A stretch of DNA of 63,254 nt, filler included, from Pelomyxa schiedti (GCA_020536535.1; 8 parts of 8 records of this genome joined end to end with filler, not necessarily neighbours in it), one strand, 5' to 3'; shown: positions 1-63,254, numbered from the whole stretch's first letter. The notes: a model not told the origin generated them from the letters alone. Program-made: numbers and translations.

Positions 1-188
1 GTGGGGGTGCGGGGAGGGTCGGCCATCATGGGGTCGTCGCCGTCTGCGGCGGGGGGGCGGGCGGCGCGGCGCTGCTGGGCTGTGGGCGGGGTGCCGGGGG
101 GAGTGCGGGCGCGGAGGAGGGAGGGGCCGACGGGCGACGGAGCCTGCCGTGCGGCTTGGCTGCGTGCTTGGGGAGGCGTAGATGTCAT
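1..188 (-). CDS. Possible 5' end of a Pro/Ala-rich protein running off the window edge
   Basis: ATG at 188 (minus) after an A-rich leader. The GC-rich frame begins MTSTPPKHAAKP and appears open to the window start. No domain recognised. Confidence 0.3.
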   Translation of the reverse strand, partial: MTSTPPQARSQAARQAPSPVGPSLLRARTPPGTPPTAQQRRAARPPAADGDDPMMADPPRTP

Positions 189-307
189 TTCGTCGTGTTG
201 TTGGGTTGAAAAGTGTGTTGCCCTGCGACGACGAACGTGCTTTTTTTTTTTTTTTCTGGTTTCCGGGTACAACAAAGTTGGTTCCCGAGTTTGACGATTT
301 TTAGTTG

Positions 308-605
308 GAGACCAAGTTAGGGCTTCAAGGTACACAGCCCAACCATGTAGAAGGACTAAAGGAAAGGGTGCTGTTTCCTATTCTATGTGCTAGAAAAGTC
401 ATCTATGATTGGCAACTCTCTCATGTCGGGTGGCTCGTTCTGATGAGATTCTCGGAAAGCTCTGGGAAGAATCCCTGCACTTCATGTTAGGACCCCTGCG
501 GTAGTATGACTCAAGTGGGAGACATACTTCTGAGCAAGTAAGGACTGACCTGCTTAGAGATTCTGTGCAGTTGCACAATCAGAACCCTGCTCCTTATTGG
601 ATCTC
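308..605 (+). ncRNA. Candidate structured Pol III ncRNA (RNase P/MRP-like)
   Basis: The ends are complementary (GAGA-CCAA 308-315 with TTGG-A-TCTC 597-605) and a 13-T run follows. There is a hairpin with an internal loop (CATGTAGAA 344-352 / TTCTATGTG 381-389; GGAAA/TTTCC), then GAAAAGTC (CR-I-like). CAGAACCCTGCT at 580-591 is CR-V-like. Several further stems are present. Confidence 0.45.
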
Positions 606-688
606 TTTTTTTTTTTTTGTCTCTTTCCTCGACCATCCCGGGCGCTCTTTGCGGGTTCACCACGTCCTATCCCATAAGCAATACATAC

Positions 689-3032
689 ATGCCACGAGCC
701 GCATTCCACTCGAAGCGACTGACCAAATGCCACGTCGCAGCCGCAAAAAAGACCAAATCCAAAGCCAAAGCAAACAAAAACGCGAAAAAGAAAACGAGGA
801 CAACGGCCCTGCTTAAAACGCACGTCGCCAAAGTGAACGAGGACGACGTTGTCGTTCTGCCCCATAAGCGCGCCGCGTCCCCCGTCCCCGACAACAACAT
901 AAGCACCAAGCCGACCGCAACTATAATCTCCAGCAGCGACGACGACGACGAGAACGACGAAAACTCGAGCTCCGAGGAGGCTAAGTACGAAAACAACTCA
1001 ACAGAAAATGGAGATGAAGATGAAGAAGAAACTGCAACTGCAACCAAAATTGATGATACTGATAGTGATGGAAATGAAAGCGTATCAGAAGCAGAAGAAT
1101 CAACTGAGGCCAAGGCACCTGAGCCCAAGAGGAGAAGGAATAGCGACGCCCCTGCTGAGGCAAACAATCCCATAAGTGTTACTGCGGGTAAGGAGTACAC
1201 TGCTTTCAGCCAGCTTGCGGGGGTTGTATGCGCCCCGGTGCTGAAGGCTCTTAAGGGAGAATTCGGGTTCGAGCAGATGACGCCGATTCAAGCCAAAACC
1301 ATTTCGCTGGGGTTGGCAGGCCGCGATATTATGGGAAAGGCCAGGACAGGAAGCGGGAAAACATTGGCCTTCCTGATTCCGGCTGTGAATTGCCTCCTGC
1401 AATCGACTTTCACACAGGTATCTGTTATATCCTACATCTACAGTTCCCTCTTCCCTCCTGATCTAACGTAACTGTTCCTCTCTTTTTGTTGTTTATGTTG
1501 CACAGGAGATGGGAGTTGGAGCAGTAGTACTTAGTCCCACAAGAGAACTTGTGCTGCAGATCCAGCAAGTAGCACAGAAGCTGCTGAAGTTCTGCCCGTT
1601 GACCTACGTGAGTGTAATTGGGGGAACAAGTGTGCGGGGGGAATCGAGTGCACTGAGTCGGGGCTGCTCCTTAATCATGGGAACACCTGGAAGGTTTTAT
1701 GAACACTTAGAAAATGCTGATTTTAAATCCGACAACCTCAAGTATGTAGGCTGCCGCTTATTATTAGTAACTGATTTTTCAAGGTGTCTTGTTCTCGACG
1801 AAGCTGACCGTTTGTTGGACATTGGATTTCTGCCTCAACTGACAAAAATTGTTCTCCGGCTCCCAAAGAATAGGCACACAATGATGTTCAGTGCCACGAT
1901 GCCAGAAAAAGTTGGAAGTCTTGGCGACTTGTTCTTGAAGAATCCCGTTTTCGTGGATGTGGAGGAAAAGGAAAGCAGTGCCACACCATCGACATTGACA
2001 CAGCACTTCATGGTTTGCCCAGCAGAATCCAAGTTTGACTACCTGGTCAGTTTCCTGTGCTCTCTCCCAGCCACTTCAAAAGTTATTGTGTTCATGGCCT
2101 TAAATAAAGAGGTACGTGGCCTTCCCTCCAACTCCAATTTGGCTCACCTTACACCACAGGTCAAGTTCTTCTTCCACTATATCGCACACTTTGTAAAGCA
2201 CTTGCCGGTTTCCATGATTGCGGGCCGAATGTCTCAGAGCAAGCGAACCAATGTCTTCTTTGCTTTCCAGGAGGTTCCTATCTTATTCCTTCCTCGCTAC
2301 AACACCAAACAAACACAAACAATCCAATCTTACACACCACTATCGAAAAACGCCAAAACCACAAAACACCCAAAAAGTAAAACTAAAACACACAAAAAAA
2401 AAAAAAAAACCAACACACCAAAAACCAAAAACAACATCAAGTAACTAATCCAACACCGCAAATAGGCATCGACCGGGGTTCTCGTGTCTACGGACGTGTC
2501 AGCCCGCGGGATCGACATCCCGGCCGTCGACTGGATCGTGCAGTTCGACTTCCCGGTGGAGGCCGACACGTACATCCACCGCGTGGGCCGCACCGCCCGC
2601 GCCGGCCGCCGCGGCCGCGCCCTCATCCTCGCCTTCCCCTGGGAGCTCCCCGCCTGCCGCGCCCTCGCCCCCCGCGGCGTGGTCCTCGACGAGCTCCCCG
2701 CGCCCGCGCCCGCCGCCCAGCCCGGCTGGCTCGTCCCCGCCTCGGCCCGCATGGCCGCCGGCGGCCTCGGCCCCGTCGCGGCCAAGATCACCGTCCCGGG
2801 CCAGCCCGGCGGCGGCACCAAGGCCGTCGAGGTCAAGGTGGCCAGGGCCTGGGCAAAGTGGTACAACAAGCAGCAGCGCATGGTCAAGTTCGACAAGGCC
2901 GCGACGCCGCTGGACAAGTGCCTGTGGTCCTTTGGCTTGCGCGACCCTGCCGACCTTAAAAAGGCTTTGAAGAAACCCCAACAGAGGTCAAAAACCAGAG
3001 GCAGAAAGCCAAAAGGAGAAACACAAAGCTAA
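689..3032 (+). CDS. DEAD-box RNA helicase, Has1/DDX18(DDX10)-like, 5 exons
   Basis: Motifs: Q (GFEQMTPIQ), I (ARTGSGKT), Ia (SPTREL), Ib (TPGR), II (DEAD), III (SAT), V (ARGID), VI (HRVGRTAR). GT-AG introns at 1418-1505, 1742-1783, 2112-2159 and 2274-2466 keep the frame. Lys-rich and acidic N-terminus. Start codon uncertain. Confidence 0.93.
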
Positions 3033-3125
3033 TGAATAGCCCACTTTATTATTGCTGGCAACTCTATCTATCTTTTATTTTTTTTTTTTGCACATGTTGG
3101 TGTGTTGTGGTGTTTGGAACTTATT

Positions 3126-6100
3126 CTAGTCCTCGGCATTGCCGAGATTGGCTCTCATTCTGTCAAAGAGACCTGTCATTGTTCTGATGGCGGCTTGTGC
3201 TCCTTGGGATGTCGCCGCTGCTGCGGAGGAAGCGGCTGTGGCCGCGGAGCTTGCGGCGGCTGCCGCGGCGGTGCTGGCCGATGATGGGCCTATCAGAGAG
3301 GGAAGAGTGATGGAGCCACTAGTGGGTGCAGCCTGCGGCTGGCGTGAGGTGTTGGCCGGTGTTGGTGCGGTTGAGCTTGCGCTCGTGGTTGTTGATGTGG
3401 CCGCTGTGAGTCTCGCTTGGTCGGCGGCTCGGTTGAATTTGTCCACAAGGTATTGCCTATCGGGTCCTTTCAGTCCCTTTTTTGGTGGTTAGGTTGGCGC
3501 ACTGCGGTACTGGTTAACAATCAACCTTCAAATCGATTATCTTTTGGAACTCTTCATCACTTGGTGCCTGTACCAGCGCCAAATAGGTTTCGATGCAAGT
3601 CTCTTGAATTAGTTTAATCTTTCTGGAAAAGAAGAAGGAAAGAACCTTGTGGAGCGCCAGCCACCTTGAGTATTAATTCAGCTTTTGACATTTGCCCATT
3701 CACAAATTTGATAAATCGGTTGCTATGGTTTGTTAGGGGGAAAAAAAAAGCTAGGTTATTTCGTACTTGGCTTTTTTCTCCTTCCTTTCCGGTTGTGCGT
3801 CACCAAAAGGATTTACCGGAGTTGCTGTAACATTAGGAAGTTGTAAGAGGGCTGTTCGAATTGCGGCCATGTCGAGGAGTAGACTTTGAGCACCATTTTC
3901 ACTGATGCGCTTGCACCTGTACAGACGTCATGCCTAAGTTAGGAAAGATGGGAGAGGGATTACTTGAAGATGCAGTTTATCAACTCAGGGCAGAATGACC
4001 CAACAAATAAATCGCAGAAAAATCCATAGTGATTTACCAACCACTTGACAATTTCTGGTGCATCACTAGCAAGGGTGGTCATGATATTAGTAACATATGT
4101 GGACTGGTCGGTTTGAGTGTCGGCCATGGTTGCCCAAGGTTGTTTGGTCATGTCTACCAAAAAAGGCTCCAATTTACAGTTGAGCAGAGTGCTCAATGTA
4201 CGGACTCCTTTCGATATACAGCTGGCAATTTAGGTGAGTACAGGAAAGCTTTTACAACTTGCTGACTTTGCTTTAAGCTCATTCTGCTCGGCGGACATGT
4301 CAACCTTCTCTTTGAACTTGAAAGATATCCTCCGCCTCCATAAGGCACCCATCTGCTCGGTTCTAAGCCGTAAATATTCTGCAGTATTCACGATGATACC
4401 ACAAAGTTCGATTTCCCGTGCTGTTAGTCGCCCGTTTTCTCTGTCGAGGGTCACGGCATTCCCACTGTAAAAACTTTGCATACGGCGGAATTTTTGCACT
4501 CAAAGCGGAAGCGTAACTCCTTATATGCCGCTTGAATACACCATTCAGCTCGAACAACGGTTGCCCATCAGACAGTTCCATACACCGCTTCATACTTGTT
4601 CGGAGGTAGTAAACAATGTCGGTACTACTGTTGAGAACCTGGAAATGAGATTTCAGTTAGTATTTTAATAGATAAGAATTTACTACCTTTTGATCGTTTT
4701 CCTCCTCCACAGTCCATTTTTCCTCACTCAGGGAATTAGAAATGAATTTTGCTATGTTCCTGCAAAAGCACGTAAGACGAAGAGCATTAAACCTACCTAA
4801 AACAACATACTTGTCCTCTTGTGAGACATACAAATCCATATAAGGATCGAAGCAAGAGGATATCACTCGTTTGAATTTAACTGGGGGTGGTGCGACAGCA
4901 GGTTCCTGCAAATGATGTGAAAAAGTGAAAGGAGGGTAATGACATACTACTTTTTCTTTGGCAGTTTCGTCCAAGTATTCCTCATTGTCTTCGATGACTT
5001 CTTCTTCCTATGAAGTATGTATGAGTGAGGAAGTTGCAATAAAAAGGTTCACATTTCACCTCACACTCAAAATCTTTTCTTAGTTGCTTTTCGAAGGTAA
5101 TTGTTTTTTGCAGAGCCTCCACGAGAACTTTAATAACAAGGAATTCTCTGTTTGCCTCTAAAATCCCCATCAACTCCAGCCTTTTTTTCAAGTCAGATGT
5201 AACCGATGTCCGTTTCTATACCTTGTAACACAACAGAATTCCTCAGCGATTAGCATAAAGATATTCCAATCTTGGGGGAAAATCTTATTATATGTGGCCG
5301 CATTTGTAGTTAGATGTGTGTCAAGCCACTTGTACCGCTTTTCCACATTCTCCAGCCGTGCTGTCTAAATGTTTCTTGGTGACTTTCAGGGAACAAAACG
5401 CCCTTACCTCCGATGCTGGAGGGAACATTTCGCGGTATGAGGTTAACATAGTATCACATAGCCATTGCTGAAACTCTTTGAGTCTAAGGTAGATGAAGTT
5501 AATGAAAAGGTATTGAAGTGTTTCTTACTTTACTGGTCCCAAAGATTCAGCCATAAGGCACACATCCAGAAGCTTCTCAATGGCAGTTGCCTTGGAACCA
5601 AAGAACCTGAATTTTATATTGTTATATTTAGGAATGCTGTAACAGGTTGATACAAGTTAAATTCATCCAGTCCGCATTTGTAGACTTCATCCTTAAGACT
5701 GGCAATGGAGTGCAATATGCTAGCTATCTTTGGTATTTGATTGTACTGTTCAAACTCAGCACTCAAAAGAGTGACAACTTCAAGTTTCTTAGCGGCATCT
5801 GCATACTGTTTTTGTGACAGCATAAACTTGACTTGATCCCGGCTACTAACTATTTGTTTGATCATTACTCATTGCCACTCCCTGCGTGCAGTATACCCAT
5901 CATTTGTACTCTTTTCAAAGTCCGAATTGCCAAAGTTAAATTCTTCTTAGCATAATCCAGAGATCTGATCTGGCAACAGATTTTTGTGGCCATAGCCTCA
6001 GAGGCTTCAGCTTTCTTCTTAATATCTTCTACTTTAGAAAAGAGCTCCTTTTTCGCAAGTTGGTACTAGGAATGCAAGCGTTCAAAGGAAGTAAAGCTTA

Positions 6101-6819
6101 CGTCCACATTCTTCATAGCACTGGCTAGATCTTTGCGACCTCTTGCCTGTGACTTACTCTGCTCTCTCACAGCAGCCACAATGTCAGTGTCAAGGTGATG
6201 AATTTTTAGGGCAAGCTTGCCTATTGTCGGTTCCAGGGCGGATAACGACTTCTCTGCAGCAAACAAAAGATACAAAAACTCATCAGCAATGGTTTGGTCA
6301 AAGCAAAAAAAAGGAGGGAAAGGTGGTACGGACGGTACCATCCTGAAACCCCGAGTTGATGTAATCCAGAGGATTGAAATTGGTGGTGTCCATTGGATCA
6401 GATGACGTCATAACGCTAGCAACTGCCTTTTGCAGGTCGTCACTGAACCGGACCACATCCAGAGACTCGACGCCGCTCGGCGCGGCGGCAGCCGACACCG
6501 TGGGGCTTCCCGTCAAAGCAGGCGGCGGTGTGTTGCTCTGCAAAGGCGGGCTTGTTGCCGACGACGAGGAGGACGTCGACGACGTCGTTGACGTTGTGGC
6601 CATCAGAGGCGGCGTAGGCAGAACGAACGGCGGTGGAGCCGTCGCGGTATTTACATTTACAACGCCACCGCCAGATGAAGATCCAGATCCAGACGTAGGC
6701 GGCGATTTCGACGGCGACGAAGGAGGTGGTACACTCTTTCTCGCGGGAGCAGGAGGTGACGCCAACGTGGAACCACCACCCGCACTTGTCGACAACACAG
6801 ATCCCGGGCCACCGGACAT
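3126..6819 (-). CDS. VPS53: Vacuolar protein sorting 53 (GARP/EARP subunit), multi-exon
   Basis: The N-terminal region DPMDTTNFNPLDYIN...EKSLSALE...LDTDIVAAVREQ...IKKKAEASE...IRSLDYAKKNLT is typical of Vps53_N. Later exons include ISSCFDPYMDLYV, IVNTAEY and DQSTYV. Many short introns. Confidence 0.9.
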
Positions 6820-7064
6820 GACGCACCCACACCCTCACTGTTTTCTTTTTTTTACTTTTTTGATCAAACGTGGTTTTGATCTCAAATTATGAATCTGTTC
6901 GGCTGGTTTTCTTCCAGAAGCGAACTCCTTTCGGGGAACACTCACACCACCCCCTTTGTTCCTACCCCACACCCTCTAGATTGGCATCACTCCCCTGCTG
7001 ATAGCAGCTTCCCAGTATCACGGTTTTCTTCTAACACCAAATCTTTCAAACATCCCTCCGGGCG

Positions 7065-10000
7065 ATGATGACAACGCCGCCGGCGCCCTCGGCATTTTCG
7101 AGCCTCGACACCAAGTTGGCGGATCCGCAGCAACCCATAATGCCGCCTGCTGCGGCAGACGGCAGCAGCGGTGGCGACTGCAGCTTCTACGACGACATCC
7201 CGCCTCCCCCTCCGATCCACTCTCCCCCGCAGGTCGAAATCAACGCCACTCAGCCCCAATCTCCACCTCAACCGGCGCATTCACTCCCCGGCTCTCCCAT
7301 AACTGCGAATTCGCGCGCGCGGTGCCCTTCGCCGCCCCCGCCCCCGGCGGTCAACGACAACGCGCCAAATTCGTGGCCCTTGTTGCACCTTCCTTCTTTG
7401 GTAACTGCTACAACAATAACATCATCACCAGGCCATGCTACAAATAATACAACAACACCTATTACTGGCAGTAATTGTAGTGGGGGAAGGGCTGTTGCTG
7501 TTGGTGTTGGTGTTTCCTGCTCGTCTATGTTGGAAAAAGGATGGGTTAGAATGGTGGCCCCGTTGTGCCCTGTGGAACCTCCCCCTATTCCGGGTGTAAC
7601 TGCAATTGCTATTACAGATGCAACTGCAACTGCAAATTCTGTGCCCGGAATTATTACTACTCCTGCTGTTATTGCCACAGGAGGTAAAAACATAGCTGTG
7701 GATACCGGTTCTGGTGGCCGTAACAACTCTGTAGCAATTAACATCCCTGGCGTTTTAGAGGATGATATTAAACCGCCGCCACTTGGTTCACCTGCACTTA
7801 CTCCAAGTTACCCTTCTGGTAGGGTCAGTCCTCGCTGTGAATCCGCTTTGGCGGCTTCCATTCCTCCCCCTCCTCTTCTTTTAGTCCCTCCTCCTTCTAC
7901 TTCCTCTCCTCATCCTTCTATTTCCCCACGGCTGTTAAGAGGAAGTAGCTTCAGAAGTTCAATTCCACCCCCTTTGCTTCCTTTGGATGACTACATTCCT
8001 CCCCCACCTCTGCTCTCAAGGACCCCATCGAGTGCTAATTTGAGAAGTGAGATTGCTATGTTGAAGAGGCAACTAGCTGAGGCCCAGAAGGCTGCGGATG
8101 ACGCCAAGAATTCTTTGATCACACAGCGGAAAGATTTCCGCAGCCTTCTTACCCTGGTCTTATGTACATTTCCAGTGGGTATTACTCCCTCTCCACAACA
8201 AGTATTAGTAAACGCGCTTAGGCCCGCACCAGCTCTGCACTTCAGAGCGGCCGTGCTTTACTCAAACAGTGGTTTGTATTGAAACTATTTTACATTCCAT
8301 TGAGTTCTAATGAATAACCGTAGTACAAATCAATCGGGAATGCAAACACTTTCTTTTCCTGTCCCGTTCCCCGCAGACGGACCTCCACCAACTGTCACAC
8401 TGTGGATTGTTTGGTCAATGCGAATCATGAGTGACCTCCTGTTGGCTACTCCCATCGCTGAACATGTGTCCTCTACTCGCTTCGAGGCAACTCACAGTGC
8501 AATCCACTTGAAATTGACCCAAACAGTAAGCCCCACCCCCTTCTGTGGTTTTCATCTACTTATGGTTTGAAGGACCTGTTAGGTACGATATATTGGTTTG
8601 CTTTCACTAGGACAAGCAGCAAACCGGGGTTCACTTCGCTTATCAACAAGATTCTATCCACTCCTCCCTCCAGAGATGCAACACCTGGAAATAAGCAACT
8701 CCTTTCTGAAATTTCAGAGTCCATGGCAAGGGGATTCAAACTGGATGATACTGACGCAAATGGGCAGTCAATGCTGCATGCCGCCTGGTATTTAGTTATT
8801 TTCGGCATTAACTATATTTGACTTGGAACAGTTCGGCAGGCAACGTTTTTATTGCCAAGTGGCTGGTTTCTCAAGGTGCAAACATCAACTTTCCTGACAG
8901 CACTGGTATTACCCCTCTGTCTGGGGCAATTCATGGAGGCCATCTCTCTGTGCGCTTTCTTTTTCTCCCGCTCTTTCATAACCATGTTAAATGAAGGTGG
9001 CCAATTTCCTTCTCTCCTCTGGATCGGATGTAACTGCAATACAAATGGATACAGGAAATTCCCCAGTGTATTTAATGGCGAGAATGCAAGACCCGCCAAA
9101 TCCAGAGGAATACCGCTCCGTTTTCAAGCGGATTGCCTTTAAGAATGAAGCAGCAGCTGCCGACTGCAATTTTTCTGGTGTGAAAATAACACAAGTATTC
9201 AGCAATGTAACAAGTGTTCAGGGACCTTTCCACTTACAGCAGCAATTAAAGTGAACAATAGAATAGCGGTCGAGGAACTTCTTGCTCTCCCAGTAGTTCA
9301 AAGAGGTTTAAATTCAATCCAAGTATCTGGGATGCCCATATTAATCTTTGCATTGCATCACGGCTGCAGAAGTGATATCGTCACGTTGTTATTAGATGCA
9401 GGTGCTGATCCTAATGTGCGTAACCCGTGATGTTAACACGATTATTCAGGGTTCCCTCCCTACAGATCACAACACAAGATGGTAAGAACGCCCTGGATTG
9501 GGCTCAATCACGCCATTATCCTAAATCAGTACTGGAAGCTCTCTCCGTGGTATGTTTTGTAACCGAAAAACGGAAATCTGACCATTATTTCCAAAGAACA
9601 TTCTTAAAATTCCAGTCGAATTAGTTGTTCACATACTGACAATGCTCCCACCATCAGACTTATTTAGAATACAACGAGTCTGCAAGAGCATTAATCAGCT
9701 CTCTAAGAGTATACTTGACTCAAATGTATACTGGATGACACAAAATTCTTCCAAGGTCTTTCATCTTAATAGATATTGGTGTAACTGTTCCGTTCAGGAT
9801 CAGTGGTTGATCACCAAGACAATTCGGCAAGAACTTGATGCACTCTGCCTGGTACCTCGTATAGCTCTTTCCCCAGGGGAATCGTACCACAAAAGACTGA
9901 AGGTCTTTTTACTCTTGTGGGTGATAACTTAAATCTACACACTTTAGATTTGTATTATAGGGGATCCAGGTGTTGGGAAAACGAAATTGATTACCAAGTT

Positions 10001-10856
10001 AGGGTTTTTTTTGTTGTTACTACTTCTCTAAGCTAAGAAAAAAGGTTTGCAGATGATGTTTATCTAGAGAGTTATGACTCTCTGCCTGATGACTTTCGAG
10101 AAAGGTTCTTTCTTGAAATTTAACCCACTTTTTACACCCCTCAGGAACATTGGAATGTTTGGAGAGGTATATGGCTTTCTTGGGAGCTAATGATTAAACT
10201 TTGTAGGTAATAAACCTTCAAGTGTGGGAACCACGGACACAGAGGTTTGGGAACTCTAGCTATCCTCCAACTAACAGCACACAAGCTCTGCACACTGCGA
10301 ATGGTACAGAGGACTTCGATACTGCTCGATTGTAATTATAGTTTTTGATGTAACGGACAGACTTAGCTTTGACAACGTAAAGCTATGGATTCAGGTTCCG
10401 TAATTTCCTACAACCCTTCTCACTTACTTTTCTCAGGACACAGCGCACTATGCCTCGGAGGATGCAATTGTAATAACTGTTGGAGCCAAATGTGACCTTC
10501 ACGAACAGCGTGTTGTTTCCTACAAAGAGGTACCGCTTTTTATTATTATTATTATTTTTAACACCATTCCTTTCAAACACACCGGAACCGGAACTACTCT
10601 CTAATTCACGCAAAAGGCAGCACAATCGCTTGTAATGGATGATCCCGGAAACCCCATAGGAAAGCGGGAATACTTTGAAGTCAGTGCTAAAACCGGAACC
10701 AATGTTCAGCTTCTATTCCTGAGAGCAACGCAACTAGGGTGCCTACGCTGGGCTGAGAGAGAATCCAAGCCATCATCCCGATTTGTATTCAACACATCGC
10801 CATCAACCGGAGTGGGAACCACGACACCACCAAACAAGAACTGCCTAGTTATGTGA
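7065..10856 (+). CDS. Pro-rich + ankyrin repeats + F-box + degenerate Rab/Ras-like GTPase with CaaX, multi-exon
   Basis: Ankyrin-like segments: DANGQSMLHAA, DSTGITPL, DTGNSPV, LLLDAGADPN, DGKNALDWA. F-box: LKIPVELVVHILTMLPPSDLFRIQRVCK (about 9603-9690). P-loop GDPGVGKT (about 9960), G4 GAKCD, G5 EVSAKTG. C-terminus CLVM-stop at 10856. Confidence 0.75.
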
Positions 10857-11013
10857 CAATATTGTGATTCCGGAATTTCCAATCCAATGTATGTTGAGTT
10901 CTAAAACGAAAAAAACAAACGCAAAAGAAACTCAAAAGCGTTTCAAAAATTAACATGGGGGAAAATTTTCAAAATAGACAAAATGGGTCAGTGCACCACA
11001 GAGTAAGTCATAG

Positions 11014-12754
11014 TCACAAGGAGTCAATAAAGTGCAGCATTTCAAGGTCCTCAATAGGACTCAGGCTCTGCAAGCGGGCCAAGTTTGGTTGTGGGGTACA
11101 ACCAAGAATCACAGTGAGGTTACTCCCGGAAACAGAAGGCTCTGGGTGGGTGTGCTGGTACCATAGGTCATCAAGTAGTGAATATGCTGTTTTGTTGCTG
11201 CAGCAGGAGGCACATAGGCATTCTTCTACACCGTTGTTGTGCAGCTTCTCCTTTTTTTGGAGAAAGGGGAACAGGTTGAATTCCGGTTCAGGTTGTGAAC
11301 AAGTTCCGGCTGTGTCTGATTCTGATTGATCAGTGTTGAGGTTGTAGGAGCCCCGGTATTCGGAGTCAGCGATGGAATCATACTTGTATATGAGGTGGAA
11401 AGGTGGGCATGTTGAAGGTTGGTTGGGAGGGGACATGGGAATGAGGGAAGGGGTTTCCGGTGGTGATGTTGTGCTGGGGTTCAGAGAGGGAGTGTCTGGG
11501 AGTGGAGGCGGGCAGTTGAAACTTGGACGCTGTGGAGTTCGGGGATCAGGAGTAACGGGAGACCTCAGAGGAGGTTCTTCTGTTACTGCGGGAGGGATGC
11601 GGCTCTTATACACTGGTTCCAGTTCTATTGTGAAGTAAGAATTGATGAGAATTACATCTGGGAGGAATACCAAAGATGGTTTCAGTGCGAGCAAAGTTTT
11701 CTTGAGGGGAGGGCCGCTCATAGAGCCTAATTTTCAGTGCGCCAGTGGTGCGGTTTTCTCCGTTAACTTTTGTTTCATTTGCCAGCATTATATCGTGCGG
11801 TACATGCTCTCCAGGTTCCACTTCTGTGAGAAAGTATGAGTCTCCAATTTTCGTTGGAAAACAGATATTACCTCTGACAACAAGGAAGCCGTTCTTCAAC
11901 TTAAGGTAAGGAACCTTGCCATCTGTAGGTTCTTCGCTTTGCACTGAAAGAGTGAACAAAGCCTGGTCATAGGTAGGAACGAAGTATGACGAGCTGGTGT
12001 GCTTGCATATTTTGCACAAAGGCTGCCCAACTCCGCTCTTTCCTGAGGCAAAGTCCTCGCTCTCCGCAGTAGAGGTGCAGTGCCCCAAGCGGAATGCCTG
12101 GCTTCCAGGAGTTAGGAGCCTCCTGGCCTTCGGCTCTGGTGACTGGGCACAGCAAGAATCGTCGTCCTGCAGAGGAGGAACCTGGTGCGGGCACACAGTA
12201 GCCATTCTGGTTTGCTTGAATCCAAGCCCTGCAAGTGTGCATTTTAGACCTTGCTTCCTCCTTTGCCGGACTTTCCTTGACCTCCCCTTTCCCTGGGTTC
12301 TGTTCTCTGTTCTGGAACTATCAGCACCGCAAGGAATTCTTTCCACTTTCAGCTGTGATGACAGTGACAAATAGGGCATATCAGCCGGAGTTGAGCAAGG
12401 TAGTACAGGGGAGCCAGGAGCCTGGTCAGGACTACTGCTGCTTCCATTTGTTGTGTTAGTTAGACTGCTGTGATTTATTACATGTGAATATATTCCATGT
12501 GTTGGTGCCGTTGGTGACTGAATGTGCTGAGGTTGTTGTTGAGCTTGAGGGCTTTTGTTACGGCAGTCACCAGACGCCGCCTTTAAAATTGTGGGAGCCG
12601 AGGATGACAGCGACGAGCGAGGCGATTTGAAGTCGTTCCACTTCCACTTGCGATCTTGGCACCCCGACACAGACGCGGCCTGCTGGGATTGTGGGAGCGA
12701 GTGAGTTGATGTTGGTGATGAGTCGATCAATGGGTGTGCCACGCAGGCCGTCAT
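11014..12754 (-). CDS. Hypothetical Ser/Pro-rich protein (two overlapping ORFs joined by an intron or frameshift)
   Basis: Same-strand ORFs of 382 aa and 235 aa overlap at 11606-11721. No recognised domain. Confidence 0.55.
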
Positions 12755-14073
12755 TCTTGTGTTTGTTTGTTTGTTGTGGTTGTGGTGCTTGAGTGAGAGT
12801 TACCCCGGCTTGTTGGTGTGTTGAATTACTGCTTGGAATTTCAATTTGTTGGATTAGAGGATTTGTTGTACCAGTTGGGGAAACCGATTCGCTGGTGTGG
12901 AACTCGAAACAGGCAAGACCAAAGGGGCAGTACCAAGTTGTCGGATGTTAGTGTACCTACGCGTACCAAAGGCTGACGTGTGGACGTCGGAAACGTGACA
13001 TTCTTGATTCCGTGAACTAATATTAACCTAATGTGAGTCGTGGATGTCTGTCGTTTTTTACATTACATCTGATCCAGATCGAGGCAATGTGACTTCCGCA
13101 TCTGGCAAGTAGATGGCGGCACCCAACTTGTGCTCTGGGTTGTTGTGTTGGCTAGCCGACGAAGAGGGTGTAGAATCCCATAATGAAGCAGCACAGTGAG
13201 ACCCATGGGCTCAGCCGCTCACCGATTCTTGCCATCTTCCAGAATGTGCCGGCAAGCCTATGAAAAGGTGGGGTCAGTGAGCAGAATACAGAATAGAGAT
13301 TCTTTCTATGTGCGTGTGTGATTTGGTGGGTTTAGGTGGTTGGTTCAATCTTGGGAGTTAACATTATATGGCTGAATAAGTACTAATTTGTTTAAAGAAT
13401 ATCACAGCTATTATGGCATATAAATGTGCAAAGGGGGGAAAGGTCACGAGTTGGAAGGATGTATGCATACAATAATGTATTAGAAGAGTGCGAGAGGTTA
13501 CTTGCTTTTAAGGTACAATTTTTCTAGAGGGTGGTTTTTTATGGTTGGTTGCTGGTTTAGCAAATACAGAGAGGAACCGGTACCCGGATTTGTGAGAGTC
13601 CAACAAATATGGGGCGTGGGCGTGCACGTAAGTACAAGAGCATATCAGCAGCAATATCACGATCAACATACTCTTGAAATTAAACAGTGCGCTCTACCGC
13701 ACCCACCCCGCGTTAACGGAAATACACGCAGCCACCCACCCACAAATCAAAACATAAAACATAAATGCAGGGTAAAAAACAGCTCTCCGGTCACCCACCA
13801 TCTCCGCCTGAGCTAAGTGGCCTCGTCACCTTTTTGTTGTCTGTTTGATCTTCCCGGAAATGGTTGGCTTTTCAATCATTAAGTTAGACTGCGGTGGAAC
13901 TCCAGAATCATTTTGGTGGGCCAGATATTTAGCTCACTTCGCCACAATGGTGGTTTTTGAGTTGAACTCGCCGCGGAATCAAGCTCGGAGAGGCCCACTT
14001 CCCCTTCATGAGAGGCAACGCAAATCAGTTTGAGAACCACGGGGGTTTCGTGTTATCATTGTAACTGCATTAG

Positions 14074-15390
14074 ATGGAGGTGCAAATAGTCTCGGTGATC
14101 AAGGCGAAGGAGCAGTTCTTGGCGATAGCAACGAGCTCTTCTCCGCGGTGCGGGGCTGAGAGCCCAGCGAGGCACCTCGCTGCGGGGTGCGGGCCCCTGC
14201 TGCGGGACACCCTGGGGCTCCGCTGGGTCCTGCGCCCCGCCTCGTGGCTCTGCGCCCGCGTCGCCCCCGCGCCCACGCCCACCAGCGAGCTGCGGGGCTG
14301 CGGGTACCTCGCGGTGCTGGTCTCCCACACCCTCGGCTCGCTCCGCGGCCCCCTGGTGACCACCACAAGCAACACCTACCGCGGGAACTACGCCTCGGAC
14401 CGCGAGTGGCTGGGCCCCGCGTGGAGAATGTCGATGGACGGGTGGGGGTTCGACCGGTGGTTCTGCGTGAGGGACGTCGCGGCGCCAGGGGGCGGACGGC
14501 ATGTCGTCCAGAAGCTGACCCAAGACCCGGATTTGAGGCGCAGCGGCGTGCCGCACAGGAAGGTGGATTGTGGGATGTGGGGCCGCGGCGTCCACTTGTA
14601 CGACTGCAACAGCAGGTGGGTTGTGATTGTGGGAGGCGTGAGTAAGACCACGGTCCACGTGTGGAAGGTTCCTCCCTCTTCGTCCAGCAGGTTGAATGAA
14701 GATTCCACACGTGATGATGACAGCCGCAACGAACAGGCATTCACAGTCAGAGAATTCCCAATGGATGGTGGGCGTTTGCAGTCAGTGAAGCTCACCGATG
14801 CTGACAAGGTGCAAATCATGTGTGAGGTGGAGCAGACAAAGCACAGCGATTTGATGTGGATAGAGGTTGATATTGCGGAGTCACTTGGGACTGGTGTGCT
14901 GGTCAGCAGGGCGGTGGTCAAGTGGGATTGGAAAGTGTCTTACAATCTGAAGGGGAAGGACGCTCGCGTGTTTTGGAGTGGCCTGATTCTGACCGACAAG
15001 AACGAGCTTCTTGCACCCTCTGGTGATGTTGTTGTCACGTTGCCAAGCAAGCCTTGGTTGCTTGACCACATTCACTTTGCTTGCATTGCCGACAGCAGAG
15101 GGGTCTATCCTCGTGTGTTGATCTTCAAGCTCAGCCAACCAACACAGCCCTGTCTGAGTGTGTCACTTGTGACCCCAGAATTCCCGATTGACAGAGTGAG
15201 TGGTGGAATGGGCAGCCTCGTCACTTGTGGGATGACTGAGAAGGGTGCATCAAACGCACTTGTGGTGATGTTCTGTGATCCGTGGTCAGGTATGACTGTG
15301 CTCAAGGCAAGGTTTTTGCCACGCCAACTCACTGACACATTGGACTGGAGTGGGGCAGAAATTACTATTTCCCTCCCAGCCGACTGCTAA
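14074..15390 (+). CDS. Intronless lineage-specific family protein (PRCG-SPAR / VSHTLG family), copy 1
   Basis: 438-aa ORF highly similar to the adjacent copy. N-terminal motif EQFLAIATSSSPRCGAESPARHL, then a beta-rich region. Confidence 0.8.
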   Translation: MEVQIVSVIKAKEQFLAIATSSSPRCGAESPARHLAAGCGPLLRDTLGLRWVLRPASWLCARVAPAPTPTSELRGCGYLAVLVSHTLGSLRGPLVTTTSNTYRGNYASDREWLGPAWRMSMDGWGFDRWFCVRDVAAPGGGRHVVQKLTQDPDLRRSGVPHRKVDCGMWGRGVHLYDCNSRWVVIVGGVSKTTVHVWKVPPSSSSRLNEDSTRDDDSRNEQAFTVREFPMDGGRLQSVKLTDADKVQIMCEVEQTKHSDLMWIEVDIAESLGTGVLVSRAVVKWDWKVSYNLKGKDARVFWSGLILTDKNELLAPSGDVVVTLPSKPWLLDHIHFACIADSRGVYPRVLIFKLSQPTQPCLSVSLVTPEFPIDRVSGGMGSLVTCGMTEKGASNALVVMFCDPWSGMTVLKARFLPRQLTDTLDWSGAEITISLPADC

Positions 15391-15468
15391 ACAGAGCCAA
15401 CATTAGAGTAGAGTATTTTCTCTCTGAAATGAGCTAGATTTGATGGTTCGTGAAAAACCCTAAACAAG

Positions 15469-17003
15469 ATGGAGGTGCAAATCGTATCCGTGACCAAAGC
15501 CATCGACCAGCTCGTCGCGGTCGCGATGAGTTCGTCGCCGCGATGCGGATACGGGAGCCCAGCGAGGCACCTCGCTGCGGGGTGCGGGCCCCTGCTGCGG
15601 GACTCCCTGGGGCTCCGCTGGGTCCTGGGCCCCGCCTCGTGGCTCTGCGCCCGCGTCGCCCCCGTGCCCGCGTCCACCAGCGAGCCGCGGGGCTGCGGGT
15701 ACCTCACGGTGCTGGTCTCCCACACCCTCGGCGCCCTCCGCGACCCCGTGGTGAGCACAACAAGCGAGTACCAGGGGTACATGCTGGACCGCGAGTGGGT
15801 GGGCCCCGCGTGGAGAATATCGATCCAGGGGTTCCGGGTCGACAGGTGGTTCTGCGTGAGGGATGTTGCTGCAGGGCCTGGCGGGAGGGTAGTCCAGAGG
15901 CTTACGAAAGACCCGGATTTGAGACGCAGCGGCGTGCCGCGCAGGAAGGTGAATTGTGGGATGGGGGGCTCCGGCGTCCACTTGTACGACTGCAACAGCA
16001 GGTGGGTTGTGATTGTGGGAGGTGTGAGTAAGACCACGGTCCACGTGTGGAAGGTGCCTCCCTCTTCGTTCGACACCATGAACCGAAGTGGTGGTGGTTC
16101 CACTGAAGATTTGAAAGGTGGGAGTTGCAGTGACGAGGAGGTGTTCACAGTCAGAGAATTCCCAATGGATTGTGGGATTTTGCACTCAGTGAACCTCACC
16201 AGTGCTGACGAAGTGGCAGTCGTGTGTGAGGTGGAGCCGAAAACGCGCAGCGATTTGATGTGGATACAGGTTGATATTGCGGAGTCACTTGAGACTGGTG
16301 TGCTGGTCAGCAGGGTGATGGTCAAATGGGATTGGAAAGTTTCTTTCAATCTGAGGGAGAAGAAGGCACGTGTGTTTTGGAGTGGCCTGCTTCTGACTGA
16401 CAAGAACGAGCTTCTTGCGCCATCTGGTGATGTTGTTGTCACGCTGCCAAGCAAGCCTTGGTTGGTTNNNNNNNNNNNNNNNNNNNNNNNNNNNNNNNNN
16501 NNNNNNNNNNNNNNNNNNNNNNNNNNNNNNNNNNNNNNNNNNNNNNNNNNNNNNNNNNNNNNNNNNNCAATCTGAGGGAGAAGAAGGCACGTGTGTTTTG
16601 GAGTGGCCTGCTTCTGACTGACAAGAACGAGCTTCTTGCGCCATCTGGTGATGTTGTTGTCACGCTGCCAAGCAAGCCTTGGTTGGTTGACCAGACTCAC
16701 TTTGCTTGCATTGCGGACAGCACACATGTTCACTTGTTCAAGCTCAGCCAGCCAACACGGCCCTGTTCGGTTGTGTCCCTGCTGACTGCAGATTTCCTGT
16801 TTGACAGAGTGAGTGGTGGAATGGGCAGCCTTGTGACTTGTGGGATGACTGAGAAGGGTGCATCAAACGCACTTGTGGTGATGTTCTGTGATCCGTGGTC
16901 AGGAATGCCTGTGCTCAAAGCAAGGTTTTTGCCACACCAAATCACTGACACATTGGATTGGAGTGCTGCTGAATTACCTATTCCACCCTCATCCCAATGT
17001 TAA
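15469..17003 (+). CDS. Tandem paralog, copy 2 (split by an assembly gap)
   Basis: 16347-16467 is repeated at 16568-16688 across a 100-N gap. Collapsing the overlap gives a 437-aa ORF colinear with copy 1. Confidence 0.8.
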
Positions 17004-17355
17004 AAAACACAGTCGTGAAGTGGCCTCAATGGCTCATAAAATCACCCTCCTCAGCTGAGGAGTATGAATCGCTGAAGCCAAGCTCGTGTAATTTAATTAA
17101 TTCCATGGTGCCCAGTTGTTTTTCTACATTTCGAAACCACAGGAAGGAATTTTGGGGGTACAAAAATCATCATTCTTTTTTCCCAGTAAATGGACAGACA
17201 AATCGTTCGTGTGGTGGTGGTGCACTGAGTGGAAGTGGACTCCGTAAGTGCCGTGAGTGACAGACAGTAAGACCTCCGCTCTGTTGCCGGAATTAGCGAG
17301 AGCGGAAAGTGGAAAAAGCGAACCGGTGAATGAGAGCTCTCTCTCAGCTGTTGTT

Positions 17356-18135
17356 GATGTGTGGCACACAACACCCCGCTCAGGTGGAGGACGGCACGGA
17401 ATCGCGGAGAGACGAGAGCCACCCCACACAGCACCATGCTTGTTAAAGGCACGGTGGACGGCGGTGGCAACACCCACAACGCGAACCACGGCATCCACCA
17501 CCCGAGGGGTGTGCGTGTGTTGGCCTGCTGTTGTTGCTGCTGATGATATGGATGATTACGATCTCAAGTGATGATCCCGCTGCTCGACTCTGGAAAACGG
17601 GTTAAGAAACATTTAAATAAAAGGTGTCAAACCTGTTTGTGGTGCTCCTAATGGCAGAGGCGATGTGTGGCACACAACACCCCGCTCAGGCGGAGGACGG
17701 CACGGAATCGCGGAGAGACGAGAGCCACCCCACACAGCACCATGCTTGTCAAAGGCACGGTGGACGGCGGTGGCAACACCCACAACGCGAACCACGGCAT
17801 CCACCACCCGAGGGGGGTGTGTGTTGGCCTGCTGTTGCTGCTGATGATGATATGGATGATTACGATCTCAAGTGATAATGCTGCTCGGCTCTGGAAAACG
17901 GGTTAAGAAACATTTAAATAAAATGTGTCACCTGTTTGTTGTGCTCCTCATGGCAGAGGCGATGTGTTCCGCTCAGGCGGAGGACGGCACGGAATCGCGG
18001 AGAGACGAGAGCCACCCCACACAGCACCGTGCTTGTTAAAGGCACGGTGGACGGCAGTGGCAACACCCGCAACGCGAACCACGGCATCCGCCACCCGAGG
18101 GCGTGTTGGCCTCCAATTTGTTGCTGCTGATGAAC
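17356..18135. repeat. About 300-bp tandem repeat, roughly 2.6 copies
   Basis: The core CGCTCAGG(C/T)GGAGGACGGCACGGAATCGCGGAGAGACGAGAGCCACCCCACACAGCACC recurs near 17377, 17682 and 17970. Confidence 0.9.
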
Positions 18136-18892
18136 ACGTCGGATCTTCGGCAATGATGACAATAAAAACGCCGGCACCGGCCTCGTCGTGGACGGTGCGT
18201 CATCTACACACAATCGAGAATAAGAAATAAACCAAAATAATGATTTTACCTGCTGTCTAGATCTTGCCGTTTGTCCCGTAAAACACACAGGCGAGTTCGT
18301 GTAGGGACACGTAAAACACTTCTTGAACGCGGCAAAGAGTGCAAGAAAACACCTGACCCGTAATAAGAATAAGAGACACAGCAGCGTCACTGCGTCTAGG
18401 GTCTCACTCGCCCACCAACGAAAAAAAAGAAATGGTTGTGAATGCATACGTATGGCCGGTCGCATGTTGTTGCGGAAATGTGATCTTGCCTTTGTTGTGT
18501 TTTTTTATTTTTTGGTTCTTTCCGGTTTTTAAGTCCGGCCAATTGGATCTTAACCGATAATTATCTGCAATTGCGATTTTCCCAAAAACCAATTGCACCA
18601 AGCAGATCACTTCCACATTGTTCAGTGATCTGGTCAGCCAGATTAGAGGAAGTGACGATCGTTGTGGGAGACGCTCGTGGTCCATGCATCACGTTTGAGC
18701 GGAATTCCGCATCATCAGTGGTTGCAACTTGAAAGGAGCGAGCAACGACCCTCTGGGTGAGTTAATTTATTGACACCAAAAAATGGAGGACCAAGAAAAG
18801 ATCCAGTATTATTATGTACAGTCCTACCTCTCTGTCTGCCAGCAAAATAAACACACACTGTTTGTACTCCTCTTTGGTACGAGTTGTGGAAC

Positions 18893-20192
18893 TCAGAAGT
18901 CGCACACATTGCATGATAATATCCACTTGGACTCATCAAATCTGTGTTTCATTGAGAAAGGGCCATTGGAAAACTGAGAGACACACCTGGAATCCAGAAC
19001 TTTCAACAAAGGGTGTGTCATGTCATGGGTATTCCGCTGTGAGTGGGTCAGGGCTATGAGGTTGTTTAACTTGAACATACATTTCCATAGTAACTCCGGC
19101 AAGAGAATTCCCGGCTCCGCTCACAAGCTTCACACATGTCATAGTCATCACACACCTTTTTGTGTTTATTTTGTTGGTTGTTTGTATCAAAGTGAGTGGA
19201 GGCGCACACCAAGCACTTCCAGTTTATTCCAGTGCATTTTCTCATGCATTTGGAACCTTTTCCATCACAGGAAACCCACCGGGGATTGTTTCCTCGTTGT
19301 TCGGCATCATATAATTCATTGTCAGGAACAACTACCTCCCAGAATTTGGAGTGTTCATGTCCGTGTCCTGCTTTGTGACAGCTGGGACATATTTTGTAGT
19401 CGTTGCATTCGGTGCACTGTTGGAGAGAGAGAGTGAGAGTGAGACCTTACGTCATCAATGTTGGGTGCAGAGAAACAACCTGATAAATGACTTCGCCAAA
19501 GAAGAGGCACAAACACTGCAAATTCCGGTGTGAATTGCATATGTTGGTGCAAGCGCGATCTTCGGTTGTGTCCAGTGAAATGGTGTGGACACTTTCACCA
19601 TGAGATGTGTCCTGTAAAAACCGTTTGTGGAGGAAAAATACAGTTGTGGAGACATACCTTGGGTGGAAGGACTCACACTTTTCACATAAATAAACATCAT
19701 TGCAGTGGAGGCACTTGAAGAAAACTTCCATTGGAAACGCTTTGCAGTGGTCACATCCTCTGTTTTTTTTTTTTTTTTTTGGAGAATAAGTTAAAAGGGA
19801 GAGTGAGAAGGCATTTTACATGTGTGAAACGTCGAAGAATATTTTCTCCCACCAAGAGGCATCATTGCAACCTGTGGTGAGCAGAACGATCCTGCTGTGC
19901 GAATATGCAACAACAGATGCAATTTTAGAGGGAAGGGGAGCACCCCTATCTGAGTCTTCACCCGTATCGGAGTCAAGAGGCTCAGGAACGGAAATTGCGG
20001 GAAAAACTGCAGCGGGAACTGCAGGGGTATTAGGATCAATTCCCGGTTCAGTTGAACCACTGGGTGTTTCAGGTGTAGTGGTTGTGGGAACAACAGAAGG
20101 TTGTGACTCTTGCTCTCCACTCACCGATTTATTCTGTACCAGTTCTGCAGCAGCGGCCACAGCGGCAGCTTGTATGTCTCTTTCAGCCAGCT
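18893..20192 (-). CDS. ZZ-type zinc-finger repeat protein (paralog of 53261-54937), 5'-truncated at the contig end
   Basis: Contains CDHCKAFPMEVFFKCLHCNDVYLCEKCESFH and two more CxxC...CxxC...CxxC...H units. Near-identical in sequence and intron layout to 53.6-54.9 kb. Confidence 0.8.
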
Positions 20193-20292
20193 NNNNNNNN
20201 NNNNNNNNNNNNNNNNNNNNNNNNNNNNNNNNNNNNTTAATTAATTAANNNNNNNNNNNNNNNNNNNNNNNNNNNNNNNNNNNNNNNNNNNN
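20193..20292. other. Artificial contig linker N-TTAATTAATTAA-N (also near 24483, 51722, 53205, 57518, 59712, 61830)
   Basis: An identical 12-mer that gives stops in all six frames, embedded in N runs. Genes are truncated at these points. Confidence 0.97.
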
Positions 20293-20594
20293 TTCCCTGT
20301 GTGGGAGGTTTTTCTCCTCTCCACCATGGTGGATCCAGGCGGGCTGCTCACGCCTTCGTCTACAACAAATGTTACACCGTCTCTCCCAATACAGGCTCAA
20401 ACCAAGGCGACCATAGAGAGCTAATCACTTGGAAAGTGATTTTTCCGAATTTTTTGGAGACTCCCAATTAATAATTACTTGGGTTGGATGACTGACGATG
20501 ACTGTACGAGTACTAACCAGTGCTCACGTGAGCGAGAAAACCTCATTGCACCGATACACATAGCATTCAAACCAAACTTCTACAGCGCGAGTGC

Positions 20595-21029
20595 ATGGAC
20601 GGAAACGTAATGCGCGACGGGAGTGGGACGAGTGGCAGGGGTGGCGCTATGGAAAGGGCATTGGCGGCCTTATCGAGGGCAGTCGCCGACCTTACTGACC
20701 TTTTCAATGCCAAGGTATCCATTTAACAGCAACAAATTAATCAAGAAAGGACTAAAAAAACAAACAGGGTAAAGGCACGCAAGCCACACCCGCTATAGAA
20801 ACCATGTTCGTAGAGAGCGCCAATGCCGCTACAGTCCAAGTGGCCAACGCCAGCAGGTGCATCCAGCCCCTCCCCGATGAGGTAAGTTGCTATTTTTCTA
20901 TGTTTCCCATTCTCAATCACTTCAAAGGTGACCAGTGATGCCAATGTCCCAGACTGGTCAACTGGTGATGAAGATTTTCGTGGGAAGAAGCAGACTGCTG
21001 CAACTTTTGATGCTAAGAAGGCTCACTGA
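20595..21029 (+). CDS. Small 3-exon hypothetical protein (111 aa), absent from the ORF track
   Basis: Exons 20595-20714, 20768-20881 and 20928-21029 are joined by phase-0 GT-AG introns (GTATCC..ACAG, GTAAGT..AAAG). The result is an open frame MDGNVMR...AKKAH-stop. Confidence 0.65.
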
Positions 21030-21130
21030 TTTTTGGAAAAACGAATAACAAGCCAATGTGAAAGCTTTTTTTCATTGTTGGAAATGTGGGTGAGTACTTG
21101 AGGGGTACTTGTGGGGGTTGTTGGGTGGGG

Positions 21131-23286
21131 TTATGGGTCCAAAGGTCCTATGGGCATGGATCTCAAATTCTGCGCAACTGGATCATCAGGTTTGAGAGGA
21201 ATGACAATTGACATCGCATCAATCAAAGCCACGTAACCTAATGGATGGATCAGTTTTAATGGTAAGGTGGCTGAACGCATACCTTCGTGGTTGGCAATCG
21301 ACTTCTTCTTGTATCCGATTGCAGCGTTCTTACATGCAATGACCTTACCTATGTCTAGCCTCTGCAAGTCCGTGTTCGTGCGAAATTGGAGGGCTTGCAA
21401 AGCCTTGCTGCTAAAAAATACTTTCTTATGCGTTCCATCTTCGAAGAGGAGGTAGAACGTGTTCCCGTGGTCAGACCCTGTGACCCTTCCAACAAAATCT
21501 TGGTCAAATATGAGAGGACAAAAGGCAAAAGCGAAAGTAAGACCTTTGCGCTGGCAGGAATGAGTATTCCGCTCCGAAGTGTCGGCACACACGTCGTGTA
21601 TTCTCTTGAGCTCTTTCCCAGGGGTTGGTGTGTATGCCAGCCATCGGTTACCAATGGGTCTCGTGTACTGGTAACAAGCTCGCACGGCGGCTCCGGGATG
21701 CGGAGCGGCAGCTACAGCCTTGAAGTCCAGTACTGCGTCAGGCTCCATCTTGGTGGATGACTGTATTGTGACACGATATACACAGCCTTCTACAAATTTA
21801 AAATCTTGGTCCATGGTCACCATAGCCTCTCTATTCTGGGAGATAATTTTAGTGGTGAAGGTAAAAAAGAAAAGGAAGGGTACATTCAAGTCGACACCAA
21901 GGAATTGATTTGTAGAAACACTGCAGATATTTAACAACGACACGGAAATGCTTCCGGAAAGGCACTTCTCCAGACTTCCCAAGTCCAGGTTCACATCAAC
22001 ACCCTGCCAAATATCAGCAAGAAAGAAGGAATGAATGAACGGAAACCACCTGAGGTTGGACATCTCCTACTAGGTTGTTTGGAGAAGGCATTGGAGGGGG
22101 GTCCAACGGGAGCACTTGAAGAGCTGTACTTTGATGTTGCTTCCTTGGGGTCGAGGTGAGATCAGCGGGTCCGAGAAGTTCTTCGAGAATTGCGTCGAGC
22201 TCTGCGGCTTGTTTATTGAGGTACTCCTCCCCCTTGGTGTGAGATGTATCCAAAGAAGAATAGGTAGTAGCAGTAACATTAGTACAACAAGACAGAGCTT
22301 GATCCTCAGCAATTAAGGAATGTGGAGAAAAAGGAAGAGGCCTCTTTGATCCACTGTACCTTTGCGTAGTGTGAGGAATCAGGGAGAATATATGTGTGCT
22401 TTATTACCTCGGCACGTCTGTCCTGTCTGGATATGATGTTGTACTTGTGCCGCGCTGAGGCTGCGGTTTCCGTTGCTGCTGGTGGTGTTTCTTCTGGTTG
22501 TTTGGCCTGTTGCTGGCACCAGCAACAGCTGCGGTACTAGAAGACGTGCAAGTCGAAGTCGAAGCAGTCCCATTCTTTGTCGGCACGTTCTTCTTGATAA
22601 CGCGAGCAGGGGGTTGCCTGAATTTCACGACTCGATTAGTGAACACGGAAAAAAACATTCTTGTGGTTTAGTAGATAGTGAAGAATGAATCTAGAAAACT
22701 ACACACTTGTCCACGGAGGATGCTTCTGAATGTGCACAGAGAGTAGTAATCTTGTCGGTGCCCGAACTGCATAAGATTGTTGCAACTTTTACTTGTCCAA
22801 TCAGGTTCTCCTCTTTCTCGGTTATACTATCACTGTTTTTATGGGTCAATCTCGTGAAGAAAAAAAAAAGGCAGGAGAAATCACACATTGGAATAGGAGG
22901 AACAACGTGATCCACGGTTACTTTTGCGAGGTCTTCACCACGCCTTTCAAGAATCTCCCAGATGTTCAAATCTATTGTATCATACTGCTTTACAACTAAC
23001 ACGTCTTTCCTGAATAAAAAATAAGGTCAGCTACAACAAGTCAAAACAGTGCAAAACAGCGACAACATTAACAAACAGAACAAAAAAAAACTGGGGGAAA
23101 ATGCACGTACGCATTGCGAAAGGAAGAGACGATGGCGAGGGCATCGCCGGATCTGGGTGCTTCGTGTCCTGAAGTCCATAAAACGATCCCCTCCTCTTTT
23201 TCAACGATGCGGCCAGTCCTGGCGCTTATACGGAGACCAGACACTGAGTGTCTGGTTTCCATACTTCTGGGGTCCGGGTTCCTCAT
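21131..23286 (-). CDS. Multi-exon protein with a C-terminal OB fold (RPA1/POT1-like ssDNA-binding type)
   Basis: The C-terminal DFVGRV...YLLFEDGT...GKVIACKNAAI...SIVIPLKPDDPVAQNLRS pattern resembles the RPA70 DBD-B OB fold. Exon 1 splices in frame into the 23.0 kb exon. Confidence 0.55.
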
Positions 23287-24538
23287 CTTGACGGATGAAA
23301 AAACAGCTACCACCCCGACGTACATCTCGTGTTTGGTTGTTGGTTTGTTTATTAGTTTTGACTTTTGGTAATTTCCATTTTTCCATTCCTGTAAACTGCG
23401 GCATAACAACCCAAAAAAAGCACTCGGGCAATTGGCCGATTGCTGCCGAGTTTTCACCGTAACGTCTCGCCATCGCCGAAGAGCTGGCCGCCATGTAGCA
23501 GCCGAGACGCCGTTATGGGTTGGCTTTATATCACAACGAACTTGTGCTTGTGGCAGTTATAACTTGTAACCAAAATTCTCGTGTTTGTTCTGTCCCTTCA
23601 ACAAGGGAAAAAATACCCACCAAAGGACATGGAGCTTTTCACGCATTTGCATAGTAAAGGACTACTACTTGGTTATTTGTCCATGACAACGTTCTATGCT
23701 CCTAGTACCTATTGCTATTGTATACGGTTTATTTTTGCCTGAGGTGACCTTTTTCCCTCGGTACTTCTCTTCAACTACCTTTGCACAGTGAAACATCGAC
23801 CATAATCCATCCTAGAGTGCCAGTTATGAGCCGGCTTTGATATGTGTAAACTATAGGCTAGTTAACACTGTGGTTGAGAGTGTAAAAATGTTACTTCGTA
23901 TATTGCTTTCTGGTTAGAACCCCAGTGAAACGATGGAACTGTACCTTCACAATTTACTGGTGACCCAATGTAACCATTTGGCAGGTTTTTCTTAATGAGT
24001 AGGTTACACTGACTAACAATAGTTTTGTTGACCAAATCTACAATAAGAAATGTCGACTTGCCTCTGAGCTGATGATTCTTGTGGATGGAATGTCACCTCA
24101 TCGGCTCCAGACTATATTTGCCATGTATTCTAATTCTTCAAGGGGAAGTCATTCAATTGACTCAAATACTTCAAGAATCTAAAGAAGTCACTATCATCAG
24201 TAAGGGCAATGACAATGGCACACTTGGAAAACAAGCCGTTAGAATCAGCATCTCCTCTCATATATCTAAAAGTTGTAATTCTCATACATTTTGCAAACCC
24301 AGTGCAAGTTGGAAGCCCTTGACCTCAAACTAAACGCCAATTAGGCCTTCCACAAGCCTATGTAATTGTCCCCTCCATGTGGGTGATAATGCCGAACTGC
24401 TAATCCCAAGGCTGGATGACTTCATTGCACATGGGGACNNNNNNNNNNNNNNNNNNNNNNNNNNNNNNNNNNNNNNNNNNNNTTAATTAATTAANNNNNN
24501 NNNNNNNNNNNNNNNNNNNNNNNNNNNNNNNNNNNNNN

Positions 24539-24832
24539 CTCCCTGGGCCGCAGGCACGGGGCCGCCTGCACAACCCAGCGGACCGCCCGCCTCCACCCCC
24601 TGCACACGCACTGGGCCAGCACCTCGGCCAGCCGGTCGCGGTCCGCGGCGGGGCTGTGGAAGTCCACGAGCCGGGGCAGCCGCACGTGCTGGGCCAGCAG
24701 CTGGGACTCGAGCGCGGCCTCCGCGCCGAGAGCCTCCAGGAGGCTGACGACGTCGAGGGGGTCGACCGGAGCCACACGGAGCATGTCTCGGACGAAGCAA
24801 CCCACGGTGTTCCGCCCCAACAACCCCTGCAT
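24539..24832 (-). CDS. Fragment of a GC-rich hypothetical protein, truncated at a linker
   Basis: Open helical-looking frame (DMLRVAPVDPLDVVSLLEALG...CRGWRRAVRWVV) with high GC3. Confidence 0.45.
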
Positions 24833-25229
24833 TATTGCCGCTGAGCTAGGTGGGGGTGGCTCAGGCTGATCAAGGAGAAAAAGTTTTCAAGACGTAATGT
24901 TCTACTTTCACACACGGAACTTCTGTTTTGGTTACGTCGGCATGACTGCATCGTCGGAGCCAGAGGGCTTGATTCAACACGAAAAACAATAAAAAAAAAA
25001 GGAGCCTTTTTGTGTATCCCTAGCCCCAACACGTGGGATAGGCGCAACAGCAAGCACAACAACCGGGGAATGCTGCCAACGTGGTGGTGCTGGAACTGCC
25101 AACTTTTAGTGGTGCGATGACTGAAATAATAAACACAGGAGTGAATCCCGGTTGTGTATTCTGTATTCCTTGGGCAGAGGTTGTTTTTTTTTATTATTAT
25201 TATTTATTTATTGGTTTGTGCATTCAGTA

Positions 25230-27525
25230 ACAGTAAATTAAGGAACGTTTGGGAAGTCTTTAAAGTCACGGACCCAGTGGAAAGAAATGGGATTTGAAAC
25301 AAATTGTTTGTAAAATCAAAGGAAAGCTTGACACAAGTCTCAGTGAGTGTGTGTTACAGTACCCACACACATTGTCCTTCTGAAAGCGTGACCAGGTTAG
25401 TATCATGAAGACCGACCATCAATGTTGTGCATTTCCATGCCTGCTTTACGTTGCACAATCCTGTTGATGGCAGTTATGCTCTGTATATTGCAATGGAGCT
25501 TGTCAAAGGTATAAATCTGGGCACCTATCTGGAGAATACTGCTGGAGAAAAACCCAAGGTAGAGGTCAATTAATTATACTACTCCGAACTTCATCTGATG
25601 CGACATCACACTACTCATAGGTTGTGATGAAATGGATCACTGGGCTTCTTGATGCCTTGGCTTATAAATGCTGAAATTCACATAAACCAACCAGCCAATA
25701 GATTGATAAGCAAATAGGGATCTGTAAAAATATGTCGGTTACATTCCTTTCACTCAGGTTGCTAATTTTCTTTTTTCAGCCGATTTTGGTGTTTCCAAGA
25801 CTACTTTTAAGGGTCACCTTAATCTAACTATTCGTGGGAGTGGGACACCTTGTTTCATGGCACCAGAAGTTTTATCTGGGCAACCTTATACAGACCAGTG
25901 TGGCACTTGGTCCCTGGGTTGCATCTTACATGCAGTCACCACAAGCACACCACCAAAGGTCTTTGTTCCGTTCTTTTTTCAGTTCTTCTCATCCCAACAG
26001 GGTATTCTCAATCCAACTCCAGATTTCTTCGAGACTATTGCTGTGTGTTGGGTCTCCGTTACCGAGTCTATTTGATGAAAATTGTAGGATCGTTCTGTAT
26101 GTTTGATCCTTCAGAGTGACCAAGTGCGAAAGCACTTCAAAGAGAAGCAGTTGTTGAAGCGTGGACAGTTCTCACTATGGAAAAGTTGCATCTTGATGAA
26201 GGTCAGACTTGTTGCCATTCATCTCGACTCTTCGAGTGGATGATGTTGCTTTCCGCGGTAGAGGGACTGAGTACCTTAGAAAGCACTGCAACCAAGTAAG
26301 TGCTTTTCATACAACTCTATGATGTTAATGTTCTCCAAATTAGAGGTTCGGAAGTGTTTCCTTGAATTGCACGGAATTGAATTGTTGTGCACTTCACTGA
26401 ATGACCAGCAGGGGCAGGTTCCTATCCCCTTCTTTTTCCTCCTGCACTTCCTCCGATATCCAGACAAATGACACAAGTTTACTGTACGAGCATTTTGTTT
26501 GCTTTTGCAATTCGAAATTTGGTTACCTTGGCTCTGTCTTTTTTTCCTCTGACAAACTTCAGACCTCAGTCTTATTTTCTGTGAATTTAATTTACCTGTT
26601 GTAGCCACAATCATAGAACAATTGATGACTATGGTAAAAACGGACCAGGCTAAGTTGCATGAATTTCTCACTTGTGTTTACAGCTTGGTTGAGTCTTGTA
26701 AGTAAGTTGTCCCTCCAGAAATACAATATTTCTGCATTTCCTGCTATCGGAAGTGCGTTTCATTTTCTCTTCACTTTTCCTTTTTAATGAACGCACTGGC
26801 AGATTTCATTTTGACACAAACACACTCAAAGCCAGCCATGTACTGTTGTGTCATGTTGTAATTGCTTTAAGACCTGTCAGGCAAAGACTGAAACACCCAA
26901 CCTTGGTGTGCTTTTTTTTCTTCGGGTCGGTGCTCAAAGTAATTTGTGGCTAAGATTACTTAACTCTTGATCTTGTTCCATTGAGGCACAATGTTGGACT
27001 TTAACCATTCTCTCAAGTAACAAGAAATTGTATTTTTTGTAAGATCCTCACTCGTTATGAAGATCCCACCTTCACAAGCAATCCACAAGTTCCATGGCAA
27101 CAGTGATTGTTTGCTCTTTCACTCTTTTGGAGGGGAAAAACTGCCGAGCCACGCAATTCTATGCTGAAGTTAGCATCCTCAAAGAGAAATCCAGGTGTGA
27201 GTAATTTCCAAGTATGCACTACCAACACAGTTTCTCAGGACCCGGTGTGCTGTCGGGGTCTGCAAAGAACTCTCTAGCAGCCTTTTTTGCCTTCTCTGCT
27301 GGCTAACCTGCAAAATATCCTGCAGGGAACAGTTGAGTGCAAAGAAAGGCCGGACAAATACTAGGCCTGGTTTTCCAGAGACCAGTTCCTTTCTCATTCA
27401 CCTCAGCTTTGATCAAGATCAACAGGGACCCGAAAAACGGACATCAATGCAACCAAGTATTACTCCTGAAGATAGTAGTACCAGGCCACAATCCACCGCA
27501 CGTGAATCGGTAGGTTGTGATTAAT
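25230..27525 (+). pseudogene. Degraded Ser/Thr protein kinase gene (NEK/STE-like)
   Basis: Recognisable pieces are LYIAMELVKG, DFGVSK, GTPCFMAPEV and WSLGCIL. The HRD loop is disrupted by a frameshift and stop near 25670-25700, and there is an in-frame TGA in DPSE*PSA (about 26117). The 3' extent is approximate. Confidence 0.65.
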
Positions 27526-28030
27526 AGAAGCATTATAATTACATCCAATCCCAATGGGAGCCCTTTGGAACCCACTACCACAACCACCTCCACAACCCAG
27601 CCTACGAAACACCCCTCCTCACTCGTAACCAGCCCCAATCCCTCCCCCTCACGAGGTGGTTTCCACTAAACCAAGGATTGTTCCACACAAAAACTTATTG
27701 TCATTCATCTCGTTAGACAAAATGGGTGGGTGGTAGTTGGGAGCTCTCGTGGAAACGGTCTCTATCTGAAACAGGGCAGTGAATGAACTCATAATTAAGA
27801 GTCTTTCAACGAAACGAAGTGAAACATAGCCATAGCAAAAGAACAAGCAAAGAAACACCTTGCGTTCACTCGGCGTTACCAGTGGTGCTTGTGCGTAACG
27901 TTTAGGCAGAACTTTTTTAACTTTACAAACTGGTCAGATTTCGTTTACTGGAGAGTGAGCACACTGTGATTTCGTCGTGCCATGTCTGTAACAGTGTTGG
28001 GTTCAATGACGCACATGAATTGACGGTCTT

Positions 28031-29201
28031 CTAAGAAGTGAGTTCATGGATGGCATCAGCAGCACTGAGCCTGGCCGCTTTGTCAGGGTTCATCATCCGA
28101 ATCATCACTGACTCGAGCACACTGTCACGTTGGCGTTGTAATGTTGCCACTGATTGGAGTGGTGGCGTTGGTGGTTGTGGTGATTCAGTGGCTGGTCGTG
28201 GTGATGGTGACTCTGCCAAAAACAAAGGCACTGGGAAGTGACTGAGGAGTGACTGGGTGTTGAACGTGCTCATGTCAAGGTTCATTGAGCTCCCAATGAA
28301 CCTGTTGGACTGCGGCAGAAGGGCATTCCAGAAGGTGAGTGCGAGTGCAAAGGAGTCACACTTTGAGTATGAGAACACACCACCAGTTCCCCTTGTTATC
28401 CTCTTGAGAAAAATGCTCAGCTCTGGTGGCATTGTGCCAGTGTTGCCCCATGGTTGTGACGTGGTAGATAGATGTACCTCCATGTTTGGGCAGCACTGAG
28501 ACTCACCAAAGTCGATCAGTGTCAGGTTTTCAGTCTCTGGGTCAATGAGAATGTTGTCTCCCTTGATGTCCCTGTGTTGTTTCGGTTTTTATTGTTTTGT
28601 TTTGTTTGTCACAGAAAGAGGAGTTGGGAACGAACCTGTGAACGACGAAATGTGACTCAATATGGCAGATGGCACGGAGTCCTTGAAAAAACAGATTCCG
28701 TGCACATTCCACTGTCATACAGTTTTTGGAGGATGAGTAGAACGAGAAGGTGATCCCACAATGGGGCATGAGGATGGCGATTGACTTGTAGTTGCAGAGT
28801 TGCTCTCTGAAATACATTTTGTCACTTGGTATTTTCTCCACAAACTCAGCTGAACGACTGTGGCTGAGTTGGAAAAAAGTGCTTTTATTTCCAAGAGGAG
28901 AAATACCAAGGGATGACTAAAGTACCAAGATGGCGGATCACGTTTGGGTGAGCTGGAACCAATGAGAGGATAGTACACTCAGGGTGTTCGGGCTGCAACA
29001 GTGTCTGCTGGGGTGTGTTCTCCCAGTTGAAAATGATCTTCATCACCATGTTGCTTGCTTTTGCTGTTGTGGAATCTGAAGCATAAGCACTCACACTGGC
29101 TGTGGAACTGGTTATGGGGCCACTGGATGTTGTGGATTGGAATTTCACTTTGAATACAGCAGCATTTGAGCCCGTACCAAGCAGTTCCTCCACCACAAAA
29201 T
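28031..29201 (-). CDS. Ser/Thr kinase domain (probably the C-terminal module of the giant gene, possibly a separate gene)
   Basis: Contains LGTGSNAAVFKV, MVMKII, HPNV, spliced HR|DIKGDNIL, DFG, GNTGTMPPE, CDSFALA and PDKAARLSA. Two GT-AG introns restore the frame. Confidence 0.85.
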
Positions 29202-29250
29202 CAATAATAATAAGTGTTAAGCTCAACACAGTTAACAATGTGATAATTAC

Positions 29251-32200
29251 CTCTTGACAGAAGGGATGCTCCTTCAAAGCAAGTCTGGCCATGTGTTATT
29301 TGTCCGGGGAGGGGTGAAACTACACAGCTGCATGCTTTTGGTTGTACATCTAAAAAGGGTATTCTCCTAAATGGATGCTCTCTTGAAAAGTGATAAGTCA
29401 TTGGACAGGATTGTCCCGCATAGTAGTCATTACCCTCAAACATCACTGGGGAGGAGATGGCAGCAGCCACAGTATCCAACACTTGCATAAGGGCCACCAG
29501 GTCGAGTCCAGCAAAGTAAGAGCCGCGACCTTGTGCAGCCAACCTTTTGAGCCTTTCGGTGTCACACCCAGTCCCAAAGCCAACAACAAACACCTTCAAG
29601 TCCGGGTATGCGTTGTACAGCTTTTGCATTTCGGCATCACCGTCGTCACACTGGCCGTCAGTAATGAACAGAAGCACTTTCGTCATGCCGGCAATAGGCC
29701 TATTTCTAACAGTGAATTGAAATAGAAAAAAAAAAAAAAAGAAAGCCTGATGAACCTCCGATTGGGGCCTGATCCATCCAGCACTTGCTGTAGAGCAGTA
29801 AGTGGAGCTCGAAAAGAAGTCATCCCACCAGCAAAGTGAGTGAGGCGGGAACTAAGGCCGGAAACAAGACGTTCAGGTTCTGCCTCGAGTGAACTTGGTA
29901 TTCGGTGGAAAGCACTGTCTGTGTACCCAATCACCCAGACCCTATCTTCGCAAGGGAGGCAAGCCTGTGCGCATTGTGAGATGCGACGGGTGCAGAAGGC
30001 GTCAACGGCGGTCTTCAGGGAAATCCAGGGATCTCCCTGCATTGAGCCAGACTCGTCCAAACACATTATCGTGAAGCAACTGCGGGGGGGTGGAAGAGGC
30101 AGCAAGCGGGACTGCATCAGCGCCGCCAACCTGGTCGTGAGCTCACGGTGCTTTGATTTGTCGCTGCCACTAAACTTATCCAACCGAGAACAGAACTCCA
30201 TCGTTGCGTTGTGTTGCGCCTCCGCATCCTGCTGATCCCTGAGCAGAAGCTCCATGCGCTCCCTGCAGGCCCGTTGCCGAAGAGTTGCGAGCTGCTCATA
30301 CCTGGTGCTGTCAGCCTGGAGGCGCTCAACCTCTGCCTGGGGCAAGTGATATCTTTTGGAGATGTCCTCACCCCATAGGACGATGCTGTACGAGCCCTTC
30401 TTGGCCTGTCTCGCTGTCCTGCCTTTGACCTGCACCTCCTCAGCAAGGGTTTCGGCCAGGAATGCCTGGATGACAAGAACTCCGCCGTTGTCGTTGACAA
30501 CGGGGTCGTAGCAGACAAAGTCGACACCCCTGCCAAATCCACGTGAAAAGAGGGTGACTTGCCTTGCATTTGTGGCGTTTTTGATAATCTCATCCCGACC
30601 CACAGTGTCCTCAAAGCACACGCGGCACCCCGCCACCCCACCCAGTGGGTTCGTGCTCTTGGAATTCCAGTCGATGAACCCAGACATCCTCGTTGTTGTC
30701 TCGAAGAAGATCAGCACGGCACGGTTTTTCAAAAGTGCTTTCTCGGCCATGTTCTTGATCTCAAGCATGTAGTTCTCGTAGTTGACGATTATCTTCACGT
30801 GTCTCACTGGGTCAAAGTACTGCTGTGACTCGCCAAACACAGAGGGAACATAGGACAGCAGCTTGACACCAAACTGATTGAGCAGGGTTTGGAGTTCAGC
30901 TCCAGTGAACATGAGTGTCCCAGACAAGCCAGCAATAAGGTCGAAGTGCTTGGGTGTTGGTATCTCAGCGTAGGAAAAGTGCCCACAGGGGATTGGAATG
31001 GCAACATTTTTCTCAATGGTTGGCTGGAGCAGGTTGCCTTGCTCAAACTCATGGATGTATGCAAATGAAGTCCTGTGAGGGTAGTACAGCTGGTAATTGA
31101 TGTCAGTGGCAATTCCATGCTCCTTGTAGCCAATCTTCTGCTTTTCCTTGCTGACGTGGTAAGGGGGAAGTCCGAACGTGTGCACATCTGAAAGCATCTG
31201 GTGGACCTGGTTCTCAAACAAGTTCTGGAGGTAAGGGAACTTCTGCAAAAGTGACGTGTAACATGGCTGCTGCTTCACTGTGGGCAGTGAAAAGCTCGCG
31301 TCAGTGTGGTGTTTCCACACGTACTGAATGAGTTGCAGGCACTCTGGGAGCTGCAACAGAGCTACTGGCTGATATGTCTTTCCCAAAAAGTCTTCACTGA
31401 AAAACACATCCACCTCATCAATCAACAGGGCCCTCTTCAAAGAGCGTTCAGCTGGAATTGGTTGGCACAGCTCGGGTTGGTTCAAGAACTGGCTGATTCG
31501 GTCACGCAGGGGCCTGGACTTGTTGATGAACCTCTCGCACAGCTGCCTGATTGTCCCATAAAATATTCTGTCCTTCACCCGAAGGGTGACAAACAGGGGG
31601 CTGAAGGCTGCACCATCCCTTTCACTAAGTGTCTCAGAGTATGAAATCACATCCACTTGGAAACCCTTCAGCGCAAGCACAATGGCAGTAATCCCAAGGG
31701 TGATTGATTTGCCTTCCCCTGTTCTGAGCTTGAGGAACTGGTTCAGGCTGGGATCTGTAACGAGCTGCAGAACCGCCACAACTTGTGCCGGGTGTGGCTG
31801 CTTCAGGTTGGTTTTGTCACTTACTGCCGTCCTTTGTGTGCTATCCATTATGGCAAGGTCCATAAGTGTCCACAGACCAAACAGTTCTGCAATTAGCTGT
31901 GGGATTGGCTTCGATGCCGATCTGGAGGAGATACGTTCACCTTCTTCCTTGATATCACAGAAGAACTTGTTCTCAATAAACGCAGTGTAAGCCGCTTTAA
32001 ACACCTCGTAGTCAGCCTTTAGTTTAGCCTTTGCATCCCCCTCCAAATAACTGAGCAATCCTTTCGAAGCCGATTTCTGCTGCATAAAGTGTGAGAGCAC
32101 ATAGTCAATGTCATGTGTGGACCACAGCTTGCTGAGTGCCTTGTTTCGGGCCATTTGGAATTCCTGGTTTTCGTTGATGATTCCCCATCCCACTCCTCCT

Positions 32201-35200
32201 TCATGTGACATGAGACAGGTGCCAAGCTCCAAGCCGACCCTGATGTTTCCACTCAATCCTTTGAAGAAAAGCTTCACTTTTTCCGTCACAACCTGCTGAA
32301 TGCCTTTTCCCAGTGCTGGCAGGTCTTGTGCCAGTTTGTAAATGTAACAGAGCATGTTTGCAACTTCGTCTGGATCCAACGAAGGTGGCAGTTGGATGGC
32401 CCTTACTCCCTCCAGCACTGTTTCCATGAATTGTTGGGGAGCCCCGATATTCAAGGTGCCACAGAGAGACTTGCCGTTTATGAAGAGCACAAGAAGTTCA
32501 TTTATTGCTGCATAATTCTTTGGATTGGTGGACCACAGGTTCTGAGCAGTCGTGGACTTTCCATCGAAAAACTTGGTCACCTTTTGCTTTATCGCAAACT
32601 CGACGGTGGTTTCAGGTACCTCCTTGAACATTTGATGCACTTGTGCTTCGGCTTTCCAAATCACTTCAACTTCTGCAAAGGTGGCAGGGGTATGGGCTTC
32701 CAGTTTCGGATCACATTCAGCAGACATCTTGGTGAGTTGTTCCTTGACTTTCTCACAAAATTGCTGAAACGTGGGGAAAGTGGGGTGATTCAACAGGAGC
32801 AGGGCTGCCAGTGGCTGCAGACACTTGTGACCCAACTCCAACCTTTTTATGTCACGCAGAACGGTAGTAACCTCCATGAAACTGCTGCAACTTAGAGACC
32901 AATTGAAAGTATTGAGAAGTTTCTCAGCCTGGTTCTTTATTGCTTCCATCAGGGCGGTACACTCTCTAACCATGTTGGAAGCTTTCTCTCGAAGGGGACC
33001 CACTGCAAATATCCCCTCCTGTCTGGTGCAATACGGCAATATGAAGAGCACCAGTCCCAATCCAGTGAGCTGTGATTGTTGGGCCTGAATTGGCAAGCAA
33101 ACCGTGGTGAATTCGGAGGTGACAATAGGTTCCGTTTCCTTTTGGATCTTTTTTATGATGTCAAGGGAATTACTCATGAACTCTTGGCAGAGCTTTGTGA
33201 ACTCAGAGGAAGGGAGGTCTTTTATCAGACTGGAGGCCTTCCAGAGGAACTCAAACAAACTTGGGGAAAGGCTTGCTCTGTCCACACACAGTTTGTTGAA
33301 GGATCCAGTCAGATCAAGAATCAGCTGATCATAGACACTTTTGTCCCATTCCTTTTTGAGCTTCAGGAGCTCTCTTTGCACCCCTTCAGCGTCTCCCTCA
33401 TTGAACAGAGAAAGCACAACTCGCTCCCGATTTTCATTGTTCTTTCTCATGCGGTCTTTAGCTTTGTCAAGCACAACACTAACGGACCGCAAAAGCTCTG
33501 GCTTCAGTGTTTGCAGTGAGGCCACCAGGTCCTCCAGTTCAAGCTCTGCTCCTGGGTGCCCTTCAATGGAGCTGCACTTCGTTTTTATAACGTCTGCCAC
33601 CCTTTGTTGCACCTGTGCACCTCCTGCAGTGCCAAACAACAGGTTGATTTTCGCGCAGTCGAAGGTCTCTTGTGTTGCTTCTTTGATCTTTTCGTCCAGC
33701 AACTTTGTTTCATCCAGAAAATCGCTTTGAAGGGTACGCAGAGCAGTAATCACTGGCGGTTGCAAAATGTTCACCACGGTCAGTGAGAGTTGGACCTGTT
33801 TCAAAACTTTCACATGTTCAATCACATCGGCTACCCGCCCTGGAGGAATGAAAAAAATCGGGAGCAGAAATGTGAGTCGAGAGACCCATGGAAATGGAAA
33901 AATAAAAACCTTGTTTGCTGAGTTGTCTCACTTGTTCAATAGTTGTACTAATGACTTCATTCACAATTGTCTGGAAATTGACAAAATCGCTTTTGAACTT
34001 ATCGACAATGACAGCTGCCTCCCTTGGGCTCTCAGGGGTTCCTTGCAGGGAGTTACACATCATCTGAAGTGACTTGAATAAATCAGCGATTGATGCTGCA
34101 TTGACGACAGCATTCTGCTCGAGTGGTAGCCACCAGGTCACTGCTTGCTTCAGCTCTTCCATTTTCATTGACACCCATGCTTGCACTTGGCTAATGTTCT
34201 TCTTTTGTGTCGGACCCGCTTTCAGGAAACCCTCCACAAGGTCGAACTGTTTGCTGTCCAGGGCACTGGCGAGGCTCTTGTTACTTTCATTGAGTTTCCC
34301 CTCCAATCCAGTGTGGCACTTCTCAATCAGCTGGCGAACTTCGGGGATGTAAATGCTCAATACACTGTGTTCAGCTGCCTTCTTAAGCAGTACTTGTGCC
34401 TCTGTCGCTGGTGTGTCCAAGCTGGTAATTCTGCTCGCAATGGTTTCGAACATGGTGTGGAGAGGGATCAACACCTGGTCTAACGTACAGATACTCTGTG
34501 AAATGGCCCACATGCACGTTTTCAAGATTTCGATCTTTTCTGACACTGGAGTGTCCAACAGCCCCAGATTTTGAAGCATCACTCCCATCTTATCTACCAA
34601 CTGCATCGAAAGTGCCTCCTTGCACTCCTTGGTGAGCGTCCTGGCAATCATAACTTCGTCGCTTGAGGCACACAACTTTTCAATCTCTGCCATGTCAAGA
34701 AAACCTTGCCTCGTTTTCCTGAAGTCCAAGTCCCCTTGAGACAACAAATTGCACAGTTCTTTTGTCCGAGTTATAACATCAACAGAGCACCTTTCTTCAA
34801 TTTCATGAAAGTTAGGTATTACAGAACCAAGCACCCTCATGGCAGCCAGCTGTTTAAAGTAAACACTCACCTGTGCAAAGAGCCTCACACTCCAGGCATC
34901 CTGGATCCTTTTTTCTGTTCGTTCAGCAAGGGCTTTCAGGTGAGCATAAGTGTTATCGAGGAGTGCTTCTGTGCACTTGCTGCAATACTCATCCACCCAC
35001 GATGTCCTTTTTATCTGCACTATCATGTCGCTTACACGTGGAAAGTCAACAGGGAACTTCGTCAGTAGATCCTGCAGAATGTTTTGGGTGTCCCGAAGAC
35101 ACCTGGACAGGTCAGCCATGGTTACTGCGAACTTCTCCTGAACTCCACGTGCGACGCCTTCATCAAGGTCTTTCAGCTTCTTGACTTGGGCCACTTTCCA

Positions 35201-37126
35201 GGCAAGTTCTTTGCCTTGTATCTCCTCACTGTTGCCAGTCAGCTGCCCAACCTGCTCGAGGAAGGAAAGACAGTAATCCTTGATGAAAAGGACAGCCTTC
35301 CTGTGCTGTGCAGGGACGTCCAGGTCGAGCTTGGAGAGCAAAGAGCAGAGGTTGTGGTTGTAGGCAACCATCTTTATGGTGAGGAAGTGGAGGGAAAAGG
35401 CTGTGAGGTCAGATGGGACAGTCTGGACTGCTTCAAAGGACTTTGCGAGGATGCCCTTGAGCTGGGTGAGGGTGCGGACCCTGAGCTCAGCCACGGCGTT
35501 CACGTGCGGAAGTGAGAACAGCTTTTCCTCTGCCTCTGAGAGGAGGAGGAGGTTCCTGGAGACTTCGAGCAGGGGCACCCCTCCAGCCGCCGCATGGGTG
35601 CTTGGAGACTCCAGCACCGTGGCCGCCTCCTGGCTCAGGAGCTCCTCGACGCTCGGGGTAATGCAGGCGGCGTTTACGATCTTCTGGATGACCCGCTGGG
35701 AGACAGACTCGAACAGCTGGTAGATCTCTTTGTTTGCCAGTGACTTGCCAAGATTCTGCACGAGAAGCATCTTCTCTGCAAGCTGAGACAGCTCCCTCTT
35801 TGCCAGGCACGGATCGACCACCTCCTCAATTGATGCCGTACAGTACCCACCCACCACCGCCATGGTCCACTTGTCGAACTCAGCAACCCTCTCTATCCCA
35901 GTGAAGTGCTCGACCGTCGATACCTCGAGCAGCACGAGGGTGTCCCGGTACGAGAGTATAAACATGCAACCTTCCTCATCCACGCATTGTGATTTCAGCA
36001 TCTGCTCGAGGATATACCGCGAGTCCTTCTGCATCTTGGTCACCTTCGCCATCAGCATCGAGCGGCAGCTTGCCTTCATCTTGCCTGTGTATTCCCCTGT
36101 GTACTTGTCCAGCTCCTGCAGCAGGCTCAGCAGCCTGTTTGCCACCTTCAGCCCCCTCCCAGGCTCTTGCTCAACCCACCCCTGGAATGTCTGCTCCAGC
36201 ACCCCCTGCATCTCCTGCAGCTGCAGCTGCACCTCATCAGTCAGAACTATGTTGAATACTGCAGATGGGTTCCTGATAGCCGAGGCCCTCGTGAGCACGC
36301 GCACGAAATCGTCTCGTGAGGAAAGTGATGGGTCGAGGGGATCCAGAAGGAGGACCCTGTTTGCTTCTTCGCCGCTTTGCTGTGCCTCCAGGTCGTTGAG
36401 AATGAAGTCAAAGAGATCTTTTGCTTTTTCAGCAATCCCAGGATCCTTGTGCTCACACATGCATGCCTCTATCACGTAGTGGCAATGCCCAATGATGTCC
36501 TGGAGTGTGTGGTGTTGAACGTTGGTGATGAACACCAAGATGTTGTTGAGCCAGTTCGGCGACTTGAAGAGCCTCATAACGAGGCGAATGAGGTCCCCAA
36601 CACCCTTTCCACGGTCTGCAAGAAGGGAGTAGTAGTGGATGAGGAGAACGGGAATGACTGCTCTGCATGTTCTGAGGCAGTCGTGGAGGCCGACTATGTT
36701 GGCGAGGTCAATGAGGGAACCTGCAGTGCCATCAAACCCAGAGTCGACAACCACGAGCGAGGTGTTTGGTATCGCAATCGATGACGTGTTCCTCGTCTGT
36801 GATCGCTTCCCGTGACCGACCGTCAGCCTCTCGTCCTGTTCAACGACGTCGAGCACGGTAGTGGAAGTGGTTCTGCCGTTTACTGTGGTGACATGTTCCT
36901 TCTGAATGATCTTGTGTCCAGCAAGAAAGTGTGCAGTGAGTGTCTTCCCTTCGTGGTGTGTGAACAAAACCGTTTGTGTTGTTCACTATTTGAGTGTTTG
37001 GAGAGCAGTGGTACCTGCGCCGCTTGGACCAATAAGAAGAACAATTTTTTTGTTGGTCAAGTCTGCGCCACCGTTTTGCTTGCACAGCTCAAGCAACTCA
37101 GAAAATTGAGCAATAACGTCCGACAT
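29251..37126 (-). CDS. Giant protein: AIG1/septin-like P-loop GTPase + long helical region + SecA-like SF2 ATPase + VWA
   Basis: Exons 37126-37015, 36948-33910, 33839-29756 and 29699-29251, with in-frame GT-AG introns of 66, 70 and 56 nt. Splicing creates the P-loop IGPSGAGKT. VVVDSGF is G3-like and FITN is G4-like. SecA motifs: PHPAQ, TGEGKS, LSERD, YGT, IDEVD, GLSGT, GRGVDF, QVKGRTARQ. VWA MIDAS: DESGS...T...ITDG. Confidence 0.88.
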
Positions 37127-38449
37127 GTGTCAAGGTCAAAAAACCCTTTCACTTCGTCGTTTTTTTTTTCCGGTTCAACGGAATTGATGGCGTTTGTACA
37201 TGTGAGAATCAGAGGTGAAGCGACGCGGATTCAATAGTAGTAATCTCTGTTGGTGATAATACAACACTGAGCCAGCGAATGGTAGTCCTCTCACACTGGT
37301 TTCAGAGTGGCTGCAAGCTGTAACCCCTCGTAACTTTGTGAATTAAAGCCAAAAATGGCCCAGCTTTCGCCAAGGCTGCAAACCGTGCCTGGCCCCAGGT
37401 CCAAGCGGCTGCGTTGCAGACCCTCGTTGGCGTTTTCCTAAGCAAAGTGATAGTGCAACCAAAATGCGGGCTGCCAAGGTCGGAACCCTTACAGAGGGGT
37501 AGTTCCCTAATGAGCTGGGTCGGGCTCTTTGGCTGTGGCCTGGCTTCAGTTTCCTGATCAGTGTTTTGTTGCCTATTGTCCATGCTGCTTTTGTTCAGGC
37601 ATTGCCAAGTATGGCCAATGCCCTGGCTGTTCCTGTTGGCTTCCCTGGTGTGACCATGTTAGTGCATATCTCTTTGACACTTCACATAATTCCACAATCT
37701 CATCGGAGTGGTAATGGAGAGATTCAACCACAGCAAGTATTCATATAACCGCGGGAATGGTACAGAAGACAGCAGACAAACCTAAAGCCATCGCCATCTA
37801 CTATTGGTTCAGCTCAACTTGAAAATTGTATTGACTGTTCTTGTGCTTGTATCTCCGTTTGACGTCTGTGTGTTGGCGTACTTGTTCTAATTATTCATTC
37901 CACTGCTGGTGTAAATATTAGAACCGGAAATGGCGTCTTCTCGAACAAGGGCACAGGAAGAAATACCGGAATGCTGTTCCCTTCTATTGTATTTAAAAGA
38001 ACTGTTTTACAAGCCTTGGCAAGGCTGTGGCGGCTTTGGGTACTGTGAAAATTGTTTGAAATTAGTCAGCTGCAATTAGAAGATACAAACAAAAAATTCG
38101 GAGGTTAGAAGTGTGTGGGGGGGGGTATTCTGCCATTTTATTTCGAACCTAAACCTGGCAGTCCGGTTATCGGGTATCAAGTAACTTGGATAAGAGCTGT
38201 TTTTGGGTTTAATATTTTTTGCATTCTGTGTGATATTGCATACAATAGACCCGGAAACACCCAGTTGTCACTGTGCACTCACCTTCAAATTTGTGTGATG
38301 TTTCCGTTTTAATATAAGGAGAGTTTCAAGTACCCTATCAAAATCTGTTTTTTGTTAAGCACTTCTACAAGTATTGTGGCGGTTTTAGTGAAACAGAGAA
38401 CGATAAATGGACCTGAAGGGGGATGGTATTCATCGTTGTATCCACCAAG

Positions 38450-40379
38450 GCTTGGTGGGTTCTAGGTCACATTCCTGTGCCGTGTCAATGAGTTCTTGCA
38501 TTTCAACCAGTTCAAACTTACTGGGTGGTGATACACCACAACCTCGGGCATAATCCACACAGTCTGAGCTCCGTCAAGTTCACATCTTGATGTCTGGCCA
38601 GGAGAGTGCCAGTTTTTGATGCATAACGTCTACTGCCCAAAAGAGAATGAAACACTTTCAGTATGGTTAAGTGACAGATATCGGGATCTGGCAGCCAGTA
38701 GAGGGTTTCTGCAGTTACAACTGTGTTCAAAGATTTCGTTTGAGAGTGTGCAACTGGGTTCTTGAACTTCTGGCAAGCTCTAGGAAGGGGAATAGGCTAT
38801 ATTGTGCTCTCACCGTAGAGAATCTAGCTCTCTGCTTACAAGCGGAGACACTATGAGGCAAGAGGACCCTGATTTCCCAATATCTGTGGCCAGAATACAC
38901 AATGTGCAAGTCAGATCAATGGATATTCAGTGTCACACACCTGTAAGGCAATAGTGTGCCATAGCGCACTCAGTCTGAAACTGCTCAAATCAGCAAGTGG
39001 AGCAGCAATTTTAACATTCATTCTGTTGAATAAGTCTGTGACAACAATAGAACTCTGAGACCTCTGCATGCAGACAAGCAGTGCCCACTCCAGCTGAAGC
39101 AGGTCCCCTTGCTTTGGGGGCAAAAGCCTTCAGCTCAGCTGTTTTCTGCTGATAGATATTGGGTTAAAAGTTTATTGAGGATACAAACCTGAGTAAGTAC
39201 TTGGTTTGGGTACAGAAAATTTGGGTGAAGCCAGCATGGGTGAATTCCAAGGCCGAAGTCATCGGGATGAGGGAGTCCCTTGGATAAGTTGCAGTTGCTT
39301 TGGTATGCCTGTGATGACCACACAATTTGCTTAGAATTCTATTATTTTCAAATTGGACCTATTTCTTGAGTTAGAAGAAAGCTCTGAGGAATGGAACATA
39401 CCTATATTCGCCAAGCATCCTGAAGCTCAGAAACGAGAGCACTGGGAGCAATCTAGAACTTGTTCCAGGACCGCCATGAGTAAGAACATCCTGAGGCTGA
39501 CTAACACAATTTCCAGGCATCTGTACAAGCTCTGGAATATGCAAGTCAGGTCAATTCCTACCCTTTTTCAAATGCACATACCTGGAAAAGCAAATGCGTA
39601 GCTCAGTATCAATGACGCAAGGTGGACACTCTGAGGTGAAGTATGGGCCTCCAATTGGCCCGAGAACTCTTCCTTTGTGCAATGCAACTCCGTGGTCTTC
39701 CCAGTTTTCACATAATACAAGCCATCTCGTGCCGTCTGGATTTAGACCATTCCACATTGTGCCTAAGCAGTAGTCATCAAGGTGAGGCTCAATATATGCT
39801 GACTCGTTTCCAACAACTTGGTGCGCTTCCAAGTGGCTTGAACAACTCCACTCGTTGAAATGGCTTTCCTGCGCGGTAGTATGGATGTTGTGAAGTGGGT
39901 CCAGGGGGAGTTCGATTTGGCGAAGAGGTTGCCTCCATCCAAATCCTTGCGCCATTTCGGGACTCTTGCAACCATCCCATAATGGCCATGACCACGGGAA
40001 AGAGGGCGCCCCCGAGGCGCTCATTTCCTCTCCCTCGGACCCACCTCCGAACATGCACCGAGCAACCTCCAAATTTTCACAACACCCACGCAGCCTCCTT
40101 GACCGTCGTCGTCGTGGTGGTGGCGGTGGAGGAGGAGGAGGAGAGGCGCCTGCCGCGCCTGTGGTGCCGCACGATCCACGCCACGCACGAGGGGGTGCCA
40201 GCCTTGGCCGCGGCCCACAGGGGGCGGTGGTGCGGGCGGCTCTCGGCGGCGGCGCTGCGCAGCTCGCGGGAGCAGACGAGGGCCACCAGGGGGAACATGG
40301 CCCCCGCCGCGGCGAACGCGTCCACGCCCCGGGTGTCGTGGCGTGGGGAGCGGGGCTTGGAGTGGTCGAGCCAGCTCAC
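38450..40379 (-). pseudogene. Frameshifted member of an intronless ankyrin-like lineage-specific family
   Basis: Starts MSWLD...LWAAAKAGTPSCVAWIV and continues ENLEVARCMF in another frame. Successive short same-strand ORFs are broken by stops and frameshifts. Confidence 0.4.
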
Positions 40380-40627
40380 AGCTGTGTTGTTGGCAAACGA
40401 TTTTTTTTTTATTTAAAGGGAGCTATTTATGGCTGTAATGCACAAAGTTACAAGGGTTACGAGCGTGAACTGGTGTTTGAGCTTGGGTTATGCTTTGCTC
40501 TGAAGTTGTCTCCGCTTATGTCTCTGTTTTCTTCGTTTTGTTTCTTGTTGTTGCTATTGCTGTCACTGGGGCTGTTGGTACCTATGTTTACCACTTCCGT
40601 TTATTTCTGCTGATTGTTGAGGCATAT

Positions 40628-43600
40628 TCAGAACCAGTGGACAGGGGACAGGAATGAAAGAATGTGGTGTACGGTGCTATGTGATAGCCTTCCAATAGCT
40701 ATTGGTGAGTTGCAGTCTCCATCGAGAGCAACTCTCTTAAGGTGCTCAGGATCTGTGGGAGTTGTGGCTGCCAATGACAAGCTAGTGCAGCGTAGCCAAC
40801 AGAGGAGTACAGTCCTGAGGATGTGGCACTTGAACCACCACGGGAACAGCTCGTGTTTGAATGGGTCCCACGTTGCTGCATGGTTTACGAATCGCCACAA
40901 ACTCCGGCTATGTGCATCAACAAGTTCCCCTTTGATATCCACGTTTCCATCCCTCCTCAGTTTGTATTCAGGAATGCGCACGCCATGGCACCACAGCAAA
41001 TCCGCGATGTCACGGAAGCCATGCTCGATTGCAGAAAGAAGGAGGGTAGATGGAACGCGCCCTGGTTCACACAATGGGAGAAGCTTGCAAACAGTATGAT
41101 AAGCACCACGGCTCACTGCCCAGAACAAGAAGGTGGTTTTGAACCGTCCTGGCCACATCGCCATGAGTTTACATATTTTCTTTTCTACAAACTCTCCAGT
41201 AATCGGGTGAATGGGCTGCAACCAACTCAAGACTGCCTCATAGCACTTTGTCACCACTGGACACGTCAGAACCTCTTGTATTTTCTCCTCAACAACCACA
41301 TTGGCTTGCTGAGTGCCACGAAGCAAACGGGGCAACTTCCTTGGCTCAAGCGGGGCAATGGGCTGGATTTCACTGATCAACAGTGCTTTCAGCAGTGGTC
41401 CCCACATCCCCGGTGTTGATGTGCAGTTTTTAAGTACATCCTCCATGCATGCCCTTCTGTCAGGGGAACGACTCCAAAGAGACACTACTGAACCTTCGTT
41501 GTCCTCAATCATAGACTGTGATGACTGACAGCACAACTTCATCACAGAGGACAGACACGTGAAAGCACCAGAACTCAGGGTCCGGGTGTTCTCCCCTGGG
41601 TGCTCTGATGCCAGCAGCACTGTGAAGCTGGTAGCGAACCAGGCTGTTATATCCACTGAAAGGGAGGTGACTTTCACCCCAAAGCGTGAGCAGTGCCGGT
41701 ACACAGAATGAAGGCGGGAGGACCAAATCTCCAGCACGAAGAGGTATCGATTTTTGTCTTCCAGGATTCGCCGTACAGTTTTTAAAGGTGTCCGATGTTC
41801 TCGTTTGTACTGGGCTATGTATTGTGTCGCAGCAAATGAAAAAAGAGGAAGGCTTTTGATCTGATCAGCACAGAATTTCATCATGTGATACAGCAACCCT
41901 TCTCCTCTCCTGGTGTGTGTTTTTATTGCCTTCTCCAGCAGAAGTTCCAGTGAACTTGAACTCACCTGCCCAAACAGTTGCTTGACACTGAGCAGAATAT
42001 CAAGGTGAGGTGGTGAATCATCAGCAGTGGCAAGTGTAATAGCATTCATTGCGAGGTTCTCATTAACGGATCCTCCTGTGATAACCACTGGGATGATCAA
42101 CAATGCTGAAACAGCCTTGAGAAGCATCTTGTCACTTCCGATGTGATTCTCAACGAACTGGACAATGGCCTTGTGCCCATTTGCTGGATCAACAGAGCAC
42201 AGCTTCGTCACCCTGGAAATAACTTTCCTTGTGATCCAAGGGACCTTCTTAAAGAAAGCTTCCTGCAATCCAAAGCTTTCACAAAACTGGAGAAACCCTG
42301 CAATGATACGGGCTGTGATATTGTAATGCTTGAGGAACTCAATAACATCATTTGAAGCTTGAAGAGGCAATACATCCCATCCATTCACCCACCGAAATGG
42401 AAGCTTTGAACCCACTGATCGACCTTCAGCAAGACTCGACACAAAGGTATCACAGAGCTCATTAGCGAGCTCTGGCAACAGTGGCCCCAGGTTCACACAA
42501 CATAAGAGCAGTTCTTTACCATAATGGTGTGGTATCCTATTTAGCAGAACTCGCAATTGGTTTGCAAACGGAACGAAAAAGTGCCTGCAGTTTGGAACCC
42601 ACATCAACCTCTTCAGAGCCTTTATTGCCGCACCAAACACAGGCCAGTCCAAATCACCAGCACTCTTGCAATATTCCCTGGAGGCAATCTCAAACAATCT
42701 GCCAAAGAATGGCCCCACGCCAACAGGAACCAAGTCGTTGAGCACACCAAACTCGGAGATGAACATCTCTGCAATGTGGGCGACACAAGTGCCAACGACC
42801 AAGTCGTAGTGGTGCCGATCTTCCCTGCTCATGCTTGCAGTCACACCCACTCCCACAATCTCTGGCTTCTGGTGCCAGACCGCGAATATTTCCTCAGCAC
42901 TGTGGCCAATCGCCCTCATGAACTTCCAGAAGTTTTTGACCATGCCGTAGATATCATCATCTTCTGTTGGCTCCTCAGCATCAGCATGAGGAGCATCGAG
43001 AATGGACAGAACCTTTGGTTCCACCTGGGCCTGAAGTTTTGGGAGGCACTCAGAAATATCGTCAATGCGCCTCTGCAACCCAGAAATCACAGCACTGAAA
43101 TTCTTGCGGGATTCCTCCCATCTGGCGGTGTTTGCAGCCTCCAGTTCCGTCTTGACTTCTCTTTTTCCGTTTCCGTTTCTATACGTTGCCTTTGCGTCTG
43201 CGTCTGTTGCCGCCGCCGCCGCCGCCGCCGTCTCGGTTTGTGGCATGTGTGGTCTCCTCGTCGCACAGCCCAGTAGCACCTTTAGCAGCACCAGCTGGCC
43301 TGTGAGCTTCAGGAACTTTTCTCCCGAAGCCGTCACCGTTGCCGGCTCCTTGTCGGGGTGCGCCATCATGTCGGCGAGCTTGGACTTGTGCAGGGCCAGG
43401 TCGCGGCGCATGGACTCGCGCGTCCGCCTCAACTTGCGCACCCTCTTGACCTGCAGCCACACGGGGTCGTCGTGGTGGTGGTAGGCGTTGTGGATGTTGT
43501 CGCGGCCGTAATCGCCTTCTTCCTCTTCCTCTTCCTCTTCCTCTTCGGCGGCTGCTGCTTCTGTTTCTGCTTCGTACCTGTGCTCAAGGTAAAACTCGCA

Positions 43601-43663
43601 GTCATCCAGGTCACTGTCACCGCTCTCGCGCCCTCCGTCATCGATCTGGTTGGTGGCCATCAC
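40628..43663 (-). CDS. Intronless 1011-aa protein: acidic/coiled-coil N-terminus, helical repeats, ankyrin-like pair, C-terminal F-box-like tail
   Basis: Long ORF. LFWAVSRGAYHTVCKLL and LLSAIEHGFRDIADLL are ankyrin-like. The tail reads WDPFKHELFP...TVLLCWLR...GRLSHSTVHHILSFL. Confidence 0.8.
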   Translation of the reverse strand: MMATNQIDDGGRESGDSDLDDCEFYLEHRYEAETEAAAAEEEEEEEEEEGDYGRDNIHNAYHHHDDPVWLQVKRVRKLRRTRESMRRDLALHKSKLADMMAHPDKEPATVTASGEKFLKLTGQLVLLKVLLGCATRRPHMPQTETAAAAAAATDADAKATYRNGNGKREVKTELEAANTARWEESRKNFSAVISGLQRRIDDISECLPKLQAQVEPKVLSILDAPHADAEEPTEDDDIYGMVKNFWKFMRAIGHSAEEIFAVWHQKPEIVGVGVTASMSREDRHHYDLVVGTCVAHIAEMFISEFGVLNDLVPVGVGPFFGRLFEIASREYCKSAGDLDWPVFGAAIKALKRLMWVPNCRHFFVPFANQLRVLLNRIPHHYGKELLLCCVNLGPLLPELANELCDTFVSSLAEGRSVGSKLPFRWVNGWDVLPLQASNDVIEFLKHYNITARIIAGFLQFCESFGLQEAFFKKVPWITRKVISRVTKLCSVDPANGHKAIVQFVENHIGSDKMLLKAVSALLIIPVVITGGSVNENLAMNAITLATADDSPPHLDILLSVKQLFGQVSSSSLELLLEKAIKTHTRRGEGLLYHMMKFCADQIKSLPLFSFAATQYIAQYKREHRTPLKTVRRILEDKNRYLFVLEIWSSRLHSVYRHCSRFGVKVTSLSVDITAWFATSFTVLLASEHPGENTRTLSSGAFTCLSSVMKLCCQSSQSMIEDNEGSVVSLWSRSPDRRACMEDVLKNCTSTPGMWGPLLKALLISEIQPIAPLEPRKLPRLLRGTQQANVVVEEKIQEVLTCPVVTKCYEAVLSWLQPIHPITGEFVEKKICKLMAMWPGRFKTTFLFWAVSRGAYHTVCKLLPLCEPGRVPSTLLLSAIEHGFRDIADLLWCHGVRIPEYKLRRDGNVDIKGELVDAHSRSLWRFVNHAATWDPFKHELFPWWFKCHILRTVLLCWLRCTSLSLAATTPTDPEHLKRVALDGDCNSPIAIGRLSHSTVHHILSFLSPVHWF

Positions 43664-44016
43664 TTTTAAGGGTTTTCGGTGTAAGTGGTGGTGAAAATCA
43701 GAGAGCCAAATACTTGGGCTTTAGGCAAACAATGGAAGCAACAGCCTCAGATTGCACAAAATAGATGTTCTCCCCGTCCTCACCATCAAAATCCGTGTTC
43801 TCTGAAGGCAAGCAGAGATTTCTTTGCCAAGGAAAATGGTTGGCAAGCGGGCAGAGAGCCCTCATCACCAACTGGGAGAGTATGCACAACAACAGCAACA
43901 CCAACGCCAACACGTGCGCATCTTGTACTGTCGGGAGTCTTGTGTGGTCACAGGGTCGTGTCCCGCGGTTGGCTCGACGGCACAGCCACCTGGTCCGACG
44001 ATGATGGCGCGCACTC

Positions 44017-45760
44017 CTAGTCGCCGTCGTCGGGGGGCAGCGACGTGACACTTTTCAGGGTGGCCGAGGCGACGTTCCACCTCGTGGCAACGGAATTCTC
44101 GTTGGAAGACACTTGTTGTTGTGCTTGCCATACGGCGCTCTGCTCTGGTCGACGCAGCCAGGGGGCACCGGCCGCGTCGTGCGTACAGTGGATGATATTA
44201 CACAACCACAATGAGAAGAGCAGCCCATGAGTGGTTGAGGCGAGAGAGCGGTGAAGGCGGCTGGGCACTGGTGGCCACTTGGATTTGGTGAGAGTTCCCG
44301 ATTTTGCAATGAACTTGTTGAGCTTAGACTTGCTTGTAGGTTTTTTCTGTGTCCATGTATGCCTTCCTGTTGTCTCCAGATGGCTAATTCCCTTGAAGAA
44401 GCCTTGAAATGGTGTGCAAAGCCTTGCAGAAGTATTGCTGATTCCTCCAGCAAAATATCCTTGTGGAAGTACTGCTGATTCCCTCAGCATAAGGTATTGC
44501 AAAATATCCTTTCCTTGAAGCTAAACAATGACCGTAAATTCGCCTAACAGAGAATACTTGAGTTGTCCAATGTCTTGGATGCCTTCCAAGTGTCAGATAG
44601 ATTTCTAGTATATTGGACCAGTGATTCACTGTGCGGCACATGCTATGGCGGCCATAATAGAGTCGCTGCTGATTCAGGCTCATGTGAAACCTGCCTGATT
44701 GCACAGAAATTTCTTCAGGTTCGTATGTGATAAAATTCTAGCTACCATGCTAACTCAGATGTGTCATAAGGATTGGTGCTGATGTCTCCTGCACCTCAGA
44801 AAGTACTTTGTATGCTTGCCTAGAGCCTTTGGGTAAGTCCAGAATAGTTGCTGTTCTGCGTCTGACTTCCAACAGAACAAGGGACTCTTGTGGGACCGAA
44901 ATTGGGCTGATTGTATTTCCAGGCTTGAATCTGACTTTGAAGCTGACTTGCCAATTCGTTCTGCAGTTGTTGGGATGCTGTCTGCTCATTGCAGTGCTTG
45001 GTCTGGATGATCTCCTTGAAATATGTGCTGCCAGCTTCCAGCTTGAATGAATTGCAAGCATGAATCCTTCCCAGGTATGGTTCCATTTTCCATAAGGTGA
45101 TTCCTTACTCATGGTGAAGGTAGTGAAGACTTCTGTTTTTGCCAACTGCTCTAGCATGCCTTGAGCTGTGCTGATGTGCTTCTTGCGTTTTGTTGATCAG
45201 GTTTGTTTGTATCATTTGTATCAGTATCTGATGCCATTAGGTGACATTGCCTTGGTGTTGCCAATGATGTGCTTGCTGCTCTCAGCTGAATTGAACTGTG
45301 TCCGCCTTGCAGCATTGTTGCTGAGCTGCGCATTTGCTTTTCCAGGTATGTGAAGTTGAAAAGGAGTATGTATTGATCTGACTTGCGCATTGCAGTGTCC
45401 AGCGCTTGTGCCGCTGCTTGGAAATGATATGTTAGTCCACCTAGCAGAGGAGACTGTTCTTGCTCATGGTGGTCCTAGAGCAAGTGCTAGATTGTGATGA
45501 ACACCTGAAAGAAAGTTGAAACTCAACACTTATAACAAAACTTTCAGTGTTACCACAGGTGAGATCAAGCTGAGCCATAAACCCCAAAAAATGTGAAAAG
45601 CAGAAACAAGAATCTCTGAAATTTTGCTCCTGAATGACAAATAGAGCAACATTTCATATTTTCAAACACTGTCCCTCATGGTCTATGTGTGCACATGTTC
45701 TAGACACAATAGACAGGAGCGAATTAGCTCCACCGATTTCTTGGTACGAGCTAGGATTCG
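44017..45760 (-). pseudogene. Probable decayed coding sequence
   Basis: A chain of staggered minus-strand ORFs in shifting frames with coding-like composition. No clear splice rescue and no family recognised. Confidence 0.3.
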
Positions 45761-45918
45761 CTCAAAACAAGATTCGACCATCTACCCACAAACTGAATTG
45801 ACTCCCCATTCCTGGTGGGACTGATTGAAACCAACTTGATTCGTTCTTTTTACTAAACCACTTTTACTAAAACACTTAAAAACAGAAACAGAAAAAAAAG
45901 ATCCAGTTTGTTTCTGGA

Positions 45919-48900
45919 ATGTCCAGAAGAAAGGCCAGTGACAGCGAATCTCCGGACGAAGGAGAGCCGGAACAACTGCAACCAAAGACAACAACGACGA
46001 CGACGACCACCACAACTACAAGCACAAGTAACGCAACGAGTTTGCAGGGGGGGGGAGCCCACCGCGCATGGAACCGATGTCGACTTGTGCTTCAGCGGGG
46101 GTGGCATACGGTCCGCCGTATTCTGTTCTGGTGTGCTCAACGGCATTTGCTCGCGCAAAGCCAGACCAAACAACATAAGGTTCCCTTTGTCGCTCCTCTC
46201 GTGTTCTATTCACCTTATTATTATTGGCAGTTGTGTGTCAGGTGGAGGCTTCACTGGGAGTCTATTCCAGCAGTACTACGACCCAGGTTTGACCCCCGAT
46301 GTTATAGCTGGTCAAGTGTCTGATCGGCTGAGAGAAAAGTATGCCTATCTGGTCAGGGCCAATGGTACAGGGTGCAAAGCATGTGGCAAGGGTTGCTTAA
46401 GTGTCATGGAATGGACTGGATGGTAGTAGATATTCTCTTTTCTTTCTTTCTCATTTTCTTCCCTTCTAGGATCCTACTTGGGTTGGTGTTCCAACTGAGT
46501 TTTCCAATCATGCAAATTGTGCTGTTTTCACCACTCACTAGATGGCTTATTATGTAGTGTTTTCTCTTCTCTCCTAGTAGTCTATTTTGCTTTCATTCAT
46601 CTCCTACAGTAAAAGCAACTCAGCAGGCACAGTTATTCGTAATTGGCTTTGGTTAATGATACTGGGCCTCATTCTTTGTCTTTGTATCATTCAATTGCTC
46701 CTGTATGCTATCTTCCCAACAGAACAAGAAGAATCAAACCAGACAACAACCCTCCCAGCAAAACAAGAAGAGCCAAAAGATGCAGACTCCCTGCTCGACG
46801 CTTCTTTCACAGACAGACAACCCTCCATTCAAAAGGGGGGCTACCACTCAATGCAAGGACAGGCAACAAAGACAACTGGCAGTCTGAAACGTTGCTGTAC
46901 TGTTGGTGTTATTGCATTCTATTTCATTCATGCCATTGGAGCTCTACATGTAATACTTGTCGTGCTCTTTACTGTTGACGCACTCAACGACTTTGATAGT
47001 GCGCAATGTTTCATTTCTTTTAGCATTGAGGTTCACTCGATTAGATAATTCCAATTCCACTTCCCTTGCACCAGCTAATGAGTCCAGTTACACTTCCCCT
47101 GCACCACCTAATGAGTCCAGTTCCTCTTATGTACCAACTCCATCTTTTCAACAATCTCAACTCCGCTTTAGGAAACAACCAATGAACCAAGGCACATTTC
47201 CCGAGTATGAGTTTACCACAAATCTCAATACTCAAGCTGAATCTTAAGGAATTTTTTGAATTGCTTACCGCCTTTGGGACTATAATTGCCTGGATTTTCT
47301 TGAAATCAAGACCTACCCTTGAAAGAAAGGTTTGCACAACACCTCTGTGCTGTTTCTCAAGCATACTGGCAGATGCAGAACATCTTGACATCAAGTCCCA
47401 TCCTTGGAAGCAAGGTTCACACAACCCTCTGTGTTGTTTCTCAAGCATACTGGTAGATGCATTACATGACCCCAGGTTTTATTTATACAGCTCCCTGGAT
47501 TGGATGGTTTCTGGCCCACTTATGTTTCTGGAGAATGGGTTATTTTGGGGCCTGTAATAGTAGGACATATTGGGGTTGTGTATTGGTTGCGTCTGCCATC
47601 CTAAGTGTTTTCTGGCTCTATTTTTGGGTGAAGAACAATCTGCTTTACTGGTAATGGAAAGAATTTTTCATTTTACACTGCTGTTAGGGCATGGCACCGT
47701 CATTTGAAACTGGCTTTTAATGTCACAAATTCCGCAGCAGGCGTACCGCTTAACCTTCCGTCAAGTGCCGCAAACAATTGGCAAGGGCCTACTTTCATTT
47801 CAGTACTCACAAGTAATGGTGTGGTGGAAAAGCTGGATGATAGTGAGCCCTATTCCATGTAAATTTCTTTTTTCCCTTTCACTTCATTTGATTTGTGGAA
47901 GGGTATGGTCAAACCAGGATGGCGTGCTGCAGGACAAGTGGGGTGGAAACCTGGGATTTGAACCGATTTCCCAAGATGCTTTGGTGGCCATCTCGAGCTC
48001 AGGTTCTTCACCTTGAAGCATCTCATTTTTGCTTTCCTTACCAATTTAGCTCTTGCATACTCCATTGGGAAGTACAATACCGGTTTTGGCCGAATCGTTT
48101 TGGTCTACTACAGAATGAATTCCATTTTTATGTTTCTTACTCCTGCTGAAACAGGAAGTCTCTGGTGTTGGACTGGGGACATGGGTTAGAAATTCAAAAA
48201 TAAGCTCTTGCCAACTGTGGTGCTGCCGGATTTTTATTGGCCTATTTTATGGGTTTGTTGGAGGCATGGCAATGTGGGGTTCTGCGAACAAGTTGTGGTA
48301 TGGTGGGGACGAGAAGAGCCCAGATACCTCAGAAAATCTGGATGTGAATGAAGTACTGGTTATCTTAGCCTCTGTGCTGTTCTGTGTGTACTCTGCACTG
48401 GCATTTGTACCTGGTATTCGTAAGTTCCTTCTTGTTGATCCCTACCACAAGTATGTTTTTTTTTTCCCTCTGGCATTTTTCAGCGCCAGTCAATAAACCT
48501 TGAACCAGGTTCTTGTGGTCGACTTACAACATCCATTTTGTGACCAGAGACCTGAGGGAGTTACCTTACCTCTATCTAACTGATGGGGGACATACCAACA
48601 ACTTTGGGCTGCTTCCGTTGCTTTCCTCATCCTTGTACACAGTCCGCAACAACCCCGCACATGCAAACTTTCGACCCATCATAGTAGTTGATGGAACAAG
48701 TGTACCCACTGCTGACGAATATATAGGTGCCCTGAAGGAGTGCACCAAGGCCCTTAAGTAAGAACAAACAACAAACCATCTTCCGTTTCACTGTTTGTTC
48801 CCCAGGTGCGAATTCTGGCCGCTCACGAATCGTGATGTTAACAAGGAGTTTACACAATTTCTGGCTGGGGAGTTTGATGTGATTCACAGACACGGTACTT

Positions 48901-49300
48901 ACACTCCTTGCTCCCTCTCCTTTGTTTCAACAACAACTAGTGTGGTACGAGGTAGAGGGCCAGAAAGAACTATGTGGGCCACAACTTTTAATCTATGTCA
49001 AGGCTAAGACTCTTCTTCCACAAGAGCGGGATGTTGTTCTTGCTGGTATTTTAAAGTTTGAAATTCAACTACTCACAGCTTTTTGTTTCAGGGTGCTGTT
49101 GTAATTGCTGTCACAGGCATGGAGTTTGTTGCTGGAAATGTTGCTGTGGAAAGTTTGCAACCAACGACACTGTGAACCAGTTCTTCACTGAACACCAGTA
49201 CAATGCCTATGAGGGTCTAGGAGTATATCTTGGGGAACTATTGCGATTAACGGATATGGTATGACATCAAAATCTTGCTGATTCTAACAAACAAATATAG
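45919..49300 (+). CDS. Patatin/cPLA2-like phospholipase with multiple transmembrane segments, multi-exon
   Basis: Oxyanion motif LCFSGGGIRSA, nucleophile elbow SCVSGGG and catalytic Asp motif YLYLTDGGHTNNFGLLPLL. Several hydrophobic helices lie between them. Cys-rich C-terminus. Ends approximate. Confidence 0.82.
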
Positions 49301-50949
49301 TCCCCCAGGAGTAGAAGGGATAACAGAGACTTTGTTGACACCTCAAATGTTGTATCAGCAAGGCGCCTATACCCCAAATATCTCAATATGTTATAATTCC
49401 TTTATGCAAATTGTTTCCTAAAATGCGAGAGTGGCTAGGCCAACCTCACTTCACTGGTGGTGACACCCTAAGTTCTTTATTTTAGTTTAATTAAACATAT
49501 ATAATAAAACCGGACACCAGGTGGTTTGTTTCTCAGTTCCTCCACCTTCATTTCCAATGGGCAGCAACGGAATCCCTCACAACTACCCCCTTGGCACTAC
49601 TACAGCAGTGACTATTATTCAGAGGGAACCTTCCCAAAGGGAATCTGATGGTAATTGGGAGGGAAGCTACCTTCAGGGGAAGTGAAATTTTATTATAAAA
49701 AAAAATAAAAGGGCCTGGCTGCACACTCCAGAAAAAAGTGCCCCTACACAGCCACTCACACTTTCTAACCAAAAAATGAAGGTGATGTTTTGTTTTGTTC
49801 AAAGTGAGACAATTATCTTGAGCTGTTGAGCACTTCCCCACTTGCAATGCAACACTGCTGCACAGGCCTCAGTGTCACCTCCCCTCCCCCATGTGCCATT
49901 TGAACAGGGAAATCCCAAAAGGGAAAAACATCTCAAAATGCATCACGGTGATGCCCACTGTGACACATTCTGAGCAGGATACATCCCAACCTTATGCCAG
50001 ATGGCACTGGGCTGCATGCACACTCCAGAAAAAAGTGCCCCTATGCAGCCACTGGTGACAATGAAGACTTATGTGTCCAACAAATCCGAAAACTAGACCC
50101 ATAGGTTACAAAGAAAAGCCTCTCTGCACCTTGGGTGACACTAAAATGGCAACACACCTTGGGTAACATCAAAAATAAATACACCTAAGCAAGTGAAAGG
50201 AAACTCATAAACCAAAAACAATCAAATGAGCCAACAGACACGCAGCCATGAGCTGAAATGATGATGCCACAAGAGCTGAAATCACCAAGACTTACCCATT
50301 AAGGCCAACCTACAACTGTGCAGCTCCACCAGCAACATCACTGGCACCTACACCAAAAACTGCAGCAACTACATTGCTGGCAACCACCACACAATATCAT
50401 GGGTAAATTTGTCAGCAAGACAACAAAAAAGAGAGGCGAAACCCTACTACCGGAGAAGGAATGTGAGCAACTACCTGAGGAGAATTTAAAAACTACCTGA
50501 GGTGGTACTGGAAGTGGTTGCCAGCTTTGGTAGAGAACTCAGGGAAGAAGTAGCAGAATGCAGGCAGGCACGGATGCAGTCAACTACCAGCAGTGCCAGT
50601 AATAGGACAGCAGCCTACAACCTGTCGCATCAGCGGAACAACCAAGATGAGCAGGCAGTGGACATGGGTGAGTGCAGCAGGATTTCCCGTCTATGGCAGA
50701 AATTAGGAGAAGGCAGAATCAATTCTCGTCATACAGGAATCAGGCCAGATTGCTGGAACAAGACGAAGAGCCAACTTCTGAATGGGAAGAAGAAGAGGGA
50801 ATCAGACCAGAGAGGCTCTGTGAAAAATTTCAAATTAAATTTCCAAACTCCTGCAACGTGTTTAATTTTGAAATATCCCAGAAGGAAGGCAAAGGCCACT
50901 TGAAAATACCTAAGTTGGGTTCTGTGTGATTCTGCGAACACACAGGCAA

Positions 50950-51677
50950 ACTGTGCACAAGGCACACTCGCGAGACTCGAGACTGGACACTCAGAGGCTG
51001 AGTCATCCCTTACCAAGTTCGGAAATCAAGTTCACAGAAAGATCATCGAGATACCCAAGACCTTTCCTTTGACTTTGGAACAAAGCAGCCATTTGGTTCA
51101 TCAAGCATTCCCAGGAGTTTTGGGCATCAGAAGATGACAGCCTACCTTTGCAACATGTCTGTTTCAGGTGTTTGTGCCACTTGACCAAGCTCTTGTTTCA
51201 AAATACTAGGAGGACCATACAGCACAGCATCCCACCAAGAATGCTCACACCAATAGTGTATAGTTGGGTTAAGTTGGTTCCCAAACAGTGCACATAAAGC
51301 CAACATCTTCTCCCTTGCTTCTTCCCATTGAGAATGAACCTCAGGAGTCAATTTCTCACAGTGTAACCAGTCATATGCAAACTGCAGTACACTTAAAAGA
51401 GAGGTTAAAATCTCCTTGACCTCTGTCACATTTGGCTTCCATGACAAGGGGAAACATTGCTCCAGCTCCACTTCCACCTTTGCATTTTTGATAAAACAAA
51501 TATCAGTGAGATACTGGCCATCAATCAGCTTTTTTGCTTTATTGGCCTGAAATTCACAACCATCTTTGAAGCAAATGGGCTTGTCTTGGATGTTGATGTG
51601 TTTCCTAGAGGCATTTGGAGCAGCACAGTCAGAACACAAAGGAACTGCTTGCATCCAGTCCACACAACAACAAGTTC
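50950..51677 (-). mobile_element. Decayed DDE transposase C-terminal fragment (Transib/RAG1/Chapaev-like)
   Basis: LFGNQLNPTIHYWCEH...YGPPSILKQE/xVKWHKHLK resembles the H-x4-H...G...E-x2-E-x2-(H/N)K catalytic segment. Frameshift near 51190. Truncated by a linker. Confidence 0.45.
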
Positions 51678-51777
51678 NNNNNNNNNNNNNNNNNNNNNNN
51701 NNNNNNNNNNNNNNNNNNNNNTTAATTAATTAANNNNNNNNNNNNNNNNNNNNNNNNNNNNNNNNNNNNNNNNNNNN

Positions 51778-52260
51778 CCCAACAAGCTCCTCACACACAG
51801 TGTCATCATCACCATTCCTGTCACCAGTCCTCATCATCACCAGCCTGAGGTTTGGCCTCACAAACGACCTCACACGCATTGTCATGCTTACTCTCTCACA
51901 CGCAGCAAGGCACGCCCTCGAGCACAGCGCAAAGTTGATCACACAGTTGGTCCTGCCAATTGACAGGGGATTATTATTATTATTATAACCACCTAATGCT
52001 GCTGTTGTTGAGGGAGTTGTTGATGACACTGATGTTGATGTTGGCGTCGTTGCGGCGGCATGATTACCTGATGATCCATGAAGGAACGGAGGGCAAAATA
52101 AAAAGGCCACGATGAGTTCCATCACTGGGGGAGGGACCATTTGGTCCAGGGAGGTTGACGGCAACAACGACGACACGGAGGGAGGAGGGGGGCTGCGGAT
52201 GACGTCACGGCCAGTTGGTTGAGATGATGTCACTGTGGTTTCGCGTCGACGTCGCTTCAT
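51778..52260 (-). CDS. 5' part of an F-box-like protein, truncated at the contig end
   Basis: SLDQMVPPPVMELIVAFL ... VINFALCSRACLAAC is an F-box pattern split by a low-complexity insert. Confidence 0.5.
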
Positions 52261-52426
52261 AGTGATAAGAAGTTTGTGATGTTTCTGGTAAGTTGAGACT
52301 CACCCGACGCAACAGTGGAAGCCTGTGTGCTTCTTCTGGCAGGCCAGGACCCTGCCCCGACCCATCTGTGGTCCCCGTGTCGCCGGCGCCTGTATGGGAA
52401 GGTGTTGTAGGAGAAGAAAAAAGTGA

Positions 52427-52516
52427 TGCTCCGGGTGGGGATCGAACCCACGACCTCAGCATGACTCAATACTGTTCTTATAAGTACCGCGCTCTAACCA
52501 ACTGAGCTACCAGAGC
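52427..52516 (-). tRNA. tRNA-Ile(UAU) with a 16-nt intron
   Basis: Acceptor stem GCTCTGG...CCGGAGC-A; D arm GCTC-AGTTGGTTA-GAGC; anticodon CT-TAT-A followed by intron AGAACAGTATTGAGTC; T arm GTGGG-TTCGATC-CCCAC. Confidence 0.93.
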
Positions 52517-52562
52517 ACTGATTCCAGTTCCGAAAGAATAAAGAAAATAATGACGGACCCAG

Positions 52563-52635
52563 TAAGCAGTGTCTTTTGCAAACGATACCCATCTGAGTAT
52601 CGTGAGATGCGTGGGTTCGAACCCCACTGCCTGCA
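52563..52635 (+). pseudogene. Orphan 3' portion of a tRNA-Leu-like gene
   Basis: Has a long variable arm (TATC-GTGA-GATG), a perfect T arm (GTGGG-TTCGAAC-CCCAC) and acceptor strand TGCCTGC-A. No D arm or 5' acceptor strand upstream. Confidence 0.65.
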
Positions 52636-52726
52636 AATAAAATCATTTTTTTTTTGTGTTTTTTACCCTTTTGCTAAAGGAGAGTGCTTGGTAAGGAAGT
52701 GGAAAGAGTGTTTCATTTAATGTCAA

Positions 52727-52798
52727 TCCGATGTGGTGTAGTTGGCAACATCTCTGACTTTCACTCAGTGGCCCCGGGTTCGATTCCCGGCATCGGAA
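52727..52798 (+). tRNA. tRNA-Glu(UUC)
   Basis: Acceptor stem TCCGATG/CATCGGA; anticodon CT-TTC-AC; T arm CCGGG-TTCGATT-CCCGG; oligo-T terminator follows. Confidence 0.95.
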
Positions 52799-52889
52799 CT
52801 TTTTTATTTTTGATTTGAAAACGTTATAGCCGAACATTGATCTGGGGAAACAGGGAGAAAGTTCTTCTTAACGAAAAAACCAAACAAAA

Positions 52890-53160
52890 ATGGGGGTTGG
52901 TGCTTCGGGCTCGGGGACAAGAGAACCAGTAACACCAATTGGTGGCACAGGCACGCAGGGAACGAGCGCCACCGCCCACATTGCTGCTGGTTTGTTATTT
53001 ATTTCAAAGACTGTTTACGTGTCTCGTTTTTTACCAGCCTGCACAGCGGGGCCACCACCACTCTTGCAAATTGTAATGGCGGGAGATGCACGCTGTGGAA
53101 AATGTACTACTTCTCTTGATTCGTTAGTTACAATATATATTAAATAATAAATTGTGGGTT
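52890..53160 (+). CDS. 5' end of a small GTPase-like gene with an N-myristoylation motif, truncated
   Basis: Starts MGVGAS (MGxxxS). QIVMAGDARCGK is a P-loop interrupted by a GT donor. The contig ends shortly after. Confidence 0.5.
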
Positions 53161-53260
53161 NNNNNNNNNNNNNNNNNNNNNNNNNNNNNNNNNNNNNNNN
53201 NNNNTTAATTAATTAANNNNNNNNNNNNNNNNNNNNNNNNNNNNNNNNNNNNNNNNNNNN

Positions 53261-54937
53261 GAGGGGGGCATCGGACCTGATGTCGATGAGGCGAGTGTGC
53301 AGGAGGCTGCATGACCTGATGGGAACGGTTCCGTTCTGGATCGAGATGTGCAGGCACAGGTACGGATTCTTCGAGGTGAGGGACGAGATGACACAGGAGG
53401 AGGTGGCTGCGTTGGAGGAGGAGAAGGCGGCGGAGAGGGAGAAGGCACAACTGGAGGCAAAAGCAATCGAAGAAGAGAAAGAGAGAAGGAAGGTGCTGAG
53501 GGAGAGACAGGAACTTCGTGCCAAAAGGAGAGAACTCCAAAGAAGGGCAGCGGCTGAGGAGCAAGCCAAAATAGAGAAACAAGCTGCTGCTGCTGCGGAA
53601 ATGACACAGAATCTTACAGTGACCGGAGAGCAAGAGTCACAACATTCTGTTGTTCCCACAGCCACAACAACCACAACAACTTCTCCTGAACCACCGAGAA
53701 TTGATCCCAATGACCCAGCGTTTCTTGATGCCCTTGTTCCCACAATCTCCGTTCCTGAACCACCTGAGCCTGATGATGATGACGAGGAGGAGGATGCGGC
53801 AGTCGACGCAGATGAATCTGCCATTCCCTCCAAAATTGAAGCGGTTGTTGCATATTCACACAGCAGGATCGTTCTGCCCACTGGTTTCAATGATGCCTCT
53901 TGGTGGGAGAAAATATTCTTCGATGTTTCACACATGTAAAATCCCTTCTCACTCTCATTCAACACACCTTTTCACTTTTCCCCTCTCCAAAAAAAAAAAA
54001 CAAACCAACGAACAGAGGATGTGACCACTGCAAAGCGTTTCCAATGGAAGTGTTCTTCAAGTGCCTCCACTGCAACGATGTTTATTTGTGTGAAAAATGT
54101 GAGTCCTTCCACCCGAGGTTTGTCTCTTCTTCTCTTCTCGTGGTAAATCTCCTCCTCCGCCAACGGGATTTTTGGCACAGGACACACCTCATGGCGAAAG
54201 TATCCACACCATTCCACTGGTCACAACCGAACATCACGCTTGCACCAGCACATGCAATTCACACCGGGATTTGCAGTGTTTGTGCCTCTTCCTTTGGTGA
54301 AGTCATTTATCAGGTTCCTTTCTTTCCCTCGTTCGCACTCTCCCAACATTGAGTGAGTCTCACTCTCTCATTCTCTCTCAGTGCTCCAAATGCGACAATT
54401 ACAAAATCTGTCCCAACTGTCACGAAGCAGGATCGGTGGAACATGAACACTCCAAATTCTGGGAGGTTGTTGTTCCTGACAATGAACTGTATGATGCAGA
54501 ACAACACGGAAACAATCCCCGGCGTGCCTCATGTGATGGGAAAGGTTCCAAATGCCTTGGGGAGTGCACTGGAATCAACTGGAAGTGCTTGGTGTGTGTG
54601 CACTCCACTTTGATCGTAAAGGTAACAACCCAAAAGGTGTGTGATGACTATGACTTGTGTGAGGCTTGTGAGAGGAGCCGCGAATTTTCTTGCCGTAGTT
54701 TCTGGGGAGCTGTGTGTAAATTCTCAAGAGAAAATTCTTGGTCACTTACCCCATGATTCACAGCGCAACGAGCATGACATGACACATCCTTTGTTGAAAG
54801 TTCTGGATTCCAAGTGTGTTGTTTCTTTCTCTCTCGTTGTGACTTGTTTTCCATTTCAGAGGTACACTCACTTCCCAAAAACGCACAGGTGGAACAGGAA
54901 CAAGTGGGTATTGTCTTGCAATGAGTACGACTTTTGA
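53261..54937 (+). CDS. F-box + coiled coil + three ZZ zinc fingers, multi-exon, 5'-truncated
   Basis: F-box tail ASDLMSMRRVCRRLHDL...FW; E/K/R-rich helix; ZZ units CDHC..CLHC..LCEKC..H, CSVC..CSKC..ICPNC..HEH and CD..C..CLVCDDYDLCEAC..H. Confidence 0.82.
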
Positions 54938-55147
54938 GCCACGTTGTCAAGCAGCTTGTCGGGACAAAGAGGGGGGGAGACTCCAAATTTGGACTCCAAA
55001 TTCTGGGAGGTTGTTGTTCCTTACAGTCCCGAACTTTTCTGAGACTTTCTCCAGAAAAAAAAGTTTTATGTCAGAGGGCGACGTAGTTCCACCTGTAGCA
55101 GCACATGGCGGATACCGGTTCATTCACTGTGAAGGGTAGTCTGATTA

Positions 55148-57062
55148 CTAATGAAGAACTTCCGTAGTCAACGGCATACATGAACCCGTCACAGCAACCA
55201 ATAACAACAGTATCTTCCACTCGGTTTGCGGGAGAAGAACCTGTTGCTGTAGAGGGTATTGACGACTTCTGAAGGAATCGGCCGTGATCAATCTTCCTTT
55301 TTCAAAAAATTCAGTCTTAAGGGGAATGGGAATGAATAATAAATACCGCACATATTGCTTCCGGTAAAGTGATGTTGAACAGTGGTGTACCTTGTCCGGT
55401 AACACCAATTAGAACCCGTCCTATGCTGCACAATATATAATGACCTACGCTTTTGGCACTGTCAACAATACTACAGCTGTGTAATGCCGCTATGGTTGAA
55501 TCCTGTCAGATTGAGCAAATCATGGCACAATAAAAATATAGTATTTGGTCTTGCATACCACCGGTTTTTCAAGTAGGGTAGAATACACATTAGATTTCCA
55601 TAAGACTTGGTGTTCATCCATTGCAGTAAGGCAACCTGTGCTATCTCCTGTGACCACACATGGCTGCCCAACTGAAAATACATTAGGACGAAACAAACAT
55701 GCTGAACGGAAGTACTAACAAGGCGGCCTGTGTATCACCATAGAGGTAACGGGACCACTGAGGGCGTAGTGTGCAATGATATTACTTTGCCAGAAGAAGG
55801 TCACTTGACCATCAGAGGTGCCAACAATGCAGTCTATCCAGGTCTCTTTTGCTGTAGTCGATTCACCAGTGCAGTCCGATTGTGTAGGATGGAACTGTGC
55901 AGCACTCCCAAGAGCAGTGACATTCGGAACAAGTTGTAAACATGTCACAGAACATGAAGTTTTCGTATCTAAGGTGCCCATAAGTTCCTGTATTGAATGT
56001 GAGAAAGTGCAAGTGTGTGAAAGATGAAGGGGAAAAAAAAAGAGACAAGCAAAACTGGATACACGGGCGTACGTGTGAGGGGGTTCCGCCGAACAGCATC
56101 ACATCGAACAGGAGCACCTTGCCCCCACAGGTTCCTACCCCCACAACCAGCCCCAGCCCCCCCACGCCCTCCCTGCTCCCCCCCCCCTTCGGCTGCCCCG
56201 CGGCCTCCCCCGCCCCCGCCCCCTCCGGTTCCCCCCCATCCCCCCCATTGCCCGTGTATTGCCCCGCTGGGGCTCCCCCCCCTCGCCCTCCGCCTTGCCC
56301 CTGCCCCTCACGGGGGGTATCACCACAGCGAGTCCCCGCACCTGCCGCGGGGGCACAAGAGCCATCCCCATCACCATCCCCATCCCCGTCCCCGTCCCCG
56401 TCCTCGTTCCCGTCGCCGGTCGCACCTGCTCCCCCTGCTCTGTGCTCATCGTGCTGCCCCTTACAGAACCACCGAAACGAAACTCCTGGTTGATGGAATG
56501 GTTTTTTTTTTTAGTTCCAAGAGACTGGGAATCAAGGGGGCGGGAAGAAGCCGTGTGACACAAAGTACTGGAAGCATGTGCGGATGTAATCACGCAGACT
56601 ATGGCTATGACGGGGGTGCGCAGAGTTGTGGTTGTTGTTGTTGCTGCTGTCAGCATTGTTTGGTTGTGTGGGTGCTGGTGGTAGTAGTATCTCGGAAGTA
56701 TCGGTGGATGTGGTGGTGGTGGTGGTGGTGCTTGTTGTGAATGTGGGGGGGAGCATGTGCCTGTGTTGCGTGAATGTGGTTAGAAGCAGTGGTTTGGCAG
56801 GGAACAGTGTGTTGTTGGTGGTGCTGTTGGTGTTGGTATCTTGTACTGCGGAATCCACCAGGCTGCTCCACTCGCCGAGTGTAACCGCGCGTATTGAATA
56901 TCCCATAGCTTGGTTCAGTACACCAACCGCGTTGGTCAGGGTGGTGGAGTAGGATGGGTTAACCATGTTGGTCACTTGTTTCTGTTGTGGATTGGTGTCG
57001 GTGCAGGTTCTGGAATTCCGGCTCCGGCGGGCCGATGATTCTACGGCAATTATGTGTGCCAC
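55148..57062 (-). CDS. Putative beta-propeller (WD40/FG-GAP-like) protein, multi-exon; 5' structure uncertain
   Basis: Blade-like segments VGVGTCGGKVLLFD, CIVGTSDGQVTFF and VVTGDSTGCLTAM. The 5' part is G-rich and low complexity. Confidence 0.5.
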
Positions 57063-57589
57063 TTCATCTATATATATTGGGAGTGTAAGTGCACCGGGTA
57101 AAATGAGGGGGATTCTTATTTTCTGAGAGTGGTAACATGCCTACGGGTATCCAGTGGATTGGAACTTCGGGATTCTGAAACGCTGCTTTGCATGCGATGC
57201 AAGCAAGTATGAGTAGGGTTGTGAAATCATTTGTATTTCCGTAACCGGTAACCATGTGCCCTGTCAAGGGGTTTGTAACTTCTAAGTTCCGGTTAGGAGA
57301 TAGGACCTGATATTGCACAAGGTCGGTACACATGCACACTAGGAACTTTTCTTGTCCTGAATGCTTCGAGCACTAATCTTTCAGCCACCGCTTTACTTTG
57401 AGCATAGCCGGTTTTTACATTCATCTCCAAGTCCGAAAGGAACTGCCAATTGTCATCCTGCTGTCTTCTCTCGNNNNNNNNNNNNNNNNNNNNNNNNNNN
57501 NNNNNNNNNNNNNNNNNTTAATTAATTAANNNNNNNNNNNNNNNNNNNNNNNNNNNNNNNNNNNNNNNNNNNNTAGCCTCCACCCACAG

Positions 57590-57970
57590 ATGAAAGCCCA
57601 AGTTTTAAGGGTTTTAAGTTCCAAAATGGGAGACACCAAATTGCCAGCAACTTCTTTACCAACTTCTGCCATTGAAACCCAACAGACAATTGCTTACATG
57701 ACTTCAGAGTGTGCATCACTGTTTCAGATTAAAGCCGCCAATGTAGAGCAAGTACGTGCTTGGCTCAGACCTCTTGGTGTCACTGAAAACTCCCTAAGTA
57801 TCATCACAACAAAACAGCTTCAGGGAAGCATACTTGTGAATTTCTCTGTGCAGCAGTTGTGTTGGAGATGCTGAGCACATTTCAGAACATGTTTTAGCTA
57901 ATCTTATGTTGGAACCTCATCAAGAGCAAGAAGTACAATCTGATGCCAGGGAAAAGGGCAGTCACTTGTG
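57590..57970 (+). CDS. Fragment with a SAM-domain-like segment
   Basis: NVEQVRAWLRPLGV...IITTKQLQGSILVNFSVQQL matches the SAM pattern. Lies at a contig edge and may be degenerate. Confidence 0.4.
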
Positions 57971-58204
57971 AGCATTTCCCTCACCTACCAGTCTCAAAGC
58001 CACAAAGTCACTTCAAGAAAAAACCCTACAATAAATCCCAGTCTTTCCACATTGAGTTATTTCCCCAAAAACCAATGCACAGGGTCATGAAACTTTTCTG
58101 ATTTCTCAGTGCCTCTTTATTCTAACACAGTGTTCTAGTCAACCATATCAGCATTAGTAGAAACATGGCCTGCAGGGTGCTGCCACCAGTGATGGTTGAA
58201 TCAG

Positions 58205-59022
58205 GTTGCGCATCATTGGTTTCCGTGCACCTTTCGTTACGCATCATTGGTTTTCATGCGCCTTTCATTGCGCCATCATTGGTTTTCATGCGCCTTTCGT
58301 TCGACATCCTTAGTTTGGTGTTGTGNNNNNNNNNNNNNNNNNNNNNNNNNNNNNNNNNNNNNNNNNNNNNNNNNNNNNNNNNNNNNNNNNNNNNNNNNNN
58401 NNNNNNNNNNNNNNNNNNNNNNNNNGGTTTTCATGCACCTTTCATTGCAACATCCTTGTTTTCTGTAAAAGTCACTTCACCTCATACCATTTAAATTTTA
58501 CTGTATTCTTTTTGTGATGTTGTTCCCACACCACCAAAACAGTGCTTCCATTTGTCTTATGATGATTTCATTGTGACATCCATTGGTTTCTGTGCACCCA
58601 CCCCTTTCTTTTGTTGCGCATCATTGGTTTCCGTGCACCTTTCGTTACGCATCATTGGTTTTCATGCGCCTTTCATTGCGCCATCATTGGTTTTCATGCG
58701 CCTTTCGTTCGACATCCTTAGTTTGGTGTTGTGCGGCATCGTGCACCCCAAAACTATGGATGTCACACAAAATTGCACGATGTTGCCAACAACAAACGGA
58801 GTTAATCGCGTTATGTGCACTACATTGCTGACAACAAACAGTGTTAATCACATTATGTGCACACCTTTTGTTACACACCAATGGTTTTCATGCACCTTTC
58901 ATTGCAACATCCTTGTTTTCTGTAAAAGTCACTTCACCTCATACCATTTAAATTTTACTGTATTCTTTTTGTGATGTTGTTCCCACACCACCAAAACAGT
59001 GCTGAAGCACTGTTTTGGTGGT
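58205..59022. repeat. Nested repeat: 31-32-nt subunits within a duplicated block of about 0.4-0.45 kb, ending in a 17-bp inverted repeat
   Basis: CATCATTGGTTT(TCA/CCG)TGC(G/A)CCTTTC units. 58205-58325 matches about 58613-58733, and 58426-58546 matches about 58883-59003. Hairpin at 58987-59022. Confidence 0.88.
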
Positions 59023-59767
59023 TGCCTTTGTTACAACCATGATTTACCTGACTTGGCTATGAATTGTAACCCCCAGGAAACACCTGGCTTGTGTGCTTTT
59101 GTGAGGATATGTAGTTTGTTGTGTGATGGCAAAGACTGAGTACCCAAAACAGTGCTTTTGCTGTTGTGGTGGTTACCCATGTTGGAATAAGAAATTGTGC
59201 TGCTCCCACTTTTACTGTGTCTTTGTGTTTGGGTAATCTTATTTGCCTGGTTTATGTATTACTAAAGGAAATAGATGATGGGGGACACTATGGCAGGTTG
59301 TAAAAAAAATGTTGCCCCTTTTTCAGAGGTTGTCCTTTCCATTCTCCATAAGAACCATCTGACATTATAAGTTCTTGGAAACAATGAGCAAGTTCCAAAT
59401 GCAATGTGCAGATACCTCCATCACACCCCACAAACCCAACAGGAAGGAGAGAAGAATTTCCAGCATCCTTCACACTCTGAATGACTACAAGCTGCCACAC
59501 ATTCTTCAATGGTTGCTTCCTTGAAGGTTCCCTCAGCTTTGTGTTGTGTATGCTTCTGTGTATGTTGTGTTTGAACTAATGTGGGGATACTCACTCAATA
59601 ACGGAAGACAGAAAGAGATGAATTCGATTGGAATAAAGGGTTCTATTGTTTGCCTTGTGTTTGTTGTNNNNNNNNNNNNNNNNNNNNNNNNNNNNNNNNN
59701 NNNNNNNNNNNTTAATTAATTAANNNNNNNNNNNNNNNNNNNNNNNNNNNNNNNNNNNNNNNNNNNN

Positions 59768-60398
59768 AATCCCTGGGCACATGAAAAACAAACACTCTCT
59801 CAAGATTTGATGGCAGTTGTGAATCTTTATTTTTGCCGCGCAACAGTCAGAGTGTAGAACAGCCTGGTTCTGATGAAGATGAAGGTCATCCAAATCGCCG
59901 CTCAAATTTACAACCACCAGTTTTCTAGATCGATGGTCATAATGCAACCACCACTTGTGATTGGCAGCGTGTACGATATCCGCGGGAGAGTTGCTCTCGC
60001 TCAGCAGCCACCTGCGCTTCTCAGTCGCCACGTCCAACAACGAGAAGCTCTGGCTTCGCCCAGCCATCTGCGTGACGACCAGGCGATTCGCGTCGACGGC
60101 AACGGGGCGCGGCTGGGTAAACCACAGGCACCAGCTCCCGCGCAACTTCACTTCCCTGGTCACGCTCATCAGCGTCGACGACACCCCGAATGTGTAGTAA
60201 CTCGCTGAACGATTCCCGGGGGTGAGAACAAGCAGGCCGAGGACGGACTCGGAGTCTGGGCCGAGGCACCAGTCCCACAATGGCGCGGTTGCGAGCGGGG
60301 GCAGGGAAACGAAGTGGCGGGCTGGGCTCGACGCACCGATTGTGGGATGCCATCACCAACGCAAGAAGTTGTTCTCGCGCACTTTCTGCAGCCAGCAT
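59768..60398 (-). pseudogene. Frameshifted, truncated member of the PRCG-SPAR family
   Basis: AREQLLALVMASHNRC..PSP is in one frame, and LWDWCL...FGVSSTLMSVT...AANHKWW continues in another. Confidence 0.55.
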
Positions 60399-60939
60399 CG
60401 TTTTCGGGTATTAGCATAAGGGTGATGATGAGCATCTGAAGCGCCGTACCTCCCGGGACAAAGTTTCGGCGAGAAAGAGGGAGGCTGCGATGGCGCTGGT
60501 GGATGCAATTATGGGACGCTCAGATGGAGCGAACGTGGCGCGTTTGTCCTGATTTGTTGTGTGCGACTCGAATGTCGATACGCGATTCTGGATTGATGTG
60601 AGAAAAAAAATAAATACTTGCTTTGTGTGTATTTCTATTGTGCAATGAATGGATTTTATTAATAATAATGGCCACACAGGGTGGGATGGACTGGGAGTTC
60701 CACAGTTGGTAATGTTACTTCTTCTGAGCACTCCTGACGTCTTCTGGACAATCCAAAACAGAGGCCATGCCAACCATAAGATCGAATAACCCACCAAGGC
60801 AAATCCTCCCCAACCATTTCATCCAATCATAAGTGAAAACCTCCGGCAACAAAAAAAAATAGATCATGAGATGTGCAAGAGACCTTTTCCTCTGCAACAC
60901 CAGGTTCTTTCTTTTTTCTTTTTCTTTTTCTGCAATTCG

Positions 60940-61320
60940 CCACATTTTTGAAAGCTGGTGATGCTTACAACATCATGGCATTCTCCGTGAAAAAAAGGCT
61001 TGTTATGTTTTTGCACCTTTCTCATTCTCACATCACTGAACAGAATTCCTGCTTGTTCCTGGAAAGAAATATTCCGTCATCAGCAGAAAGACCTCGCGGA
61101 ACCGCAATATTGCAAAATTGAGGTGATACAGGCCGATTCGCAGTGGACACGGATTTCCGTAATGAGTAAACTGGCCCCAGAACACCCATTCAAACTGCCA
61201 ATTGTCCACTTCAAAACGCCCATTATGCACCCGAACAACACAACCATCTGGCCCCAGATGATGCTGTGACAAATCGTGGACCGAGTTCTACTCATTTACT
61301 TCAACTTCTGATGAGTCCTC
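60940..61320 (+). pseudogene. Degenerate ubiquitin-conjugating enzyme (E2)-like remnant
   Basis: LAPEHPFKLPIVHFKTPIMHPN matches the E2 YPFxPPxVxFxTxIxHPN motif. The catalytic Cys segment is missing and a stop follows. Confidence 0.55.
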
Positions 61321-61665
61321 ACTACTTGTGGAGAATGCACGAATGATCTCATGGTGGATTGATGTGGGACCGGCAGATCTGTTCTAACACAGCCTTGTTG
61401 CTGATATCGTTGATCAAGCGCCCGTTTCATTTTCAGGTCGCTCAGCTGGGACACACCAGCTCATCCACACCCCCCAATAATCTCGACTTCCGCATGTGAA
61501 AGCACAAAACGCGTTTTTCGCAAAATTGAACTTTGAACAAAAAGACCACTTTTCCTGTACATCGGCAGCTGCACCACCGGTTGATTACAGTACTGGTTTC
61601 CAACCGCCCCTTAATTCAAAGTAATCTCTGCTGAATCCAAAAAATAAAAAGAAAGTAACCAACGA

Positions 61666-61752
61666 ATGGAAACGATACGAGCGACACGAGCACTGGGCGT
61701 GGATAACATCAACCCCCTTGTGAAGAATGTTCGCTACGCTGTGCGAGGCAAG
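61666..61752 (+). CDS. Exon 1 of alanine aminotransferase (rest lost at the contig end)
   Basis: METIRATRALGVDNINPLVKNVRYAVRGK followed by a GT donor. The NINPxV...YAVRG pattern is the AlaAT N-terminal signature. Confidence 0.8.
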
Positions 61753-62269
61753 GTTGGTTGTATTTGTGGTTTGGGAGTTGTGGGTNNNNNNNNNNNNNNN
61801 NNNNNNNNNNNNNNNNNNNNNNNNNNNNNTTAATTAATTAANNNNNNNNNNNNNNNNNNNNNNNNNNNNNNNNNNNNNNNNNNNNTTGAAACGAAATGAG
61901 AGTTTCATCCCCCAAAACCCACAAATGAGCAGGCATTTCTGAAAAGGAGTAAGCCAGACGAAGCCTGGTTTTCTGGCAAAAGCCTGACTGGGTTGGCAAG
62001 CGCTTAGTTTGTGAAAAATAAACTAGTTCTCAGCCACCATGCGAGTCCTGTCAACCCACCCAAATATATCTCTGGGGTTACATTCTGGCCTCGACGCCCA
62101 GTCGTAGTGTGTGACACAAACCACCCCTTAGGGTAATCCAGTCAAAATCAAATAAAAGTCTCCATCACACAAAAAAAAACCTTACAGGAAACCTTGTTTG
62201 ACATGACGTAGGTTCCATTTTCTCCAGATGCAGGTTGATCACGACTTGATCACAATTGTTCTGGCTGTT

Positions 62270-63229
62270 TCAGAAAGAGCTGAGTGTCATCTCCATGGGG
62301 ATACTTGGCCGCAAAGGTTGATACCACAATAAACGGCCAGACACGGCATCGGACAGTTCAAGGTGTTCACCTATGTGTCGAACTATGAAGTCATCAGATA
62401 CCACAATGACAGCACATCTGGAAGTGTCGAACTGACAGCAGGGAGACTCACAGTCAGTCAAGGAAAACACTCGAATTTGGTGCTTGGATGCCCAAAGAAA
62501 GTGGGTGTCATCAACTTTGACTGGAGTCTTGGTGCAGTGCAGCAGTACTTGGCGTGTGGCCAGGGCAATAATCTGATAACCCTGTCCACGATTATTCTGG
62601 ATGGTAACAATGAAACCATGCTCTGCAGACCAATAAATGCCAGTGCACTTTGCGTCAAGGTGAAACTCCTGAGTGACCGCAAATGCGCCCTTCTGGTGAG
62701 TCTTCTCCAAGTCAACAAACCACAACACATTCTCACCCCCCTTCACCACTGACACCGCAGCCGTGTTCCCGTGCATTGCATCGATCCAGCCGAGCTTCTC
62801 ACCCTTCTTCAAGGAGATTGACTTGACCCACTCACCCGGTGCTGTTGCAGGGAGCGGCCTCGGCCACATCGCAATTCTCCCTGAACCACTGCGGTAGGCC
62901 ACTTGCCACCGCGAGCTGCTCTGGAAGCCATCAAAATAGCCACCACCATCAGCATCACCTCCGTCGCAGACAGAGGTGAGGTCGACTTTGGCCGCCACCC
63001 TCCTGTGCTCCAGGTCCAGAATGATCACTGTGCGCGCCCTCCCGTGCACCATGTGGGTCCTGTCGACCCACCCGGTCGCCGCTCTGGGGTCACATCGAAT
63101 CCTCGGCTCCGCCACATCGACTCCGACGACGCCCAGTGTGTGTGACACGCTCACGAACCACCACAGCGGCATCAGGCGGTTCGTCGGCGACAGGGCTGCG
63201 CCGACCGCGGCGTTCCTGGCTACACCCAT
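62270..63229 (-). CDS. Intronless VSHTLG-family protein (may begin upstream of the window edge)
   Basis: 319-aa ORF with VSVSHTLGVV, SSSRWQV, VDLEKT...G, VDDTHF and DAVSG. These are colinear with motifs in the 14-17 kb pair. Confidence 0.75.
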   Translation of the reverse strand: MGVARNAAVGAALSPTNRLMPLWWFVSVSHTLGVVGVDVAEPRIRCDPRAATGWVDRTHMVHGRARTVIILDLEHRRVAAKVDLTSVCDGGDADGGGYFDGFQSSSRWQVAYRSGSGRIAMWPRPLPATAPGEWVKSISLKKGEKLGWIDAMHGNTAAVSVVKGGENVLWFVDLEKTHQKGAFAVTQEFHLDAKCTGIYWSAEHGFIVTIQNNRGQGYQIIALATRQVLLHCTKTPVKVDDTHFLWASKHQIRVFSLTDCESPCCQFDTSRCAVIVVSDDFIVRHIGEHLELSDAVSGRLLWYQPLRPSIPMEMTLSSF

Positions 63230-63254
63230 GACCCATTTCCGGCCGATTTTGTGG

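What the first reader, a model, noticed from the sequence alone, without database searches (positions are those of the whole stretch)
28031..37126. Giant eukaryotic GTPase - SecA-like ATPase - VWA (- kinase) protein: candidate defence/surveillance machine
Seen: four exons splice in frame into about 2,560 aa (about 2,900 with the kinase). The N-terminal P-loop GPSGAGKT exists only after splicing, so ORF callers miss it. After roughly 1,500 aa of helical sequence come intact SecA-type motifs (TGEGKS, DEVD, GRGVDF, Q..GRTARQ) and a MIDAS-bearing VWA domain. Known: SecA is the bacterial/plastid SecY-coupled polypeptide motor. AIG1/GIMAP/GBP-type GTPases and giant multi-NTPase proteins such as RNF213 and GVIN act in cell-autonomous immunity. 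Inference: this is a SecY-independent SecA-like motor with a VWA substrate grip, a GTPase switch and a kinase output. It could thread or unfold targets, or attack intracellular bacteria or viruses in a phagotroph. SecA-like proteins occur in some eukaryotes, but I know of no characterised protein with this architecture.
Basis: partly seen in the sequence, partly recalled or inferred. Interest (0 to 1): 0.88.

Follow-up and report, generated by a model that had tools for sequence, protein, structure and literature searches.

The report
Giant GTPase / SecA-like ATPase / VWA / kinase gene
This is a real seven-exon amoeba gene for a 2,913-residue protein that joins a GIMAP-like GTPase, a long helical scaffold, a SecA-like ATPase, a metal-site VWA domain and a kinase; its GTPase-to-ATPase core belongs to a large family that nobody has characterised, found in many eukaryotes and in bacteria that live inside them.

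Summary
On the minus strand, 37126..28031, seven exons read without a stop into 2,913 aa. RNA contigs confirm the three kinase-region introns. Homology supports the other three, including the one that splits the P-loop.

Domains found:
- A GIMAP-like G domain (VIA Z 10.9).
- About 1,370 aa of probably helical scaffold.
- A SecA-like ATPase with all its motifs intact (Pfam SecA_DEAD; model pLDDT 88; SecA Z 24.5 against about 15 for other helicases).
- A VWA domain with a complete MIDAS site.
- A kinase with complete catalytic motifs.

It is not a translocase. No preprotein-binding, wing or zinc-tail domain is detectable.

The architecture is not unique. The ATPase module has 651 strong cluster representatives, mostly 2,000-3,500 aa proteins from amoebae, ciliates, diatoms, dinoflagellates, rotifers and Hydra. 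Bacterial relatives come almost only from intracellular lineages (Legionellales, Chlamydiae, Wolbachia). GTPase plus SecA-like ATPase is the conserved core. The VWA domain is common but optional, and the kinase is seen only in Pelomyxa.

Two Pelomyxa schiedti paralogs (about 80% identical) have cleanly lost the whole ATPase module. A defence role is plausible but untested.

The parts
28031..37126 (-). Whole coding span: 7 exons, 8,742 coding nt, 2,913 aa plus TAG stop
   Evidence: Translating each exon in its phase gives no internal stop. The ATG at 37126 and the stop at 28033-28031 were read directly.
37015..37126 (-). Exon 1: aa 1-37 plus 1 nt. Holds the lead helix, strand beta-1 and the first half of the P-loop (GPSGA-G)
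   Evidence: Read. The same exon, with an annotated start codon, is present in paralog locus L001.
36949..37014 (-). Intron 1: 66 nt, GT..AG, splits the Gly codon of GPSGAG|KT
   Evidence: The intron position is conserved in L001. Not covered by the reads that were laid.
33910..36948 (-). Exon 2: the rest of the G domain (to about 36257), then helical scaffold
   Evidence: Open frame. Model pLDDT 84.7. Best structural match GIMAP4, Z 10.9, rmsd 2.9 over 146 residues. Homologous to the N-termini of family members.
33840..33909 (-). Intron 2: 70 nt, GT..AG, in frame
   Evidence: In the paralog locus L001 the tblastn matches to the exon 2 and exon 3 reading frames lie next to each other on one strand (9077-11737, then 11720-12802). 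No RNA contig covers this intron.
29756..33839 (-). Exon 3: helical scaffold, SecA-like module and the first half of the VWA domain
   Evidence: Open frame of 1,360 codons. Pfam SecA_DEAD and VWA_2.
30085..32349 (-). SecA-like module (aa 1548-2302). This is exactly the segment missing from both Pelomyxa paralogs
   Evidence: Paralog alignments skip residues 493-1247 of this exon's open reading frame (29683..33825), leaving only 15 nt between the flanks. AF2 pLDDT 87.7, pTM 0.88. Foldseek top 36 hits are all SecA or SecA2, E down to 2.6e-17. VIA Z 24.5.
31705..31722 (-). Walker A, TGEGKS (aa 1757-1762)
   Evidence: Its T, G, G, K and S positions are invariant and the E nearly so across 30 family modules.
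31408..31419 (-). Walker B, DEVD (aa 1858-1861)
30406..30534 (-). Motifs V (GRGVDF) and VI (QVKGRTARQ) of the second nucleotide-binding domain
   Evidence: The family profile aligns positions 463-674 to SecA residues 357-554.
29700..29755 (-). Intron 3: 56 nt, GT..AG, lies inside the VWA domain
   Evidence: The splice gives PNR|RPIAGM, matching PNRRPIADM in the paralogs. The VWA profile halves 1-91 and 102-161 lie on either side of it. The poly-T tract stopped reads from being laid here.
29495..30084 (-). VWA domain with MIDAS residues DESGS (30057-30043), GGMTS (29829-29815) and ITDG (29665-29654)
   Evidence: Pfam VWA_2 at 32.7 bits on the exon 3 tail and VWA at 21.8 bits on exon 4. Motifs located.
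29251..29699 (-). Exon 4: second half of the VWA domain plus a linker
   Evidence: An RNA contig covers 29251-29569.
29202..29250 (-). Intron 4: 49 nt, GT..TG (non-canonical 3' end). Joins the VWA exon to the kinase Gly-loop exon
   Evidence: A 435-nt RNA contig (run X2) skips exactly this stretch, with 116 nt on its shorter side and no mismatch. The frame is restored only by this splice.
28907..29201 (-). Exon 5: kinase Gly-rich loop GTGSNA (29178-29161), a low-complexity insert, and the VAIK-type Lys in MVMK (29049-29038)
   Evidence: Conserved in frame in both paralog loci.
28858..28906 (-). Intron 5: 49 nt, GT..AG
   Evidence: RNA contig joint.
28636..28857 (-). Exon 6: middle of the kinase, ending in HFVVH-R
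   Evidence: Matches paralog P0002.
28572..28635 (-). Intron 6: 64 nt, GT..AG, splits the Arg codon of HRD
   Evidence: RNA contig joint, reported with the cut placed +1.
28031..28571 (-). Exon 7: kinase C-lobe with (HR)DIKGDN, DFG (28513-28505) and PPE (28429-28421), then a Pro-rich insert, tail and stop
   Evidence: Pfam Pkinase E 2.1e-6 over profile positions 123-259. Paralog P0002 scores 56.4 bits against a cut-off of 31.7. RNA contigs cover 28001-28383.

Best explanation
Shown. This is one eukaryotic gene, most likely from Pelomyxa schiedti. It encodes a 2,913-aa protein with no detected signal or membrane-domain match. The domain order is: GIMAP-like P-loop G domain, about 1,370 aa of scaffold, a SecA-like SF2 ATPase, a MIDAS-bearing VWA domain, and a protein kinase. 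It belongs to a large uncharacterised family whose conserved core is the G domain plus the SecA-like ATPase. The VWA domain is a frequent C-terminal addition. The kinase is seen only in the Pelomyxa copies. The ATPase is not a Sec translocase. It keeps both nucleotide-binding domains, an insert of about 155 aa where SecA carries its preprotein-binding domain, and the long scaffold helix. It lacks the wing domain, the two-helix finger and the zinc tail that couple SecA to SecY and SecB.

Inferred. The protein is an NTP-gated mechanoenzyme that works on other proteins in the cytosol or on a membrane surface. The MIDAS site would grip an acidic residue of a ligand. The SecA-like clamp would use ATP to pull on, strip or unfold it, as other ATPase-plus-MIDAS machines do (midasin, MoxR-VWA, Mg-chelatase). 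The G domain would control assembly or recruitment. The kinase would report or self-regulate.

The family's patchy, multi-copy, domain-shuffled distribution, and its repeated presence in obligate intracellular bacteria, make host-microbe conflict or symbiont handling the most likely setting.
For: Gene:
- The exon phases close with no stop.
- RNA contigs span introns 4-6 and link the VWA exon to the kinase exon.
- The VWA profile halves lie on either side of intron 3.
- The P-loop intron is conserved in a paralog.
- Homologues carry the same order in single uninterrupted ORFs or transcripts: Endostelium 2,449 aa, Pyxidicula 2,507 aa, and bacterial ORFs of 2,000-3,500 aa.

Domains:
- Pfam SecA_DEAD and VWA_2 score above their cut-offs.
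- The family profile finds SecA at E 3e-18 in both nucleotide-binding domains, against 1e-5 for DEAD-box Mss116.
- The ATPase model has pLDDT 87.7. SecA scores Z 24.5, against about 15 for eIF4A, DinG and RIG-I.
- The G-domain model's best match is GIMAP4 at Z 10.9, followed by GIMAP7, EngB and Toc33.

Not a translocase:
- 0 of 30 modules match SecA_PP_bind, SecA_SW or SEC-C.
- The nearest ESM Atlas cluster is 87% eukaryotic and also lacks SecA_PP_bind.

Family:
- 651 cluster representatives at E <= 1e-30.
- Taxa named.
- Bacterial loci come almost only from Legionellales, Chlamydiae, Wolbachia, Coxiellaceae, Holosporaceae, Cardinium and Margulisbacteria.
- 105 of 142 long members have the same G domain upstream, and 27 of 142 have a VWA domain downstream.
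- Fusion partners include U-box, RING and DnaJ.
- Eukaryotic and bacterial modules interleave in the tree, and the window's module is sister to Mastigella with 100% support.
Against: - No experiment or expression pattern bears on function.
- The substrate is unknown. SF2 cores more often act on nucleic acids than on proteins.
- Two Pelomyxa paralogs under purifying selection (dN/dS 0.2-0.5) work without the ATPase module. So in this lineage the scaffold, VWA and kinase have a function that does not need the motor.
- The G3 motif of this copy is one residue short and its G4 motif is degenerate. GTP-dependent switching is therefore doubtful here.
- The VWA domain is absent from most family members sampled, so a MIDAS grip cannot be the family's general mechanism.
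- RNA contigs do not cover the ATPase module or introns 1-3.
- Presence in intracellular bacteria is equally expected for mimics of host trafficking or signalling proteins.
Confidence: 0.5

Rival explanations
1. The molecular machine is the same, but its role is housekeeping. It would be a remodeller of a large cytosolic assembly, membrane or cytoskeletal structure, and intracellular bacteria would copy it simply because they mimic host cell-biology proteins.
For: - The family spans several eukaryotic supergroups.
- The window's module groups with the other archamoeba, Mastigella, as vertical descent predicts.
- dN/dS against the paralogs is below 1 throughout.
- GIMAP, septin, Toc and dynamin-type G domains often act on membranes (matches).
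Against: - The distribution is patchy.
- Copies are multiple and sometimes lie close together on one contig: four or more in Reticulomyxa, and two on one Acytostelium contig.
- Partners are swapped freely: U-box, RING, DnaJ, VWA, kinase.
- Paralogs have lost the motor wholesale.
- These features are unusual for core housekeeping machines.
Confidence: 0.25
2. The SecA-like core acts on nucleic acid rather than protein. The protein would then be a giant helicase-type sensor or remodeller, in the manner of RIG-I, ZNFX1 or DinG-type ATPases.
For: - 20 of 30 modules also match Helicase_C and 10 of 30 match DEAD.
- DEAD-box, DinG and RIG-I structures align at Z 14-15.
- Some databases name members 'helicase'.
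Against: - SecA stands well clear of all helicases, at Z 24.5 against about 15, and E 3e-18 against 1e-5.
- The module keeps SecA-specific features: an insert after Walker B and a long scaffold helix.
- No nucleic-acid-binding accessory domain was detected.
Confidence: 0.15
3. It is a true Sec-type translocase motor feeding a SecY/Sec61 channel, for example at an organelle or a symbiont membrane.
For: SecA is the nearest solved fold and the nearest sequence family.
Against: - About 15% identity to SecA.
- No SecA_PP_bind, SecA_SW or SEC-C in any of 30 modules.
- After the scaffold helix there is only one more short helix before the VWA domain begins, so there is no room for a two-helix finger.
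- The module sits inside a 2,913-aa multi-domain protein.
- The paralogs do without it.
Confidence: 0.03
4. It is an artefact: separate neighbouring genes joined by over-reading, or bacterial contamination in a single-cell assembly.
For: - The deposited annotation splits the paralog on L001 into two gene models.
- The source genome comes from single-cell data, and its host is known to carry bacterial symbionts (paper PMC10579272, listed).
Against: - Six short spliceosomal-type introns, three of them seen in RNA.
- Domains are split by introns (P-loop, VWA, HRD), so each exon needs its neighbour.
- The same order occurs in single ORFs elsewhere.
- The nearest relative is another archamoeba.
Confidence: 0.03

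Closest known systems
SecA / SecA2 preprotein translocase ATPase (for example PDB 2ibm, 6itc, 4uaq, 6t4h)
   Same: Both DEAD-like nucleotide-binding domains are present with Walker A, Walker B (DEVD) and motifs III, V and VI. There is an insert of about 155 aa between Walker B and motif III, where SecA carries its preprotein cross-linking domain. A long helix follows the second nucleotide-binding domain. It is the best structural match (Z 24.5; 439-569 residues aligned) and the best sequence match (E 3e-18).
   Different: About 15% identity. No detectable SecA_PP_bind, wing domain, two-helix finger or SEC-C tail. The module is embedded near the C-terminal third of a giant eukaryotic protein. 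No evidence of a SecY partner. Two close paralogs have deleted it.
Uncharacterised eukaryotic 'SecA family profile / SecA DEAD-like domain-containing' proteins (for example Adineta steineri A0A814CE15, Reticulomyxa filosa X6M4Z7, Heterostelium album 'helicase', a Mastigella eilhardi transcript) and their giant homologues in Legionellales, Chlamydiae and Wolbachia
   Same: This is the family the gene belongs to. The ATPase module is 30-42% identical. The N-terminal G domain is homologous in 105 of 142 long members, and a VWA domain follows in some. Zhang et al. [quoted passage not shown]
   Different: None of these has been characterised. The kinase tail was seen only in the Pelomyxa copies. 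The window copy has a damaged G3 motif.
GIMAP / AIG1 (and Toc, septin-type) GTPases
   Same: G-domain fold, with best match GIMAP4 (Z 10.9) then GIMAP7 (Z 9.4). The family motifs GxTGxGKT, S.T, DxPGFxDT and FTHxD resemble this clade.
   Different: No Pfam AIG1 match for the window copy. Its G3 reads DS-GF and its G4 reads ITNVQH. The Z score is only about 1.5 above generic TRAFAC GTPases. Here the domain is the head of a 2,913-aa protein.
ATPase-plus-MIDAS remodellers: midasin/Rea1, VWA8, MoxR-VWA, Mg-chelatase ChlI/ChlD
   Same: The logic is shared: an NTP-driven motor, a long linker, and a MIDAS VWA domain that grips a protein ligand.
   Different: Those motors are AAA+ rings, whereas this one is an SF2 SecA-like two-lobe ATPase. 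There is no homology outside the VWA domain. This is an analogy recalled from general knowledge and was not tested here.
Giant multi-NTPase immune proteins (RNF213, GVIN/VLIG)
   Same: Size, several NTPase modules and a long helical body.
   Different: No homology was detected. The comparison is by analogy only.

Membership tests
SecA translocase | First nucleotide-binding domain of DEAD-like type, with Walker A and Walker B (Pfam SecA_DEAD) | tested here: met
   SecA_DEAD scores 32.4-33.4 bits against a cut-off of 24.6, but only profile positions 71-148 of 290 are matched. 30 of 30 family modules match. TGEGKS and DEVD were read directly.
SecA translocase | Second nucleotide-binding domain (P-loop_SecA) with motifs V and VI | tested here: met
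   The family profile aligns positions 463-674 to SecA residues 357-554 at E 3e-18. 29 of 30 modules match P-loop_SecA; the window copy itself does not at E 0.1. GRGVDF and GRTARQ are present. Structure match Z 24.5.
SecA translocase | Preprotein cross-linking domain (Pfam SecA_PP_bind) | tested here: inconclusive
   0 of 30 modules match PF01043. An insert of about 155 aa with mixed helix and strand sits at the same topological position. Some SecA chains align over 550-569 residues, more than the two nucleotide-binding domains alone. The insert was not folded or searched on its own.
SecA translocase | Helical wing domain (SecA_SW) and the two-helix finger that enters SecY | tested here: not met
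   0 of 30 match PF07516. After the 43-residue scaffold helix there is one 16-residue helix, then the VWA domain begins.
SecA translocase | SEC-C zinc tail, and functional coupling to SecY and SecB | tested here: not met
   No SEC-C match. Coupling to a channel cannot be tested with these tools.
GIMAP/AIG1-type TRAFAC GTPase | G-domain fold closest to GIMAP | tested here: met
   VIA search of about 48,000 chains: GIMAP4 Z 10.9 (146 aligned, rmsd 2.9), GIMAP7 9.4, EngB 9.2, Toc33 8.6. Foldseek alone was weak, with GIMAP7 at E 0.028. The model lacks exon 1.
GIMAP/AIG1-type TRAFAC GTPase | G1 P-loop, GxxxxGK[ST] | tested here: met
   GPSGAGKT is formed across intron 1. The family consensus is GxTGxGKT.
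GIMAP/AIG1-type TRAFAC GTPase | G3 motif, DxxG | tested here: not met
   The window reads VVVDSGFDG, with D and G only two residues apart. The paralog reads VVDSPGFDD and the family DxPGFxDT.
GIMAP/AIG1-type TRAFAC GTPase | G4 guanine-specificity motif ([NT]KxD or TxxD) | tested here: not met
   Both the window and its paralog read FITNVQ. Other members have ITKLD or FTHxD. Nucleotide preference is therefore unknown.
VWA / MIDAS domain | VWA fold with the DxSxS...T...D metal site | tested here: met
   VWA_2 at 32.7 bits (cut-off 27) on the exon 3 tail, and VWA profile 102-161 on exon 4. DESGS, GGMTS and ITDG were read directly.
Eukaryotic protein kinase | Gly-rich loop, VAIK Lys, HRDxKxxN, DFG and APE-like motifs | tested here: met
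   GTGSNAAV, MVMK, HR|DIKGDN, DFG and PPE were read directly. Exon 7 alone gives Pkinase E 2.1e-6 at 27.8 bits, below the 31.7 cut-off because only the C-lobe lies on that exon. Paralog P0002 scores 56.4 bits.
Uncharacterised giant GTPase / SecA-like family | The family-type G domain upstream of a SecA-like module in one polypeptide | tested here: met
   The window's G domain aligns to the N-termini of family members at E 1e-9 to 1e-15. 105 of 142 long members and 12 of 19 bacterial ORFs show the same pairing.

The most novel reading that the evidence does not exclude
The family would be a SecA-derived polypeptide-gripping motor that works without any membrane channel. It would be a cytosolic extractor or unfoldase, coupled to a GIMAP-like GTPase, used by many eukaryotes against or for the management of intracellular microbes, and repeatedly captured by those microbes as effectors or decoys. 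Pelomyxa, which lives with bacterial and archaeal endosymbionts, would have wired it to a kinase output and spun off motor-less paralogs as regulators.
Probability: 0.2. Interest if true: 0.85.

Novelty: new variant of a known kind. Interest (0 to 1): 0.62.

Why it matters
SecA is textbook as the bacterial and plastid motor that pushes proteins through SecY. This gene points to a large, unstudied sister lineage of that motor. It lacks the channel-coupling parts, is welded to a GIMAP-like GTPase, and often carries a MIDAS domain. It is spread across eukaryotic supergroups and, among bacteria, is found almost only in obligate intracellular ones.

That pattern is typical of genes at the host-microbe interface. 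It gives concrete, testable candidates in tractable organisms: dictyostelids, Tetrahymena, rotifers, Hydra, and Legionella or Chlamydia relatives.

For genome annotation it shows three things:
- The deposited Pelomyxa gene models split or truncate these genes.
- They miss the kinase Gly-loop exon, which lies behind a GT..TG intron.
- ORF-based callers cannot see the P-loop.

Tried and rejected
- The full spliced protein was never assembled, searched or folded. All domain work was done exon by exon or on single open frames. As a result the G-domain model lacks exon 1 (beta-1 and half of the P-loop).
- The search for homologous proteins with the two large exons found only the two Pelomyxa paralogs. 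This is because of its length window and says nothing about longer kin.
- Pfam on the G domain of the window copy gave nothing. Profile-to-PDB hits for the G-domain alignment were dominated by bare P-loop matches such as midasin and ABC proteins, and were not used for classification.
- Foldseek on the G-domain model gave no hit at E <= 0.001. The wider VIA search was needed.
- The ESM Atlas feature search on the helical region returned no usable hit.
- Viral contigs gave only three weak matches (E 1e-8 to 1e-5), so there is no sign of a giant-virus branch.
- Literature searches found no paper on this architecture. There are only passing mentions of SecA-like domains in Amoebophilus effectors and in actinobacterial toxins.
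- A canonical GT-AG solution for intron 4 was sought by hand and rejected. No GT..AG pair restores the frame, and the RNA contig shows GT..TG.
- The careful tree search did not finish, so the quick IQ-TREE result was used. It is unrooted, because no canonical SecA sequence was on hand as an outgroup.
- dN/dS gave no evidence of positive selection. Values were 0.2-0.5, and about 1 only in the low-complexity Gly-loop exon.


Full report
**Where and what.** The piece is eukaryotic DNA of about 47% G+C. The finding lies on the minus strand. Two very long open frames (33818..36967 and 29683..33825) plus smaller ones downstream carry the gene. Reading the junctions by eye, and then translating each exon in its own phase, gives seven exons:

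| Exon | Coordinates |
|---|---|
| 1 | 37126-37015 |
| 2 | 36948-33910 |
| 3 | 33839-29756 |
| 4 | 29699-29251 |
| 5 | 29201-28907 |
| 6 | 28857-28636 |
| 7 | 28571-28031 |

Together they hold 8,742 nt, which is 2,913 codons plus a stop, with no internal stop. Everything below was done exon by exon or on single open frames.

**Support for the splicing.**
- *Intron 1* (66 nt, GT-AG) splits the Gly codon of GPSGAG|KT. The paralog locus L001 has an intron at the same codon, with conserved exons and a diverged intron. Its deposited annotation starts at the same ATG.
- *Intron 2* (70 nt) is in frame.
- *Intron 3* (56 nt) lies inside the VWA domain. The splice gives PNR|RPIAGM, against PNRRPIADM in the paralogs. 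Pfam VWA profile positions 1-91 fall on the exon 3 tail and 102-161 on exon 4.
- *Introns 4, 5 and 6* are seen directly as joints in contigs of three single-cell RNA-seq runs: 29250-29202 (49 nt), 28906-28858 (49 nt) and 28635-28572 (64 nt).
- The contig across intron 4 is 435 nt long and has no mismatch. It joins the VWA exon to the kinase Gly-loop exon, so those two domains are on one RNA.
- Intron 4 is GT..TG, not GT..AG. No canonical pair restores the frame.
- The RNA contigs are short and 3'-biased. They do not cover the ATPase module or introns 1-3.

**Source organism.** The only close database proteins are two Pelomyxa schiedti proteins, Pelo_17473 and Pelo_9700, at 77-87% identity. The DNA run holding 78% of the stretch's sampled words, which may be the window's own source, belongs to the same study as the RNA runs. 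The window is therefore most likely another P. schiedti contig.

**The ATPase.**
- Pfam SecA_DEAD is above its cut-off.
- I cut out the 755-aa segment 30085-32349 and searched it against 1.84 billion cluster representatives. It gave 2,625 hits, 651 of them at E <= 1e-30. Most are 2,000-3,500 aa proteins with the module in the C-terminal third.
- An alignment of 30 modules (A1) has invariant or near-invariant TGEGKS, DEVDVFF, GVTGTL, FGRGxDF and QxKGRTARQG.
- The A1 profile finds SecA chains at E 3e-18 in both nucleotide-binding domains. DEAD-box Mss116 scores only 1e-5.
- The AlphaFold model is confident (pLDDT 87.7, pTM 0.88).
- Foldseek's first 36 hits are all SecA or SecA2.
- VIA-align gives SecA Z 22-24.5, against about 15 for eIF4A, DinG and RIG-I.
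- So 'SecA-like' is right. It is nonetheless not a translocase SecA. Identity to SecA is about 15%. None of the 30 modules matches SecA_PP_bind, SecA_SW or SEC-C. After the 43-residue scaffold helix there is one short helix before the VWA domain starts.
- The nearest ESM Atlas cluster is 87% eukaryotic and carries SecA_DEAD plus P-loop_SecA without SecA_PP_bind.
- An insert of about 155 aa sits where SecA has its preprotein-binding domain. Whether it has that fold is open.

**The other domains.**
- *G domain.* The exon 2 part aligns with the N-termini of many family members. Its model (pLDDT 84.7) matches GIMAP4 best (Z 10.9), then GIMAP7, EngB and Toc33. The family motifs are GxTGxGKT, S.T, DxPGFxDT and FTHxD. 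This copy reads DS-GF, one residue short, where the paralog has DSPGF. Both read ITNVQ at the G4 position. The fold is GIMAP-like, but GTP switching in this copy is doubtful.
- *VWA.* All MIDAS residues are present.
- *Kinase.* It has a Gly-rich loop, the VAIK-type Lys, HRDIKGDN, DFG and PPE. Exon 7 alone gives Pkinase E 2e-6. The paralog scores above the cut-off.
- *Scaffold.* The region of about 1,370 aa between the G domain and the ATPase is helical in the parts that were modelled. Elsewhere its composition fits helix: about 50% helix formers and 6-8% Pro plus Gly.

**The family.**
- Named members come from Amoebozoa (Mastigella, Pyxidicula, Endostelium, Heterostelium, Acytostelium), ciliates (Tetrahymena), diatoms, dinoflagellates, Paulinella, Reticulomyxa, a euglenid, bdelloid rotifers and Hydra.
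- Among one genome per bacterial and archaeal species, relatives come almost only from intracellular or host-associated lineages. These are Legionellales, Coxiellaceae, Aquirickettsiella, Chlamydiae, Wolbachia, Holosporaceae, Cardinium, Bandiella and Margulisbacteria.
- The bacterial relatives are single ORFs, mostly of 1,500-3,500 aa. Some carry a U-box.
- In my sample of 258 members, 105 of the 142 long ones carry the same G domain upstream. Only 27 of those 142 carry a VWA domain downstream. 12 of 19 bacterial ORFs have the G domain and none has a detected VWA domain.
- Other partners are U-box, RING and DnaJ. The kinase appears only in the Pelomyxa copies.
- A quick maximum-likelihood tree puts the window's module with Mastigella at 100% support. 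Bacterial and eukaryotic modules interleave, needing at least 2-4 changes of label. The tree is unrooted, so the direction of transfer cannot be read from it.

**The paralogs.**
- Both P. schiedti relatives align at about 80% to the scaffold and to the VWA and kinase parts. Both jump over exactly aa 1548-2302, the whole ATPase module.
- tblastn on their loci shows only 15 nt between the flanks, so the module is truly absent there rather than hidden in an intron.
- The module is ancestral to the family. Both paralogs share the same five-residue junction. A single clean deletion after duplication is therefore the simplest reading.
- Pelo_17473 has also swapped its front end for a different VWA-plus-GTPase head.
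- dN/dS against the window copy is 0.2-0.5 with dS about 0.3. All three copies are therefore maintained.
- The deposited models of the paralogs skip the Gly-loop exon, which is conserved in frame in both loci. The probable reason is the non-canonical intron.

**How it probably works.** What is shown is the anatomy. It has an intact SF2 SecA-type ATP site, an intact MIDAS site and intact kinase motifs. It has a GIMAP-like head. It lacks the parts that dock SecA on SecY. The rest is inference:
- The protein is a nucleotide-gated mechanoenzyme acting on proteins.
- The MIDAS domain holds a ligand.
- The SecA-like clamp pulls or unfolds that ligand.
- The G domain governs assembly or recruitment.
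- The kinase signals.

I rate a protein substrate above a nucleic-acid one because SecA stands so far above the helicases in every comparison, but this was not tested.

The family's patchy, multi-copy, partner-swapping pattern, and its repeated occurrence in obligate intracellular bacteria, fit a host-microbe conflict or symbiont-handling role. They would also fit mimicry of a host housekeeping machine.

Three facts limit the model:
- The motor-less paralogs are maintained.
- The VWA domain is optional across the family.
- The G3 motif is damaged in this copy.

**Verdict.** The gene is a new, kinase-bearing variant within a large uncharacterised family. The literature mentions that family only in passing: Zhang et al. 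2012, PMC3482391, list SecA-like and GIMAP-type domains among Amoebophilus effector domains.

Noticed in passing
window 29202-29250 (minus strand): A 49-nt intron with GT..TG ends instead of GT..AG. It is spanned by a 435-nt RNA contig with no mismatch. The same structure is conserved in both paralog loci, where the deposited gene models skip the kinase Gly-loop exon.
   Followed up: partly
L001 12802-12818 and L002 4491-4507, against window 30085-32349: Two P. schiedti paralogs lack the entire 755-aa SecA-like module. The same five-residue junction (RDVST / HDIST) stands in its place, and they remain under purifying selection.
   Followed up: yes
L001 8924-14920: The deposited annotation splits this paralog into two genes (328 aa and 1,512 aa), although tblastn shows continuous homology to the window gene's reading frames from 9077 to 13207. 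It is probably one gene with the G domain at its head.
   Followed up: partly
window 36740-36760 (G3 motif): This copy reads VVVDSGFDG where the paralog reads VVDSPGFDD. One codon (Pro) is missing from the otherwise near-invariant DxPGF motif.
   Followed up: partly
P0001 (Pelo_17473), residues 1-720: This paralog has a different N-terminal part: a VWA domain, a second type of P-loop GTPase (GFMGSGKSS), and two similar repeats of about 90 aa. This part is fused to the shared scaffold at about residue 723.
   Followed up: no
window 40628-43663 (minus strand): A 1,011-aa open frame with an acidic, Glu-rich N-terminus and sub-threshold ankyrin hints near its C-terminus (E 0.03-0.04). No Pfam family at E 0.01. 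It is unrelated to the finding's gene.
   Followed up: partly
window 45908-46426 (plus strand): An open frame with a GGGxR-type motif and a sub-threshold patatin-like phospholipase match (E 0.016, 15.8 bits against a cut-off of 27.7). It may be one exon of a patatin-like gene.
   Followed up: partly
L015 3114-12263 and protein P0013: A bacterial metagenome-assembled genome (Pseudomonadota) and a near-identical metagenomic protein carry U-box, GTPase, scaffold and SecA-like ATPase in one ORF of about 3,050 aa. This looks like an effector built from eukaryote-type parts.
   Followed up: partly
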